Shown: positions 1 through 64,000, numbered from the stretch's first letter. The stretch: 64,000 bases of DNA from Nitrospirota bacterium (GCA_011620345.1 WOZJ01000018.1:1-64000); one strand, 5' to 3'. Notes: generated by a model from the letters alone, not told the origin. Numbers and translations are program-made.

Positions 1-384
1 GAGCAAAGCAACCCTAGGCCTTCCTTGTGGCTTCGAATTCCTGTAGTCTTTCAGCTTGGACAAGCACTATCCGTACTCAAAAAGCTGGGATACCGTCTAA
101 GCGTGATAAACGGGGTTTTTCCTAACATACCTCTTGAACAGCTCAAACAAGGCCCCTTTTTCTGTGCACGATGCAACCAAGAAGGCTTAGGTGTAGGCGT
201 TTTGCTCGTGGATAAAGCTGGAGTCGTTTCTATGCCTAAGGGCTTCCCCCTTCAAAGCTACGAGCCTCCAAGCCAGGACGAATCGATGAACATCTTAAAG
301 GACATCCTCGAAGCCCACGGGTTCATCATGCCGAACCCAAACCAGGCGTGGCACTTTGAGCTCCCCAACATGGATCAGCTCTAA
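1..384 (+). CDS. hypothetical protein, probably 5'-truncated by the window edge
   Basis: Frame is open from base 1; its TAA stop overlaps the alr ATG (TAATG). No recognisable motif. Confidence 0.5.
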   Translation, partial: EQSNPRPSLWLRIPVVFQLGQALSVLKKLGYRLSVINGVFPNIPLEQLKQGPFFCARCNQEGLGVGVLLVDKAGVVSMPKGFPLQSYEPPSQDESMNILKDILEAHGFIMPNPNQAWHFELPNMDQL

Positions 385-1406
385 TGGCACGGCTTGTTCT
401 CACCGTCAACCTTTGTACCGTAGCGGAAAATATAAGGCAGATCGCTCGCGCCACAGAGCGCCAAGTGATCGCCGTACTGAAGGCCGACGCCTACGGCATG
501 GGTGCAGCAAGTCTGGCCCGCTCCCTCGAAACAATGACGGAAGTGTTCGGTTTTGCTGTTTCGTGTCCACTTGAAGGGGTCGTATTGCGGAAGGCTAAGA
601 TTCTCAAGCCCATCCTAGTGCTTACTGGAGTCTTGCCTGGCGAGCTAAACTTGATCGAACGTTGGCGTCTTACCCCGGTTGTTTCGGACCCGGCGCACCT
701 CCTCGCACTCAAAAACAGCCCCCTTCCCTACCACGTCAAGTACGATACGGGAATGGGCAGGCTTGGGTTCTTGGCCCCCCAAAACCACGACCCTAGAATC
801 CTCGGGGTCATGTCGCACCTTTCCTCGGCCGGCACGGATCCGGCCTATACGAAAGAACAAATTGAGCGATTCGGGGGCTTTTTAGGAACACACGGTCCTC
901 TCCCCTTCGTCCACCTGCAAAACTCCGCGGGTATCGCCTTCAAGGTGCCTTGGGCAAACCTTGTACGCGTAGGGCTTGCGATGTTTGGCGAACACCCGGC
1001 CGAGCCGTTCCCGGTGCAGCTCTCTTACGCCTTAGAACTCAAGGCCAGGGTCGTTTCGGTAAAGACGCTCGCCAAAGGCTCGAGCGTTTCCTACAACCGC
1101 TCGTGCGTCCTTTCAGAAGACGCCCAGATTGCCGTGGTGAACATCGGGTATGCCGACGGGCTTACGAGGGCCCTGTCGAACAAGGGATCCTTGCTTGTGC
1201 ATGGCAAGCCGGCCCGGGTCCTGGGGGACATTACGATGGACATGACGCTTATCGATACGACTGGAATGGATGTGCGCGTGGGAGATTGGGTTGTCGTAGT
1301 CAACGCATTCCAAACCTTCGGAGCCCTGGCAAGGCTTGCAGGGACAATACCGTATGAACTAATGTGCAACCTGTCTTCAAGGGCAAGGCGTGTCTACAGG
1401 CGCTGA
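384..1406 (+). CDS. alr: alanine racemase
   Basis: PLP-lysine motif AVLKADAYGMG, HVKYDTGMGRLGF, GYADG, ITMDM, GTIPYELMC. Confidence 0.97.
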   Translation: MARLVLTVNLCTVAENIRQIARATERQVIAVLKADAYGMGAASLARSLETMTEVFGFAVSCPLEGVVLRKAKILKPILVLTGVLPGELNLIERWRLTPVVSDPAHLLALKNSPLPYHVKYDTGMGRLGFLAPQNHDPRILGVMSHLSSAGTDPAYTKEQIERFGGFLGTHGPLPFVHLQNSAGIAFKVPWANLVRVGLAMFGEHPAEPFPVQLSYALELKARVVSVKTLAKGSSVSYNRSCVLSEDAQIAVVNIGYADGLTRALSNKGSLLVHGKPARVLGDITMDMTLIDTTGMDVRVGDWVVVVNAFQTFGALARLAGTIPYELMCNLSSRARRVYRR

Positions 1407-1832
1407 AACAGCCTCTCCGTTCCCGCATATCACCCTGTACGCCGCATCCAACAGCCCGTTCACGAACGCGGCAGATTGCTCAGAACCAAACACCTTAGCA
1501 AGCTCTATCGCCTCATCAATCGCCACCTTGGGAGGCGTTTTGGTGCGCTCCGGATAGGTCAGCTCGAACAGGGCCAGCCTGAGAATGCACAGATCGACCA
1601 GACCGATCCGGTGTAGCGGCCAGTTGCGGGAAATACCCTCGATCGTACAGTCTAAGGCCTGCTTGTTGTCGATTGCACCATGGACCAAAAGCTCAAAAAA
1701 CGGGTCTTCGTCTTCCTTTGGAAAGAAGGCCTTCAAGGTGCGCTCAACGAACCCCCCCAAGTCGGCCTCCTTCGTAGCCGTCAGCCCGTAAAGCAGCTGG
1801 AAGGCCTGAATGCGGGCCTTGTGCCTTGTCAC
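1377..1832 (-). CDS. nusB: transcription antitermination factor NusB
   Basis: RHKARIQAFQLLY, ILRLALFEL, VAIDEAIELAKVFG, FVNGLLD; follows ribH. Confidence 0.96.
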   Translation of the reverse strand: MTRHKARIQAFQLLYGLTATKEADLGGFVERTLKAFFPKEDEDPFFELLVHGAIDNKQALDCTIEGISRNWPLHRIGLVDLCILRLALFELTYPERTKTPPKVAIDEAIELAKVFGSEQSAAFVNGLLDAAYRVICGNGEAVSAPVDTPCP

Positions 1833-2318
1833 CTAAGCCAAACCATCCTCGAGGTGTTTTTTAAGCGTTGCCATTTCTACGGCGGCAAGCGCCGATTGGT
1901 ACCCCTTGTTCCCTTGCTTAGAGCCGGAGCGCTCGATGGCCTGTTCGAGCGAGTCTGCCGTAACGATACCGAACGCTACGGGAAGCCGAAATTCGCGCAT
2001 CACCTGGCCGATGCCCCTGGTCACCTCGGCGCTGATATACTCAAAATGTGGCGTTGCACCGCGAATAAGCACTCCAAGCGCGATAAGGGCATCGAACCTG
2101 CCGGTCTGGGCAAGCTCTCGAACATAAAGCGGGACTTCATAACTGCCAGGCACCTTCACCACAACAATGTCTTCCGTGCTGACCCGGCACTGCCTTAAGG
2201 CCTCTAGGGCGCCTTCGAGCAGGCGAAGCGAGAACATCTCGTTGAACCTGGAGGCCACGAGCCCAAATTTCAGGCCTTCCCCGCTGAGATGGCCTTCAAA
2301 CGTCTTTACCGTCTCCAT
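1833..2318 (-). CDS. ribH: 6,7-dimethyl-8-ribityllumazine synthase
   Basis: [37 protein letters not shown]. Confidence 0.97.
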
Positions 2319-3546
2319 TGACTTCTCCTACGACGCATTGCTGAAAATGAGAAAGGAGGTGGCCTAACTTCTCGGACTTTGTCTTGAGGTAAAAATAATT
2401 CTTCTCGTTGGGGGGGATTTCGATAGGCACGCGCTCGACAATATCAATCCCATAGCCCTTTAAGCTGACCACTTTTTTGGGGTTGTTCGTAAGGAGCCGA
2501 ATGTTGCGTACCCCCAACTCCACCAGAATCTGGGCGCCGATCCCGTAATCTCTCAGATCCGGCTTAAACCCAAGCCTTGCGTTCGCCTCGACCGTATCCA
2601 GCCCCTCATCCTGGAGGGCATAGGCATGAATTTTATTTTTGAGCCCGATCCCCCTGCCCTCCTGGCGCATGTACACAAGAATGCCCTTGCCTTCCTTGCC
2701 GATCAAGTAAAGCGAAACGGCAAGCTGCTCCCCGCAGTCGCACCGAAGCGACCCGAACACGTCACCAGTCAAACACTCGGAGTGCATCCGTACAAGGACG
2801 GCGTCATCCGGACTGAAGTCTCCTTTGACCAACGCCACGTGCTGCTTTTGATCGATCTCGCTCTCGAACAAAAGAATTGAGCACTCTCCCGCTAGCCTTA
2901 CCGGAAGCGTCGCCCTGGCGATCTCCTTTACAAGTCGCTCTCTTCTGATCCTGTAGGCGATCAAATCGGCGACCGTCACGATCTTCAACCCATGAGTCTT
3001 TGCAAATTGCATCAGCTGAGGCATACGAGCCATCGTACCGTCCTCGTTCATGATCTCGCAGATCACGCCGTAAGGCTTAAGACCTGCAAGCCTGGCCAAA
3101 TCGACCGACCCCTCCGTTTGCCCGGCCCGTATAAGGACGCCCCCATTCCGCGCCCGCAAAGGGAAAATATGGCCCGGCACGGTGAAATCCGAAAGCGTCG
3201 CATCGTCTTGGGTTGCCTTCAGGATGGTTATAGCCCTGTCAAAAGCGGATATCCCTGTCGTTACGTCTTTTTTGGCATCGATCGAAACCGTGAAAGCCGT
3301 CTGGTGGGGGGAGGTGTTTTCGGGGACCATCATAGTAAGGCCAAGCGAAGCAACTTTTTCTTCCGTGAGCGTTAAACAGATCAACCCTTTGCCATGCGTG
3401 GCCATAAAGTTGACGGCGTCGGGGGTAACCATTTGGGCTGCCATAAACAAATCACCCTCGTTCTCCCTATCTTCATCGTCCACCAGGATCACCATCCTGC
3501 CGGCCTTGATCTCTTCCAAGGCCTCTTCAACGGTCGCAAACGACAT
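2296..3546 (-). CDS. ribBA: bifunctional DHBP synthase / GTP cyclohydrolase II
   Basis: [50 protein letters not shown]. Confidence 0.97.
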
Positions 3547-3556
3547 ACATGCCTCC

Positions 3557-4204
3557 TTAAAAAAAACCGTGCTCTTGGAGCAGATCCAAGCTGATCCTTT
3601 CTTTTACGGCCGCTGCCTCCCGCTTGGCGTCCAAGAGCCTTTCTACGTACTTGGCCAAAACATCTACCTCAAGGTTGACCGACTCTCCAACCTTGACCGA
3701 TTGAAGCGTCGTGTGCTCACGCGTCAAGGGGAGGACGACAACGGAGAAACATCCTTCGTTCGTATCGAGCCCGGCTACCGTAAGCGAAACGCCATCGACG
3801 GCGATGGAACCTTTCTCGGCAATGTAGGCCATGAGCCGCTTGGGCGGCTCTACCCACACGAGCATCTGGTTGAGTCCTGCCGCCAGGTTCGTCACTCTTC
3901 CCGCGCCGTCGACATGCCCCTGGACGATGTGTCCACCGAGCCTCCCGCCTAGCCGAAGCGCTCTTTCTAAGTTAACCAACGCCCCTGGCCGCTTTCTTTG
4001 GAGCGTCGAACGCACGAGCGTTTCCCTTGAAACTTCGGCCCGAAACCATTCCTTGCTCCGTGCGGTTATGCTCAAACAGACGCCGTCCACGCTGATGCTC
4101 TCGCCGATGTCGAGCTCTAGGGACTTCACGGTAAACCCGATTTCGAGAAACCCAGTCCCCGCGGCCCTTACGACACCCAGAGTTTCGATCAGTCCTGTGA
4201 ACAT
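3557..4204 (-). CDS. ribE: riboflavin synthase (alpha subunit)
   Basis: N-terminal [36 protein letters not shown]. Confidence 0.97.
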
Positions 4205-5358
4205 GGAGGGTTTGCCTTTTTGAGGACGATGAGGATATCCGGCCCGTTGCGCCGGACACCGGCGAACTCCAAGGACAACGCGTCTTCGATGGAGCGAACT
4301 CCGGTTTCTTGAATAAGCGGCACGCCGTGCATTCCAATAAGTTTGGGTGCCATGTTTAGGTATAGCGTATCATAGCGCCCTGAAAGGACGAAGGATGTTA
4401 ACACTCGAGACCCCCCCTCAACCAGTATGTTCACAACCTCCTTCGACCCAAGAACCCTAAGGACATCCCCTAAGTCAACGCCACCCACGGCGGAATTTCC
4501 AGCGGCGACAAATACACTCACCCCCCTGGCAAGAAGCGCTTCTTTGCGGGCGGAATCATGCTCGGAAGAGCAGAAGACCCACGTCTTGGAAACGTCCTCA
4601 TCCGCCACAAGGAAAGCATCCAAGGGCACCCGGAGGTGCGAATCCAGGAGGACGCGGATAGGCTTTTTTCTAACTCTGCCTAGGGCATCCCGGGCTGTAA
4701 GCCTTGGGTTGTCGGCAAGGACCGTTTCCACGCCGACTAAGATCGCATCCGCTCGAAGGCGGAGTTCGTGGGCGAAAGAAAGCCCCTGCTTCGAGCTTAT
4801 CCATTTGGAGCTCCCGTCCGGAGCGGCAATTTTACCGTCCAACGAAACGGCCGCCTTGAGCACAACGTGGGGCAACCGTGTGCGGACCCACTGAAAATAG
4901 TCTTCGTTGAGCTGAAAACAGGAGCGGCTGAGCACGCCGAGCGAAACATCGAGGCCTGCCCGGCTCAAACGCTCCACGCCCTTGCCGGATACGAGCGGGT
5001 TTGGGTCTAGCGTCCCGACGACAACCCTACGAATTGGAGGAGAGTGTTTTAGGATGATTTCCGTACAGGGGGCCGTCTTCCCGAAATGGTTGCAGGGTTC
5101 GAGCGTACTGTAAAGCGTAAGGGGTTGGCATCTGCCAAAAGAAGTTCCCAAGCGCCTTTTAGAATCCTCGATCGCCTCAACCTCGGCGTGGGCTTCGCCA
5201 AAGGCCTTGTGGTAGCCCTGGCCAACAAGGTCCTCTCGATAGACAAGCACGCACCCAACATAAGGGTTGGGGTGAGTTTTGCCAAGGCCCCTCGTCGCAA
5301 GCCGAAGGGCCTTGCGCATCCAAAAGACATCTTTGTCTGGATCCGAAACAGGGCTCAT
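4189..5358 (-). CDS. ribD: riboflavin biosynthesis deaminase/reductase RibD
   Basis: PNPYVGC, HAE, TLEPCNHFGKTAPC, SLDGKIA, VEGG; start is ATG 5358 or TTG 5373. Confidence 0.95.
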   Translation of the reverse strand: MSPVSDPDKDVFWMRKALRLATRGLGKTHPNPYVGCVLVYREDLVGQGYHKAFGEAHAEVEAIEDSKRRLGTSFGRCQPLTLYSTLEPCNHFGKTAPCTEIILKHSPPIRRVVVGTLDPNPLVSGKGVERLSRAGLDVSLGVLSRSCFQLNEDYFQWVRTRLPHVVLKAAVSLDGKIAAPDGSSKWISSKQGLSFAHELRLRADAILVGVETVLADNPRLTARDALGRVRKKPIRVLLDSHLRVPLDAFLVADEDVSKTWVFCSSEHDSARKEALLARGVSVFVAAGNSAVGGVDLGDVLRVLGSKEVVNILVEGGSRVLTSFVLSGRYDTLYLNMAPKLIGMHGVPLIQETGVRSIEDALSLEFAGVRRNGPDILIVLKKANPPCSQD

Positions 5359-5376
5359 AAGCTGCCCGCACAATGG

Positions 5377-6606
5377 CTAGGCGTAGAGAGGAAACGCCTC
5401 ACAGAGCTCGAGAACACGGTGCTGCACACGCAATTTTACGCTTTCGTCGTCCCTTTGCTTGAAGACATCGGCGATCAGACGGGCGACTTCTTCAGACTCC
5501 TGCTCGGTAAACCCGCGGGTTGTGATCGCAGGGGTTCCTATCCGGATACCGCTCGTCACTCCGGGAGGTAAAGGATCAAACGGGATAACATTCTTGTTCG
5601 TCGTAATCCCCACCTGCTCCAGCAAACTCTCGGCCTGCTTGCCCGTAAGGCCAACGGAGCGGACGTCCAAAAGGAGCATATGCGTGTCCGTTCCGCCACT
5701 CACGAGCCGAATTCCAGCTACTTCGAAAGCCCTGCTCATCGCACGGGCGTTCTCAACCACCCGTCGCTGGTAGGCTCGAAATTCCTCCGTGGAAGCCTCT
5801 TGAAACGCAACGGCCTTTGCCGCGACGACGTTCATCAGCGGGCCGCCCTGTATCCCTGGAAACACGGCTTTGTCGATGCTTTGGGCATACGGCCGTCTGG
5901 TGAGGACAACTCCGCCCCTCGGGCCCCTTAACGTTTTATGGGTGGTAAAGGTCACATACTCACAGAATGGAACTGGGTTCGGAAACAGCCCGGCCACGAT
6001 AAGCCCGGCATAATGGGCCACGTCCGCCATGAGTTTGGCCCCGACCTCGTCCGCAATCTCACGAAAGGGCTCAAAAGGGATCATTCTTGGATAGCTCGAC
6101 GCTCCGACAACGATAAGCTTCGGGCGGACCTTCATGGCCTGAAGACGTACTTGGTCAAAGTCGATCCGCTCGGTTTTTTCATCCACCCCGTAGGAATGGA
6201 CATCGTAAAGGATACCGGAAAAATTTACAGGGCTTCCGTGACTTAAATGCCCGCCATGCTTTAAATCCATGGCCAAGAGTGCATCGCCCGGCTTGAGGCA
6301 GGAGAACAAAACGGCCATGTTCGCCTGCGTTCCTGAATGGGGCTGAACGTTGGCATGTTCCGCTCCAAAAAGCCCCTTAACCCTGTCGATCGCCAAGGTT
6401 TCCGCCTGGTCCATGTACAGGCAGCCGCCGTAGTAGCGCTTGCCTGGGTACCCTTCGGCATACTTGTTCGTCATCACGCTGCCAAGCGCCTCGAGGACTG
6501 CCCTTGAGGTAAAATTCTCCGAAGCGATAAGCTCCAGCCCCTCTCTTTGGCGTTCCATCTCATGTTGAATAACAGCGGCAATTTCAGGGTCAACTTCTCT
6601 TAACAT
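5377..6606 (-). CDS. glyA: serine hydroxymethyltransferase
   Basis: [54 protein letters not shown]. Confidence 0.98.
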
Positions 6607-7070
6607 AACTCTTGGCCTATCTCATCCATCATGCGAACGCGCCTCAAGTGTCTTCCCCCATCAAACGGCGTAACCATCCAAACCTTCACTACTTCCAACG
6701 TCGTCTTTGTATCGAGGAACGCGGCGGGAAGGACGAGTACGTTGGCATCGTTGTGAGCCCTGGATAACTTGGCAACCTCCTCGCTCCAGGCAAGCGCCGC
6801 CCGGACCCCCCGCAAACGATTGGCCATAATGCTCATCCCCACGCCCGACCCACACAAGAGCACACCACGAAAATGGGGCGAGGCGGCCACCTTACGGGCC
6901 AAACGCAGGGCAATCAGCGGATAATCCACGCTTTCTGCATCAAAGCTCCCAACATCCTCAACCTCGAGGCCATTCTCTGCAAGGTACCCTACAATGACTC
7001 GCTTCAGAGAAAACCCTCGGTGGTCCGAACCCACGAACCAGCGGGAAACCTCTGGATGCCCTTGGTTCAT
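6600..7070 (-). CDS. rpiB: ribose-5-phosphate isomerase B
   Basis: [35 protein letters not shown]. Confidence 0.95.
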
Positions 7071-7303
7071 GCCTTGACGCGCTGCTTGATGTAGTCGATC
7101 GTGTCTTGAACGGTACGGATTTTCTCGAGCTCATCGTCCGAAATCTCGATATCAAACTCTTCTTCCAGCGCCATGACGAGCTCCACGACATCGAGTGAGT
7201 CGGCCCCTAGGTCGTCCACGTAGGAGGACTCGTTGGCTACCTCTTCTACGCTCAGGCCTAGCTGCTCGGCAATGATCTCTTTGACCCTCTTTTCGATGTC
7301 CAT
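7067..7303 (-). CDS. acpP: acyl carrier protein
   Basis: [20 protein letters not shown] phosphopantetheine motif; AGGAG RBS. Confidence 0.98.
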
Positions 7304-7329
7304 TCATGTTCTCCTTTTGAGTGGTTCAC

Positions 7330-8355
7330 TTAATTCCCGTCGTAAAGGGTAGAGAGTTTTTGCAAGAGCTCTTTGGTTTCCATGCCTTCGGTGATTTGCT
7401 TTCCGATCTCTTTTTCGCTGCAATCTTTTGCCCCTCGAAGCGCATTCAGGATTGCCCTTGCCGAGGAACGTCCGTGTGCAACCAGGACAACCTTCTCAAT
7501 CCCCAAGAGTGGGGCTCCCCCGTAAGCTTCGTAATCGTATGTCTTCAGGAAGGACGAGAGGGGACGCTTAATCAATGCGCCTCCCAAGCGCGAAAGAACA
7601 CTCTTCTCAACCACCGAGCGAAGGCCGCTCGAGAGGACTTCGTACACGCCCTCCATACTCTTAAGGGCGATATTCCCGTAAAACCCGTCGGCAACCACAA
7701 CGTTCGCAACGCCCTTGAGAAGATCCTTCCCCTCCACGTTCCCGATGAAGTTAAGCCCGGATATCCTAAGAAGCTTGTTCGCCCGTTTGGTCAACTCGTT
7801 TCCCTTGTCATGCTCCTCCCCGCAGGAGAGCACGGCTACAGAAGGCTTTTCTATCCCCTGGATCGTTTTTGCGTACACCTCCCCCATGAACGCAAACTGC
7901 ACGAGATGGTAGGGCTTGCAATCTACGTTCGCCCCGGCATCGATCAAGAGAGCGGGCTGACCTCCGGACGGAAGCGGGACGGCGATGGCTGGCCGATCGA
8001 CCGTCTTGAGGCGGCCGAGCGTAAAAAACGCGCTGGCCATAACGGCCCCGGAATTCCCCGCGCTGACGAAGGCGCCTATTTTTCCGTCCCGAAGGAGCTC
8101 CATGCCGACAGCAATCGTGGAAGATCGCTTCTTTCGAAGGGCATGCGATGGGGATTCATCCATTCTAACAACTTCGGTAGCGTGGACAATCTCAATTTCC
8201 CGCGCGGTTGGGCTATGCTTCCGGAGTTCATCCCGCAAAACCTCTTTAGGGCCGACCAGAACCACCTCGAGCCCTTCTTGGAGCGCGGCGAGCGCGGCGC
8301 CGATGCATACACCGGGAGAGTGATCCCCTCCCATCGCATCGAGGCCGATCTTCAC
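7330..8355 (-). CDS. plsX: phosphate acyltransferase PlsX
   Basis: LDAMGGD, SAGNSGA, DAGANVD, DGFYGNIALK, YGGAPLLG, HGRS. Confidence 0.97.
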   Translation of the reverse strand: MKIGLDAMGGDHSPGVCIGAALAALQEGLEVVLVGPKEVLRDELRKHSPTAREIEIVHATEVVRMDESPSHALRKKRSSTIAVGMELLRDGKIGAFVSAGNSGAVMASAFFTLGRLKTVDRPAIAVPLPSGGQPALLIDAGANVDCKPYHLVQFAFMGEVYAKTIQGIEKPSVAVLSCGEEHDKGNELTKRANKLLRISGLNFIGNVEGKDLLKGVANVVVADGFYGNIALKSMEGVYEVLSSGLRSVVEKSVLSRLGGALIKRPLSSFLKTYDYEAYGGAPLLGIEKVVLVAHGRSSARAILNALRGAKDCSEKEIGKQITEGMETKELLQKLSTLYDGN

Positions 8356-8371
8356 ACAATCCCCTTCATGA

Positions 8372-8563
8372 CTAAGAGGCCGCCTCCGCCTTCTTCTTCA
8401 AAACTACGCGCCCCTTGTAGGTTCCGCACGAAGGACATACGCAGTGAGACTGCTTCGGCTCACGGCATTTGGGGCAGCGCGAGAGCGTCGGAGGAACCAC
8501 TCGGAAATGCGAACGGCTTTTGTCTCTTCTTGCGCGGGAGTGTCTGTACTTTGGTTGTGCCAT
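8372..8563 (-). CDS. rpmF: 50S ribosomal protein L32 (zinc-binding type)
   Basis: MAQPKYRHSRARRDKSR, CPKC...HCVCPSCGTYKGR. Confidence 0.97.
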   Translation of the reverse strand: MAQPKYRHSRARRDKSRSHFRVVPPTLSRCPKCREPKQSHCVCPSCGTYKGRVVLKKKAEAAS

Positions 8564-8578
8564 AAATAACCTTCTTTG

Positions 8579-9148
8579 CTACGTTGTTGGCTCGTTTCGT
8601 TGCTTGGCCTGAACAATCAAGTCGCGTAGGCTTAATGCCGCCCCTTCCTTGGAACACGCACACGAAGAGAGGTTGAGGTTGACCCCGCAATTTGGGCACA
8701 GGCCGCGACACCCTTCACGGCAGAGCGGGTTGATCGGCATCTCCAAAAAAACGGGTTCCATAAGATAAGGAAACAAGTCGATGGAATGCCCTTGGTAGGT
8801 CGCCACAACATCCCCCTCCTCCTTAGGATCGAGGGCCGAGAGTTCACCTTGAGGGATGAAGGTAAGGTCGATTTCACGTGCAATCGCAAAAGCAAACCTT
8901 TCCGCACATCGCGAACATACATCCGAAAGGCTTGCATGGTTGATCCCATGAATATGGACCCATTCTTGGTCGTTCTTTTCGAGGTCGAGGACGAACGAAA
9001 GCCCCTCTACCTTGAATAACGCCATCCCCTTGAGCGTTTTCATGGCCTCCATCAAAGGAGCCCCGCGCTCGCGCGAGTCGTAACGGACGGCGCTCTGGCC
9101 GGCTGGGATGCCCTGCACGTTTAAGGTAAACCCCTTGAGCGTTTCCAT
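8579..9148 (-). CDS. yceD: DUF177/YceD family protein
   Basis: CSRC, C-terminal PLCREGCRGLCPNCGVNLN; canonical position upstream of rpmF. Confidence 0.9.
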   Translation of the reverse strand: METLKGFTLNVQGIPAGQSAVRYDSRERGAPLMEAMKTLKGMALFKVEGLSFVLDLEKNDQEWVHIHGINHASLSDVCSRCAERFAFAIAREIDLTFIPQGELSALDPKEEGDVVATYQGHSIDLFPYLMEPVFLEMPINPLCREGCRGLCPNCGVNLNLSSCACSKEGAALSLRDLIVQAKQRNEPTT

Positions 9149-9183
9149 GGCAAAGACCTTTTCGCCCGAGAAAGAGCGCTTTC

Positions 9184-9211
9184 ATTATAATTGCCATTAT
9201 TTTATTGTCAA
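9184..9211 (-). promoter_or_regulatory. sigma70 promoter of the yceD-rpmF-plsX...nusB operon
   Basis: TTGACA-N16-TATAAT on the minus strand, both hexamers perfect. Confidence 0.85.
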
Positions 9212-9279
9212 GCAAACCGCCATCACTTGCAGGTGCGGCTGTTTTCGCCTACACTTAAAAGCGAAACCCCGCTCGGCGC

Positions 9280-9307
9280 TTGGCACGAATGATGCTTGGC
9301 TTATAAC
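9280..9307 (+). promoter_or_regulatory. putative sigma70 promoter of rpsT
   Basis: TTGGCA-N16-TATAAC, upstream of the GGAGG RBS and GTG start. Confidence 0.5.
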
Positions 9308-9342
9308 TATACACGAAAATTGACCCGGAGGGAAGAAACACC

Positions 9343-9624
9343 GTGGCACAACACAAAAGTGCGATCAAACGCTACAAACAAAGTTTGCGGAACAGGGCGG
9401 CAAATAGGTCGTACAAGGCTACCATGAAGACGGCCGCCAAGAAGGCTGTCGGCTTAGCCGCGGCAGAAGGGAAAACGGAGCAGAGCCTTGAAGCCATGAA
9501 AACGGCGGTTTCCTTAATCGCCAAGGCTGCCCAAAGGGGTATCATGCATCGCAACGCCTCGAGGCGAAAAATCTCCAAGCTCATGCGTACGATGAATGGA
9601 ACAAAGCAGGCCTCGGCCTCTTAA
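9343..9624 (+). CDS. rpsT: 30S ribosomal protein S20
   Basis: AQHKSAIKR...NRSYKATMKT...GIMHRNASRRKISKL. Confidence 0.96.
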   Translation: MAQHKSAIKRYKQSLRNRAANRSYKATMKTAAKKAVGLAAAEGKTEQSLEAMKTAVSLIAKAAQRGIMHRNASRRKISKLMRTMNGTKQASAS

Positions 9625-10496
9625 GGAGCCTGGGGCCGGCCTTTTTGAAGTAGCGTTCGGGCGAGGTTTAGCTCTACGACGAGAGCTTTAGGGAACCTGC
9701 TTGTTTTGAGCGCAACCTCGAGCTCACCCAGGTTCTTTAAGTGTTCATTGTCGAGCGTGTTTGACTTAAGCAGGTTTTGGCGTACCTGCCAAACAAGCGC
9801 CCCAAGGACAGAGAACGCCGAAGAGGCGTTTGAATAGAGCTTAGCGGTCTCCTTGAACAGGGCGGGGTTTTTTTGCTCAAGCATGCATAAAACTTCAAAC
9901 GCATCAGCCTGAACAGACCCAGGGGGTGGGAGGGCGTTTTCTTGGCCGGTTAGGAGCATCTTTTCGAGCTCATAACAGGCCTGGAGCGTGTCGTATTTGT
10001 AATGCTCCCATAGAAAGCGCTTTGCCTCGGTGGAAACAGATCCGCCTAACTCATCCAAAAAACCCTTTAAGCGCGCACCCCAGAGTGATTTTTGCTGCCT
10101 GTCTCCATCTATGACGGTTGCAGCACCCAATACAAAAGAAAACAGCGGGTTGTCCGGTAGAGGCTCCTCGGCTAGGAATACGACGGTTGTACGTACCGGC
10201 AGGGCAAGCAGTGCCTTTTCCCAACCACGAACCCCTTTAGACTTGCCATCTATGGAAGGAAACTTATCAAAGGCGATCATCCGAGCGCTAGCAAACAGCA
10301 GAGGGGCCGAAAGGAGCCTTAGCAGCCCTTCGTAGCCATCCTCTTGGACCGGATCGATTCGTAAAAAACCAAGCCTACGGTCCTGATCGCCCGGAAGCTT
10401 CTCGGCAAGGAGTCGCTCCAGGAGCGTTCTTCGTGTTAGGTTGTCCCTGGCGACGATTAGGTAAAGGGCGTTTGCATCCATGCCGCTAAAGCTCAA
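9621..10496 (-). CDS. holA: DNA polymerase III delta subunit (divergent)
   Basis: leuS-lptE-holA/rpsT synteny; LLFASARMI and ELEK-like motifs; the rest is weakly conserved. Confidence 0.7.
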   Translation of the reverse strand: MSFSGMDANALYLIVARDNLTRRTLLERLLAEKLPGDQDRRLGFLRIDPVQEDGYEGLLRLLSAPLLFASARMIAFDKFPSIDGKSKGVRGWEKALLALPVRTTVVFLAEEPLPDNPLFSFVLGAATVIDGDRQQKSLWGARLKGFLDELGGSVSTEAKRFLWEHYKYDTLQACYELEKMLLTGQENALPPPGSVQADAFEVLCMLEQKNPALFKETAKLYSNASSAFSVLGALVWQVRQNLLKSNTLDNEHLKNLGELEVALKTSRFPKALVVELNLARTLLQKGRPQAP

Positions 10497-11008
10497 AATG
10501 GATAGAGGATCCTATCGGAAATGTCCCTGGCCAAATCCACTGAAACCGCCTGCATGGCCTGTTTACGATTCTGTTCCGCCTCCAGGATGTTCGGAAGGAA
10601 CAGGTATTGACCGAACCTGGTCAAGAAAGGATCCTTCCAGTACAACTCTTCAGAAGAGGCACGTCTAAGGCGAACCTCCGCGATCATCGTCAAGCGATAC
10701 TCGGCTACGTTATCCTGCTTGCTGTAGGCAAACGCCCGCGTGCGAACTTCTTGAACCCTACCCTCGAGGACGGCATCGGCAGAGCCCTCATCGTATACAA
10801 GCCGTACACCGGAAACCCCTTGGAGCCGTTCGATAAGGGCGGCGTAAAGCCACTGTTCCACCCCGATCTCTTCCGAACCGTTTGCAAACTTCTTGACCAA
10901 TACGCTCTTGTAAGGAAGATCTGCCTGCGCACGATACCCAACCCTGTACCCACAAGAAAGCGCAAAGAGGGCAAAAAAGACGACGGGCCATGCCCTACTG
11001 CGTAACAA
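10493..11008 (-). CDS. lptE: LPS assembly lipoprotein LptE
   Basis: Lipobox ALSC-GY, ADAVLEG, EYRL; directly after leuS; TTG start at 11008 is inferred. Confidence 0.85.
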   Translation of the reverse strand: MLRSRAWPVVFFALFALSCGYRVGYRAQADLPYKSVLVKKFANGSEEIGVEQWLYAALIERLQGVSGVRLVYDEGSADAVLEGRVQEVRTRAFAYSKQDNVAEYRLTMIAEVRLRRASSEELYWKDPFLTRFGQYLFLPNILEAEQNRKQAMQAVSVDLARDISDRILYPF

Positions 11009-13481
11009 GGTTAAGCAACCTGCCCGGAACGTACACAACCCGCACAACCTCCTTTCCTTCAAGAAGCCTTTTTATCTTTTCGCTCTGGAGGGCGACTCGA
11101 TAAACCTCCTCTTGGCTTGCCTCTCCGTTGAAGACAAGCGTTTCTCTTACTTTGCCGTTCACTTGAACCACCAGCTCTTTAACGGGGCTCTCGATCCTTC
11201 CAGGCTCAACCCTTGGCCAGGAAGCCTGCATGGCAAACCCATTCTCCCCCATGAGGGCTCGCAGCTCATCGGCATGGTGGGGGGCAAAAGGCGCAAGCAG
11301 GAGGGCATAGCGCTTGAGTGCACCCTGGAAGGCAAGCCTTCCATCTGCGGAATCAAGCAGGTCGTTAAGCTCGGTAAAGCTGTTCAGGCATTCCATGAGA
11401 GCCGCGACGGCCGTGTTGAGGTGCTGCCTTTCGATATCCTGGCTAACCTTGTGCGTAGCGCGCAGAATGGCCATTTCCAGCGCCTTCAGAGATTCTCGAT
11501 TGCCCTCCTGAACCAAAAAAGGCCGTTTGAGGCTTTGGGCAACCTCTTGAAACAATCGCCAGACGCGGGACAAGAAGCGTGCGCAGCCCTCTATCCCTTT
11601 TTCGTTCCACTCCAGGTCTTTTTCCGGAGGGGCTGCAAACACCATAAACAACCTAACCACGTCCGCCCCGTATTTCGCGACCATGTCGTCCGGGTCGACG
11701 ACGTTCCCTTTGGATTTACTCATCTTCGAGCCGTCCTTGATTACCATGCCCTGCGTGAGCAGTCGGGCAAAGGGCTCGTCGAAGCGCAAGACTCCCGTCG
11801 CTTTAAGCAGCCTCGTAAAGAACCGCGCGTAAAGAAGATGCAGGACGGCGTGCTCGATCCCCCCAATGTACTGATCGACAGGATTCCAGTAATGGACCCT
11901 GACCGTATCGAGCGGGCCGGCTTCATAATCGGGGCATGCGTAACGCAGAAAATACCACGAGGATTCCACGAACGTGTCCATAGTGTCCGCCTCGCGCCTC
12001 GCGGACCCTCCACAGTTTGGACAAACGGTTTGAAGGAACCCCTCGAGCTTGGCAAGGCCAAACCCAGGAGCAATCTTGCTGGACAAATCAATCGGAAGAA
12101 CGACAGGGAGTTGATCGTCTGGCACGGGAACAGCTCCGCAGGCCTCGCAGTAGACGACGGGGATGGGCACCCCCCAGTACCGCTGTCTGGAAATTCCCCA
12201 GTCTTTTAGCCTGTATTGCACAACCCCCTTGCCCACGCCAAGCGATTCAAGCTTGGAGATAATCGCCCGCCTCGCCTCTTCAGAGGCCATACCGGAAAAC
12301 TCGCCCGAGTTGACCAGCACGCCGTCGTCCTCGAACGCGGTAGGCTCCAGGGGGTGAGAACCATCCGTAGGTCGAACAACCTCCGCAATCAAAAGGCCCA
12401 TTTTCTTGGCGAATTCGAAGTCCCGGCCGTCATGGGCGGGGACGCCCATGACGGCCCCCGTTCCGTAGGCTGTCAGGACAAAGTTTGCGGCAAGCAGTGG
12501 GACTTTCTCGCCCGTCAGCGGATGCATGGCCTCAAGTTCCAAAAGGACGCCTTTTTTGCTTAGCTCGGCCTCAAAGCGGCTGGAGAGCTTTTCTTGCCTT
12601 AGCGCTTCGATTTCCCTCCACACCGCCTCTTGGATACGGCCCGTTTGGTACCAGGAGTCGAGCAGATCGTGCTCGAGCGCGAGCGCCACGAACGTCACGC
12701 CAAAAAGCGTGTCCGCGCGCGTGGTGAACACCTCGAGCGTGTCTTGAGTTTCGTTGACGGGAAACCGTACGAGCGCCCCCTGGGACTTTCCAATCCAGTT
12801 GCGTTGCATAGCGCGGACCTTTTCTGGCCAGCCGTCTAACGTTTCAAGCCCCTCCAAAAGTCCCTCGGCAAACGCGGTGATCCTAAGAAACCATCCTTCC
12901 ATCTGCTTGAGGGTTGCTGATGAATCACACCGCCAACACCGTCCCTCCAGAACCTGCTCGTTGGCGAGCACGGTCTGGCATTTGGGGCAGAAGTTCACCA
13001 TGGAGGGCTTTTTGTACGCGTAGCCTTGCTTAAGGAAACGGAGGAACATCCACTGCTCCCAGCGGTAGTACGCGGGGTCGCATGTCACCACCTCCCGGCT
13101 CCAGTCGTAGCTAAACCCGAAACGTTTGAGCTGTGCCTTCATGGTGGCGATGTTTTCGTACGTCCATTTCGCAGGATGCACGCCGTGCTCGATGGCCGCA
13201 TTCTCGGCAGGAAGGCCGAAGGCGTCCCATCCCATCGGATGCAGGACGTTCTTCCCTTGCATGCGAAGATAGCGAGCCAGTACATCGCCGATCGTGTAGT
13301 TCCGGATATGGCCCATATGAATCCTTCCGGAAGGATAAGGAAGCATCTCGAGGACGTAATACTTTTGTCTGCCTGTTTCCTCAAATACGCGATGAAGGCC
13401 GGCCTCTTCCCAGCGTTCCTGCCAGAAAGCCTCCAGCGCATTCGGGGCGTACGTGGCTTGCTCGTTTGTGGCCATACTCAA
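10995..13481 (-). CDS. leuS: leucine--tRNA ligase
   Basis: MLPYPSGRIHMGH, GWDAFGLPAEN, DWGISRQRYWG, KMSKSKGN. Confidence 0.98.
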   Translation of the reverse strand: MSMATNEQATYAPNALEAFWQERWEEAGLHRVFEETGRQKYYVLEMLPYPSGRIHMGHIRNYTIGDVLARYLRMQGKNVLHPMGWDAFGLPAENAAIEHGVHPAKWTYENIATMKAQLKRFGFSYDWSREVVTCDPAYYRWEQWMFLRFLKQGYAYKKPSMVNFCPKCQTVLANEQVLEGRCWRCDSSATLKQMEGWFLRITAFAEGLLEGLETLDGWPEKVRAMQRNWIGKSQGALVRFPVNETQDTLEVFTTRADTLFGVTFVALALEHDLLDSWYQTGRIQEAVWREIEALRQEKLSSRFEAELSKKGVLLELEAMHPLTGEKVPLLAANFVLTAYGTGAVMGVPAHDGRDFEFAKKMGLLIAEVVRPTDGSHPLEPTAFEDDGVLVNSGEFSGMASEEARRAIISKLESLGVGKGVVQYRLKDWGISRQRYWGVPIPVVYCEACGAVPVPDDQLPVVLPIDLSSKIAPGFGLAKLEGFLQTVCPNCGGSARREADTMDTFVESSWYFLRYACPDYEAGPLDTVRVHYWNPVDQYIGGIEHAVLHLLYARFFTRLLKATGVLRFDEPFARLLTQGMVIKDGSKMSKSKGNVVDPDDMVAKYGADVVRLFMVFAAPPEKDLEWNEKGIEGCARFLSRVWRLFQEVAQSLKRPFLVQEGNRESLKALEMAILRATHKVSQDIERQHLNTAVAALMECLNSFTELNDLLDSADGRLAFQGALKRYALLLAPFAPHHADELRALMGENGFAMQASWPRVEPGRIESPVKELVVQVNGKVRETLVFNGEASQEEVYRVALQSEKIKRLLEGKEVVRVVYVPGRLLNLVTQ

Positions 13482-13484
13482 AAC

Positions 13485-15233
13485 CTATTCCGCAAAGAAG
13501 CGCTGCGTAATGGGCATGCGCCTGTCTTTACCGAACGCCTTGGGGGTAATCTTTACCCCGGGCGGGGCCTGCCTTCGCTTGTATTCGCTCGAGTCAACCA
13601 TCTTAATCACGCGCCTTACGACCTCCTCGGAAAAGCCCAACCCTACAATTTCTTTCAAACTTGCATCCTCCTCAACGTAGGCATGGAGGATTGTGTCCAG
13701 CTCCCGGTAAGGGGGAAGCGAGTCCTCGTCTTTCTGGCCCTCTTTGAGCTCTGCCGAAGGAGGCCTAAAAATCACCTCTTCCGGAATGAGCGAAAACCCC
13801 GCCTTTTGATTTACAAGGTGTGCCAGCTCGTAAACGAGCGTTTTTGGGACATCCTTGATCAGCGCGAACCCCCCGGCCAGATCCCCGTAAAGCGTGCAGT
13901 AGCCAACGCTGAGCTCGGATTTGTTCCCTGTGGCCAACACGAGGTAACCCAGCTTGTTCGACACGGCCATCAAGAGATTGCCCCGAATGCGCGCCTGGAT
14001 GTTCTCCTCTGCCGTCCCATGGGGAAGCTCGTGGAAGTGGGGCTCAAGGTCAGCAAGGTAGGAGGCAAACGTGTTGTCGATCGGAATAGACCAAACTTCG
14101 ACCCCAAGGTTCTCGGAAAGCTGCTTGATGCACCGAAAGGACAATTCCGAAGTAAAACGCGAAGGCATGGATACGCCGAGCACGTTTTCTTTCCCGAGCG
14201 TCAAGACGGCCAACGAGGCGACAAGCGCGCTGTCAATCCCGCCACTCAAGCCCACTACTACCCTGGAAAAGCCGTTTTTGGTCACGTAGTCTTTGAGCCC
14301 TAGCTTCAGGGCCTCTAGCACTTCTTCTTGATCGGAAAGCGGACAGGAGACCCCTAGAGTAGGGAGTGGCGGCTTAGGTTCAGGGGTTAGGGCGTTAGGG
14401 AGCTCAACCACGCCCATGCCTCCATTGCACGAGCCATCTATGCCTTGGATTTCCTTGCGTAGCCTTGGGTTCCGCAGCTGTCGCCTGAAGGGCTCAGGAA
14501 CCTTTAAGTCAAACACAACGGAGTCTTCCTCGAAGGCCTTGGCCTTTGCAGGGATCGAGCCGTCCGAGTCGAAGACGGCGGAGTTGCCGTCAAAGACGAG
14601 TTCGTCCTGACCGCCCACCAAGTTACAAACCAACACAGGGCAGCCGTAATCCAGCGCCCTGGTCTGAAACATGCGCTCCCTTTGGAGCGTTTTGCCCCGC
14701 TGGTAGGGCGAGGCCGAGATGTTCACCAAAACATCCGCACGGCCTTGGAAGGCTTCATCCTTGCACACCCCCGAAGGCAGCCAAAGGTCTTCGCAAATGC
14801 TGAGCCCTATGCGGACGCCCATGTCGAGCAAGACCACGGCCGTGCCTGGCCGGAAGTACCTGTCCTCGTCGAAGACGCCGTAGGTAGGAAGGTTCTGCTT
14901 TCGGTAGCGGGCAATCATTTGCCCGGCATGAAGGACTGCCATGGTGTTGTAGATATCGAAATCCGAATCCACGCTCCCCAAGAGGACAACCTCTCGATGG
15001 ACGGTTTGAGCAATGGCTTCCATCGCCTCTTTTGCTGCCCGAATGAAGTGGGGTTTTAACAGCAAGTCCTCCGGCGGGTAGCCCGTAATCGCCATCTCCG
15101 GGAATACGATGAGGTCCGCCTGAAGCTTTCTTGACCAGGCAATCTTTTCAAGAATTTTGAGCTTATTGCCCGAAATATCCCCAACCGTAACGTTGACCTG
15201 TATAAGGGCGACCCGAAGCGTAGGCATACTCAT
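13485..15233 (-). CDS. nadE: glutamine-dependent NAD+ synthetase
   Basis: Nitrilase-fold domain (FPE, YRKQNLP, ICED) plus SGGIDS, ENIQARIRG, TGNKSE, YKRRQAPPG. Confidence 0.97.
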   Translation of the reverse strand: MSMPTLRVALIQVNVTVGDISGNKLKILEKIAWSRKLQADLIVFPEMAITGYPPEDLLLKPHFIRAAKEAMEAIAQTVHREVVLLGSVDSDFDIYNTMAVLHAGQMIARYRKQNLPTYGVFDEDRYFRPGTAVVLLDMGVRIGLSICEDLWLPSGVCKDEAFQGRADVLVNISASPYQRGKTLQRERMFQTRALDYGCPVLVCNLVGGQDELVFDGNSAVFDSDGSIPAKAKAFEEDSVVFDLKVPEPFRRQLRNPRLRKEIQGIDGSCNGGMGVVELPNALTPEPKPPLPTLGVSCPLSDQEEVLEALKLGLKDYVTKNGFSRVVVGLSGGIDSALVASLAVLTLGKENVLGVSMPSRFTSELSFRCIKQLSENLGVEVWSIPIDNTFASYLADLEPHFHELPHGTAEENIQARIRGNLLMAVSNKLGYLVLATGNKSELSVGYCTLYGDLAGGFALIKDVPKTLVYELAHLVNQKAGFSLIPEEVIFRPPSAELKEGQKDEDSLPPYRELDTILHAYVEEDASLKEIVGLGFSEEVVRRVIKMVDSSEYKRRQAPPGVKITPKAFGKDRRMPITQRFFAE

Positions 15234-15895
15234 TCGCCCTTCTCGTGTGGCGCATGGCGGATGTCCTTGCCCTGAACCATGAACACGATCATCTCGGCGA
15301 TGTTCGTCGTATGGTCTCCTACCCTTTCTAAACTCTTGGCGATGGAAGAAAGGGCGAGAGCCTTGCGGATGTTCTTCGGGTCTTCCATCATGTAGGTCAA
15401 AAGCTCCCGAAACACTTGAATGTTGAGGTCGTCTACGAACTGGTCGTCCGCAATCACGCTTTGGGCAAGCACAGCATCCCCTTCAAAGAAGGCGTCCAAG
15501 CTCCTGCGGATCATCTTGCGTACCTGCTCGGCCATTCTGGGCAGATCCACGTAGGGTTTCAAAGGGGGCTCATTGACGATTTCCAAGACCCTTTCGCCGA
15601 TGTTGACGAGAAGATCCCCGATTCGCTCCAAATCTGTCGTAATCTTTATGGCCGTGAACACAAACCTGAGGTCTTTGGCCGCCGGCTGTTTTAAGACGAT
15701 CATATTCCTAGAAATCCTATCGATCTCAAGCTCGAGCTGGTCGATCTTGTCGTCGGATTCGATAACCATCTGGGCCTTCCGTTCGTCCTTTTCGACGAGC
15801 GCGCCGAGCGCCATTTCAAGGCGCTCTTCGATCATCGCCCCCATCTTGAGGATCAGCCTTCGTACCTCTAGGATGTCTTCGTCGATTCTTCGCAT
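15230..15895 (-). CDS. phoU: phosphate signalling protein PhoU
   Basis: QPAAKDLR, DLERIGD, LERVGDHTTNIAE; adjacent to pstB. Confidence 0.97.
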   Translation of the reverse strand: MRRIDEDILEVRRLILKMGAMIEERLEMALGALVEKDERKAQMVIESDDKIDQLELEIDRISRNMIVLKQPAAKDLRFVFTAIKITTDLERIGDLLVNIGERVLEIVNEPPLKPYVDLPRMAEQVRKMIRRSLDAFFEGDAVLAQSVIADDQFVDDLNIQVFRELLTYMMEDPKNIRKALALSSIAKSLERVGDHTTNIAEMIVFMVQGKDIRHAPHEKGE

Positions 15896-15910
15896 TTTTT
15901 TGCCTAAAAC

Positions 15911-16675
15911 CTAGCCGAATTTTCCGGTAATGTAGTCTTCCGTTTCCTTCTTGGCCGGTGTGACAAAGATCGCCTCGGTCTTATCGTACTCGATCAAGCG
16001 GCCTATGTAGAAGAATGCAGTGGAGTCGCTGCACCTTGCCGCCTGCTGCATGTTGTGCGTAACGATGACGATCGTGTACGAGCTCTTCAAGTCTTGAATT
16101 AACTCTTCGAGCTTTGCCGTTGCAATCGGGTCGAGCGCAGAGGCCGGCTCATCCAAAAGAAGAATCTTCGGGCCTACTGCCAAGGCCCTGGCGATGCAAA
16201 GCCGCTGCTGCTGCCCCCCCGAAAGGCCGAGTGCGGGTTCTCGAAGCCTGTCTTTAACCTCGTCAAACAGCCCGGCCCTTCGCAGGCTATCCTCGACGAT
16301 AGCATCCAAATCTCTTGCGCCGCGAACCCCGTGCAGCTTGGGGCCAAACGCCACGTTGTCGTAGATGGACTTAGGGAAGGGGTTGGCCTTCTGGAACACC
16401 ATCCCGACGTTTTTGCGAAGCTGGGCCACATCCACACCGTTGTTATAGATATCGGCTCCTTCGATCATCACCCGGCCTTCCGCCCTGGCCCCTGGGACAA
16501 GCTCGTGCATACGGTTCAATACCTTCAGGAACGTCGATTTTCCGCAGCCTGACGGGCCAATCAGCGCGGTGATCTGATTGCGGTAAATCTCCATGCTAAC
16601 ACCAAACAGCGCCTGTTTCTTGCCGTAAAAAAAGTTAAGCCCCTCAACCCGAATCGAAACTCTGCCGTTCATCAT
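15911..16675 (-). CDS. pstB: phosphate ABC transporter ATP-binding subunit
   Basis: [48 protein letters not shown]. Confidence 0.97.
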
Positions 16676-16698
16676 AATAAGGACAACCCCTCCATTAG

Positions 16699-17475
16699 TC
16701 AGGCTGACGGAACGAATAAAGACCCGAGCGTGACTTGAGGAAGCACGGCAAAGCTCCGTATGGACTCAAGAACGCCCAAAAAATATCCCTTGCACTCGAT
16801 GTCTCCCGGATGAAACTCTACCCGTAGAATGGGCGAGCGCTGTACTCGAACGCCAAGGCGGACATACGGAAGGGCAAACATCCTCCGAAGGGGGGTTCGG
16901 ACAGACCCAGAGATGACCTTCGAGCGAATACCAAGCCTTTGACGGAAATCTACAAGCCATCCAAAGGTTGCAAGCGAGCGAAACCCGGCCATTTGTACCG
17001 CAGCCCACTGTTTCCTGGAAAGTATCCAGGCGGGAGCAACGAACCCCCCCGGGGAAAGTCCGGCCTGCGAGAGCATTCCAAGGCCTTCTTGAAGGCGTTC
17101 AAGGAGGTGCGGTTCGGCCATACCCAAACACTCCCCCTCTCCGTTGGTCGCCACTCTTTGCAGAACCCGTCTATAGGCCCATTTTAAGTCTTTTGTCAAA
17201 TAAGGATCCCAGCGGTGAAGAATGCCGTGCATCGCCACTTCGTCTCCCTTGGCCATCCTCTCTTTGACATACTTCACGAGCCTGGCTTCCTGCGAAAACT
17301 TCAGCCTGCCATGATACCACGGAACGGCAAGGAGCGTTACCCGCTCCACCCCAACCTTCTCCAGCGCACGCCGGATGGCCACAACTTGGCAAAAGCTTCC
17401 CGGGTAGACGTCATGAATGGCGACGTAAAGAGACTTACCGGCCAAGGAGACTTCTTTGATCCCGCAGGGCAACAT
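16699..17475 (-). CDS. DUF2334-like polysaccharide deacetylase family protein
   Basis: VAIHDV, LLAVP, EVAMHG.LH, GFVAPAW, RVEFHP.D motifs. Confidence 0.8.
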
Positions 17476-18607
17476 ACAAAGCCTTCAGCGATTCGAATGT
17501 ACGGTTCCAACTGAAGCGATCAAGGACAAGCTTCCTCGCGAGCGAACCCAAGCGTTCGCGATCCATACCGAGAACTTTCGCAACGGCATCGGCAAACGCG
17601 CCCGGAGAGGGGTCTGCAACGGGAAAGCTTGCTTGTCCCATGTCGGCACACAGAAAGCCAAGGTTTTTTTGGAATACCACGGGCGTCCCGGAAGACAGCG
17701 CCTCGAGCGCGGCCAAGCCGAACGTCTCATAGCGGCTTGGCATCACGAGCACGTCCACGCTCGCGTACAACACGGCGAGCGTTTGTTTTGGCAGATAGCC
17801 CAAGTACCGAACCACTTGGGGGTGTTCCCGCTGAAGTTCCAGGGCTTGGGGGCTCATGGGCCCGTCCCCCGCGATCAGGCAATTTGTAGCCATTCTTTCC
17901 CAAAGCATGCGCTGAACCTCGAGGAAGAGCGGAAAACACTTGTCTTTGCTAAGCCTGCCCACGTAAAGCACCGAGGGGAGCGAGGGGTCTAGCCCTAAGG
18001 CTTGGAGCAGTTGAGGGTTACGTTTTTCTGGGGCAAACAATGCGGTATCCACGCCGAGGCTCACGAGCGTTGCGTTTTCGATTCCTAATTGTCTCAGCTT
18101 GTCTAAGAGGGGTTGCGTAGCAGCAAGCGTGGCATCGAAGCGGTTATAGAGGGCCTTTGTATATTTAAGCGCGATCGTATAGGGAAGGCTTGCAAGCCGC
18201 CATGGATGCCCATTCCGGGCAGATACCCGAAAATATGTGTCCGAGAAATCGCTGTGGTAAAACCCGACGCATGGAACCTTCCGAGTCCTGGCGTAGTACA
18301 ACGCGCTCCATGGTAAAAGGTCCGGAGAGCCTACTTCAAGCACATCAGGCGCTTCTTTTCTCAAGATTCGAAGGCAGACGAGCGGGTTTAGAATGAGCCG
18401 GTACTGCATGTTCCAAGGAACGGGCATCCCGTGCACCCTGTAGATCTTCCTCCCTGGCACCTCGAGGACCTCGTTCCGTTTGTAAGGCACGATAAGCAGC
18501 TGCTTCCACGCGCCCGTCCTCACGCCGTATTCCCCTTTGGCCTCGAGGTAGGTCTTGATCCCACCGCTCCTTTCCGAGTAGAACTGCGTAAGGTCGCAAA
18601 CGTACAT
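17435..18607 (-). CDS. GT4 glycosyltransferase (PimC-like subfamily)
   Basis: DLTQFYSERSGGIKTYL, YHSD, YVGRLSKDK, ETFGLAALEALSSGTPVV. Confidence 0.9.
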   Translation of the reverse strand: MYVCDLTQFYSERSGGIKTYLEAKGEYGVRTGAWKQLLIVPYKRNEVLEVPGRKIYRVHGMPVPWNMQYRLILNPLVCLRILRKEAPDVLEVGSPDLLPWSALYYARTRKVPCVGFYHSDFSDTYFRVSARNGHPWRLASLPYTIALKYTKALYNRFDATLAATQPLLDKLRQLGIENATLVSLGVDTALFAPEKRNPQLLQALGLDPSLPSVLYVGRLSKDKCFPLFLEVQRMLWERMATNCLIAGDGPMSPQALELQREHPQVVRYLGYLPKQTLAVLYASVDVLVMPSRYETFGLAALEALSSGTPVVFQKNLGFLCADMGQASFPVADPSPGAFADAVAKVLGMDRERLGSLARKLVLDRFSWNRTFESLKALYVALRDQRSLLGR

Positions 18608-18679
18608 TTCCTGCGCTCCGGAGCGATACGAGTGTTTTTTCCATTGTACGCGCGTTCCTCACGATTCGGCAAAGGGCTT

Positions 18680-21214
18680 TCAAGAAAGGCGCTTGAGGGC
18701 AAACGTCTCCCTTGCGTGCATTTGCCAAAATGCCTCAAACGCCTTGTCGAACGAACGATTTTCCATGTACCGCCTGGCCTCGATCGCCATCTCCTGTCTT
18801 CTTGCGGGGCTCTCAAGTAGCTCTTCTATCGCCTTGACGAGCGCGAAACTGCTCCCAGCCTTGAACACAAGGCCCGTCCTGCCTGCTTCAAGGTTCTCGG
18901 AGGGCCCGCCCTCATCGGCCACAACGACGGGGATACCGGAGGCTTGGGCTTCGAGGACGACGTTCCCAAACGTATCCGTCGAGGAGGGAAAGACAAAAAT
19001 ATCGGCAGAAGCGTAAACGCTCGAAAGCTCTTCCCCTTCGAGCGGCCCTGTAAATGTAATGCCAGAACCCTCGCATTTTGCCTTCAGTGCCCCTAAATAA
19101 GGGCCATCCCCCACGACGATCAACCCGGTGTTCTTATGGCGCTCTTTGACAAAAAGGTAGGCATCGATCAGCAGGTCCAAACCCTTCTCTTTCGAGACTC
19201 TTCCCACGTACAGGAGCTTTGTCTCTCCGTTGTTCGAAAAATTTTTCCAGATATCTTGGTTGCGAAAGCGCGGATGGAAGCGCTGAATGTCGATCCCCCT
19301 CGGAAAAACCTTGATCTTATCCGGCGTAAAACCGTTTTGCACCAGTTGGTTCATCGTCGCCTTGGAGGGGACGAATACGATATCCATCTGTTCGTAGTAC
19401 CAGCGGATATATCGCCAGCTCATCTCCTCCATCGAAAAATCTCCCGTTAGAATCCGGACATACTGAGGGATGTCTGTGTGATAGATGCCGTTGATCGGGA
19501 TGTCCAAGAGCCTTGCAACCAACAACCCGGCGAGCCCCATGGGGCCGGGCGTCGAGGAGATCACGGAGTCAAACCCCTCACGCTCGCAAAACTCCACGAT
19601 GTCCAAAAGTGGCGGAACGTAGAGCTTAATGCTCTCGTATTCCGGGATCGGGAATGTCAAGAGCGGAAGAAACTTGACGAACACGTCCTCTAGGTAGGCC
19701 TCAATTTTGGCGTTCTGCGGGCATGCCACGACCTTTAAGTCTTTGGCGCTTCTCTTGGCGGATCGTGCCATCTCGAGGATGGTCCTGGCTACGCCGTTGA
19801 CGTCGAATATGGTGTCCGAAAACCAGACCCTCCTGTCCAAGGGTTCCCCGCGTAGGTCCTCTAGAAGTCCGAGCCCATCTAGGACCTCACGGATACGCTT
19901 TTTGTCTTTGTTTTGATGGTGGTAGGAAAAAAAGTATGGCATAAGCAACATTTGGACCATGGCAAGGGCAGAGAGGTGATTAAAGTTGTCTAAAATCTTG
20001 AAGGTTTTTAAGTTTTTTAAGAACTTCGAGACGAAGTTCGAAGTCATGTGCTGTGAAATGCCGGAGGCGAGCTTTAGGTAGTTCTCGTTGATCGCCTCCC
20101 ACTTTGCCTCGTCCGTAGCCCAAAGGCCCGAAAGCTCTTCGCTATGCGTCAAAAAAGAGGCCCTTCGCCCAAGAATACGAAGGAGGGCCTGATCGCCCTT
20201 TGGGATGTCCTCTCTGGGCTCGTAGCGTTCGATGAGCCGCTTGACCTTTTTTGCGATCGCCGACTGGAGTGTGCCCTTGGCGCCGGACTGGGGGTTTTCT
20301 CCGTTGCTCCCCGACTCTTGAGAAATCTTGTCAAGCAACGAAAATAGCAAATCTTCTGGCTTTTTGACCTCCTTGAGCACGTCCTTTGCTAAAAACTGGT
20401 AAGCAATTGCGTATAAACTATGGGCAAGCCCCAAAGGCGAGCCGTACCGCCCTGCACCCCTGCTCTGGCCAGATCGAAGGAACGAAAGAAACTCTTCAGG
20501 CGTGGCAGCTTTGGGCACAACCGTGTAGGCATGGCCGACAAACAGGCCTCCGTGATCGTCCGAACCCCCTGCCATACCTCGCCTTGTCTCAAGGATAGGC
20601 TCGAGGTCCATCGGGTTTCGGTCGGCAAGCTCGAGCAGGAAGTCTCTTGTAAGGCACCCTAAAAGCCTTTCGAAGGCCATGCTCGTGATCGCTTTTCTCG
20701 AACCGTTCACCGTCTCGAACGCAGGAAACAAGAGCAGCAACCTCTCGATATGGTAGCGTTTCAGGCGGTCGTTAATGGCGTAGAAGGGGTGCGTCACGTA
20801 ATGGACGACGTTCTTTTCGCGCAGATAAGCGACGAGCTCATAGATATTGTCCCGCACGCTCGCGATATCCTCGTGAATCTTTTCGTCGATTCCTAGCACC
20901 TGGACGTGGATCTTGCAATCGTCCTCGGGAAAATATGTCGTGACTTCTTCGCCGATAACCACGTCCGGATGGTGGGCGATTTCGAGCGCTCCATCGATCA
21001 CGTTATGGTCGGTGATCGTCACGAAGTCCATTCCTAACGCCTTCTCCGTGGTGTACACCCAAGAAGGCTCGAGGTAGCTCTCCTGACAGCCTAGCCGCCT
21101 CAAGAGCCACTGCGTGGGCTTTGTGGAGTACTTTGAATGAACGTGAAGATCGGCCATGGATACCAACGCCCGGTCTATATTCGAAGAAAGCTCTTTTCTT
21201 CGTTCGGTGTCCAT
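18680..21214 (-). CDS. PHP-domain / GT4 glycosyltransferase fusion
   Basis: N-terminal PHP metal motifs DLHVHS, TDHN, GEE, HPF, GGSDDH; C-terminal GT4 motifs NGVART, YHTD, RGID, YVGRVSKEK, DTFGNVVLEAQASG. Confidence 0.9.
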   Translation of the reverse strand: MDTERRKELSSNIDRALVSMADLHVHSKYSTKPTQWLLRRLGCQESYLEPSWVYTTEKALGMDFVTITDHNVIDGALEIAHHPDVVIGEEVTTYFPEDDCKIHVQVLGIDEKIHEDIASVRDNIYELVAYLREKNVVHYVTHPFYAINDRLKRYHIERLLLLFPAFETVNGSRKAITSMAFERLLGCLTRDFLLELADRNPMDLEPILETRRGMAGGSDDHGGLFVGHAYTVVPKAATPEEFLSFLRSGQSRGAGRYGSPLGLAHSLYAIAYQFLAKDVLKEVKKPEDLLFSLLDKISQESGSNGENPQSGAKGTLQSAIAKKVKRLIERYEPREDIPKGDQALLRILGRRASFLTHSEELSGLWATDEAKWEAINENYLKLASGISQHMTSNFVSKFLKNLKTFKILDNFNHLSALAMVQMLLMPYFFSYHHQNKDKKRIREVLDGLGLLEDLRGEPLDRRVWFSDTIFDVNGVARTILEMARSAKRSAKDLKVVACPQNAKIEAYLEDVFVKFLPLLTFPIPEYESIKLYVPPLLDIVEFCEREGFDSVISSTPGPMGLAGLLVARLLDIPINGIYHTDIPQYVRILTGDFSMEEMSWRYIRWYYEQMDIVFVPSKATMNQLVQNGFTPDKIKVFPRGIDIQRFHPRFRNQDIWKNFSNNGETKLLYVGRVSKEKGLDLLIDAYLFVKERHKNTGLIVVGDGPYLGALKAKCEGSGITFTGPLEGEELSSVYASADIFVFPSSTDTFGNVVLEAQASGIPVVVADEGGPSENLEAGRTGLVFKAGSSFALVKAIEELLESPARRQEMAIEARRYMENRSFDKAFEAFWQMHARETFALKRLS

Positions 21215-21236
21215 ATCTTAATCCCTCGTTAGGGTT

Positions 21237-22709
21237 CTACTTTGTTTGGCTTTGAAACAACTCCTTCAACCCTTCGGCCCAGGCCAGCATAGCCCGAAAA
21301 ACATCCAAAGAAGCCGATTCGAAATACAGCCTGATTTTGTTCTCGGTGCCAGATGGGCGGATCAAAATCCAAGAGTCATCTTCAAAGTACCTCTTGTAGC
21401 CGTCCAGCGAGGAATCGTGCAGCATCGAGGCCCCTTGGAAGGCGCTTGGGAGGCTTTCGATCGCCAAGCGGAAGGCTTTCTCGGATCGGGCTTCCGCAAT
21501 GGGGATGTCCAACCTCTGGAAGGTAAGCTCTCCGTACCGAGACCTAAGCCTTAAGAGCTGCTCGTGGAAAGGCCCTTCTTTGACCCGCATTTCAAGCGCA
21601 AACATGTCGGTCAAAAGCCCGTCTTTATCCGGGATGTTCGGGGAGTACGCAAAACCTCCACTCTCTTCGACGCCTAGAAGTCCCGAAGATTGCACCATCC
21701 GCGATGCAATGTTTTTGAATCCTACGGGGCTCTCGATCACCTCGACGCCAAAGGCCCTTGCAATACGGTCGACCATGCTTGAGGTGGAAACGCTCTTGAC
21801 GACGGCTCCCCTTTCCCCGCGCACACGAAGCAGGTAATCGACAATCAGCGCAATCAAATCGGTGTTATCGACATAAACCCCCTGATCGTCCATCACCCCA
21901 AAGCGGTCCCCGTCGCCGTCCGTTGCCAGGCCAAGGAGCGCCCCTCTTTGGCGAACCTCGTAAGCCAGGTCACGAAGCGCCCTAGGGGAGGGGGCGGTTT
22001 CGTCAAGGCCTCCAAAGTATGGGTCTGGCTGAGCATGCAGCGGAAACGCGACAGCTCCCACTTTGTTCAGCAGGCTTCCAAAGCACCGGGCACTGGCGCC
22101 GTGAAGAGAGTCGTATACGACAAAGGGATTGGCCTTGTAAATTGCCTGTACATCGAGCAGCGAACACAGATGCTCTACATAATCCTCCTTTGCGGACACG
22201 CTCCGGAGCATCCCTTCGGTTTCGATCGGCTTGGGTACAACGGTGCTTTTATCGCACAAGGCCTCGATTTCGCCCGTTAAAGAGCCGTCCGCAAGCCCCG
22301 TACGCGTTGTAAGCTTGACGCCATGATAGTAAAACGGGTTATGGCTTGCTGTAACGTTGATCCCCAAGTCGTATTTGCCTTGAATGGTCGCAAAAGACAG
22401 CGCCGGGGTTGTTATCGGATAAGCCTCAAAATCTACGGAAACCCCAGAACGCACGAGCGTACAGGCGATCAATTCTGCAAACAACCTGGAAAAAAAGCGC
22501 GTATCGTACCCTAGACGAACAACGCGTTGGGCTTCTGGATAGCCCAGACTCAGGTAGACGGCAATTGCGTTTGCAAGGGTTACAACTTTGGAGAGCGTAA
22601 CTTCTCGGGCAAGGATCCCCCGCCAACCGGAGGTACCAAATCGGATGGGAAAATCGCTTTTATCGAACGTCAGGTTCTCAAAAAGCCCTAAAAATTGGAG
22701 GATATCCAT
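21237..22709 (-). CDS. phosphoglucomutase/phosphomannomutase family protein
   Basis: FGTSGWRG, TASHNP, DGDGDR, GFK, EESGG, DKDG, RPSGTE; ATG start at 22709 is inferred. Confidence 0.93.
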   Translation of the reverse strand: MDILQFLGLFENLTFDKSDFPIRFGTSGWRGILAREVTLSKVVTLANAIAVYLSLGYPEAQRVVRLGYDTRFFSRLFAELIACTLVRSGVSVDFEAYPITTPALSFATIQGKYDLGINVTASHNPFYYHGVKLTTRTGLADGSLTGEIEALCDKSTVVPKPIETEGMLRSVSAKEDYVEHLCSLLDVQAIYKANPFVVYDSLHGASARCFGSLLNKVGAVAFPLHAQPDPYFGGLDETAPSPRALRDLAYEVRQRGALLGLATDGDGDRFGVMDDQGVYVDNTDLIALIVDYLLRVRGERGAVVKSVSTSSMVDRIARAFGVEVIESPVGFKNIASRMVQSSGLLGVEESGGFAYSPNIPDKDGLLTDMFALEMRVKEGPFHEQLLRLRSRYGELTFQRLDIPIAEARSEKAFRLAIESLPSAFQGASMLHDSSLDGYKRYFEDDSWILIRPSGTENKIRLYFESASLDVFRAMLAWAEGLKELFQSQTK

Positions 22710-23770
22710 GATGCAAGCTGCTCCGGTGCAAACTTTCCTTTTGCTTGAAGCGCCCTCACCCGACCATTGAAGTTTTTGAACAAAGCCAGGTCGAATGCCT
22801 TCGGACAAGAACGGTCTACCGTCCCAACGACGGGAACCTTCAAGGTTTTTCCAGCGAACGAAGACAGCTCTTCTTGCCCCAGCTGCTCGATCCTGAGATC
22901 CTCCTTTGCATTACGAGACCACTCCAAGAACACAATCCCTTTCAGCTCTCCCCAGGGCTTTGCAATGCCATGACTGTACACTTCTTGTACGGGAACGTCA
23001 CGCTTCATCTCTAGATTCCAGAGGCTATCTTGCCCTAGGGATGCGAGCTCTTCTAGCTCCTTGTGGCTCAAGAGCGTCCGGAGGTGGGGGTCGGAGAAGA
23101 TCGTCCCGGGATTTACCCTAGGAAGCTTTGGAAACCCGACGGCTTGAATGGATGACCCTGCATATCCTACGAGCACCCTATCGTTGGCCACGTAACGGAA
23201 CCCTTCGCCAAGGAGTCTAAGGAGCGTCGTTGTCTTGCCTCTCCCGGAGCTCGAGGCGATGAGAACAACGCCACCCTCCCTTGTAGCCGCGGCGCCGGCG
23301 TGGAACAGCAAGAATCCAGCCTCAAGCCAGGCAAGGCTCAACACGTCGTTCACGACGTTGACCGCGGAATTCCAATCCGAAACGCCAGGCTCTTCAAACC
23401 ATACCACTCGCCGTTCACCGTTTACGATGTAGCGCAAGCCGGAGCGAACTTTCTTGATCACCAGGAAGGACCCTATTTTCAGCAAAGCATCTTTCGCCGA
23501 AATAGGCCCAAAGGAGAGCCCGTCGAGCCATTCTGGGAACCTTCCCACAAGCACCGACTTGAACTGGAGGCTTGGTCCAAAAGGCATCCTCCCCTCTTCG
23601 ACAAGGTAGGGGCCGTAGCGGTCCAGCAAAGGGGTCAGAGGCTTTTGGTTGGGTGCACTGACAATCAATTCCTGCCCCATGAGGACAAGCGGAAAACGAT
23701 GGATAGCCCTACGTTCCTCTTGCGCCAGGAAGGCCGCCAGGGAAGATTCAAGCGAGCCGTCGAAGGACAT
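22688..23770 (-). CDS. HprK-related kinase B (GAK system)
   Basis: LFHAG, P-loop SGRGKTT, NDR, PKLPRVNPGT; follows the GAK-type ATP-grasp gene; start is inferred. Confidence 0.85.
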   Translation of the reverse strand: MSFDGSLESSLAAFLAQEERRAIHRFPLVLMGQELIVSAPNQKPLTPLLDRYGPYLVEEGRMPFGPSLQFKSVLVGRFPEWLDGLSFGPISAKDALLKIGSFLVIKKVRSGLRYIVNGERRVVWFEEPGVSDWNSAVNVVNDVLSLAWLEAGFLLFHAGAAATREGGVVLIASSSGRGKTTTLLRLLGEGFRYVANDRVLVGYAGSSIQAVGFPKLPRVNPGTIFSDPHLRTLLSHKELEELASLGQDSLWNLEMKRDVPVQEVYSHGIAKPWGELKGIVFLEWSRNAKEDLRIEQLGQEELSSFAGKTLKVPVVGTVDRSCPKAFDLALFKNFNGRVRALQAKGKFAPEQLASWISSNF

Positions 23771-24638
23771 AGCCGGCAAACAATCGGGCGGCATCCAACC
23801 CGTATGCTTCATGCAGTCCACGAAACCCGCCAAAGGCGCTGACTTCGTAGACCAAAAAACCATCCGGCCCTTCGACAAGGTCCACTCCGGCATAACTAAG
23901 GCCAAACACGCGCTCAGCCTGTTTTGCTACCTCAAAGGCCGGCCCAGGGAGGTCGTAAGGCTCATAATGCCCGCCTTCTATAGTGGTCGTTTTCCAACTC
24001 CCCTCCTTCGCCACACGAGCATAGGCTTTAAGGAACTCTCCGCCAAGAAACATCACCCCTATGTCCCGCGTCCCTTTGGCAGGGATGAACTCTTGCACAT
24101 AAAAGAATGGGCCATGGGTTTGCTTCCAAGCCTCTAGCGCACCTTTCTCGGCTTCCGGCTTGCCCAAACCAACCCGGAGCATTCCACGAGCCTTTGAGGT
24201 GAAAAGGGGCTTGATGACGGCCTCTTGCACCTCCCTAAGGAAATTCAACACATCCTCGGACCGCTCCGTGATCAGGGTCTTTGGCATGGGAACGCCCGCA
24301 AGAGCAAGGCGGAGCGTCATGCTCATACGATCAATCGCCGCCGCGATCGCTTCGGGGGGAGAGAATACGGGCGTTCCCAGGGATTGAATCGCTTTGAGCT
24401 GCGCTACGCGCTCTGTCAGCGTAATATCGGAGGAATCGCCCAGCTTCTTCACTACCACCGCATCGATGGACAGCGCATCCTCGGACCCGAGGCGGACTTT
24501 AAGCGAAGGCAACGATGCCGCGATCGCATCGTAAGGGACCAAAAAAGCCTCGGCCCCCTCCTCGAGAAAGGCTTCTTTAAGCTTTTCGGAAGACCAACCG
24601 CCGGGGATACCGACAACCGCTATTCGCTTTGAGGCCAT
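23748..24638 (-). CDS. GAK system ATP-grasp enzyme (RimK-like)
   Basis: N-terminus IAVVGIPGGWSSE, VVKKLG, KPLFTSKARGM, DIGVMFLGG, YARV, VYEVSAFGGFRGL. Confidence 0.88.
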   Translation of the reverse strand: MASKRIAVVGIPGGWSSEKLKEAFLEEGAEAFLVPYDAIAASLPSLKVRLGSEDALSIDAVVVKKLGDSSDITLTERVAQLKAIQSLGTPVFSPPEAIAAAIDRMSMTLRLALAGVPMPKTLITERSEDVLNFLREVQEAVIKPLFTSKARGMLRVGLGKPEAEKGALEAWKQTHGPFFYVQEFIPAKGTRDIGVMFLGGEFLKAYARVAKEGSWKTTTIEGGHYEPYDLPGPAFEVAKQAERVFGLSYAGVDLVEGPDGFLVYEVSAFGGFRGLHEAYGLDAARLFAGYVLRRLA

Positions 24639-26224
24639 GCGATAAACCGTTCCAAGTGTAGAATGCCTAACAGATAAAGTTTTTTTGCCAACTCCAGTTG
24701 GTTGACAACCCTGCTCGAAGTAATGAACACGCGGCCCAATGCAACCATAAGCCTTCGTTTGGCATGGCGATCGCTGTAAGCGCGGCCAAACGCTTCGGCA
24801 AACCTTTCGAGTGATTCATTCACAAAGACTAAGTCTTCTTTAAGGTAGGTAGAAAGGAGTGGGTTTCGAATGTTCGAAACGATGATCGTTGCGATATCCT
24901 GAATATAATCCCCATAGCCGGAGCGGTGCACATCGATGAACTTTACGCCGTCTGTTCTGCTATCGTAAAACACATTATTGGAGTTAAAATCTCCGTGAAT
25001 CCAAACTTCAAACGGCGGGAGAACCTCTTCTTCTAGCAGGGCGGCTCCTTGAAGGAGTTCGGTTAAGGAAGGGGCTGACTTACCGCAAAAGGAAACGGGA
25101 AACTTCCTGATCTCTTCAAGCTCTGGATAAAAGGCATGCACCTCTTTTAGTCGCTTGATCAATTGAGGAACATAGCGGGTCGAAGGCTCTGCTTTTCGGA
25201 TTGTCGATTGCCATAGCATCCGAAGAACTTCGATAATCCTCTCGAGCGATCGACGTTTCAGCTCAAAGTCCCCGAAAAAGAGGATTTCTTCGAAAGTCTT
25301 GCCCTGGAGGTATTCCGTGACAAGGATCTCTCGGTCCCCAAAGTACTGCTCGACCGTTAATTTAGGAACGACTCCAGGATAAACCCTCTGCCAATCCTCG
25401 ATCTTCTGCGCCTCTTCCGAGATCTTACTCCGTTCACCTTCTTTAAGCACAAGACGCCGATGGCCATCTTGCTCCACAAGGAAAACGCGCGCGCCGCTTT
25501 TCCCCCCCCAAAGCGCCTGCATCCCGGCTACCGAGTGATTTTCTAGGGTTTCCCGGATATGCAGCAGCTGATGGACTTTTATCTTTTCTCCTAGAATCGT
25601 GTAAACCCCAAGCTCTCCCAAATTGGCAAGAACATCCCCCATGTTCTCGGCATATTTGAGGGCGAAGAGATAGGCGATTGGAAAATTCTCCTCGCTTAAG
25701 CCTACGCGACTCGCCTCATCGAAAAGGGCGGCTACTCCTCGCTGGTAAATTTCATCCAGCCTCACCTCGAAAGCGCAGACATCCTGCGCAAGCTCGATAT
25801 CTTTCTGAAAGAGCGCGTCGAGAGCCATCTTGAGCCCAGCATCAATGATATCTGCAAGCTCATCAATGGGCACCCACGGAGGTATCGGGGAGTTGTCCTT
25901 GATATGAAGGGTCTGCTTTGCGATGTTCACCCCGTAATCGGCCAGCTTCTCTAAGTTGGTCGAAACCCTTACGTACCCCCTAAGAGAGAGAACCTCCGGC
26001 TTAGGGAGCTTTCCTTGCTCAATGAGGTCAAAACACCGGTCTACAATAAGAACATTCAGGGCGTCGATTCGGTCGTCCTTATCGATCACGCCCTGGGCAA
26101 GCGCTTTATCTCCCCCCTTAAAGGCCTCGAAGGCCTCCGCAACGAGAGCTCCAACCATTCGGGCCATCTTGCCCAGCTCATGCTGGATGTTTTCTGCATC
26201 CAGCCTTGCGTTTGCAATATCCAT
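24620..26224 (-). CDS. PhoU-domain / APH-like phosphotransferase fusion (GAK-associated)
   Basis: Tandem PhoU repeats (DDRID, NLEKLADY, DEIY, ENMGD) followed by a kinase fold (GGKSG, VLK, HGDFNSNN, FIDVHRS..DYIQD). Confidence 0.88.
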   Translation of the reverse strand: MDIANARLDAENIQHELGKMARMVGALVAEAFEAFKGGDKALAQGVIDKDDRIDALNVLIVDRCFDLIEQGKLPKPEVLSLRGYVRVSTNLEKLADYGVNIAKQTLHIKDNSPIPPWVPIDELADIIDAGLKMALDALFQKDIELAQDVCAFEVRLDEIYQRGVAALFDEASRVGLSEENFPIAYLFALKYAENMGDVLANLGELGVYTILGEKIKVHQLLHIRETLENHSVAGMQALWGGKSGARVFLVEQDGHRRLVLKEGERSKISEEAQKIEDWQRVYPGVVPKLTVEQYFGDREILVTEYLQGKTFEEILFFGDFELKRRSLERIIEVLRMLWQSTIRKAEPSTRYVPQLIKRLKEVHAFYPELEEIRKFPVSFCGKSAPSLTELLQGAALLEEEVLPPFEVWIHGDFNSNNVFYDSRTDGVKFIDVHRSGYGDYIQDIATIIVSNIRNPLLSTYLKEDLVFVNESLERFAEAFGRAYSDRHAKRRLMVALGRVFITSSRVVNQLELAKKLYLLGILHLERFIAWPQSE

Positions 26225-26227
26225 GCC

Positions 26228-26533
26228 TCAAGGCTGGACCTCATTCTCAACAGGCTCACGCTCGATCGTAATCAGAAGTGGCTCAGCGGTCATCTCCGCC
26301 TTTTTCTCCCAGGAAAGCTTGAGCACGAGCTTTGCTTTCCCTTCTTTCTTTTTTGCCTCCACATCCAGCTCAATCGCCCCTTCGGGGGTCAAGTACATCT
26401 CTTCTCCGCCGCTTGTCAGGCGTACAGTCCCATTCCTTAGGGCGCTTGCGAGGCTCTCTAAATATTCGGCAACGATATGCGGTTCGGCGAACGTGCTAAA
26501 CTCAAACTCTTCTTTCTGCCCTCTTTTTGCCAT
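26228..26533 (-). CDS. amphi-Trp domain protein
   Basis: VAEYLESLASALRNG amphipathic helix, beta strands, terminal LKLSW; AGGAG RBS. Confidence 0.88.
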   Translation of the reverse strand: MAKRGQKEEFEFSTFAEPHIVAEYLESLASALRNGTVRLTSGGEEMYLTPEGAIELDVEAKKKEGKAKLVLKLSWEKKAEMTAEPLLITIEREPVENEVQP

Positions 26534-26590
26534 CTACGCCGCTCCTTTTATGACATTCTAAAGCCATTTTAGCGTTTTTTTCGGCAAGCC

Positions 26591-27118
26591 TCAATGCCCA
26601 AGAACCCTAAAGCCTTTTTCTGAGCGGTTTAAAGCCCTGTAGACTTTTCCTTCCTTTTGGAGCTTTCCCTCTCCGATCAGCCGGAGCACGACAGGAACCA
26701 GCTTTCTCCAGTTCTCTCCAAGGCCCTCACCCAACTCGATCAGCGAGGCACCGTGAGGTTTTACGTGCAACAAATAATCTAGCACCCTTTCGTCCTGCAA
26801 ATTGCTTCCAGGGGCCGACACAGGCTGAAAAGCGCCCTCGACGATGGTGTCGAACTCTTGGGGTCGAACATCTCGCACGCTCAACATAGGGACATCTTTC
26901 CAACTCAAAACAACTTTTACTTTTTCTTTATATTTGCTGGAGTTTATAGGCTTACGACTCGCCTTGATCCGCAACAGCGGGAGTGACGATCGAGCAAAAC
27001 TGAGGTGTTGCATCCCAGCTCGGATCGTAAAATGCCCCTCGCGCACGCCGTCGGCAAGGAAGCTAAGCAGGTTGGCCACCCTTTCCTTGTCCAATTTCAG
27101 CAGTTCCTTCATCACCAA
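26591..27118 (-). CDS. amphi-Trp domain protein with C-terminal winged-helix-like domain
   Basis: VANLLSFLADGVREG...KVVLSW, then VLDYL...GASLIELGEGLG...LIGEGKLQKEGKVY. Confidence 0.72.
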   Translation of the reverse strand: MVMKELLKLDKERVANLLSFLADGVREGHFTIRAGMQHLSFARSSLPLLRIKASRKPINSSKYKEKVKVVLSWKDVPMLSVRDVRPQEFDTIVEGAFQPVSAPGSNLQDERVLDYLLHVKPHGASLIELGEGLGENWRKLVPVVLRLIGEGKLQKEGKVYRALNRSEKGFRVLGH

Positions 27119-27341
27119 TGTCCAAGGCCCTCCCTTTCAACCCCTCGATCTTGAGGGCAATACGGAAGCGATCCCCATCCTCTTTGAGCTCAAACTCGAG
27201 CGCAACTGGACCGACAAGGAGTATGGGTTTCGAAGGCTCAAGCCCGCCTTCTACGACAAGCTTCCCCTTTGCAAACCCATACCCTAGGGTTCGAAGAAAT
27301 TCCGCCGCTTCATCTCGGTTTAGCGTACGCTTAAAACGCAT
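27063..27341 (-). CDS. amphi-Trp-like protein lacking the terminal Trp
   Basis: FKRTLNRDEAAEFLRTLGYGFAKG...ALEFELKE...IALKI. Confidence 0.68.
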   Translation of the reverse strand: MRFKRTLNRDEAAEFLRTLGYGFAKGKLVVEGGLEPSKPILLVGPVALEFELKEDGDRFRIALKIEGLKGRALDIGDEGTAEIGQGKGGQPA

Positions 27342-27369
27342 TCTCTTCTTTTGTCACACACATAACGGG

Positions 27370-28149
27370 CTAACAGGCCAAACGGCCGGGAACCTCCAAG
27401 GGAACTTCATCGATTCCCCTTGCACGCTTCACGGCCCTCTTGATCTTATGGCTCATGTACACCCTGAGTGCAGGGAATTTGCCGCAGTAATAGTTGGTCT
27501 TCCGGTCGTGGATGGCGCTAAACAGGTGCTCAAGGCCAAACCGCTCGTCCGGAACGAGGGTCGCTCTAACGGCCAATTGAAGCCAATGGTGGGCATCAGA
27601 CCCGCCTGTCACGGCAAGTTCGAGCTCAGAGGCGCGCTGAAGCAGCTTGAGCTCCAGCCCGTAATCCTTTCCGTTCACCTCCACGGCATCAAGACGCTTG
27701 AGAAGCCTTTCGGGAAACTTTTCTAGGTTTTTTTCTCCTCTAAACATGTGCGCACCGATAAGCAATACCTCAAGCCCATCGCGGGCACCAAGCAATTCCT
27801 CGAATGGCGGCTTGTAGCCCGACACCGGGGGCATAGAAAGCCTCGCTGCAAGGGTACGGACATGTTCAACCGGGCCTATGGCCAAGATGTCCCCCCCCTC
27901 GGCAATGCTAATCTCCGCGCCAGGAAGAAATGCAAAATTCTTTCCGACTCGGTACACCCCGTCTTTGTATGGAAAACGAGACGAAAAGTAGCGGTATACG
28001 CCAAAATAATCCGGCGCGTGCAAGTGCTCTGTAACCGCTATGCCTTGCAGGCCGACTACAGAAGCGGTCCTGATGTAACGATCGACGCGCTTCGGTTCGA
28101 ACGTGAACGTTTTGGATAGCATCATATGGGTGTGCAGGTCTATGACCAT
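27370..28149 (-). CDS. PHP-domain phosphoesterase
   Basis: DLHTH, TEH, GAE, AHMFR, EVNGK, GGSDAH; AGGAGG RBS. Confidence 0.9.
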   Translation of the reverse strand: MVIDLHTHMMLSKTFTFEPKRVDRYIRTASVVGLQGIAVTEHLHAPDYFGVYRYFSSRFPYKDGVYRVGKNFAFLPGAEISIAEGGDILAIGPVEHVRTLAARLSMPPVSGYKPPFEELLGARDGLEVLLIGAHMFRGEKNLEKFPERLLKRLDAVEVNGKDYGLELKLLQRASELELAVTGGSDAHHWLQLAVRATLVPDERFGLEHLFSAIHDRKTNYYCGKFPALRVYMSHKIKRAVKRARGIDEVPLEVPGRLAC

Positions 28150-28191
28150 TTATTGCCTCCTGACGGCTAGTGTTTTACCAATCATGAGATC

Positions 28192-28248
28192 AGCGTACCA
28201 CAGCCCAGGTTGCAGCTTTGTGACGGAAACGTTACGGTTTTATTACAA
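28192..28248 (-). promoter_or_regulatory. Pho-box-like array (4 x 11-bp units) plus -10 element
   Basis: Minus strand reads TTGTAAT-AAAA-CCGTAAC-GTTT-CCGTCAC-AAAG-CTGCAAC, then 11 nt, then TACGCT preceded by TGG; resembles PhoB CTGTCAT/C-N4 repeats. Confidence 0.75.
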
Positions 28249-30516
28249 GGCATCGGCTTTCCACGAGGCGACAAAGCAGCTCGCAGTGTTTTTTTTGGCG
28301 ACCTTTTTGAGTTTGGCCGCCTCCTCTCCCACCTCAAGATGCCCATCAAATGCTCCAGGCTCAAGCAGAACGCCAGCCATAGAGATGGCGATGAGGGGAA
28401 ATTCCCGAACGTGCCCTTCTCTATCCTGGGACACAATGTATCCCCGGCTCCGGTCCTCTTCGGTGTAGAAGTTCGCGATGGAGGCGTCGAAACGTTCGAC
28501 AATTTCCATACAGGCTTTTTCCGAGTTTTCTACGGGGAGGATGAAGATAAAGTCATCCCCCCCAACATGCCCCAAAAACCCATCCTCGGCTTGATCGATC
28601 GCGCTCTTGAGCGTAAAGGCCGTATATTTGATCACATCGTCCCCATGGGTGAACCCATAACGGTCGTTGTAGGCTTTGAAGTTGTCGAGGTCCGCATAGA
28701 CAACCACGTGCCTAAGGCGCCCTTGAATCCTTCGGTTGATCTCGTCGTAAATCGGGATGTTTCCGGGTAGCCCCGTCAACGGGTTTGCATACGTTGCGAA
28801 CAATATCTGGAGCTCGGAGGTCTTTCGGAATAGCTCGTGGACAGTCCCTAGCCCTGAATACTTCCCGGACTTCGTCACAAGAAATGGATCATACACACGA
28901 AAAGGCGGGCGTTCCAGGCAGGCCCTGGAAACACGCTCTAGAGAATCCGTTGCTTCGACGATCACGGGGTTGGAGTCCATTAATCGCTCGATCGGCTTTT
29001 CGCAGTATAAGGCATACCCAAACTCACTGGATAGTTTAAGGAACAAGGGTTCGCGGACAACGAGGCCGACGGGACTTCCCATTGGGTTGACAACAGGCAA
29101 CGCCACCAGGTCTTCTTTCTCCTTGAACCTCTGAACCACTACCCTTACCTTTGTGGTTGGGAAAATGGGTTCGACAAAATGTTTCAGTTCCTCGATGCCG
29201 CTTCCCGAGGCGGGCCTTTCGCCGATTTCTACCTTGGAAAACAATTTGTGGATCTCCGTAAGTGACTCCGAAAAACCAGCCACCGATTCGTTCGGCCTTC
29301 CCAAGAAATAGCCTTGCCCTAGGTCGACTCCAAGCTTATAGACCTCTTTGAGCTCATCAAAGGTCTCGATTCCCTCGGCAACAACGAGGACTCCTAAGGA
29401 GTGGGCCAAATCCACGAGAGAACGCACAAGGCGGAGCTTGATGTATGACTTGCCGAGATCTTGGATAACTCCCCTGTCTATCTTGATGATATCCGGCGTT
29501 TGATGGACAAGGATAGGGATGAGGCTGATGCCGGCACCCACGTCGTCGATTGCCACGACAAACCCCTGACGCTTGTAATGGGCAATGGCCTCGAGCACGC
29601 CTTGGAGGGTAGGGAGCCTGATATTTTCCGTAACCTCGACAACGAGCTGATCGTAGGAAAGCCCATACCTCTGGGCAAGCGCTTTGGTAAGCCCAATTTC
29701 CCGGGAAGGCGCTAAGACCACTTCAGGGTCGATGTTTACGGCAAGCCTTTTTTGAATCTTTTGCCTCGAGGCGTTAAAGAAGGCGCGTTCCCGCATGGCT
29801 CCCTCGAGCAACGTCAGCTGGCTCGTCTCTTTGGCGGCTCCGATAAGCTGAACGATGTTTAAAAACGGCACGGAGGTTGTAGGGAAGGAGAGGCATTCAT
29901 AGCCAAACAATTCGGCCGTCTTGAGCGAATAGATCGGCTGGAAACGCGTAGAAATGAGCCCCCTTTGAATAATCTCCTGAATGCCGGCCTCTATCTTGTA
30001 AGAGGTGTCGTAGCCCTTGTCGTCCCCCTTCCCTCCGTCGTTTAGCGTAGTGTTGAGGTCTTGGAAGATACGAAGAACCTGATAATCCAAGGAAAGCTCG
30101 CAATTCAACGCCGCTTCCAGCACGCCAACACGAATGTCCCCCCGCAAAGAGGCGCCATCTTCTATCCCAAAGGCCTGAAGAAAGGCGGGATTTTGGAAGA
30201 ACTCCCTAATTTTTGGTACCACGACCATTTTCTCGCTACGCTCGATTGGAGCGTCGGGGATTAGAAGAAGCTCCCATGGGCCGATCACGCAGCCGGTCCC
30301 ATCGATGCCCGCATATTCGGCCAGCGATTCTGCAAGGGTTCGCGTCTGGTAAAGATCGACCTTAGAGGATGCGCTTGCCTGGCCATTGCCAATAATTTCC
30401 CGGAAGTTTACAGAAAACACACAAAACCTCTGCCTTTCAGAAAGCAGGCGCTTCATGAACACGATCAGGGATTCGAGGTCGGGCAAGAGACCGAGACGTC
30501 TCGATTTTTCTCGCAT
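28243..30516 (-). CDS. EAL-CBS-GGDEF c-di-GMP signalling protein
   Basis: FQPI..YECL, EVTE, IDDVGAG, IKID, AEGIET, GQGY; CBS pair; DLDNFKAYNDRYG, GHVGGDDF; start ATG 30516 (alternative 30576). Confidence 0.92.
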   Translation of the reverse strand: MREKSRRLGLLPDLESLIVFMKRLLSERQRFCVFSVNFREIIGNGQASASSKVDLYQTRTLAESLAEYAGIDGTGCVIGPWELLLIPDAPIERSEKMVVVPKIREFFQNPAFLQAFGIEDGASLRGDIRVGVLEAALNCELSLDYQVLRIFQDLNTTLNDGGKGDDKGYDTSYKIEAGIQEIIQRGLISTRFQPIYSLKTAELFGYECLSFPTTSVPFLNIVQLIGAAKETSQLTLLEGAMRERAFFNASRQKIQKRLAVNIDPEVVLAPSREIGLTKALAQRYGLSYDQLVVEVTENIRLPTLQGVLEAIAHYKRQGFVVAIDDVGAGISLIPILVHQTPDIIKIDRGVIQDLGKSYIKLRLVRSLVDLAHSLGVLVVAEGIETFDELKEVYKLGVDLGQGYFLGRPNESVAGFSESLTEIHKLFSKVEIGERPASGSGIEELKHFVEPIFPTTKVRVVVQRFKEKEDLVALPVVNPMGSPVGLVVREPLFLKLSSEFGYALYCEKPIERLMDSNPVIVEATDSLERVSRACLERPPFRVYDPFLVTKSGKYSGLGTVHELFRKTSELQILFATYANPLTGLPGNIPIYDEINRRIQGRLRHVVVYADLDNFKAYNDRYGFTHGDDVIKYTAFTLKSAIDQAEDGFLGHVGGDDFIFILPVENSEKACMEIVERFDASIANFYTEEDRSRGYIVSQDREGHVREFPLIAISMAGVLLEPGAFDGHLEVGEEAAKLKKVAKKNTASCFVASWKADAL

Positions 30517-30687
30517 AAACACCGCTAACGCCCTTTTTGGTTTTTTTTTACTGTAACACAACGGATATACGCACAAGCCCTAAGGCGCGCGGTATTCCTT
30601 CAGAAAGCCCGCCCGTATAGGCGCTTTCTCGGTAACTCTCTTCTTTTAGGAATGAAAGGATTTAAAAAAATGCGACCCCTAGGAGCG

Positions 30688-32010
30688 TTACACGTCCCTT
30701 TTAGGGTCGAAGATTCGGGGGGTTGTCAAATCAAGCCGCAACTCTCTTAGGAGCACCTCGCCGTTGGAACGCTCGAGAGTACTTGTTGCGATACCAATCT
30801 GCATGTCTGGGTTTGGTAAGGTGGGAACCATTCCTACCGGGAATTCTAGGATCCGAGAGGCCGGGTCGAACCGGAATTTTTGGAAGCCTGACCTCTGGAA
30901 TACTCGAAGGACTTCCAGGGCATCCTTGCCGTATGCCTTGGCTGAAACCAAGAAGTAGCTGTTTTCCGAGAAGGTGTGCGTTTTTGGAATTGGACCGCCG
31001 GCATTCTGGCGAAACAGCTGGGCCGTGTGCTTGTTCTCGCCGGAGCAATAATGCACCCCAAGCTTAAAGCCCTCCTCAAGGGCATACTCCAGTAGATTCA
31101 GGCAGGCCGCTTCGCTGCCCGCAATCGGCAAAGTGCCGGGGTACCAATAGTCGTAGAGAACGGACCAAGGAGGATTTTTAATCAGGTATCCCCGCTCCTT
31201 ATAGGCTCCGGGGTGAACGAGCGAACAAAGCATTTCCAGCAGGTTGATGCCGAATATCCCGATCTGGTTAAGATTCCTCAAGATGCCTTGCATCACGCCT
31301 TCCGTACCGGGCTCGATGGGCATCTCGACCATCGCTACAAGTTGGTGCTCGTTGGCCGATACGAGCGAATCATAAACAGTTTTTCCCTCGTAAAAATCCT
31401 CCATCTTGATGCTGAAACGAATCTCGTTCAGTCCTGCCTTTGAAAGCGCCCGAAGGATGGAAGAATCTACAAAATCCCCGTTGGTATAAAGCCTCATATA
31501 GGCCTCTGGAAAAAGCGTACGAGCGGTCTGAAAAAAATCGATCACTTTTTCAGGATGAAGTAGCGGCTCTCCTCCGCTAAGGCCTACAAACTGCAATTCT
31601 GGCGTTTTTTTTGCCAAAGCATAAAGGTCTTCTTTGGCATCCCGCTCATGTTGCAGGTAGTAGCCGTAATCCTTCATTGTATGGTTAAAACAAAAATAAC
31701 AATCCCTATTGCATTGGAAGGAGATGAAAAATGTCCGGCTTCCGATGCCCTTCTCGCAAGCCCTGCATGCGGGCGAGAGACGGCCAACGTGAATGCTCCT
31801 TCCCCCATTGAGAAAGATGGCCCCCCCTCGCTTGAGCCGTTCCATCTGCTCTTTTGGCTGAACCGGGTCAGATTTGGGAGCAAATTCAAACCCTAACCGG
31901 CGAACCTGCCCGTAGAAATCTTCTTGGATTTGGAGGTACTCAATGGCCTCCTTGCGAAGCTGCTGGTTCTTCGCCGAGGCCATTGAGTCTGCATCCAAAG
32001 GAATGATCAC
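30688..32010 (-). CDS. radical SAM protein, uncharacterised (COG2108-like)
   Basis: LSPACRAC followed by CNRDCYFC (CxxxCxxC), SGGEPL, LYTNG, EIRF, HYCS. Confidence 0.85.
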   Translation of the reverse strand: MIIPLDADSMASAKNQQLRKEAIEYLQIQEDFYGQVRRLGFEFAPKSDPVQPKEQMERLKRGGAIFLNGGRSIHVGRLSPACRACEKGIGSRTFFISFQCNRDCYFCFNHTMKDYGYYLQHERDAKEDLYALAKKTPELQFVGLSGGEPLLHPEKVIDFFQTARTLFPEAYMRLYTNGDFVDSSILRALSKAGLNEIRFSIKMEDFYEGKTVYDSLVSANEHQLVAMVEMPIEPGTEGVMQGILRNLNQIGIFGINLLEMLCSLVHPGAYKERGYLIKNPPWSVLYDYWYPGTLPIAGSEAACLNLLEYALEEGFKLGVHYCSGENKHTAQLFRQNAGGPIPKTHTFSENSYFLVSAKAYGKDALEVLRVFQRSGFQKFRFDPASRILEFPVGMVPTLPNPDMQIGIATSTLERSNGEVLLRELRLDLTTPRIFDPKRDV

Positions 32011-32033
32011 GGGTTTTTTGAAGGGAACCCTGA

Positions 32034-32459
32034 TTAGTCCTTTTCCTCGGCCTTAAGCTCTTCCTCGGCCTTGGAGAGCTCTTCTTGGATCGTCTTCTTT
32101 CCCTCATCGATCGCATCCAGCAGTTCTTTTTTCCTGGTCTCCGCCAGCGACCTTCCGCGCTCGAACAACTCCGTCGATGCCCGAAGAATCCGGTCCAAGG
32201 CTTGTCTCGCCGATTCAGAAAAGCTAGAACCCATTGCTTCGGCTTTGTCTTTTAGCCTTTCAGAAAAGCTAGAACCCATTGCTTCGGCTTTGTCTTTTAG
32301 CCTTCCTGCCAAATCCTTCGCCTTTTCCCCATACTCCAGCTCACGCCTTGAAGACAGAAAGAAGCCCGTCAAGGCGCCCATACCCCATCCCACGAAGAAC
32401 ATCGCTACCATAGAAAGACCGCCGCGCTCACGATCCAAATGCACTTCTTTTCTCTCCAT
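32034..32459 (-). CDS. YtxH-domain protein
   Basis: FFVGWGMGALTGFFL membrane segment followed by a charged helical region; downstream of a DUF948-like gene. Confidence 0.75.
   Translation of the reverse strand: MERKEVHLDRERGGLSMVAMFFVGWGMGALTGFFLSSRRELEYGEKAKDLAGRLKDKAEAMGSSFSERLKDKAEAMGSSFSESARQALDRILRASTELFERGRSLAETRKKELLDAIDEGKKTIQEELSKAEEELKAEEKD
32214..32303. repeat. perfect 45-bp tandem duplication (RLKDKAEAMGSSFSE x2)
   Basis: ttcagaaaagctagaacccattgcttcggctttgtcttttagcct at 32214-32258 and 32259-32303. Confidence 0.95.
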
Positions 32460-32523
32460 TGCTGCCCTTCCTTTGTTGTGTGTAACTTCAGGAACCTAAC
32501 GAACGACCCTTCCTTTGCCTATC

Positions 32524-32623
32524 NNNNNNNNNNNNNNNNNNNNNNNNNNNNNNNNNNNNNNNNNNNNNNNNNNNNNNNNNNNNNNNNNNNNNNNNNNNNN
32601 NNNNNNNNNNNNNNNNNNNNNNN
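32524..32623. other. assembly gap (100 N) with an identical 55-bp sequence on both flanks
   Basis: 32469-32523 equals 32624-32678. Confidence 0.95.
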
Positions 32624-32650
32624 TCCTTTGTTGTGTGTAACTTCAGGAAC

Positions 32651-33070
32651 CTAACGAACGACCCTTCCTTTGCCTATCCTTTGCCTATCGAAGAAAAACC
32701 TCAACCCTTTGTAGATGCCATACGCCGTAGCGTACGTCGTGTTGACGGCCGGCAGGACACGGGTGCTCAGTACGGAAACCGATTTAACCACGCCGTCCGT
32801 CGCCTGCAGTAGGCCCTTATGGACATATTCTAGGGTTTGATCGCTCCTGCGAAGCTGAAATTTTGCATTCTCGGAAATATCCCGAACATCTCCGATGAGA
32901 CGGTCAAGAGAATGAGCCACGGGACTCACTTCTTTTTTTACAACCTCAGTCAGTTCCTTCGTTTTTTTTGCAAGAAGGGTTAGCTGGGCCAAAAAAAAGA
33001 TACAGAGAATGACCTGGAAAAGCGCAAAAAAGCACAATACAACAGCAAGAACCAACAGGGCCCGATCCAT
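32651..33070 (-). CDS. DUF948-like membrane-anchored protein
   Basis: N-terminal TM helix and amphipathic helical body; typical pairing with YtxH; AAGGAGG RBS. Confidence 0.65.
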   Translation of the reverse strand: MDRALLVLAVVLCFFALFQVILCIFFLAQLTLLAKKTKELTEVVKKEVSPVAHSLDRLIGDVRDISENAKFQLRRSDQTLEYVHKGLLQATDGVVKSVSVLSTRVLPAVNTTYATAYGIYKGLRFFFDRQRIGKGRVVR

Positions 33071-33106
33071 GGTCCCTCCTTCGTAGTTTAAAGCGAATCT
33101 GGTTTA

Positions 33107-33135
33107 ATTATACTAGGAATTTTTGGCTATATCTA
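33107..33135 (-). promoter_or_regulatory. putative sigma70 promoter of the DUF948-YtxH-radical SAM unit
   Basis: TAGATA-N17-TATAAT. Confidence 0.6.
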
Positions 33136-33151
33136 CGGGGTCTGGTCGTCT

Positions 33152-33460
33152 TTACTTAATAGGCGTTTGGGATGCATCCCGCTTGTCATCCGGGAGCCCC
33201 GCGTCGAGCGCTTGAATTTTCTTGGCAAGCTTCTTTGCCTTTCGCCAATGCTTCATGTCCATCTCCTGCTGCATCTGGACAAACAGATTGCGGTAGTCCT
33301 CGTATTTCTTTGGGTCTATGGCCTGGACCATCGGGGCCTTTGTCTCGTAGGCTTGCCTTGCCGCGTAGTAGTCTTTATATGGTGCCGTGGCACAGCCTCC
33401 AACGAGAAAAAAGACCCCAAAACATACAGCAACGGAAACGAGATGCTTTCGGCTCTCCAT
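33152..33460 (-). CDS. hypothetical lipoprotein
   Basis: Signal peptide MESRKHLVSVAVCFGVFFLVGG-C with lipobox; small helical body. Confidence 0.7.
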   Translation of the reverse strand: MESRKHLVSVAVCFGVFFLVGGCATAPYKDYYAARQAYETKAPMVQAIDPKKYEDYRNLFVQMQQEMDMKHWRKAKKLAKKIQALDAGLPDDKRDASQTPIK

Positions 33461-33596
33461 TTCCTTCTTCCTCTCCTTTTTTTTACTCAAACTACTTGTG
33501 CGTGTATGCACGAATCAAGCACCCTTCCTGTGGCCGAAAGCCCGCCGAACGAAGCAAGCGGCGTTTCATCGACAAGGCGGCTAACATCTCCTGGGC

Positions 33597-35384
33597 TTAT
33601 ACGTCCAACCCCTCCGCCTCTGCTTTTGACTTCACGAGCTGTATCCCAAGCTCTTGAAGCTGATCCTCGCTCACGGGAGAGGGTGCTTGGGTCATCAAGC
33701 AGGTTCCTTTTTGCGTTTTTGGGAAGGCAATCACCTCACGAATGCTGGAAGCCCCTACTACCAAAGTAACGATGCGATCCAACCCGTAGGCAATGCCGCC
33801 ATGCGGAGGGGCGCCGTAGGCCAAGGCGTCCAACAAAAAACCGAACTTCTGCCTAGCTTCTTCCTTGGAGATTGCCAGCAAGGAAAACACGCGCTCTTGA
33901 ACGGCGGCATTGTAGATTCGCATCGATCCACCTCCAATTTCGTTGCCGTCAAGGACCATGTCGTAGGCCTTCGCACGGACCGTCAAAGGGTCTTGCTCAA
34001 GCTTATGGATATCCTCGTCCATCGGGGCAGTGAACGGATGGTGCATCGAAACATACCTTCCTTCTGCCTCGTCGTACTCCAATAGCGGGAAATCTACCAC
34101 CCAAAGGAACGCGTGGCTCCCAGCCGGGACAAGCGCAAGTTTGTCGCGAAAGTAGAGACGAACCTGGGAAAGCCCCGTACAGAGTTTAGCATTGGGCCCG
34201 ACGGCGAGTATTCCCCATTCACCGTCCCCAAGGCCTAGCGTTTCGATGGTTCCGGATGTCTCAGCCTCGGAGAAGTGCCGAGTAAGTCGGCCTTTGAGGG
34301 CGCTTCCTTCGCGCCTTACGATCGTCAACCCCCCCAGCCCTACACTTCGAGCCATTTCTTCGAGAACGGACTGCTCTTTTGGGGAAAACTCCTTCAGTCC
34401 TTCCGGCTTAAGCCCTTTGATGACCCCTCCCGACTCCATGGCCTTGCGAAAAACCTCGAGAGACGAGCCCGAAAAGACGGCCGAAAGATCCTTCAGGTGC
34501 ATGCCAAAACGAACATCCGGCTTGTCCGTTCCGTACGTTTCGATGGCATCTTTGTAGGAGATCCTACGAAATGGCCTCTCAAGCGCAATCCCAAGCTCAC
34601 CGAAAATCTTCTCAACGAGCCTTTCGTTGACCTCTAGGAACTCTTCGAGCGTAAGAAAGGACGCCTCGATATCTATCTGGGTAAATTCCGGCTGCCTGTC
34701 TGCCCTTAGATCTTCGTCTCGAAAGCAGCGGGCAATTTGAAAATAGCGGTCGAACCCTGCAACCATCAAGAGCTGCTTGAACAGCTGCGGGGACTGCGGA
34801 AGGGCATAGAAATGTCCCTTTGTAAGCCTCGAAGGGACGAGAAAATCCCTTGCGCCCTCGGGAGTGCTCTTCGTCAGTATAGGGGTTTCGACCTCCATGA
34901 ACCCGTTATCGCTCAAGAATTTCCGCGTGGCCTGCATCGCGGAATGCCTTACCCTAAGGTTTTCAATCATGCGCGGACGACGCAAGTCAAGGTACCTGTA
35001 AAGAAGCCTGACGTTCTCCTGAACTTCTGCATCGTCCTCGATGAGGAAAGGAAGCGGCTTGCAGGCATTCAGGACGGTTAGCTTAGAAATGCGGATCTCG
35101 ATATCCCCGGTGCTATGCTGTAGGTTCTCGGTACCCGAGGGTCGCCGCTTCACTTGACCCTCTACCTTGACGACGTACTCAAGCCTCACCTGTTTCATGG
35201 GTTCGTAGTCCGCACTCGTGGGATCGGCCACTACCTGCACAAGTCCAGATCGGTCCCACACTTCCAAAAAAACCAACCCTCCGTGGTCGCGAATCCTTTT
35301 GACCCAGCCGCTGACAGCCACTACCTCGCCCTCGAGCGCGAGCGAAAGCTCGCCGGCATAATGAGTACGAAACACGCTTGGCAT
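33597..35384 (-). CDS. aspS: aspartate--tRNA ligase (likely non-discriminating)
   Basis: RDHGG, STPEGARDFLVPSR, LPQSPQLFKQ, FRDEDLRADRQPEFTQ, GAPPHGG. Confidence 0.98.
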   Translation of the reverse strand: MPSVFRTHYAGELSLALEGEVVAVSGWVKRIRDHGGLVFLEVWDRSGLVQVVADPTSADYEPMKQVRLEYVVKVEGQVKRRPSGTENLQHSTGDIEIRISKLTVLNACKPLPFLIEDDAEVQENVRLLYRYLDLRRPRMIENLRVRHSAMQATRKFLSDNGFMEVETPILTKSTPEGARDFLVPSRLTKGHFYALPQSPQLFKQLLMVAGFDRYFQIARCFRDEDLRADRQPEFTQIDIEASFLTLEEFLEVNERLVEKIFGELGIALERPFRRISYKDAIETYGTDKPDVRFGMHLKDLSAVFSGSSLEVFRKAMESGGVIKGLKPEGLKEFSPKEQSVLEEMARSVGLGGLTIVRREGSALKGRLTRHFSEAETSGTIETLGLGDGEWGILAVGPNAKLCTGLSQVRLYFRDKLALVPAGSHAFLWVVDFPLLEYDEAEGRYVSMHHPFTAPMDEDIHKLEQDPLTVRAKAYDMVLDGNEIGGGSMRIYNAAVQERVFSLLAISKEEARQKFGFLLDALAYGAPPHGGIAYGLDRIVTLVVGASSIREVIAFPKTQKGTCLMTQAPSPVSEDQLQELGIQLVKSKAEAEGLDV

Positions 35385-35396
35385 GATCTCCTCCGA

Positions 35397-36662
35397 TTAC
35401 CCCTCCGTTCCGAGGGCATGAATACGGGCCATAATCCAGCCTACCTCCGCAGACGACCCTTCAGACTGAGAACCGGCCTGCATGTCCCTAAGGATCATGC
35501 GGCCCGCATCCGAAGGAAACAATGCGTACCGAAAGCCTCGTTTGTCAACGAACCGGAGCTTTGCTTTCAGCCCCTGCGGGCCCCATACCGGCATTGCAGA
35601 AGTTCCGGCATCCCACAGTTTGGTCAAAACACGGCATAATGCTGGATTTTCCTGCTCTCCCAACGCAAGGACGGCAAGAGATGGTTTCTCAACCCCAAGG
35701 TCGGCCTTCTTTTCTTTTTGCTGGAGCCGTTCGGCTACCCTCTCTACGCCTAACGCAAAACCGATCCCCGCCGTCGGGGGGCCGCCCATCGTCTCGACCA
35801 AGCCGTCGTACCTACCGCCGGCGACAAGGACGCTTTGTGCCCCGCCCTCTTCCGGGTAAATTTCGAACGTTGTTCGGTTGTAGTAATCCAGCCCACGAAC
35901 GATGCGATGGTTTATGTTCACATCGACACCGAACACACCCAGGCAGGCCTTTACCGCTTGAAAATGCTCGAGGCATTCCTGGCAGAGGTGCTCTAGCATC
36001 ACCGGGGCTTTCTCGAGCGCTTCCTTGCATGCCTTGCAGTCAAAGACTCGAAGCGGGTTGAGAACGCTCCGTTGGCGGCAATCCTCGCACAGCGTCGTAG
36101 AGCTTTTGTGCAAGAAAGCTACGAGTTCTTGCTTGAACGGTTCCCTGCAAGTCTCGCACCCGATCGAATTGAGATGGACCTCGAACCCTCCAAGCCCAAG
36201 GCCCCTTAGAATACGATCGGCGAGCGTAATCAGCTCGGCATCGAGACATGGATCCGATACCCCCATCGCTTCCGCGCCTACTTGATGGAACTGACGAAGC
36301 CTCCCTTTTTGTGGCCTTTCATGCCGAAACATCGGCCCGCTGTAGCAGTACCTACATACTGGCCTTTCTTTGTAGAGGCCGTGCTCTAGGTAGGCCCTGA
36401 TGAATCCAGCGGTTCCTTCTGGCCGAAGCGTTAGGCTCCGCCCGGAGGCATCCTCGAACGTATACATCTCCTTTTGGACAATGTCGCTCGAAGGCCCTAC
36501 GCTCCGGAGGAACACTTCGGAGTACTCCACGATTGGAAGCCGAATGGGCTCATAACACGCAACTTCGAGCGTCTTCCTGGCAACCGCCTCTACCTGCTCA
36601 ATTCGTCCGAGAATATCCCCGGTAGAGTCGTGAAACCCACGAATCGCGCTCAGCCTTGCCAT
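35397..36662 (-). CDS. hisS: histidine--tRNA ligase
   Basis: KEMYTF, LRPEGTA, FRHERPQKGRLRQFHQ, RGLDYY, GGRYDGL. Confidence 0.97.
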   Translation of the reverse strand: MARLSAIRGFHDSTGDILGRIEQVEAVARKTLEVACYEPIRLPIVEYSEVFLRSVGPSSDIVQKEMYTFEDASGRSLTLRPEGTAGFIRAYLEHGLYKERPVCRYCYSGPMFRHERPQKGRLRQFHQVGAEAMGVSDPCLDAELITLADRILRGLGLGGFEVHLNSIGCETCREPFKQELVAFLHKSSTTLCEDCRQRSVLNPLRVFDCKACKEALEKAPVMLEHLCQECLEHFQAVKACLGVFGVDVNINHRIVRGLDYYNRTTFEIYPEEGGAQSVLVAGGRYDGLVETMGGPPTAGIGFALGVERVAERLQQKEKKADLGVEKPSLAVLALGEQENPALCRVLTKLWDAGTSAMPVWGPQGLKAKLRFVDKRGFRYALFPSDAGRMILRDMQAGSQSEGSSAEVGWIMARIHALGTEG

Positions 36663-38122
36663 GCCCTTGCCTTTTTGAGTAACCATAAACTCCCCACAAG
36701 CCACCCCCCATAGAATAGGTTAAGATGGACGGGCGAGAGGTTCAAGATCAAGGAGCTCTTCTGCACCCATGCGACCGAATAAAGACGCCCCATCAGACTC
36801 AAAGAGCACGCGGCAAGAACATCGAAGCACCAGGCCAACAACGCGGCCATTGGCGGAAAAACGAACGAAGACAGGCATGCAACTGCAGCGAGGGGAAATA
36901 GGACAAGCTCCGTTAGCGGGATGAACGCGAGATTGAGAACGCTGGAACCAAGAGGCGCCTCGCCAAACAGGTATGTCAGGTAAGGGGCAAGCGTCAGGGT
37001 AACGAAGAGTGAGGTAAAGGATAGTGCCAATAAATACCTCATCGCGCCGCCGGTAGGAACTCCACGAATTCTCCTTTGGATGGCTCTCAACAGGCCTGCT
37101 GACACTATCACGGCAAACGTGCTAAGAAAGGACAACTGAAAGCTGACTTCAGATACCACAGAAGGGCTCCACAGAACTATCACGAAAAAAGCCACGAAAA
37201 GCGCCTGCATAGCCCGCGATTCCGAGGCGGACATGAATCCCAGCAAAGCCATCCCGCCCATCATATACGCACGGGTCAGGCCCGCGGGGAAGCCAGCCAG
37301 AAGAAGATACGCGATACCTATCATGACATAAGAAGCCAAAAAAAGCCTTTGAGAGCTCACGGCCCTGAGCACTCCCGGAATCCTCGCAAGGCCGCCCACT
37401 AAGATGGAGCTTAAAAGCAATACCCCTCCGATGTTCATCCCCGACACGGCCAGAAGATGAATAAGGCCCGTTCCTCGGAATTGCTCAAGGCTCAACCGGG
37501 ACAGCATGCTGGTATCCCCCCACAACAACCCCTCGAAAAGCCCGAGGGTGTCGCCTTTCATACGGGCCTGCACCGCTTCGCGTACCCCAGTACGCACGCC
37601 CCTGTCTACGATATGCACCGCCGTACTTTCCAAGCCCGGGAGTTTTCTGGGGTTCCATTCAGACCCTGAATGCATGAGGTTCCCAAACGAAACCCAGTCT
37701 CCCATCACAACCCTTGGAACATTTCCGACAACGCGTACCGGGAATGGGAAGGAAATTTTCGTACGGTAATAGCCGTTGTCCAAAACAAGAGGGTTCAGGA
37801 TAAACACCGTAGAGGGCTTCCCGGCAGTCGAAAGGGCCATCTTTACAATCCTCCCTTCGCCTTGACATTGCGAATGCTTCCAAGAGGCAAAGAGCTGGAC
37901 CAACGACTGGTTCGCCGATCTTTCCTTAGAAGACTCCGACCTAGCAGCAGCCGCTCCAAGGAGCAAGAATGAAACGGCTACCGCCAAGCCTACACGTCGG
38001 CTGGAGATCCATGACAACGCGGCGAAGGTACACAGCCAAACAAAAAGGGAGCCCGCAGAACCTCCCCCCTGATTCCCCAAGACATAGCCTAGTGCAGCGT
38101 ATCCAAGGAGTGGGAAGGTCAA
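36650..38122 (-). CDS. comEC: ComEC/Rec2 competence membrane protein
   Basis: GLIHLLAVSGMNI, RAYMM, SFQLSF, many TM segments; no C-terminal metallo-beta-lactamase domain seen. Confidence 0.85.
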   Translation of the reverse strand: MTFPLLGYAALGYVLGNQGGGSAGSLFVWLCTFAALSWISSRRVGLAVAVSFLLLGAAAARSESSKERSANQSLVQLFASWKHSQCQGEGRIVKMALSTAGKPSTVFILNPLVLDNGYYRTKISFPFPVRVVGNVPRVVMGDWVSFGNLMHSGSEWNPRKLPGLESTAVHIVDRGVRTGVREAVQARMKGDTLGLFEGLLWGDTSMLSRLSLEQFRGTGLIHLLAVSGMNIGGVLLLSSILVGGLARIPGVLRAVSSQRLFLASYVMIGIAYLLLAGFPAGLTRAYMMGGMALLGFMSASESRAMQALFVAFFVIVLWSPSVVSEVSFQLSFLSTFAVIVSAGLLRAIQRRIRGVPTGGAMRYLLALSFTSLFVTLTLAPYLTYLFGEAPLGSSVLNLAFIPLTELVLFPLAAVACLSSFVFPPMAALLAWCFDVLAACSLSLMGRLYSVAWVQKSSLILNLSPVHLNLFYGGWLVGSLWLLKKARAWQG

Positions 38123-38153
38123 GGGGCGACCGATTCAAAGTACTATTATGGTG

Positions 38154-38717
38154 CTAGGGAATCCTGGCAACGATGCCATTCACAACGTACACGACATAAG
38201 GCCCGTAGCAGTATTTCTTTGCCTTATTTTTGAGCCCTGCTTGGTCGATCACCTCTTCTTCGATTTTTGTAGGAGTACCCCATGCAAGCTTGAGCTGCTC
38301 TTCTGTCATGGCGAGGTCAATCGTTCCCTCGAGAATTTTTGCCTTTGTCGTTTCCGGCCATGGTTTTTTAGCCAGAATATCGAGGAGTCGCTGGGGGCTC
38401 TCGCTGATTAGCTCATCACGGATCACGAGATACCTCTGCTCTACCCAGTTTATTGCGCCATCCTCTGGCATGACAATCCCTACCCAAGGTACTCCATCCT
38501 GCTCGACCTTTGTTGCCCTTACTCGGTACCAACTGTGGGGCGCAAGATAACCGGCTGCATGGGAGGATGCGTTCCTTTCGATGTATACCGGCGCTCTTTG
38601 CAGGATGTAGGCAATTTGTTTGCTGCCCCCTTCCAAGGCAATTGCTGGCCCGCTCATAAGCGCCAGAATTCCAAGAATTCCTCCTAGAATACTCAGCAAT
38701 AACAGACGTGATTTCAT
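38154..38717 (-). CDS. exported hypothetical protein (SH3-like N-terminal region)
   Basis: Signal peptide; SH3b-like WVGI..GAINWV; AMTEEQLKLAWGTP motif. Confidence 0.6.
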   Translation of the reverse strand: MKSRLLLLSILGGILGILALMSGPAIALEGGSKQIAYILQRAPVYIERNASSHAAGYLAPHSWYRVRATKVEQDGVPWVGIVMPEDGAINWVEQRYLVIRDELISESPQRLLDILAKKPWPETTKAKILEGTIDLAMTEEQLKLAWGTPTKIEEEVIDQAGLKNKAKKYCYGPYVVYVVNGIVARIP

Positions 38718-38754
38718 TGCGAAAACACCCCATCTCAATAGTCTTTATACGACG

Positions 38755-38791
38755 ACAGGCCGGCAAGGAGAAACACTCCTTGCCGGCCTGT
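38755..38791. terminator. 16-bp perfect stem-loop downstream of the OmpA gene
   Basis: acaggccggcaaggag-aaaca-ctccttgccggcctgt; no clear U-tract on the minus strand. Confidence 0.6.
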
Positions 38792-38812
38792 GTTGATTGG
38801 TCTTTCTGTTTT

Positions 38813-40489
38813 TTAGAAGACCTCATCCATTGGAAGCTCTTCCGGAGCCTCTTCTTGAGAAGGAGCCTCCTCGAGCATTTGCTCTCCTTCCGAAGGGGCG
38901 CCCTCTTCGATAGTTTCCTCTTGAACGGGCTCAGCACCCATCACTTCGAATTCAACCCTTCGGTTGACCGCCCTCGCCCAAGGCTGCTTCATGTCGACGA
39001 GCGGCTTGGACTCTCCGTAGCTTACGATGTCGCCGATCTGCTCGGGAGAGACACCAAGCCTGAGAATCTCCTTCCGGATCGTTTCGGCGCGCCGCCTCGC
39101 AAGGTTCAGGTTGTACTGCTCGGTGCCGATATAATCGGCGTGGCCGGCAATGACCACCTTGATGTTTTGGGACTCCTTGAGCTTCTGGGCAATAAGGTAG
39201 GTCTTTCCTTTGCCCAAATTCGTCAGGGTTGATTTATCAAATTCGAAGTTGATGTCCGAAAACACCAGCCTCTCCACCCGAACAACCTTGGGCACCTCTT
39301 TGACGACAACCTTCTCGACGGGCACCTCTACCACGCGCTCTTTCATCGGCTTTGGCGGGGTCGGGCCCGACCACGTAAAGCCTACGATTCCTCTGTAGTC
39401 GTCCACGCTGTGTGACATGCCGAAGTCCACGCCGGCTGTCAGCATGAAGCCACGGCCAAGGTGGTAGCGAGCCGACGCCAGGATAGCCTGAGGCCTGTCG
39501 TTATAGTAGCGATACTGCACACCGTCTGGCATGGTCACGTCTCTGTCACCGCCCCGGATGCGCGATTCCTGCCCGCGGTACTCGACCATGAGCATGAGGT
39601 CTTCAAGGGGGGCAACGCCAGCACCCACTTCATAAGCGAAGGTCGTGTTGTTCCAGTTATTTCCCGCATAATTGGAAGGGGCCTGGTTGAAGTTGGCACC
39701 CAACGCGGTCGTTAAGATAAACCATTCTTTCTCATAGGTGAAAACGCCGCGCACGCCGTAGGTGTCTTCACCCGTAAATCCGGGCACTTCCTCGGGACCG
39801 GTGCCAAACTGCGAAAACCCAACGACGGCCACGCCGACAGGAAACTTCCTCGGGTCAAGAATCTTGAACTTAGCCGTCAGGCGGTAATCGCCCTGGTCGT
39901 CCTTATGGCGCTCGCCTTCCCACGGGTAGCCCTGGCGAACCTTGTATTCCCCTTCGTACCACACGTACGGGAAAGACCCCGACACCTCGATGTAATCGGT
40001 AATGCCCACGCCGACAACGGGCTGAAGGTAATAAATCTTGTTGTTCTTTCGGATAGTATCGTTGTCGTCCATAAAGAAGTTTCCATACACGCCGACATGG
40101 AACTTTAGGTTGCCGATCGTGTTTGCCGTCGGCGTCATGGTCAAACCGGTCGTACCGAAGAAGTTCGGCGCCTTTACGAAACGGTAATAGGGCTGCTCCT
40201 CGGTCGTCACTTCAGGCTGAGTCGGCGCCTGTGCGACTTCTTCTTCCATGGCCCCAGCTTCCGGCGCTTCTACCGTATCGGCCGGAATTTCTACCTCCGT
40301 CGTCCCAGTTTCGGGCAACGAAAGTTCTTCTTCGCCAACACCCTCTTCGGGCAAGGCCTGCTCCTCAGAAGGGCCCACTTCTTCGTAAAGCACCTCGTCT
40401 TCTTCCTGCGCAAACGAGGTTGCGTAGGGGGCAGTCCCACCCACCAGCGCAACTCCCGCCGCAAGCGCGAGAATCCGTAACCTCTTCAT
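38813..40489 (-). CDS. OmpA-family outer-membrane protein (acidic N-terminus, beta-barrel, OmpA_C)
   Basis: Signal peptide; Glu-rich region; alternating beta strands; INFEFDKS, GHADYIGTEQYNLNLARRRA, YGESKP, NRRVE. Confidence 0.92.
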   Translation of the reverse strand: MKRLRILALAAGVALVGGTAPYATSFAQEEDEVLYEEVGPSEEQALPEEGVGEEELSLPETGTTEVEIPADTVEAPEAGAMEEEVAQAPTQPEVTTEEQPYYRFVKAPNFFGTTGLTMTPTANTIGNLKFHVGVYGNFFMDDNDTIRKNNKIYYLQPVVGVGITDYIEVSGSFPYVWYEGEYKVRQGYPWEGERHKDDQGDYRLTAKFKILDPRKFPVGVAVVGFSQFGTGPEEVPGFTGEDTYGVRGVFTYEKEWFILTTALGANFNQAPSNYAGNNWNNTTFAYEVGAGVAPLEDLMLMVEYRGQESRIRGGDRDVTMPDGVQYRYYNDRPQAILASARYHLGRGFMLTAGVDFGMSHSVDDYRGIVGFTWSGPTPPKPMKERVVEVPVEKVVVKEVPKVVRVERLVFSDINFEFDKSTLTNLGKGKTYLIAQKLKESQNIKVVIAGHADYIGTEQYNLNLARRRAETIRKEILRLGVSPEQIGDIVSYGESKPLVDMKQPWARAVNRRVEFEVMGAEPVQEETIEEGAPSEGEQMLEEAPSQEEAPEELPMDEVF

Positions 40490-40538
40490 CGCTGATCCCC
40501 CAAACTCTCCGTTGATAAACATTCTTAACCTTTATGCC

Positions 40539-40564
40539 CCGGGAAGGGGCGCTCCCCTTCCCGG
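40539..40564. other. GC-rich intergenic stem-loop
   Basis: ccgggaagggg-cgct-ccccttcccgg (11-bp stem) between the surface-protein gene and the ompA-like gene. Confidence 0.6.
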
Positions 40565-40582
40565 TTTATTTGTTGCCAGGGT

Positions 40583-42480
40583 TTAGAACGGCGGATACGG
40601 CCGCCAGTAATCGAGGCACAGGCCATCCGTGGGGTCGTTTGGATTCGTCCCCATGATGAACTCCGTCAAGTTCGAGCAGCCGTCTTTATCCAGATCCTGG
40701 TTGCGGTCATTGACCGTCCAGTCTAGCCCGTTATCCGCTTCCCATGCATCCGGAATGCCGTCATTATCGGCATCGGCCCAGAAGTCCACGCAGCCTTGAG
40801 CGTCCGCAAGCGGATGGCCAGGCAGAAGCGTAAAGCCCTCGGGGCAGACAACCGGCACGCAAGCATTGCCCTGCTGGGTTGTTCCAGGGCCGCAGGCAAT
40901 CTGTGGTCCAGGCTCAGTAGGCGCTCCAGGCTCAGTAGGCGCTCCAGGCTCAGTAGGCATGCACGTATCACCAACGCCGTCGCCATCCGTATCCCGAGGT
41001 TCGGTCCCGGCGCCGCACACAACCGGTGCACCGGCTTCGGGCATTGCAACGCACTCACCCGTGGCTGGGTTGTAGAGCTGGCCCTCCGGGCAAGCAATTT
41101 CTCCAGGCGGAACGATGCCAGTTATGGCCCCGGGCGGGCACGCGCGGGTCGTATCGCCGTCATCGCTACGGTCGCAAGGGCTGCGCTCGAGCCTCGCTGT
41201 GGATACAGGCCCCTGGGTGGGCTGAGCCGTCGGCCCGGGCGATGCAGAGGCAGAGGGAGACGTCAGGCTATCCGATGCCAACTGCGAGGGCGAAGTTACG
41301 CTCTGCGAAAGGCTTCCTGAAATATTCNNNNNNNNNNNNNNNNNNNNNNNNNNNNNNNNNNNNNNNNNNNNNNNNNNNNNNNNNNNNNNNNNNNNNNNNN
41401 NNNNNNNNNNNNNNNNNNNNNNNNNNNCGATGCCAACTGCGAGGGCGAAGTTACGCTCTGCGAAAGGCTTCCTGAAATATTCTGCGTCTTGAGCGTCTTC
41501 AGGCTGCCCGAAACGCTCTGCGAGGCGTTGAACGGACTTCCCGCCACGTTTGCCGATGAGTTCGCAGGCACTGTCACGGCCGACTGGGATGTGGCCGAAG
41601 GCGATGTGCTCACAAAAGCGCTCGGGCCGCCAGAAACAGGCAAGCTTCCTACCGTCGAGTTTACAGACTGCTGGGTGCTCGCCGAAGGAGAGGTCGATAT
41701 CGACGCCGCAGAGGTAAACGGCGAGCCCACTAGGTTCCCGCTCGAGCCGAACAGTCCTGGTCCTCTTTGAGGAGCCCCCGCGGGAGCCGCCGGCATTTGA
41801 GCGAAGCACGCACCCATGGGCTGCGTCCTGTTCACCGCCAGCGTCTGGTTGTAGCCAGGATCGTCCATGTTGTCCACGCGGCCGTTGCCGTTGCAGTCTT
41901 CAAGGCCGTCGACCACGCCGCCGCCGTCAGAGTCGGCGTTGCGCGGGTTTGTCGTGCATGTTGGGTCCAAATCGGGCTGGAACTTATTGAAGTCCGTCCC
42001 TTTGACACCCTCCTTAACGGCCGACATCGCCTGCATAACCATCTCGCAGGTAAGCCCAATCTCGGTGCCGTCTTGGATGCCGTCGTTGTCGGTGTCGGCA
42101 GAAAGCGGGTTCAGAAGCCACTGGAGCTCGCGGCCGTCCCAAATGCCGTCGTCGTCGGTGTCGACATCCCGCGGGTCCGTCCCTAGGCGCAGCTCATCGC
42201 CGTTTAAAATCCCGTCGCCGTCCGAGTCTACGTTGGGGTCAAGCTGACCAGCTGGCCCACCAGTGCCCGGACTTGCCGAGGAAAGAGAATTGCTCACCGA
42301 CTGGAACGGCGCGCTTGCGATGTTTGAAGCCGATTGCAACGAGTTGCTTGCGGACGTAAAGGGCGATGTGAGATACTCGCTCGCCCTTCCACCCACCGCA
42401 AGCCCCCCCGTCAGCACGGCGATACCCGCCACGGCCAACGGAAGGCGCAGTAAGGGAAATCTTCCCTTCCTCCACTTCAT
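40583..42480 (-). CDS. secreted protein with TSP3-like Ca-binding (DxDxDG) repeats and Ser-rich and Cys-rich segments; interrupted by an assembly gap
   Basis: Signal peptide MKWRK...; DSDGDG, DTDDDG, DTDNDG, DADNDG and DLDKDG repeats. Removing the 100 N and one 55-bp duplicate gives 1743 nt, one in-frame 580-aa ORF. Confidence 0.8.
40907..40958. repeat. 18-bp tandem repeat, about 2.9 copies (PTEPGA)
   Basis: tccaggctcagtaggcgc x2 plus 16 bp. Confidence 0.93.
41328..41427. other. assembly gap (100 N) with an identical 55-bp sequence on both flanks
   Basis: 41273-41327 equals 41428-41482. Confidence 0.95.
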
Positions 42481-42583
42481 GGACTCTTCCCTCCCTTGAG
42501 CGTTATTCAACAAATGAAACCAAAACCCCACTGGGAACGTACGCAATCCTTTCGCCTTTCGGAAGGCTGATTTTGCTGTCGTT

Positions 42584-42612
42584 ATTCTAATCAATGGCAA
42601 GAGGGTTGTCAA
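42584..42612 (-). promoter_or_regulatory. sigma70 promoter of the surface-protein/ompA unit
   Basis: TTGACA-N17-TAGAAT. Confidence 0.82.
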
Positions 42613-42614
42613 CC

Positions 42615-42638
42615 AAAAAAAAGGCTTGCCCCAAGCCT
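42615..42638 (-). terminator. intrinsic terminator after uvrC
   Basis: AGGCTTG-GGG-CAAGCCT followed by a T-run on the minus strand. Confidence 0.82.
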
Positions 42639-42657
42639 AACACATGGGAAAAAGCAG

Positions 42658-44508
42658 TCAAGATGAGGGAAAGGCATCTTGAAGAGCCCTTTTTAGACTT
42701 AGAGCCCTTTTTGGGGTTGTATGGATTGCATCCGCCAAGTCTTCGTAGGAGGCGTCAAGCAGGCTTCTTGGGGTCGCAAATCGCATCAAAAGGCGCTTTT
42801 TGGTCAACCTACCAACCCCTTTGACGTTGTCCAGCCAGGAAGCAAGGGCGCGCTTTTGCCTGCGCTTCCTGTGGAACGTCACGGCAAAACGGTGCGCCTC
42901 GTTCCTTAGGCGCTTGAGTAGCTTGAGCGCGGGGGCATACTCAGGCAGGATCAAGGGCGTGTCTTCGTCTGGCAGGATAACCCTCTCAAAGTCCGAGCTG
43001 GAGTGCTTTTTGGCGATCCCTATCGTTGGGACCGCTCCATATCCCTGCTCGTTTAGCGCCTCTTTGGCCAACGAAAGCTGCCCACGACCTCCATCCACGA
43101 CGATTAAGTCTGTGGAAAGCCCAGCCTTTGAAAGCTCCAACAACCCCCGGCCTACGGCCTCTTTAATCGAGAGGAAATCGTTGGGGCCGCCCTTGACGGA
43201 TCGAACGATAAAATGGCGATAATGTTCCTTGCTCGGCCTCCCTTCCCTAAAAACCACCATGGAGGCCACAATGTCCTGGCCCAAGAGGTTGGAAACATCG
43301 AACCCGGCGATGGTCTCCGGATGGCCCGGGAGCTTGAGTGCCATCTGCAAGTCAAGAATTTCCCTTTTGGCCTTGAGCGCGTCGTCTAGGCGCTCAAGCA
43401 GCCGTTGACGGGCGTTCTGCTCGGCCTGGGCCATTAAGGCGAGCACGTCGGGTATAGCCTTTGGAGGCGTCAAGATCTTTACGTCAAGCCCGGCCCGTTG
43501 GGAAAGCAGCTGTTTGAGCGCCTCTTTTCCTTCAGGCAGGAACGGTACGTAGAGCACGCTGGGGATATTAGAGCCTTCTGCGTAGGCATCCGCGAGCAAG
43601 CGGGTGAGCGTCTCTTTTGGGTCTACGTCCAAACCCTGGCCGTGGTAGGCCAGGCCGCCTTCAAGCCGGCCTTCGCGAAGGCATAAGCGGTAGGCCGTAG
43701 CGAGCCTGCCTTGCTGGGCCAGCGACCAAACGTCCGCGCTGTTTAGCCCCTGGTAGACAACGACGTGCTGCGCCTGAAGGGCCCCCTCGAGCATTTTTAG
43801 CCTGTCGCGAAGCTGGGCGGCCTTCTCGAACTCGCACCTCTCGGCATAGCGCTCTATCTGCTCTTTGAACAGAGGCTTTAGCTCGCCAAGCCGGCCCCGA
43901 AGCGCCGAGACGATCCCTTTGAGCAGGCGCGCATAAGCATCCTGGTCGATCAGCCCCACACAAGGAGCGCTGCAGAGCCCAAGCCCATGCTTGAGGCATG
44001 GCCTGACCCGGTTCCGGAACTCCGTATCCGAGCATGTCCTTACAGGAAAGACGGGCTCCAAAAGGTGCAAGAGGTCCCTGATCACTCCGCCAGAGGGGTA
44101 GGGCCCGAGGATTAGCTGGTTCTTTTTGGCTTTTGGGCGCCTCTGAATGCAGGGCCTAGGGAAAGCGTGCGAAAGGTCGATGACGAGGCTAATATAGGTT
44201 TTGTCGTCCCTAAAGCGTATGTTATAGCGCGGCCTGAAGCGCTTGATAAGCTCGTCTTCTAAAAGCAGCGCCTCCTTCTCGTTTCCTGTAAGAACCCAAT
44301 CGATCCCCCGGGCCTTGGAAAGCAAAAACCCAACCTGAGAGCGGGTGTCTTTTTGGGTTAGGTAGTTCCCTACCCGTCTTTGCAGGTTTTTAGCCTTGCC
44401 AACATACAGGACTTGGCCTTCCTGATCGAGAAATTTGTACACGCCAGGACCGGAAGGAAGGCTTTTCCAGGCCTTAAAAAGCTCTGGATAGGCTTTTGCC
44501 TCAAGCAT
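42658..44508 (-). CDS. uvrC: excinuclease ABC subunit C
   Basis: GIY-YIG domain [35 protein letters not shown], HhH. Confidence 0.96.
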
Positions 44509-46531
44509 GGTTCGTCCACTTGAGCGCAAGCGCCTTGAGCCTTCTTAGCTCGTCCCTAAGGCTTGCCGCCTGCTCGAACTCCCAGGCCTTTGCCGCATCC
44601 TTCATCCCCCGCGTTACCTCTTTGATGCGCTTATCGAGGTCGAAGGACGTTTTGAACACCCTTGCAAGCTCTGCGTCGTCTGCGATATCCACGGCGTCTA
44701 AGCTTTCCTGCGTTGCCAAGCTAAGAGGAGCGTACACGGCCTTCTGAATGCTAGCCGGCGTGATTCCGTGCGCTTCGTTGTAGGCCCGCTGGATCGCCCG
44801 ACGCCTGTCGGTCTCCGCGATCATCCCCCGCATCGAAGGGGTCATTGTATCGGCGTACAGAAGGACCTCTCCGTTGACGTTCCTGGCGGCCCGGCCGCAG
44901 GTCTGTATGAGAGAGACCTGGGAGCGTAAAAACCCCTCCTTGTCGGCATCGAGGACCGCCACGAGCGAGACCTCTGGGATGTCTAGGCCCTCCCTTAAAA
45001 GGTTCACGCCCACGAGGCAATCGAAACTTCCAACCCGTAACTCTCTGATGATTGCCATCCTCTCGAGCGCATCGATGTCCGAGTGTAGGTAGCGGGCACG
45101 AATACCTGCACCCATAACGTACTCGACCAAGTCCTCGGCCAGCCTTTTTGTCAGCGTCGTCACGAGCACCCGTTCTTTCTTTGAGACCCTCGCCTTGATT
45201 TCCGCGACCAAGTCATCGATTTGGTTTTTTGCGGGCTTGACCCGGACTTGCGGGTCTAGAAGGCCCGTGGGCCTGATGATCTGCTCGATAACCCGCCCTT
45301 TGCTCTTTCTCATCTCGTATGGTCCAGGCGTTGCGCTGACGTACACGGCCTGTTTGACCATGCCCTCGAACTCTTCGAAGGAGAGCGGCCGATTGTCTAG
45401 CGCGCTAGGAAGCCTAAACCCGTACTCGACAAGCGTCTTTTTGCGAGCGATGTCTCCTCGGCTCATGCCCGCGATCTGGCCGGCCGTCAGGTGGGATTCG
45501 TCCAAAAACAACAGGAAGTCTTTGGGGAAGTAATCGAGCAAGACAGGCGGCGGCATACCGGGGGGCCTGCCCGTCAAATGCCTCGAGTAGTTCTCGATCC
45601 CGTGACAAAAGCCCATTTCGGAAAGCATCTCCAAATCGAAGCGGGTACGCTGCTCGAGCCTTTGGGCCTCAAGCAGTTTGCCCTGGCGCTTTAGTGTCTC
45701 AAGGGTTTCTTCAAGCTCGTTTTCGATAGATCTCGCGGCACGCTTTAGCCTGTCTTCCGGCGTGACGTAGTGCGAATTGGGGAATATACGAACGGCCTTG
45801 AGCGTTCCGAGCCGTTTCCCTGTAAAGGCCTCGACTTCAAGGACGCGCTCAATCCGGTTTCCGAAGAATTCCACCTTGACGGCACGCTCTTCTTCGTGGG
45901 CCGGGAAGATTTCGAGCGTGTCCCCCCTGGCCCTGAAGCTTCCCCTTCGAAAATCGACCTCGTTTCGCTCGTAGAGAATCTTGACGAGTTCCCGCATGAG
46001 TTTCTCCGGGGACAACTCCATGCCGGTCTCTAGGGTGATATGCATCCCTCCGTAAGTCTCTGGCTCTCCCAAGCCGTAGATGCATGACACGCTCGCGACG
46101 ATGAGTACATCCCGCCTTGTCAACAGGCTCCTTGTGGCGCTGTGCCGCATCTTGTCGATGTCGTCGTTGATGGCCGAGTCTTTCTCGATGTAGGTGTCGG
46201 TTTCGGGGACGTACGCCTCCGGCTGGTAATAATCGTAATAGCTGATAAAAAACTCGACCGCGTTCTCGGGGAAGAGCGAGGCAAACTCCTGGTAAAGCTG
46301 GGCGGCTAGCGTCTTGTTCGGGGCGATGACGAGCGCGGGCCGGTTTAGGGCCTCGATCACCTTGGCCATCGTAAACGTCTTCCCCGAGCCTGTCACCCCA
46401 AGGAGCACCTGGTGGCCAACGCCCCCTTGAATCCCATGAACGAGCTGTTCTATGGCTTTAGGCTGGTCCCCTTTTGGACTAAACGGCTCTTGAACCCTGA
46501 AGGGCAGGCTTGGCTCGAGCGGATGTCCCAT
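44501..46531 (-). CDS. uvrB: excinuclease ABC subunit B
   Basis: [43 protein letters not shown]. Confidence 0.98.
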
Positions 46532-46540
46532 GGTCAGCCT

Positions 46541-47962
46541 CTATACGTCCAGGCGCACCAGCGTACCCTCAGGGGTATCTTCTAGTAAGACTCCATAGCC
46601 TTTCACCTGCTCGCGGATGGCGTCCGCCCTCTGAAAATCTTTTTGCCCTCTTGCAAGCTCACGCGCCCGGACAAGCTCTTGGAGCGTGCCTTGATCCAAT
46701 CGCTTTTCCTTAAAAAACGCCGATTCGATGCGCTCGAGGAAGGCGCACGGCTCCAACCCGAACGCTCCCAAAATCTCGTCCGCTTCCTTATAAAGCCCTA
46801 GAAGCTCTTTGTAGGTCTCCTCATCCACCCCGGGCTTTTCTTGCAGAAGGCCCAGCGTCTTGAATATCGCCCCGATGGCCCTTGGCGTATTGAGGTCGTC
46901 TTTAAGCGACCCTAGAAATTCTTCCTTTAGGGCACGAGCCTCTTTTGTGCGCCCCTTGCCTCCTTGGCCCGATCGCAAACGCGCCTCTTGGCGGGCCCTT
47001 GCAAGGTAAAAACGGTACAAAGCCCGCCCAGTATTCTCCACGAGCTCGAAAGAGAAATCCAGCGGGCTCCTGTAGTGGGTCGAAAGCAGTGCAACCCTAA
47101 GCGCCTCCGGATGGTAGCTCGCCTTAAGGTCACGAAGGTACACCGTGTTGCCCAACGACTTAGACATCTTAACGTCTTTCATCGTCACAAACCCGACGTG
47201 CATCCAGAGGTTAGCCAAGGGCTTTCCCGTTGCGGCAAGCGTCTGGGCGCGCTCGTTTTCGTGGTGGGGGAAGACAAGGTCCTCACCGCCGCCGTGGATG
47301 TCTAACAAATCGCCAAGGTAACGCATGGCCATAGCCGAGCACTCGATATGCCACCCGGGCCTTCCTTTGCCGAACGGGCTTGGAAACCCGGCATCGGTAT
47401 CGCTCGCCGCCTTCCAAAGCACAAAATCCAACGGATCGCGTTTTTTTGGGTTGACTTCAACCCTGGAGCCAGCGATCAGCTCATCAAGCTCCTTTTTGGA
47501 AAGGGCCCCAAAATCCGGCACCGAACGCACGCGAAAGTAGACATCCCCGCCCGCCTCGTAGGCCACACCCTTTACAAGGAGCCTCTCGATCAATGCCACC
47601 ATCTCTTGAATATGCTCCGTGGCGCGGGGTTCGACATCCGGAGGCTGGACACCGAGCCATGCCATATCCCCTTGAAACGACTCGATCATTCCTTCTGTCA
47701 ACCGCTCGTAAGGAATTCCCTTATCTCCCGCCCGCTCGAGGATCTTATCGTCAATGTCCGTAATGTTCCTGACATAAAATGTCTTCAGCCCTTCGTGCCG
47801 AAGGAGGCGTGAGAGGACATCGAACGCTACCATGACCCGGCCATGGCCGATGTGACAGTGGTCATAGACCGTAACACCACAAACATAAAGCCTTACCCTG
47901 CCCGGCTCCAGCGGAGTCAGGGCCTCCTTGGACTGGGTAAGCGTGTTGCGAAGCCGGATCAT
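46541..47962 (-). CDS. cysS: cysteine--tRNA ligase
   Basis: CGVTVYD..HIGH, GRPGWHIECS, DIHGGG.DL.FPHHENE, KMSKSLGN. Confidence 0.98.
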   Translation of the reverse strand: MIRLRNTLTQSKEALTPLEPGRVRLYVCGVTVYDHCHIGHGRVMVAFDVLSRLLRHEGLKTFYVRNITDIDDKILERAGDKGIPYERLTEGMIESFQGDMAWLGVQPPDVEPRATEHIQEMVALIERLLVKGVAYEAGGDVYFRVRSVPDFGALSKKELDELIAGSRVEVNPKKRDPLDFVLWKAASDTDAGFPSPFGKGRPGWHIECSAMAMRYLGDLLDIHGGGEDLVFPHHENERAQTLAATGKPLANLWMHVGFVTMKDVKMSKSLGNTVYLRDLKASYHPEALRVALLSTHYRSPLDFSFELVENTGRALYRFYLARARQEARLRSGQGGKGRTKEARALKEEFLGSLKDDLNTPRAIGAIFKTLGLLQEKPGVDEETYKELLGLYKEADEILGAFGLEPCAFLERIESAFFKEKRLDQGTLQELVRARELARGQKDFQRADAIREQVKGYGVLLEDTPEGTLVRLDV

Positions 47963-47979
47963 GGCTTTTAACTCCTTTC

Positions 47980-48474
47980 TTAAGGACACCACACGAGCGC
48001 GACGGCCTGCGCCATCACGCCCTCTCCTCGGCCGATTGCACCGACCCCCTCAGGATGCTTCGCTTTGAGCCCCACACGGCCTAAAGAAAGGTCAAGGGCG
48101 GAGGCAATGTTGTGGCGCATAGAATCAAGATACGGGGCAACGGCCGGCCTTTCAAGAAAAAGCACTGCATCGAGGCTCAAGATGCGTGCTTGGTGCTGAG
48201 CGACAAGCACCCCGACACGCTCCAAAAGCGTTAACGAACAAACCCCGCGGAGCGATGGGTCGTGCGCAGGGAACAGCGTTCCGATGTCGGGTTCGCCCAG
48301 GGCTCCGAGAACGGCGTCCATAAGCGCGTGCAAGAGCGCATCCCCGTCGGAGTGGCCAAGCGGACCACGGTCAAAGGGAACCCGGACCCCCCCCAGCACA
48401 AACTCTCTGCCTTGGACAAGGGCGTGCTGGTCCAGGCCAAGGCCGGTTCGAAGCCCGCCTAGCAGGTCGTCCAC
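47980..48474 (-). CDS. ispF: 2-C-methyl-D-erythritol 2,4-cyclodiphosphate synthase
   Basis: GLGLDQH, LGGV, GHSDGD..HA..DA.LGA, DIG..FP. Confidence 0.93.
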   Translation of the reverse strand: MDDLLGGLRTGLGLDQHALVQGREFVLGGVRVPFDRGPLGHSDGDALLHALMDAVLGALGEPDIGTLFPAHDPSLRGVCSLTLLERVGVLVAQHQARILSLDAVLFLERPAVAPYLDSMRHNIASALDLSLGRVGLKAKHPEGVGAIGRGEGVMAQAVALVWCP

Positions 48475-48494
48475 GCCCTACCGACCCCCTGCCC

Positions 48495-49172
48495 TTAGGC
48501 CAAAAGATAACGGCTTGCGAATGCAAAATCCTCCGGGTAGGTTACCTTGAGGTTGAACGGGCTTCCTCTAACAACGCGCACCTCGTTGCCCAGAAGCTGT
48601 ACTAGGTGGGCATCGTCCGGCGCATCCTCGATGCCCTTTTCTTTGGCAAACGCGTGTGCCCGGTAGAGGGTTTCCGGCAAGAACGCCTGCGGGGTTTGGA
48701 TTAAACAGAGTCCACCCCTTGGGATGTCCCGGATAATCGTCAACCCGTGCACCTCTTTGATGGCGTCCCGCACGAACACCCCGAGCGTTGCCGCTCCGAA
48801 GGCCCGCGCTTCTTTGAGCAAGGGAGCGAGCAGCCTGCTTTCCAAGCAAGGCCTTGCCCCGTCATGAACGAGCACCAAATCAAGCTGTTCTCCCGCTAGC
48901 AGGGCAAGCCCGTTCCGCACGGAGGCCGTCCGTGTCGGACCGCCTGCCGCAAGGCGCGTTGTTTCGTCAGGAACGATGAAGCGGGCGTTCTCGACTTCGT
49001 TGGCCGGAAGAACAATCACGGGAATTACGCTGGCATCGAGCTCAAGGAGCGGCCTTAAGGCCCAAAACCAAAGCGGCTTGCCTTGAATCTCGAAGAACTG
49101 CTTTGGGTAGGACAACCCAGACCTCTCCCCCAGCCCAGCAGCACATAGCACGATGCCGATTCGCATACGCAT
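48495..49172 (-). CDS. ispD: 2-C-methyl-D-erythritol 4-phosphate cytidylyltransferase
   Basis: AAG.G.R...PKQF, R..SV.NGL, VHDGARP, QTPQ, KVTYPED. Confidence 0.94.
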   Translation of the reverse strand: MRMRIGIVLCAAGLGERSGLSYPKQFFEIQGKPLWFWALRPLLELDASVIPVIVLPANEVENARFIVPDETTRLAAGGPTRTASVRNGLALLAGEQLDLVLVHDGARPCLESRLLAPLLKEARAFGAATLGVFVRDAIKEVHGLTIIRDIPRGGLCLIQTPQAFLPETLYRAHAFAKEKGIEDAPDDAHLVQLLGNEVRVVRGSPFNLKVTYPEDFAFASRYLLA

Positions 49173-49207
49173 GGAGCTTTTTGACCCGAAGGAACGCTTG
49201 AGCGCAG

Positions 49208-49717
49208 CTAAATGGATTGTTCGCCGTTCAAAGCCGCCTCGATTTCATTTAAAGCCCTATCCGTGCTACAGCGCTTGGCCACGGCGATTTCTTGTGCGAG
49301 CAGGGCCTTAGACGTGTTCAAGATACGCTTCTCTCCGAACGAAAGACATTTCGTTAACCCGACGCTAGAGAGGGTTCGGAGCACTTCAGCGATTTGTACC
49401 GTATTCCCCGTTTTGATCCGCTCCATGTATTCCCGGAAGCGCCTGTTCCAGCTCTGCTTATTGTGGTTGTTTTCGACCTTGACTACATCCGGCTCTTTCA
49501 AGATGGCCAGGATGCGTTCCGCAGTCTGCACGTCGACAACATGCCTAAGGCCAGCATGCTCGATCTTGTCTTCCGGGATTAAGATGCACATTTCCGCCCC
49601 TAAAGCCCTAAGAAGAAAAAACCGCTTGTTCACGCCAGACATTAATCTTTCAACAATTTTTTCTATTTTGCATACACCGTGCCCGGGATAAACGACGACT
49701 TCCCCAACTGCAAACAT
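49208..49717 (-). CDS. carD: CarD/CdnL family RNA-polymerase-binding regulator
   Basis: VVYPGHGV, WNRRFREYMERIKTG, LSFGEKR; carD-ispD-ispF-cysS synteny. Confidence 0.93.
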   Translation of the reverse strand: MFAVGEVVVYPGHGVCKIEKIVERLMSGVNKRFFLLRALGAEMCILIPEDKIEHAGLRHVVDVQTAERILAILKEPDVVKVENNHNKQSWNRRFREYMERIKTGNTVQIAEVLRTLSSVGLTKCLSFGEKRILNTSKALLAQEIAVAKRCSTDRALNEIEAALNGEQSI

Positions 49718-49770
49718 AACGAAAACCCGTGTCTTTGGGGGTTTTAGCCCGACTCAAGCTAGTTTTCTTT

Positions 49771-49799
49771 ATTTTAGTATGCTATGGAAAGTATGTCAA
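49771..49799 (-). promoter_or_regulatory. sigma70 promoter of the carD operon
   Basis: TTGACA-N17-TAAAAT; the -35 overlaps the dnaG stop codon. Confidence 0.82.
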
Positions 49800-51601
49800 C
49801 AAAACGCGTCTAGAGATTCATCCAATGCGGACCCTCCACGCTTTAGGGCTTCCACTATTGCTTTTTTCCTTATTAGCAACGTCTTGAGCGCAGCCATCTC
49901 CCCCTTTTGTTCGGCCTCCCTAATTTTTAGGTTAAGCTCCATGCTCATCCCCATCAAGACCTTGGCCCGAACCCTTGAGAGCAGCTCTTCAAATACTCCA
50001 TCTGCCGAGGCCTGGCTTAAGGAGGAGTACGCAAACGCCTCAAGGGCGTTCACAAAGCCTGTCAAGTAGGCTCCCGAAGCGCGTACTTCGGGAAGTTCCC
50101 GAAGGTTCTGCCAGAGCGGGCCCTGATCTTCTGGAAGGGAAAGCCGTTCCATGGCTTCCCACACCCTTACGAGACGATGGTCTCCGCCGCGCTTAAGAAA
50201 GTGGGAGAAGGGCCTAAATTTAGGGATATACTTTGGGAACTGGATCAAGAACGCGAGCACTAAAGAGAAAGGCTCCGGCCGTAACAACACCTCGCCTTTT
50301 GGCTCATTGGACTGCCCTTTTTGGTTGGACTTCAACCTAGGGGCAACACCCGGGAGAACAAGGCCGAATTGCTCTTTAAAGCGCTCCCAGAGGAAGGCGC
50401 GGTACATAGGCTCCGGACAGGCTTCCAAGAGGCGGTGGAACTCCCTGACAAGGGCGGCCCTTCCTTCAAGAGAAGATCCAAGCGTCTTAAGTCGCTCTAG
50501 AACGTAAAGGTCGACAAGGGGAACTCTGTTTGTGGCGTGCCTTTCGAAGCCTTCCTTGCCGTAGGCGCGCAAATAGCTATCGGGGTCATGACCGTCCGGA
50601 AGCGCCAGCGCATACCCCCAGATCCCCATCTCTACAAGCAGGGCAAAAGCCCGCACAAGCGCGGCAACTCCCGCCTTGTCGCCATCAAACAAAAGACAGA
50701 TGTTCGTGGCCTTTTTTGATAGCTTTTGGATATGCTCCTTGGAGAGCGCCACCCCAAGCGTTGCAACGACGTTCGAAAAGCCCGCCTGGAACATCGCCAG
50801 CACGTCGATGTAACCCTCTACGACGAATACGCTTCCAAGTTTGCGAATGGCCTCGTCTGCAAAGGAAAGCCCGTAGAGGGTATGCCCTTTCTTGAACAGC
50901 CGGCTTTCTTTTGTGTTGAGATATTTCGGAGCCTGGTTTGGCAAAAAGGCTCGCCCTCCGAACCCAATTACCCTACTCCGCTCGTCAAGGATCGGAAAGA
51001 CGACCCGCATTCCTAAGGGATCACGGTAGCCGCCCGTATCGGCGGGTTGCAACACGCCGACCTCCACGGCCTGCTCGAGGGGTATCTCCGCTCGCTCGAG
51101 CGTGGCAACAATGCCTTTCGGATCCCTAGGCGCAAACCCCAGGCAAAACTTTTCTTGGGTTTCTTTCGATAGGCCACGATCTTCTAAGTATCGGCGAGCC
51201 CCCTCTCCTATGCGAGGATGGGCAAGGCAAGCGCTGTAGAAAGCCTGGACGGCCTTCAGACAGTCCCAATCCTGCCGGGATTGAGCCTGATCTTGATCCC
51301 AGGCCTTTGGAAGGCCGTTCTCGAGCCCCACACGCCTGGCAAGCTCCTCGATGGCTTCCCGAAAGGAAAGCCCTTTGATCGTCATATAGAAGGATAGGAT
51401 ATCGCCCGTTTTACGGCAGCCGAAACAGTAATAGAACTGTCCGTCTGGGTTTACCGTAAAAGATGGAGTTTTTTCTTCATGGAACGGGCATAGCCCGAAA
51501 AGACGGGAACCCCGCTGGACAAGCTGGACATATTCTCCTACCAGCTCTTCCAGCGGGAGACGTTGCTTGATGAGCTCGGCGAGTGGCGGAGGGTACGCCA
51601 T
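49796..51601 (-). CDS. dnaG: DNA primase
   Basis: CPFHEEKTPSF..YCFGC zinc finger, KYLN, VEGYIDV, FDGDKAG, DPD. Confidence 0.97.
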   Translation of the reverse strand: MAYPPPLAELIKQRLPLEELVGEYVQLVQRGSRLFGLCPFHEEKTPSFTVNPDGQFYYCFGCRKTGDILSFYMTIKGLSFREAIEELARRVGLENGLPKAWDQDQAQSRQDWDCLKAVQAFYSACLAHPRIGEGARRYLEDRGLSKETQEKFCLGFAPRDPKGIVATLERAEIPLEQAVEVGVLQPADTGGYRDPLGMRVVFPILDERSRVIGFGGRAFLPNQAPKYLNTKESRLFKKGHTLYGLSFADEAIRKLGSVFVVEGYIDVLAMFQAGFSNVVATLGVALSKEHIQKLSKKATNICLLFDGDKAGVAALVRAFALLVEMGIWGYALALPDGHDPDSYLRAYGKEGFERHATNRVPLVDLYVLERLKTLGSSLEGRAALVREFHRLLEACPEPMYRAFLWERFKEQFGLVLPGVAPRLKSNQKGQSNEPKGEVLLRPEPFSLVLAFLIQFPKYIPKFRPFSHFLKRGGDHRLVRVWEAMERLSLPEDQGPLWQNLRELPEVRASGAYLTGFVNALEAFAYSSLSQASADGVFEELLSRVRAKVLMGMSMELNLKIREAEQKGEMAALKTLLIRKKAIVEALKRGGSALDESLDAFC

Positions 51602-51613
51602 CGCGGACTTCTT

Positions 51614-52057
51614 CTAGGGAAACAAGCGCTGAAGGACCTGCTGAACCCGCTTGCCTTCTGCCCTACCCTCGGCCCGCTCAAGGACAAGCCGGGTCAAGGG
51701 CTGCGCTTCTTTAAGGGAGGTCGCGCCATGCTCTTCAAGAACATCCTGAACTAGACGTTCGAGCTGCTCCTCGCTAAGCTGCTGAGGAAGGTAAGCTTCC
51801 AGGATCTTTGCCTCTTCGGCCTCCTGGTCTGCCAAATCCTGCCTCCCTCCCGCGCGGTATGCCTCAATCGATTCTTGGCGCTGCTTTACGAGCATTTGAA
51901 CCACACGCAGTTCTTCTTGCGTCGTAAGCCCCCTGCCTTCTTCGATTTCTTTGTTGCGAAGGGCCGCCTTCAGCATGCGAAGCGTCGAAACCTTGAGTTT
52001 TTCCCCGGCCTTCAAGGCCGTCTTGTACTCTTGCTCGAGTTCCTCTTTAAGGCCCAT
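51614..52057 (-). CDS. yqeY: GatB/YqeY domain protein
   Basis: [17 protein letters not shown]...GRQDLA..E..E, YLPQQLS; follows rpsU. Confidence 0.92.
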
Positions 52058-52274
52058 GGCTTCCAGCTCCCTGAAGCCGTCTTTGGCGTTGCTTTTCCCT
52101 CCGAATCACGCGCTTCCTTGCCGCAAGCGCTTTGCGTTTGCGCTTGATCGAGGGCTTCTCGTAGTACTCCCGCCTGTAGACTTCCGAGAGGATTCCCGCT
52201 TTTTCACATTGCTTCTTAAAGCGCTTGAGTGCAGTTTCAAACGATTCATTGTCGCTAATCACAACATACGTCAT
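52047..52274 (-). CDS. rpsU: 30S ribosomal protein S21
   Basis: [31 protein letters not shown]. Confidence 0.97.
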
Positions 52275-52310
52275 CCTAAGGCCATCACCTCCTTCCGTTA
52301 AATCAAGGAC

Positions 52311-52363
52311 AAAAAAACTCCCCTTCGCCGCTCTAGTTCTTAAGGGTAGCGCCGAAGGAAGAG
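52311..52363 (-). terminator. putative intrinsic terminator of the nuo operon
   Basis: Imperfect stem CTCTTCCTTCG...CGAAGGGGAG followed by T7. Confidence 0.6.
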
Positions 52364-52371
52364 CGTGTCAA
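52343..52371 (-). promoter_or_regulatory. putative sigma70 promoter of rpsU-yqeY-dnaG
   Basis: TTGACA-N17-TACCCT, overlapping the 5' arm of the terminator. Confidence 0.6.
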
Positions 52372-52383
52372 ACGAGACACCGG

Positions 52384-53859
52384 CTAAGGAAGGCGCGCGA
52401 TCGTACCCGGCTGAAGCATGCTCTGCGAAAACGCCCCTTGAAATGCCGCAATGGGCGAAGAAACGAAACAGCCAAACCAAAGGACAAGGACTGCGCAGGC
52501 TGCTACGGCTACCTTCGCTCCAAACCCCTTGGGCGGGATGATCACAGCCCGAGCCTCGGGCATCATGAACAGTGCGACAAGGACGCGTAAGTAATACCCT
52601 AGGGATATGACGCTGTTTAGTACTCCGATTACGGCTAGCACGGGCATTCCCGCCGAAAGCGCAGCGGCAAACAGGTAATATTTCCCGACAAAGCCGGCCG
52701 TTGGCGGAATCCCTATCATCGAAAGGATGAACAACGCCATCGCCACCCCCAAGAATGGGTGGCGAAGTCCCATCCCCCTGAGGTCATCCAACGTCACGTT
52801 CTCTTCGCCACGTTGACCGAACGCAATCACGACCGCAAACGCGCCCACGTTCATGAACGTGTATGCCAGCAGATAGTAAAGAACTCCTTGCTGACCAAGG
52901 GCGTTAAAGCTAAGCAACCCAACCAGGAGGTACCCTGCGTGTGCGATGCTGGAAAAGGCAAGAAGACGTTTGATATTCGTTTGGTACAACGCCCCCAGGT
53001 TTCCGGCAAACATGGTAAGCACGGCTACAAGCCATCCAAAAGGCTTAAGGACGGGAAGGATATCGGGCGGAAGAGAAAAGAGGATACGTATCAGCGCTCC
53101 AAACGCGGCAACCTTGACAAAGGTCGCCATAAACGCCGTGATCGTTGTCGGCGCTCCCTCGTAGACATCCGGGACCCATGCATGGAAAGGCGCAAGGCCC
53201 GCCTTGAAGGCGAGCCCGCACAAAAGGAGAGCGAGGCCGAAGGCACACATTAGCCCATGCCGATTCGAGGAGATAGCGAGTGCAGCCAGCCCTTCAAGGT
53301 TTACAGTGCCGAGCGCACCGTAGAGGAAAGAAATGCCGTAGAGCATGACAGCGCTAAAGAATGCTCCAAGGTAAAAATATTTTAGCCCGGCCTCTGGCGA
53401 TTTTCCAAAGTTCCGCTTAAGCCCGCAGAGCACGTACAGCGGCATGCTTAACACCTCAAGCCCGAGGAACAAGGTCAAAAGGCTTGCAGCTTTGAACATA
53501 AAAAACCCGCCGACCAGGCTAAGGAAGACAAGCCCGTAGTATTCCGCCTTGTGTATCCCTTCTCTCGAGAGATAGGCAGGGGACATGAAAAGCACCAGCA
53601 GGCCGGAAATAAGGCTGAACAGCCCTAGGAACGCGCCCAATCGATCGGAAACGACCAAGCCGTAGAAAGATCGCGCAACACCGTCGATGCCAGACGAACT
53701 AAGTGAAAACCCTCCCAACGCTATTAGGGCCAAAACAGCGACCGCCCATGCGCCCGTCGGACTCGTGTTTGGCCGTTGCCATGCCCCCAGCAAGATAAAC
53801 AAAAGCGCAAGGAGAGACAACGCAACTTCTACTGCGACAAGGCCAACTCGAAAATCCAT
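52384..53859 (-). CDS. nuoN: NADH-quinone oxidoreductase subunit N
   Basis: EAGLKYF, FKAGLAPFHAWVPDVYEGAP, KRLLAFSSIAHAGY, GIPPTAGF. Confidence 0.96.
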   Translation of the reverse strand: MDFRVGLVAVEVALSLLALLFILLGAWQRPNTSPTGAWAVAVLALIALGGFSLSSSGIDGVARSFYGLVVSDRLGAFLGLFSLISGLLVLFMSPAYLSREGIHKAEYYGLVFLSLVGGFFMFKAASLLTLFLGLEVLSMPLYVLCGLKRNFGKSPEAGLKYFYLGAFFSAVMLYGISFLYGALGTVNLEGLAALAISSNRHGLMCAFGLALLLCGLAFKAGLAPFHAWVPDVYEGAPTTITAFMATFVKVAAFGALIRILFSLPPDILPVLKPFGWLVAVLTMFAGNLGALYQTNIKRLLAFSSIAHAGYLLVGLLSFNALGQQGVLYYLLAYTFMNVGAFAVVIAFGQRGEENVTLDDLRGMGLRHPFLGVAMALFILSMIGIPPTAGFVGKYYLFAAALSAGMPVLAVIGVLNSVISLGYYLRVLVALFMMPEARAVIIPPKGFGAKVAVAACAVLVLWFGCFVSSPIAAFQGAFSQSMLQPGTIARLP

Positions 53860-53862
53860 AGG

Positions 53863-55416
53863 CTACCCTTCCCTTGAGCCGTTGTGGGCGACGATTCCGG
53901 CGGGCCTGTAAGGCTTAACCCCAGGAACGTTGACCTCCTCGAGGATCCGGCTCAGGCTTGGCTCGAGCCTTCCCAAAAATGGGGCCGGGAACAGGCCAAT
54001 CCAAACAAACGAGGCAACAAGGGGAGCCATTACGGCAACCTCGCGAAACGATAGATCCCTTAGTACGCGGTTAGCCTCGTTTCGAATAGGGCCGTAGAAG
54101 ACCTTCTGGACGGCTTGAAGCAAGTACCAGGCCCCTAGTATGACCCCAGTACCCGCGAGAACGCCGACAATCGGCTGGTTCAAGAAGCTGCCAAGAAGAA
54201 TATTCCATTCCCCGATGAACCCGTTTAGGGCTGGCAAGCCGATAGACGAGAGCGTGGTGACCAAAAACAGGGTTGCATACTTAGGCATCAGGCTCCCGAT
54301 ACCGCCGAACTCGTCTAAGAGGCGCGTATGCCTCCTTTCGTAGATCATGCCGACCAAAAAGAACAAGCCGCCGGTAGAGAGCCCGTGGTTCACCATCTGA
54401 AGCATAGAACCTTGGTAGGCCAGAAGGTTAAAAGAGAATAAGCCAACGATGACGAACCCCAAATGGCTAACGCTCGAGTAGGCGACAAGCTTTTTAATAT
54501 CCGGCTGTACCATGGCAACCAGCGCCCCGTACACGATCCCAACGACGCCAAGGCCGAGCATCCACGGGGCGACCTCTCTGGCAACGTCTGGAAACAGAGG
54601 AATGGCAAATCGAAGGAAGCCGTACGTTCCCATCTTAAGCAAAACACCCGCTAAAATCACGCTTCCTACGGTCGGTGCTTCCACGTGGGCATCCGGAAGC
54701 CAGGTGTGAAAAGGAAAAACAGGGACCTTGATCGCAAACGCGAGCGCGAACGCAGAGAATAAGACAGCTTGCGTTGCAAAGGCCATGTCTAGCTGATACC
54801 AATCTAGTACGCTGAAAGACCATACGCCCGTCTGAGCGTGGTAGGTGTATCCACTGTAGAAAATGGCTAGCAGCATGAGCACGCTGCCCAGCATCGTATA
54901 CGCAAAGAACTTCATTGAGGCATATATCCTTCGCTCCCCGCCCCATATTCCGATGATGAAATACATCGGAACAAGGACGGCATCCCAGAATACGTAAAAC
55001 AGGAACATATCCAGGCTGGCAAACGTTCCTGTAATGGCGGCCTGCTCGAAAAGAAGGCACACGAGGAGCGGCTTGAGGCGCTGGACTGAATCTCCCAGGC
55101 TAAGAACGCACAGGGGAAACAAGAGGGCGGTCAGAAGAATCAAGAACAAGCTGATTCCATCCGCGCCCAATTGGTACCGAATTCCCAATGCGGGCATCCA
55201 ATCAAGGCTTTCGAGCAGGACAAAGCCACCTCGGACCGAGGAAGAATCATACGCACAAAAGGCCCAGGCAGCAACGGAAAGCTCTACCAGCCCCCCCAAA
55301 AAAGCAAGGGTTTTCAGCGTGCCCTTCGAAGAGCCCGGAACAAAGACCAAGGCGATCGCAAGCACGACGGGGAAAAATATTAAGAACGATAGGCAAGGAA
55401 AACCTGCTACTTCCAT
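53863..55416 (-). CDS. nuoM: NADH-quinone oxidoreductase subunit M
   Basis: DGISL, FPFHTWLPDAHVEAPT, LKMGTYG, AYSSVSHLG. Confidence 0.96.
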   Translation of the reverse strand: MEVAGFPCLSFLIFFPVVLAIALVFVPGSSKGTLKTLAFLGGLVELSVAAWAFCAYDSSSVRGGFVLLESLDWMPALGIRYQLGADGISLFLILLTALLFPLCVLSLGDSVQRLKPLLVCLLFEQAAITGTFASLDMFLFYVFWDAVLVPMYFIIGIWGGERRIYASMKFFAYTMLGSVLMLLAIFYSGYTYHAQTGVWSFSVLDWYQLDMAFATQAVLFSAFALAFAIKVPVFPFHTWLPDAHVEAPTVGSVILAGVLLKMGTYGFLRFAIPLFPDVAREVAPWMLGLGVVGIVYGALVAMVQPDIKKLVAYSSVSHLGFVIVGLFSFNLLAYQGSMLQMVNHGLSTGGLFFLVGMIYERRHTRLLDEFGGIGSLMPKYATLFLVTTLSSIGLPALNGFIGEWNILLGSFLNQPIVGVLAGTGVILGAWYLLQAVQKVFYGPIRNEANRVLRDLSFREVAVMAPLVASFVWIGLFPAPFLGRLEPSLSRILEEVNVPGVKPYRPAGIVAHNGSREG

Positions 55417-55426
55417 GCACGCACCC

Positions 55427-57328
55427 TCAAAGCAAAAATGTCAGACACACCACGAGCACAGCGAGCGACGCAAACGCCATGAGGGCGTAGAATTGAACGT
55501 TGCCGTTTTGGAGAACGCGTACGCCCGCGCCTGCGGCGAACGTCAGGTAGGCCATCGCGTTGACCAGCCCGTCGATGAAGAACACGTCCACGACTCTCCA
55601 TAGCCCCTGCGCAAGCAGGACGATTGGCCTAACCACGAGCGCATTATAGATTTCATCCACCCAGTATTTATTCCATAACAGCCGATAGCCCCTCGAGAAC
55701 ATCTGGCCCACCAAATAGGGTAACCCCGGGTAACGGAGGTAAAACACGTACGCTAGAAGGATGCCAAACAATGCCACGCCTAGGCTTACCGCCATCAGCG
55801 CAAATTCAGGGATGGGGGAGGCATGAGCCTCGTGGTGCGGCATGGGCAAAACACTCGACAAAAAGCCGCTGAATCGCGCAAGGGATTCAGACCCTGGAAT
55901 TTCGACGAACCCGGACACGAGTGACCCTAGGGCCAAAACAACCAACGCAACGGCCATCTTAGGGCTTGCATCGTGCAGATGCTCATACGTATGCTTCTCT
56001 AGCCTGGTCTCTCCGTGAAACGCCAAGAAGATCACTCGAAACATGTAGAATGCCGTCATGAACGCCCCGAGGACTCCTAGCGCCCAAAAAATAGGCCCAT
56101 AATGGATCCATAGCGCCGAAAGGATTGCATCTTTGCTGAAAAACCCGGCAAAGGGAAAGATGCCCGAGAGCGCCAACGCTCCAACAAGGAACGTCCAGTA
56201 CGTAAGGGGCATTTTTTGTTTGAGCCCTCCCATCTTTTGGACGTCAAGTTCCCCGTGGAGCGCGTGCATCACAACACCGGAACCCAAGAACAAGCAGGCC
56301 TTGAAGAACGCGTGAGTGAACACGTGGAATACGCCGTAAGAAAAAGCCTGGGCGCCCAAAGCCGCGAACATGTAGCCGAGCTGGGATATCGTTGAATAGG
56401 CAAGCACGCGCTTCATGTCGTTTTGGACGAGGGCAATGCTGGCGGCCAAAAGAAGCGTCAAGACGCCAATCAGGGTCACCACGAACAACGCGGGGGGAGA
56501 AAGGAGGTAAAGAGGATGAACCCTGGCGACCATGTACACTCCCGCAGTCACCATCGTCGCCGCATGGATGAGCGCCGAGACGGGTGTGGGGCCTTGCATC
56601 GCGTCGGGCAGCCAAACGTACAAGGGAATCTGGGCGGATTTTCCCGTAGCGCCGACAAAAAGAAGCAACGGGATCGCGTGGACAAGCCATGCCGATCCAC
56701 GGAGCACCTCCGGGGCCCTTGAAAGCACATCGTGAAACGAGAGCGTCCCGAAGGCGTACACGATGCAGAACATTCCAACCAAAAACCCAAGGTCCCCGAT
56801 ACGATTCACAAGGAACGCCTTTTTGCCGGCGTTTGCGTTGACGTCCTCCATGTACCAAAACCCTATCAACAGGTAGGAGCAAAGGCCGACTCCTTCCCAG
56901 CCGATGAACATCAACAAGAAATTATCCGCAAGAACCAAAAGCAACATCGCCGTCATAAAGAGGTTGAGGTATGCGAAATACCGGCCAAAGCCTGGGTCGT
57001 CTTTCATGTAATCCGAGGAGTAGAGATGGATAAAAAACCCGACGAACGTGACGACCGCGATCATAACCATAGAGAGCGCATCCAGGCGCAGCGCGAAGGG
57101 AATCTTCAACGTACCTATGCTCATCCAGGTGTAGAGCGTCTCGACAAAGGCGCGCTCGCCTTCCGGACTGGAGAAGAACCGCCCGCCCAAAAGCAGCATC
57201 CACAGAAGCGAAAGCCCGACGGATCCCACGCCCACCCAAGCGATCGTACGCTTCGAGAACCGGCCTCCAAAAAGGCCGTTTACCAGAGCGCCCAACAAAG
57301 GAAACAGAAGAATAGGGAGGATCGCCAT
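55427..57328 (-). CDS. nuoL: NADH-quinone oxidoreductase subunit L
   Basis: GWEGVGLCSYLLIGFW, NRIGD, GKSAQIPLYVWLPDAMQGPTPVSALIHAATMV, HAFFKA. Confidence 0.97.
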   Translation of the reverse strand: MAILPILLFPLLGALVNGLFGGRFSKRTIAWVGVGSVGLSLLWMLLLGGRFFSSPEGERAFVETLYTWMSIGTLKIPFALRLDALSMVMIAVVTFVGFFIHLYSSDYMKDDPGFGRYFAYLNLFMTAMLLLVLADNFLLMFIGWEGVGLCSYLLIGFWYMEDVNANAGKKAFLVNRIGDLGFLVGMFCIVYAFGTLSFHDVLSRAPEVLRGSAWLVHAIPLLLFVGATGKSAQIPLYVWLPDAMQGPTPVSALIHAATMVTAGVYMVARVHPLYLLSPPALFVVTLIGVLTLLLAASIALVQNDMKRVLAYSTISQLGYMFAALGAQAFSYGVFHVFTHAFFKACLFLGSGVVMHALHGELDVQKMGGLKQKMPLTYWTFLVGALALSGIFPFAGFFSKDAILSALWIHYGPIFWALGVLGAFMTAFYMFRVIFLAFHGETRLEKHTYEHLHDASPKMAVALVVLALGSLVSGFVEIPGSESLARFSGFLSSVLPMPHHEAHASPIPEFALMAVSLGVALFGILLAYVFYLRYPGLPYLVGQMFSRGYRLLWNKYWVDEIYNALVVRPIVLLAQGLWRVVDVFFIDGLVNAMAYLTFAAGAGVRVLQNGNVQFYALMAFASLAVLVVCLTFLL

Positions 57329-57339
57329 GGCTAAAGCCT

Positions 57340-57642
57340 CTAGCCTTGCATCAGGTTAATGTTGTCGACGTTAATCGTCTTCCTTGTACGGTACAGCAAA
57401 AGGACAAAAGCAAGCCCGATCGCCGCCTCGGCGGCCGCAACCACCATGACCATAAAAACAAAAACCTGCCCTTCGCTCTGGCCTAACTGCCTTGCGAACG
57501 CGAGGAACTGAAGGTTCACGGCGTTGAGCATAATCTCGACCGCCATGAGAATGACGATCAAATCCCTGCGGACGACGACGCCAACCGCACCGATAAGGAA
57601 AAGGATCGCCGCAACAAACATGTAGGAAGAAGGTCCGGCCAT
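57340..57642 (-). CDS. nuoK: NADH-quinone oxidoreductase subunit K
   Basis: LMAVEIMLNAVN, GQVF, VAAAEAAIGLA. Confidence 0.96.
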   Translation of the reverse strand: MAGPSSYMFVAAILFLIGAVGVVVRRDLIVILMAVEIMLNAVNLQFLAFARQLGQSEGQVFVFMVMVVAAAEAAIGLAFVLLLYRTRKTINVDNINLMQG

Positions 57643-57654
57643 GTAACGCCCCTT

Positions 57655-58146
57655 TTATACCTTTCGCTTGGCTAACAGAACGGCACCCACAATCCCTACG
57701 AGCAACACAAGCGATGTCAGCTCGAACGCCAACGCGTATTCTCGAAAAAGCGGGACGGCTATGGAGCGAACGTCCCCAAACCCTCGAGAGGTCGGCATGA
57801 AGCCTTCTTTGGTCGGAAAAAACTTGCCCGCCAGGAAAAGTAGCGCCACCGCTCCAAACGCGACTCCCCAAGCCCTCGTGCCGCCGAGCGCAAGAGGAGG
57901 AAGCTCTTCCTGGGGAAGGTTCAGTATCATGATGATGAAGCTAAACAGGACCATGACGGCACCGGCGTAGACCAACACCTGAATCACAGCAATAAAGTGT
58001 GCATCCAACAAAAGAAACAGGCAGGCTAGCGCTAACATGCTGCCCATCAAGAACACAGCGCTTACCACTGGATTCTTTTTGAAGACGACTCCTAAAGCGC
58101 AACCTACGGCCAGGGCAGAAAACAGCCAGAAGAACACCGCCTGCAT
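57655..58146 (-). CDS. nuoJ: NADH-quinone oxidoreductase subunit J
   Basis: NPVVSA, QVLVYAGAVMVLF, FELTSLVLL; ATG start at 58146. Confidence 0.95.
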   Translation of the reverse strand: MQAVFFWLFSALAVGCALGVVFKKNPVVSAVFLMGSMLALACLFLLLDAHFIAVIQVLVYAGAVMVLFSFIIMILNLPQEELPPLALGGTRAWGVAFGAVALLFLAGKFFPTKEGFMPTSRGFGDVRSIAVPLFREYALAFELTSLVLLVGIVGAVLLAKRKV

Positions 58147-58151
58147 AACCT

Positions 58152-59240
58152 TTACCCCTTCACGGCCAAAACCGCCACCGCAGTAACGGCGATGTTCAGC
58201 AGAACCAAGGGAAGGAGAACCTTCCAACACAAGCTCATGACTTGATCGTACCGGAACCTGGGCAAGGTCCAGCGAATCTGCATCAACAGCCACAAGAAGA
58301 TAACAACCTTAAGGCAGAAGGTAAGAAGTTGTAAGAGCGGAACCCAAAGCCCGGAAATATGCACGACCCCTACCAAAGGAAGGGCCAACCCCCTTGCAAC
58401 ATCTACCGGTAGCTGCCATCCGCCAAAGAAGAGCGTGGCGCTTAGACCGGCCACCAGAACCATTTCGCAAAACTCAGAGAACAGGAAGGCCGCGTATTTC
58501 ATTCCAGAGTATTCCGTGAAATACCCGGCTACGATCTCAGATTCTCCTTCAGGGAGGTCAAAAGGCATCCTTTTGGTCTCCGCAAACGCCGCCGTAAAGT
58601 ATAATAGAAACCCTACCGGCTGCACAAAGACGCCCCACCTGGGAATAAATCCCAACCAATAGCCGCCCTGCGCGCGAACAATCTCGTTCAAATCGAGCGT
58701 GCCGTACACCAAAAGAATACCGATCACCGAGAGCCCAAGCACAACCTCGTAAGAGAACATCTGTGCTGCCCCCCTTAGGGCACCGAGCAGGCTGTAGCGG
58801 TTGTCCGATGCCCAGCCGGCGAGCGTAATGCCGTAAACGGATAACGAGGCAATGGCAAACACAAGCACGACGCCGGCGTTGATGTCGCTCACCCTAAGAG
58901 ATACTTCTCTCCCTAAAACGTGCACGTTGTCTCCAAACGGGATTACGGCGAACGTCATCAGTGCCGGCACGATGGCCAGGGCAGGTGAGAGCACGAACAA
59001 TACGCGATGTCCATGCAAAGGAACAAAATCTTCTTTTGTAAACAGCTTCAAGGCATCGGCGATCGGGTGGAACAGCCCGATCATACGTACCCCGAAGATG
59101 CTTGCCCTATTCGCCCCGATTCGGTCCTGGAGGACCGCGGATTGCTTGCGCTCTACCCAGGTCAAAATACCTGCTATGCCGAGCACGAACAGGAACATGA
59201 ACAGGACTTTGCAGGTTACGATCAACAGGTCAATCCACAT
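58152..59240 (-). CDS. nuoH: NADH-quinone oxidoreductase subunit H
   Basis: ERKQSA..QDRIG, ADALKLFTKE, AQMFSYE, PFDLPEGESE, TLPRFRYDQ. Confidence 0.97.
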   Translation of the reverse strand: MWIDLLIVTCKVLFMFLFVLGIAGILTWVERKQSAVLQDRIGANRASIFGVRMIGLFHPIADALKLFTKEDFVPLHGHRVLFVLSPALAIVPALMTFAVIPFGDNVHVLGREVSLRVSDINAGVVLVFAIASLSVYGITLAGWASDNRYSLLGALRGAAQMFSYEVVLGLSVIGILLVYGTLDLNEIVRAQGGYWLGFIPRWGVFVQPVGFLLYFTAAFAETKRMPFDLPEGESEIVAGYFTEYSGMKYAAFLFSEFCEMVLVAGLSATLFFGGWQLPVDVARGLALPLVGVVHISGLWVPLLQLLTFCLKVVIFLWLLMQIRWTLPRFRYDQVMSLCWKVLLPLVLLNIAVTAVAVLAVKG

Positions 59241-59243
59241 ACC

Positions 59244-60857
59244 CTACGCCTCAAGATGCTTGGGTTGCTCTTCGCTGGGCAAGCTTACCCCTTCAAGCCC
59301 GACATCCGCAAGGGATGCCCCTGAAAGCCCACCAATCGCCTCGAGGAAGCGCTTTGTGATGTCCTCTAGCTTTCCAACCTGAAACGACTCGCCCATGAAC
59401 TCCGCTAAGAGGCCAAGCGATTCGCCGTCGGCCAAAATGTCCCGGTTCAGCCTGTAGGCTTTCCGAACACGCTGAACATGCCCGGTAACGTTCACCCATG
59501 TGCCGTCTTTTTGGATCATGCTTGCCGACGGGATGACAAACCTTGCCTGCGGGAAGGACGCTTTCCGTTTAGAAGCGAATATTGCTAGCGTTGGTAACGC
59601 CTTGAACGCCTCTTGCATGCCTGGCCAGGCGGCCTCAAGCCCTTCCCAAGCGTCGCCAAAAAGCATAACGGCTTCCAGCTTCCCTTCCTTGAGATCTTGC
59701 TTAAACGCATCGATAGTGTAGGGCTTTGCCGACCTAAAGGCAAAGAGGCTGAGCCCTGCAGGGTTGCTTGCCATCTCGCCCGTCAGCAAAAGGTCATCTT
59801 TTGGGCCCTTGGGCGCCGGTACGTCGAGAACAACGCGGCTCGAGCCGAAAATTTCCGCCATAAAAGCGCAAACAGTGAAAATTTCCTCGTTCGTCCTGTC
59901 CGGAGCGACAAGCGCCGCGACGGAGGACTCTTTGGCCTTGCCCTTGAGCCCCTTAAGCTCTTGCGCTAGCACGCCAAGGAGCTCCGGCGTGGCCATTTCC
60001 TTGGTTCCGGAACCTTCCCGCACCCATCCTTTAAGGATCAACGAGGATGAATTCTCTTCTTTATAGGAATACCTCCCGATGTCGCACATCCAGGCATGGT
60101 TTACCGAATCGTTTTGCCTGGGCGTAAACCGGTAGATTTTTTTGTCCTTGTGCCATGCCGTAATGTTGCATCCCCTGGAACACCCTGGGCATATCGTATC
60201 CGTCCTCGAGAGGAACCAAACGCGCATCTTGAACCGGAAATCTTCGCTCGTCAGCGCGCCTACCGGGCAAATGTCGGCCAGGTTGCCCGCATAGAGGGTG
60301 CTCAAGGGCTCCAAAAGGGCGATCTCTTCGTGGTCACCCCTGTTGGTTACGCCGATGGCACGCTTGCCGACGACCTCCTCCATAAATCGCACGCAGCGCG
60401 TACATAGAACGCACCGTTCGGCATCGAACACGATTCCGGAACCCCAACGAATGGCCTTTCTTGGCTTTTTAACCTTGAACTCCTGCGGCATTCGGCTTTT
60501 GTAGAGCCCGACTTCCATGTAGTAGTCCTGGAGCTTGCACTCCCCGGCTTGGTCGCATATGGGGCAATCGAGGGGATGGTTAATGAAAATAAACTCCAGC
60601 ACGTCAGCACGCGCTTCTTTTACTTTCTGGGAATCCGTCAGGACGGACATGCCATCTCGCACGTTTGTGTTGCAAGAGATCTGGAGCTTTGGCATCCCCT
60701 CGATTTCTACCAAACACATCCGGCAGTTACCGGCAACCGAGAGGTTGGGGTGGTAGCAAAACCTGGGGATATATACCCCTACCCGGTCGCAGACGTCGAT
60801 CAGCCTCTCGCCATCCGCGACATCGTAGCGCTCACCGTTTATAACAACGCTGGCCAT
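59244..60857 (-). CDS. nuoG: NADH-quinone oxidoreductase subunit G (short form)
   Basis: IPRFCYH..L...GNCRMC, HPLDCPICDQAGECKLQD, CVLCTRCVRF, CPVGAL, CPGCSRGC; ATG start at 60857. Confidence 0.93.
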   Translation of the reverse strand: MASVVINGERYDVADGERLIDVCDRVGVYIPRFCYHPNLSVAGNCRMCLVEIEGMPKLQISCNTNVRDGMSVLTDSQKVKEARADVLEFIFINHPLDCPICDQAGECKLQDYYMEVGLYKSRMPQEFKVKKPRKAIRWGSGIVFDAERCVLCTRCVRFMEEVVGKRAIGVTNRGDHEEIALLEPLSTLYAGNLADICPVGALTSEDFRFKMRVWFLSRTDTICPGCSRGCNITAWHKDKKIYRFTPRQNDSVNHAWMCDIGRYSYKEENSSSLILKGWVREGSGTKEMATPELLGVLAQELKGLKGKAKESSVAALVAPDRTNEEIFTVCAFMAEIFGSSRVVLDVPAPKGPKDDLLLTGEMASNPAGLSLFAFRSAKPYTIDAFKQDLKEGKLEAVMLFGDAWEGLEAAWPGMQEAFKALPTLAIFASKRKASFPQARFVIPSASMIQKDGTWVNVTGHVQRVRKAYRLNRDILADGESLGLLAEFMGESFQVGKLEDITKRFLEAIGGLSGASLADVGLEGVSLPSEEQPKHLEA

Positions 60858-60894
60858 GCAACCTCCTTTATGATGCGCACTCGTCCCAAGCCCC

Positions 60895-62181
60895 TCAAGC
60901 TGCCCTCTTGGGCCTGACGGGACAGCGTTTCTCGCGAACGTGCGCTTCGAACTCATCCCTATATTTTTTAAGATAGCTTAAAATGGGCAGGGCACAGGCG
61001 TCCGCCAGGGGACAAATCGTTCTCGTCATCATCCCTTTGGCAATCTTCTCCAAAAGCTCGATGTCGGAGGCCGTTCCATGCCCCCCTTCGATCCGCCTTA
61101 GGACTTTCTCGGCCCATCCCGTCCCTTCTCGACACGGAGAACACTGTCCACAAGACTCATGAGCATAGAACCTTGCCAGGTTATGGAGCGCCCAAACCAT
61201 GCAGGTTCCCTCGGCCATGGCGATAATCCCGCCAGACCCTCCCATCGATCCGATTTTGGCAAGCTGATCGAAATCCATCCCGACATCGACCTCTTCGGGC
61301 CTCAGGATCGGGGCAGAAGAACCCCCTGGAATGACGCCCTTCAGCGGACTGTCTCCAATAATACCCCCTGCGTGTTCGTATAGGATTTCCCGAAGCGGGG
61401 TCCCCATAGGAAGCTCGTACACGCCAGGTTTCTTCACGTGTCCGCTTACGCTAAAAAGCCTCGTCCCACCGTTGCGATCCGATCCTATTTTGGCGAACCA
61501 TTCTGCCCCGTTGAGCAAAATCTGGGGAACATGCGCGATCGTTTCGACGTTGTTCACGATCGTTGGGCACCCGAACGCGCCCACGACGGCGGGGAAAGGA
61601 GGCTTATTGCGCGGCCTCCCGGGCTTCCCCTCGAGTGATTCAATGAGCGCTGTCTCTTCTCCGCAGATGTAGGCCCCCGCGCCAGGATGGATATAAACGT
61701 CCAGGTCAAACCCTGATTTTAAGATGTTCTTTCCTAGGTAACCGGCTTCTTTCGCCTCCGCGATCGCCTTGCCGAGCGCCTCCATACAAAACGTAAACTC
61801 ACCTCGCACGTAGATATAGGCGGTATGAGCACCGAGCGCGTAAGAGGCAAGGAGCACGCCTTCAATTAGCCTATGCGGATCCCGGGTCATGATTGTGCGA
61901 TCTTTGAACGTCCCGGGTTCTCCCTCATCGCCGTTGATAAGCAAGTACACGGGCTTTTTGGAGGGCTTCGAAATAAAGCTCCACTTCATACCGGTAGGAA
62001 AGCCTGCCCCGCCTAGACCCCTTAAATTGGAGCGCTTGACCTCTTCAATCACGCCCTCCGGGGCAATTTTTCCGAGCACCTTCCGGACCGCCTGGTAGCC
62101 TCCGGTTTTCGTGTAGGCCTCAAGCGTATGGGAGTCCTCTAGACCAAAATTTTGCGTCAAAATCTTAATTGCTTTTTCCAT
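60895..62181 (-). CDS. nuoF: NADH-quinone oxidoreductase subunit F
   Basis: GGAGFPTG.KW, DEGEPGTFKDR, GAGAYICGEETAL, ESCGQCSPCREG. Confidence 0.97.
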   Translation of the reverse strand: MEKAIKILTQNFGLEDSHTLEAYTKTGGYQAVRKVLGKIAPEGVIEEVKRSNLRGLGGAGFPTGMKWSFISKPSKKPVYLLINGDEGEPGTFKDRTIMTRDPHRLIEGVLLASYALGAHTAYIYVRGEFTFCMEALGKAIAEAKEAGYLGKNILKSGFDLDVYIHPGAGAYICGEETALIESLEGKPGRPRNKPPFPAVVGAFGCPTIVNNVETIAHVPQILLNGAEWFAKIGSDRNGGTRLFSVSGHVKKPGVYELPMGTPLREILYEHAGGIIGDSPLKGVIPGGSSAPILRPEEVDVGMDFDQLAKIGSMGGSGGIIAMAEGTCMVWALHNLARFYAHESCGQCSPCREGTGWAEKVLRRIEGGHGTASDIELLEKIAKGMMTRTICPLADACALPILSYLKKYRDEFEAHVREKRCPVRPKRAA

Positions 62182-62238
62182 TCCGTTTCTTTTTTACCCC
62201 CTCCAAAACAAGCGTCGAATGACCACGAGAGAAAGGGT

Positions 62239-62742
62239 TCATGCACCCTTTTTGGGGCCCTTAGAGAGCTCCTTTAGGGTGGATTCCAGCCTGTCGATCG
62301 TCTGAAGCTCGTAGTAGGTCTCGTTGATCCGCACTATGGGGGACTCCCCGCACCCGCCCAAGCATTCCACCGTCTTGAGCTCGAAGAGCCCGTCCGGAGT
62401 CATCTCGCCCTCTTTGATTTTTAGCCGATTTTTTAGGTAGGCAAGCAGCTCTTCTTGGCCAAGGAGCGCACAGGACAAGCCTCTGCACACCTGAATGACG
62501 TACTTGGCCTGAGGCCTTCTTGCAAACAGCGTGTAGAAGGTGAGTACCTCCACGGCCACGGCAAAGGGAATCTCCAAAAGCCCGGCAACGGCTTCGGCAA
62601 TAGGGTCCGAGATATAGCCAAACTCCCGGTGGACGAGGTGCAAGACCGGCAATAAACAGGCCTGTTTGGTCGGGTAGGCCTGTAGGATCGATTCGAGCTC
62701 CGCTTGGGCCTCCTCCGAGAAGGCCAAGACCTCCGGGCTCAT
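62239..62742 (-). CDS. nuoE: NADH-quinone oxidoreductase subunit E
   Basis: TFYTLF, VCRGLSC, ECLGGC 2Fe-2S cysteines. Confidence 0.95.
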   Translation of the reverse strand: MSPEVLAFSEEAQAELESILQAYPTKQACLLPVLHLVHREFGYISDPIAEAVAGLLEIPFAVAVEVLTFYTLFARRPQAKYVIQVCRGLSCALLGQEELLAYLKNRLKIKEGEMTPDGLFELKTVECLGGCGESPIVRINETYYELQTIDRLESTLKELSKGPKKGA

Positions 62743-63971
62743 CGTTCCATCTCCCCGGCAATCATGTTGAGCGAGCCAAAAACCGGAACGATATCGGCCA
62801 TCATCGCCCCCTTAATCATGAAGTCCATGGAAGAAACGATCATAAAGCACGGAGGACGCACCCGAACCCTGTAGGGACGGCCTGTCCCGTCGCTGACGAT
62901 GTAGTAGCCAAGCTCTCCGTTGCCGCCTTCGACCATTTGATAGACTTCGCCTTTAGGAGGTCTAATCCCCTCGTACACGAGCTTGAAGTGATTCACCAGC
63001 CCCTCGATCGTGTGGTAGACCTCCTGCTTTGGGGGCAAGATCACCCTTGGGTCGTTCACAGACACGGGCCCGTCGGGAATTTGGCGCATACACTGCTCGA
63101 TGATCCTGACGCTCTGCTCCATCTCTGCCATCCGTACGAGGTAACGATCGAGCGTATCGCCGGTTGACCCCACGGGCACTTCGAAATCTACGCGGTCGTA
63201 GGCAGAGTAAGGAAAGGCCTTACGGACATCGTATGCCATGCCGCAAGCCCGAAGGCAAGGCCCCGAATAAGAGAAACTGAGCGCGTCTTCTTTGGAAATC
63301 GCCCCTACGTTGCGTGTCCTGTCGATAAAAATCCGGTTCTTAGTGAGCAGCTTGTCGGTCTCCGAGGTTACCTCCCTGATCACCGGAAGAATATCCCTAA
63401 GGTGCTCGAAAAACCCTTCCGGCAAGTCTGCCGCCAAGCCGCCCGGCCTCATGTAGTTGATCGTGAGCCGATGGCCCGTTACCTCCTCGAGGATCCGGTA
63501 GATGAGCTCCCTTCCCTTCATGAGGTACAGAAACGGCGTGAACGCGCCAAGCTCCATGGCTGCCGCACCGATGCAGGTTTGATGGTCGCTGATCCTGGAG
63601 AGCTCGGAGAGCATCGTCCGGATATATTTGCAACGTTCGGGCACATCCACGCCAAAGAACTTTTCGACGGCCAGACAGAAGCCCTCGTTGTTGATCAACG
63701 GGGAGACGTAATTGAGCCGGTCCGTGTAGGGAATGCAGAGCTGGTAGGTATGGTTCTCGCACTCTTTTTCGAACCCCCTATGGAGGTAGCCGAAGTTTGT
63801 ATCCGAGTAAACGATAGTCTCGCCCTCAACTTCGACCACGATTTGGATAACGCCGTGCATTGCAGGGTGGGACGGACCAACGTTTACTCGCATCCTGCGG
63901 GTTTCCGTTGGCTCAAGGATATCAACCTCGGCAGAAGGGGAAAGGCTTTTTTCGGTATCCATGCGACTCAA
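62739..63971 (-). CDS. nuoD: NADH-quinone oxidoreductase subunit D
   Basis: GPSHPAMHG, GYLHRGFEK, DRLNY, ELSRI, GELG, GEMER; start at 63971 or 63962. Confidence 0.96.
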   Translation of the reverse strand: MSRMDTEKSLSPSAEVDILEPTETRRMRVNVGPSHPAMHGVIQIVVEVEGETIVYSDTNFGYLHRGFEKECENHTYQLCIPYTDRLNYVSPLINNEGFCLAVEKFFGVDVPERCKYIRTMLSELSRISDHQTCIGAAAMELGAFTPFLYLMKGRELIYRILEEVTGHRLTINYMRPGGLAADLPEGFFEHLRDILPVIREVTSETDKLLTKNRIFIDRTRNVGAISKEDALSFSYSGPCLRACGMAYDVRKAFPYSAYDRVDFEVPVGSTGDTLDRYLVRMAEMEQSVRIIEQCMRQIPDGPVSVNDPRVILPPKQEVYHTIEGLVNHFKLVYEGIRPPKGEVYQMVEGGNGELGYYIVSDGTGRPYRVRVRPPCFMIVSSMDFMIKGAMMADIVPVFGSLNMIAGEMER

Positions 63972-64000
63972 CCCTAGGCTCTAAATTCCCTCTTCCTCTT

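Follow-up and report, generated by a model that had tools for sequence, protein, structure and literature searches.

The 13-gene run at positions 15230–28248 of the analysed window (64,000 nucleotides of a Nitrospirota bacterium; GCA_011620345.1 WOZJ01000018.1:1-64000; genome, 1.8 Mb and 96.8% complete) is probably a PhoB-activated super-operon in which, judging from its sequence, this lineage has combined three Pho-regulon modules that are independent of one another. These are a GAK gene set without the CofD-like gene, a lipid set, and pstB-phoU. As the earlier note had described, the 13 ORFs are co-oriented, all on the minus strand, and arranged in the order of PHP, three amphi-Trp proteins, PhoU-kinase, ATP-grasp, HprK-related kinase B, phosphohexomutase, PHP-GT4, GT4, DUF2334, pstB, and phoU, with the widest intergenic gap being 72 bp. 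In HMM searches, the amphi-Trp, ATP-grasp, HprK_rel_B, PHP, GT4, DUF2334, PstB, and PhoU identities were recovered, some of them below cut-off. The complete unit is absent from every other locus examined, and the tail consisting of phosphohexomutase, GT4, DUF2334, and pstB-phoU was seen in this genus only.

The unit is preceded by four tandem 11-bp PhoB-type repeats (28205–28248, minus strand; found with two independent models), an extended −10 element (28192–28200, minus strand; 11 nt after the last half-site), and an AGGAGG ribosome-binding site (28156–28161, minus strand), the latter two read from the sequence; all three had been noticed before. In whole-genome scans with a matrix from E. 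coli promoters (built without the phoE site, which looked off when located de novo), the array ranked first of 3,585,178 positions as four units, and second of 3,586,762 positions as three units. It is also the best match in the genome to the D. vulgaris PhoB consensus, with two mismatches across the four half-sites, and its score with a third matrix was equalled by 0 of 500 shuffles. In a relative (L014), three changes fall within the array, each of which either stays in the E. coli-type box or brings the sequence closer to it. The upstream EAL-CBS-GGDEF gene reaches into the array, its stop codon overlapping the first half-site, and the array scores on the plus strand too, because the motif is near-palindromic. 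As expected of a Pho-regulon promoter, the repeats are direct, have an 11-bp period, and stand immediately before the −10 element. An identical last half-site, an 11-nt spacer, and a TG-extended −10 precede the phoX-like–pstSCA operon, located elsewhere in the genome, and this arrangement is kept in genome G001. A generic promoter scan, which requires a −35 element, missed the extended −10, and the yield of the generic promoter and terminator scans was at chance level. One metatranscriptome contained eight short contigs, one covering 27200–28176, which reveal neither start, strand, nor co-transcription. The sole full-length match to PhoB in the genome (275 bits; cut-off, 296) is adjoined by a gene for a PhoR-like kinase (291 bits; cut-off, 334). 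The sequence evidence strongly supports the earlier proposal that phosphate limitation induces the unit; at low phosphate, PhoB would very probably act on the four-unit array to drive transcription from around position 28185. Among the three separate phosphate cues proposed in the earlier note, the Pho boxes stand, whereas the other two are not peculiar to this locus, because GAK loci normally include the PhoU-kinase and the split between pstSCA and pstB-phoU is also found in D. vulgaris.

The genes at the head of the unit belong to the GAK system, the families of which are TIGR04354 (amphi-Trp), TIGR04355 (HprK-related kinase B), TIGR04356 (ATP-grasp), TIGR04357 (CofD-like), and TIGR04358 (XXXCH). 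Their GAK-type identity, already suggested, is supported by the family matches and by the core order of amphi-Trp, PhoU-kinase, ATP-grasp, and HprK-B, conserved here as in other GAK loci, with a phosphoesterase leading. The leading gene (27370–28149, minus strand) encodes a PHP metal phosphoesterase of 259 residues (PF13263/PHP_C, above cut-off), which occupies the phosphoesterase slot of GAK and whose metal motifs are invariant across five homologues. In canonical GAK loci, this slot is taken by a 388-residue orphan with a predicted PHP fold (Z-score, 16.0; rmsd, 3.4; 245 residues aligned to 3o0f); the long orphan and the short PHP did not match when their profiles were compared, and their relation emerged from the fold search only.

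The three amphi-Trp proteins, also encoded on the minus strand, have 92 residues (27063–27341; TIGR04354, 41 bits; cut-off, 31), 175 residues (26591–27118; 29 bits, below that cut-off), and 101 residues (26228–26533; 62 bits). The second has only six homologues, each at least 67% identical, and carries a C-terminal extension that by eye resembles a winged helix, with no match in Pfam and nothing useful in the PDB. The third is predicted to be an intertwined homodimer, the dimer model scoring 0.75 vs 0.00 for the best control (20 of 30 solved dimers and one of 23 monomers attained the mark), with 98% contact agreement and a pLDDT of 76. The monomer model found no fold match (best Z-score, 2.4), which is not proof of a new fold. 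The family alignment contains zero invariant residues, and many members have long Lys-rich or acidic tails. In PMC13490349, an amphi-Trp protein ranks within the top 20 Dissulfuribacter proteins by abundance in one condition.

The following PhoU-kinase fusion (24620–26224, minus strand; two PhoU domains and an APH-like kinase, from domain searches) has its acidic PhoU motifs, kinase Lys, HGDFxxNN, and DxHRS all intact and invariant. The GAK-type ATP-grasp ligase of the RimK/LysX/MptN clan (23748–24638, minus strand) matches TIGR04356 (grasp_GAK) with 285 bits (cut-off, 300), the next-best family being 121 bits lower at 164 bits. Its relatives at 42–43% identity are named GAK ATP-grasp, RimK and LysX are its solved relatives, and EVS is family-invariant where RimK carries EVN. 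The HprK-related kinase B (22688–23770, minus strand; TIGR04355, 131 bits; cut-off, 200) likely starts at 23770, the longest ORF beginning at 23905; its P-loop and ND motifs are invariant in the alignment with 35 ligase-neighbour homologues, and its best solved relative is HPr kinase.

Compared with the canonical GAK system, the locus is divergent, with the ligase and kinase scoring below cut-off, a short PHP in place of the long PHP-fold orphan, three amphi-Trp genes, neither a CofD-like nor an XXXCH gene, and lipid genes followed by pstB-phoU downstream. TIGR04357 has no match in this 96.8%-complete genome; the CofD-like gene was found in 20 of 42 other loci and hence is not universal. TIGR04358 matched neither this genome nor any control genome, and tblastn also found no XXXCH, a weak negative, as the pstS query in the same search missed the known pstS. 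The phosphohexomutase of the unit was considered as a stand-in for CofD and rejected; the mutases adjoining GAK in loci L027 and L142 belong to another subfamily (25% identity for L027).

Beyond this locus, sequence comparison suggests that induction by phosphate limitation extends to GAK as a member of the Pho regulon. With a strict motif (two half-sites, period 11, at most one mismatch), PhoB-type repeats were found ahead of 13 of the 38 GAK loci besides this one, compared with 2 of 135 controls (14 of 39 GAK lead genes with the window included; P = 8e-9), and 0–2 lead genes were positive at the control periods of 8–10 and 12–14. A core Pho gene is present in 16 of the 42 GAK loci of at least 9 kb (counted by hand), compared with 3.9% of windows drawn at random from this genome. 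The signal was weaker in 22 hold-out loci, where the strict motif was found in 0/9 and 0/13, a matrix trained on Pho genes gave 2/9 and 3/13 at p ≤ 0.05, and a relaxed half-site chosen post hoc gave 8/22 vs 17/147 (P = 0.006). Core Pho neighbours are rare in these hold-outs (one PhoB-like gene in 22 loci), and a phosphoesterase is present in all 22. The D. vulgaris PhoB target list, within the available part of PMC3333781, contains no recognizable GAK genes. GAK itself was found in 9 of 299 sampled genomes, with 770 ligase homologues among 8000 scored. A search of open papers, with subscription papers and preprint supplements outside its scope, found none on GAK and one table row on amphi-Trp.

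As for the chemistry of GAK, which is the weakest step of the proposed scheme, we tentatively favour a cycle of reversible covalent modification, with abundant amphi-Trp dimers as its substrate. Based on the models and motifs described above, two kinases, one PhoU-gated and one HprK-like, together with the RimK-like ligase might write phosphate and glutamate, and the PHP might erase them, so that the cycle would buffer or signal cytoplasmic phosphate. The catalytic motifs of GAK are intact in this genome, which counts for such a cycle, as do the lack of an invariant residue in amphi-Trp, its modelled dimerisation, its abundance in Dissulfuribacter, and the phosphoesterase of every hold-out locus; the amphi-Trp C-termini share no terminal residue, unlike a LysW-type carrier, which counts against it. 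It is rather unlikely that GAK instead produces or salvages a phosphorylated small-molecule metabolite or cofactor with a kinase, a CofD-like transferase, and a glutamate ligase, in the manner of F420 or methanopterin tailoring, amphi-Trp being a scaffold. Consistent with this alternative, outside GAK the ligase scores highest against MptN (164 bits vs 130 for RimK), small molecules are the substrates of APH-like kinases, nearly half of the other loci have the CofD-like gene, proteobacterial GAK loci contain NUDIX, SixA-like, and calcineurin-like hydrolases, and the long PHP is nearest to nucleotide-phosphate hydrolases such as RNase AM. However, the presence of an HprK-like kinase argues for a peptide as substrate, and the CofD-like gene is absent here and from many loci; therefore, the GAK core works without it.

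None of Ppk1, Ppk2, PhoA, and PhoD was found in this streamlined genome. A Ppk-independent phosphate store or buffer, in which PhoU-gated kinases and the glutamate ligase would load amphi-Trp dimers, phosphate being banked on the protein or on a polymer held by it, and the PHP would unload them, appears improbable. Ppk1 is absent from all 26 GAK-positive genomes (0/9 and 0/16, 24 distinct, plus 0/2), Ppk2 is missing here, and amphi-Trp can be very abundant and is often long-tailed. The Ppk1 absence is only suggestive; Ppk1 is uncommon in both samples (71/301 and 34/285), with exclusion P values of 0.08 and 0.12 among non-independent kin, and ppk1 adjoins GAK in loci L051 and L079.

In PlcP–Agt lipid remodelling, a PhoB-controlled GT4 enzyme acts on lipid under phosphate starvation. 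The lipid set of the unit differs in that its phosphoesterase is a fused PHP, not PlcP, and a search of this genome found no gene resembling LpxH/PlcP. The set begins with a phosphohexomutase (21237–22709, minus strand; likely start, 22709; four PGM_PMM domains), an extra paralogue with intact catalytic loops that is 34% and 25% identical to the two other copies in the genome. The next gene (18680–21214, minus strand; domain searches) encodes the PHP-GT4 fusion, with both active sites intact and PHP metal ligands that vary little or not at all among 30 sequences; of 8000 sequences scored, 3555 are homologues at E ≤ 1e-100, those in Desulfovibrionales being 41–43% identical over 96%. By analogy, it is a probable Agt-type glycolipid synthase. 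According to the available part of PMC5193443, a mutant of D. alaskensis G20 Dde_3613 (‘Agt’), a group 1 glycosyltransferase automatically labelled ‘PHP domain N-terminal’, lacks all glycolipids in low phosphate. The two share a GT4 with an N-terminal PHP and a phosphate context, orthology being drawn from labels rather than sequence comparison; unlike Dde_3613, the present enzyme is encoded together with a mutase, another GT4, and a deacetylase. The PhoB-controlled GT4 enzymes Sgt1 and Sgt2 of Caulobacter, which act sequentially on lipid under phosphate starvation (PMC6445935, seen in part), are similar by description, not by sequence.

The second GT4 (17435–18607, minus strand) is GpgS-like (NF053787, 222 bits; cut-off, 480; next family, 72) and the DUF2334 deacetylase (16699–17475, minus strand; PF10096, 68 bits) is GpgD-like (NF053788, 125 bits; cut-off, 280), neither attaining equivalog level. 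Like P. aeruginosa gpgSDF, whose GpgS/GpgD synthesize GlcN-PG (PMC12713373, in part), they are adjacent and have these as best family matches; unlike it, they score well below the cut-offs and the unit has no flippase, two PF03706 genes lying elsewhere in the genome. PhoB is not mentioned for gpgSDF in the available text of that paper, and the Pseudomonas product is a phosphate-containing lipid, which counts against a phosphorus-free product here. Judging from the characterised analogue, the mutase would likely supply UDP-sugars, PHP-GT4 would form glycosyl- and glycuronosyl-diacylglycerol with its PHP half stripping phosphate from the lipid precursor, and the GpgS/GpgD-like pair would add and deacetylate GlcNAc to give a cationic amino-sugar lipid. 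The earlier suggestion of phosphorus-free glycoconjugates is thereby supported by analogy and narrowed to membrane glycolipids. Among the open papers searched, no study was found of a PHP-GT under phosphate limitation with diacylglycerol.

The earlier claim that all 13 genes constitute one coupled system, in which GAK would process head groups or phosphate from lipid remodelling or modify the lipid enzymes, is improbable. PHP-GT4 does adjoin GAK in several lineages, directly upstream and co-oriented in loci L149 and L156, and GAK is present in three of the four PHP-GT4 genomes of one 285-genome phylum, all of one family. In the loci and genomes sampled, however, the two are mostly found apart: they are adjacent in only 3 of 42 other (metagenome) loci and 2 of 22 hold-out loci, the fusion occurs in 0/9 GAK-positive genomes of the domain-wide 299-genome sample, and 18 of the 299 carry it without GAK. 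Its placement relative to GAK also varies (upstream, downstream, or convergent), and the clustering can be ascribed to shared PhoB control.

The super-operon is closed by pstB (15911–16675, minus strand; TIGR00972, 398 bits) and phoU (15230–15895, minus strand; TIGR02135, 217 bits), both scoring above cut-off. This pstB is the only copy in the genome, and the sole match above cut-off in G000 and G001; pstB-phoU is the missing half of the phosphate importer set of this genome, located at the unit end, and GAK heads the strongest predicted PhoB operon of the genome, tied to the sole pstB. D. vulgaris also has pstSCA apart from pstB-phoU, and its PhoB half-site consensus, (c/t)GT(n)AC as a direct repeat, is the same; there, pstB-phoU follows phoB, whereas here it closes the GAK–lipid operon (PMC3333781, in part). 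With good probability, the transcript ending in pstB-phoU would complement PstSCA, expressed from the second PhoB promoter, with its ATPase and regulator. The end assigned to the unit at position 15230 did not hold, as phoU and nadE have 4 bp in common and the co-oriented nadE, leuS, lptE, and holA (9621–15233, minus strand; nadE by HMM, the others named from reading translations) run on with no gap above 3 bp. These four genes, although contiguous with the unit, are probably not part of the phosphate response, and, given the essential genes downstream, a constitutive promoter is likely to lie within the unit ahead of pstB or nadE. It is doubtful that pstB-phoU is instead transcribed together with nadE-leuS-lptE-holA as a housekeeping unit, with the PhoB transcript confined to the first 11 genes or fewer. 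The phoU–nadE overlap ahead of essential genes and a weak sigma-70-like site just before pstB (9/12 matches; 10 such sites vs 8.2 expected) favour it; against it, the DUF2334–pstB spacing is only 23 bp, the gaps hold no convincing terminator, pstB is not preceded by a Pho box, and both transcripts may exist.

GAK is widespread and without a described function in the literature searched; its placement in the phosphate-starvation response names an inducing condition, a regulator, and candidate substrates, and therefore makes it testable. The lipid enzymes probably swap phospholipids for sugar lipids, and for the PHP half of an Agt-type enzyme and the extra amino-sugar step, no study was found in the literature searched, as far as it was accessible. 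The minimal Pho response retained in this organism comprises a PhoX-like phosphatase with PstSCA, glycolipid remodelling, and GAK. The unit is a handle on GAK, and not one new 13-part system.

All 13 genes described in the earlier note (15230..28248) lie on the minus strand in the order claimed, none separated from the next by more than 72 bp, and family scans concur with the gene families assigned there; the best family matches of the GT4 and DUF2334 genes are GpgS and GpgD, respectively, both under the cut-off. The co-oriented run stands, but its proposed end at phoU does not: nadE overlaps phoU by 4 bp, and three further genes follow without gaps. In one relative (genome G001 and locus L014, counted once), the block is collinear and 93.7% identical. 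Elsewhere in the window, a sigma-70 consensus promoter with a perfect 12/12 match lies downstream of holA (9184–9211, minus strand), and two 100-N assembly gaps are located at 32439–32654, with a short duplicated stretch on its flanks, and near 40000–42000.

A PhoB-type matrix was derived de novo from E. coli promoter regions (six fetched, five kept), and the whole genome was scanned. The array at 28248–28205 ranked first of 3,585,178 positions in the four-unit scan and second of 3,586,762 in the three-unit scan; the top 18 genome sites of the two-unit scan contained no window of it. With the D. vulgaris PhoB half-site, (c/t)GT(n)AC in the available text of PMC3333781, the array was again the genome's best site, and all three differences within it in L014 preserve the box. 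One full-length PhoB-like regulator is encoded in the genome, adjoined by a PhoR-like kinase. A second Pho operon (G000:C26:142248-146276; loci L136 and L001 of the source genome) comprises phoX-like, pstS, pstC, and pstA genes without pstB, its first gene encoding a PhoX-like secreted protein of 359 aa (27 bits; cut-off, 24). Its promoter carries a weaker two-unit site (p 0.03; 3 mismatches to the strict model) that ends like the array, with the same last half-site, spacer length, and extended -10. The unit holds the genome's only pstB, and therefore the phosphate importer needs both operons; D. vulgaris likewise splits pstSCA from pstB-phoU (PMC3333781, available text).

The stop codon of an EAL-CBS-GGDEF gene (28243–30576, minus strand) overlaps the first PhoB half-site, and a 440-aa radical SAM protein that falls in no named subfamily is encoded upstream of this gene (30688–32010, minus strand). 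Homologues of the EAL-CBS-GGDEF gene occur near GAK in three loci (L041, L070, and L138), and the D. vulgaris PhoB targets include EAL/GGDEF genes; no Pho box was found upstream of the gene in the window.

Our literature search turned up no published paper on GAK. For comparison, 80 metagenome and 3 plasmid GAK loci were fetched and near duplicates removed, with genes called by a custom script whose starts are imperfect. Tritonibacter mobilis (locus L105) is one GAK carrier available in culture. Upstream of the lead GAK gene, pairs of half-sites at period 11, allowing no more than one mismatch, were found in 14/39 loci (13/38 without the window), in 2/135 controls, and in 10/36 Pho genes, while strict pairs at other periods numbered 0–2. 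Control genes also peak at period 11, and therefore may include Pho genes. The E. coli matrix detected 8/40 GAK loci versus 6/148 controls. By our own count, 16 of the 42 GAK loci of at least 9 kb contain pst, phoB-like, phoU, phoH, phoA, phoX, or ppk1, as against 3.9% of random windows of the source genome alone. Support was weaker in two hold-outs, where the strict motif was found in 0/9 and 0/13 loci. A matrix trained on Pho genes detected 2/9 (Fisher 0.19; rank test 0.003) and 3/13, and a relaxed post-hoc half-site 8/22 versus 17/147 (P 0.006; shuffled mean, 2.0). We read the GAK–Pho link as common, not universal, with boxes that are lineage-specific. In four loci of one phylum (L146, L151, L153, and L158), GAK promoters have a half-site variant, spaced by 11 or 22 bp, that escapes the strict consensus. 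An OlsF-like ornithine-lipid synthase gene adjoins GAK in L048, L069, and L140, with PhoB-type repeats upstream of it in L069.

The proposal of one coupled 13-gene system is not borne out. Among 299 other genomes, GAK was found in 9, PHP-GT4 in 18, and both in none, and PHP-GT4 lay near GAK in 3/42 metagenome loci. In a 285-genome phylum, GAK was found in 16, PHP-GT4 in 4, and both in 3, the latter belonging to a single family and two having the fusion directly upstream of GAK. In neither set did a locus combine the GpgS/GpgD-like pair with the mutase. The joining is repeated but loose, a pattern that shared regulation would give; the 13-gene unit itself is local to its lineage.

In the lipid module, PHP-GT4 belongs to a large family with both active sites conserved. 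The D. alaskensis Dde_3613 mutant has no glycolipids at all in low phosphate, and the supplement labels the protein as glycosyltransferase group I and PHP domain N-terminal family (PMC5193443, available text). The likeness to the fusion of the unit is one of family labels, and by this analogy we infer that PHP-GT4 probably does the same job. No paper on the PHP half of such glycosyltransferases was found in our literature search. This half likely supplies dephosphorylated lipid, because a search of the source genome found no LpxH/PlcP-like gene. The phosphohexomutase is an extra paralogue, and the GT4–deacetylase pair suggests, by analogy with GpgS/GpgD, an amino-sugar lipid. A second GpgS-like GT4 is encoded outside the unit (G000:C68:76511-77719, L135; 153 bits).

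Within GAK, catalytic motifs are intact in both kinases and the ligase of the unit, and the PhoU half of the PhoU-kinase retains its acidic motifs. In the ligase (23748–24638, minus strand), residues 265–267 are a family-invariant EVS versus EVN in RimK, which may mark a different ligase chemistry. No CofD-like or XXXCH gene turned up in the source genome. A phosphoesterase is a near-constant companion of the core: a short PHP in the unit, and calcineurin-like, SixA-like, and NUDIX enzymes in proteobacterial loci. In canonical loci, a 388-aa orphan is modeled as a PHP fold (pLDDT 90; Z, 16.0 to 3o0f and 15.3 to RNase AM); this gene (L030:339-1502 and 23 homologues), unannotated and covered by no Pfam or NCBIfam model, is predicted to encode a phosphoesterase with a helical insertion.

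A Ppk-independent phosphate store seems an improbable role for GAK. All 26 GAK-positive genomes came up negative for Ppk1, and the source genome yielded no Ppk2, PhoD, or PhoA (G001 has PhoA); we put the probability low because Ppk1 has a low base rate (P 0.08 and 0.12 for its absence) and ppk1 adjoins GAK in L051 and L079.

Aligned amphi-Trp proteins share no invariant residue and have charged, variable tails. The third copy gave a homodimer model score of 0.75 versus 0.00 for the best control, at a mark reached by 20/30 solved dimers and 1/23 monomers (contact agreement, 98%; pLDDT 76). A C-terminal extension of amphi-Trp 2 (26591–26794, minus strand), present in close relatives only, has a winged-helix look by eye; databases give no support. 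HprK-like kinases have peptide substrates other than HPr. In Dissulfuribacter, one amphi-Trp protein was among the 20 most abundant proteins in one condition (PMC13490349, available text). A small-molecule pathway is a close rival explanation of GAK. A covalent cycle on amphi-Trp fits the set of parts best: the GAK kinases and ligase would serve as writers and the phosphoesterase as eraser, with amphi-Trp as the abundant partner that is itself non-catalytic.
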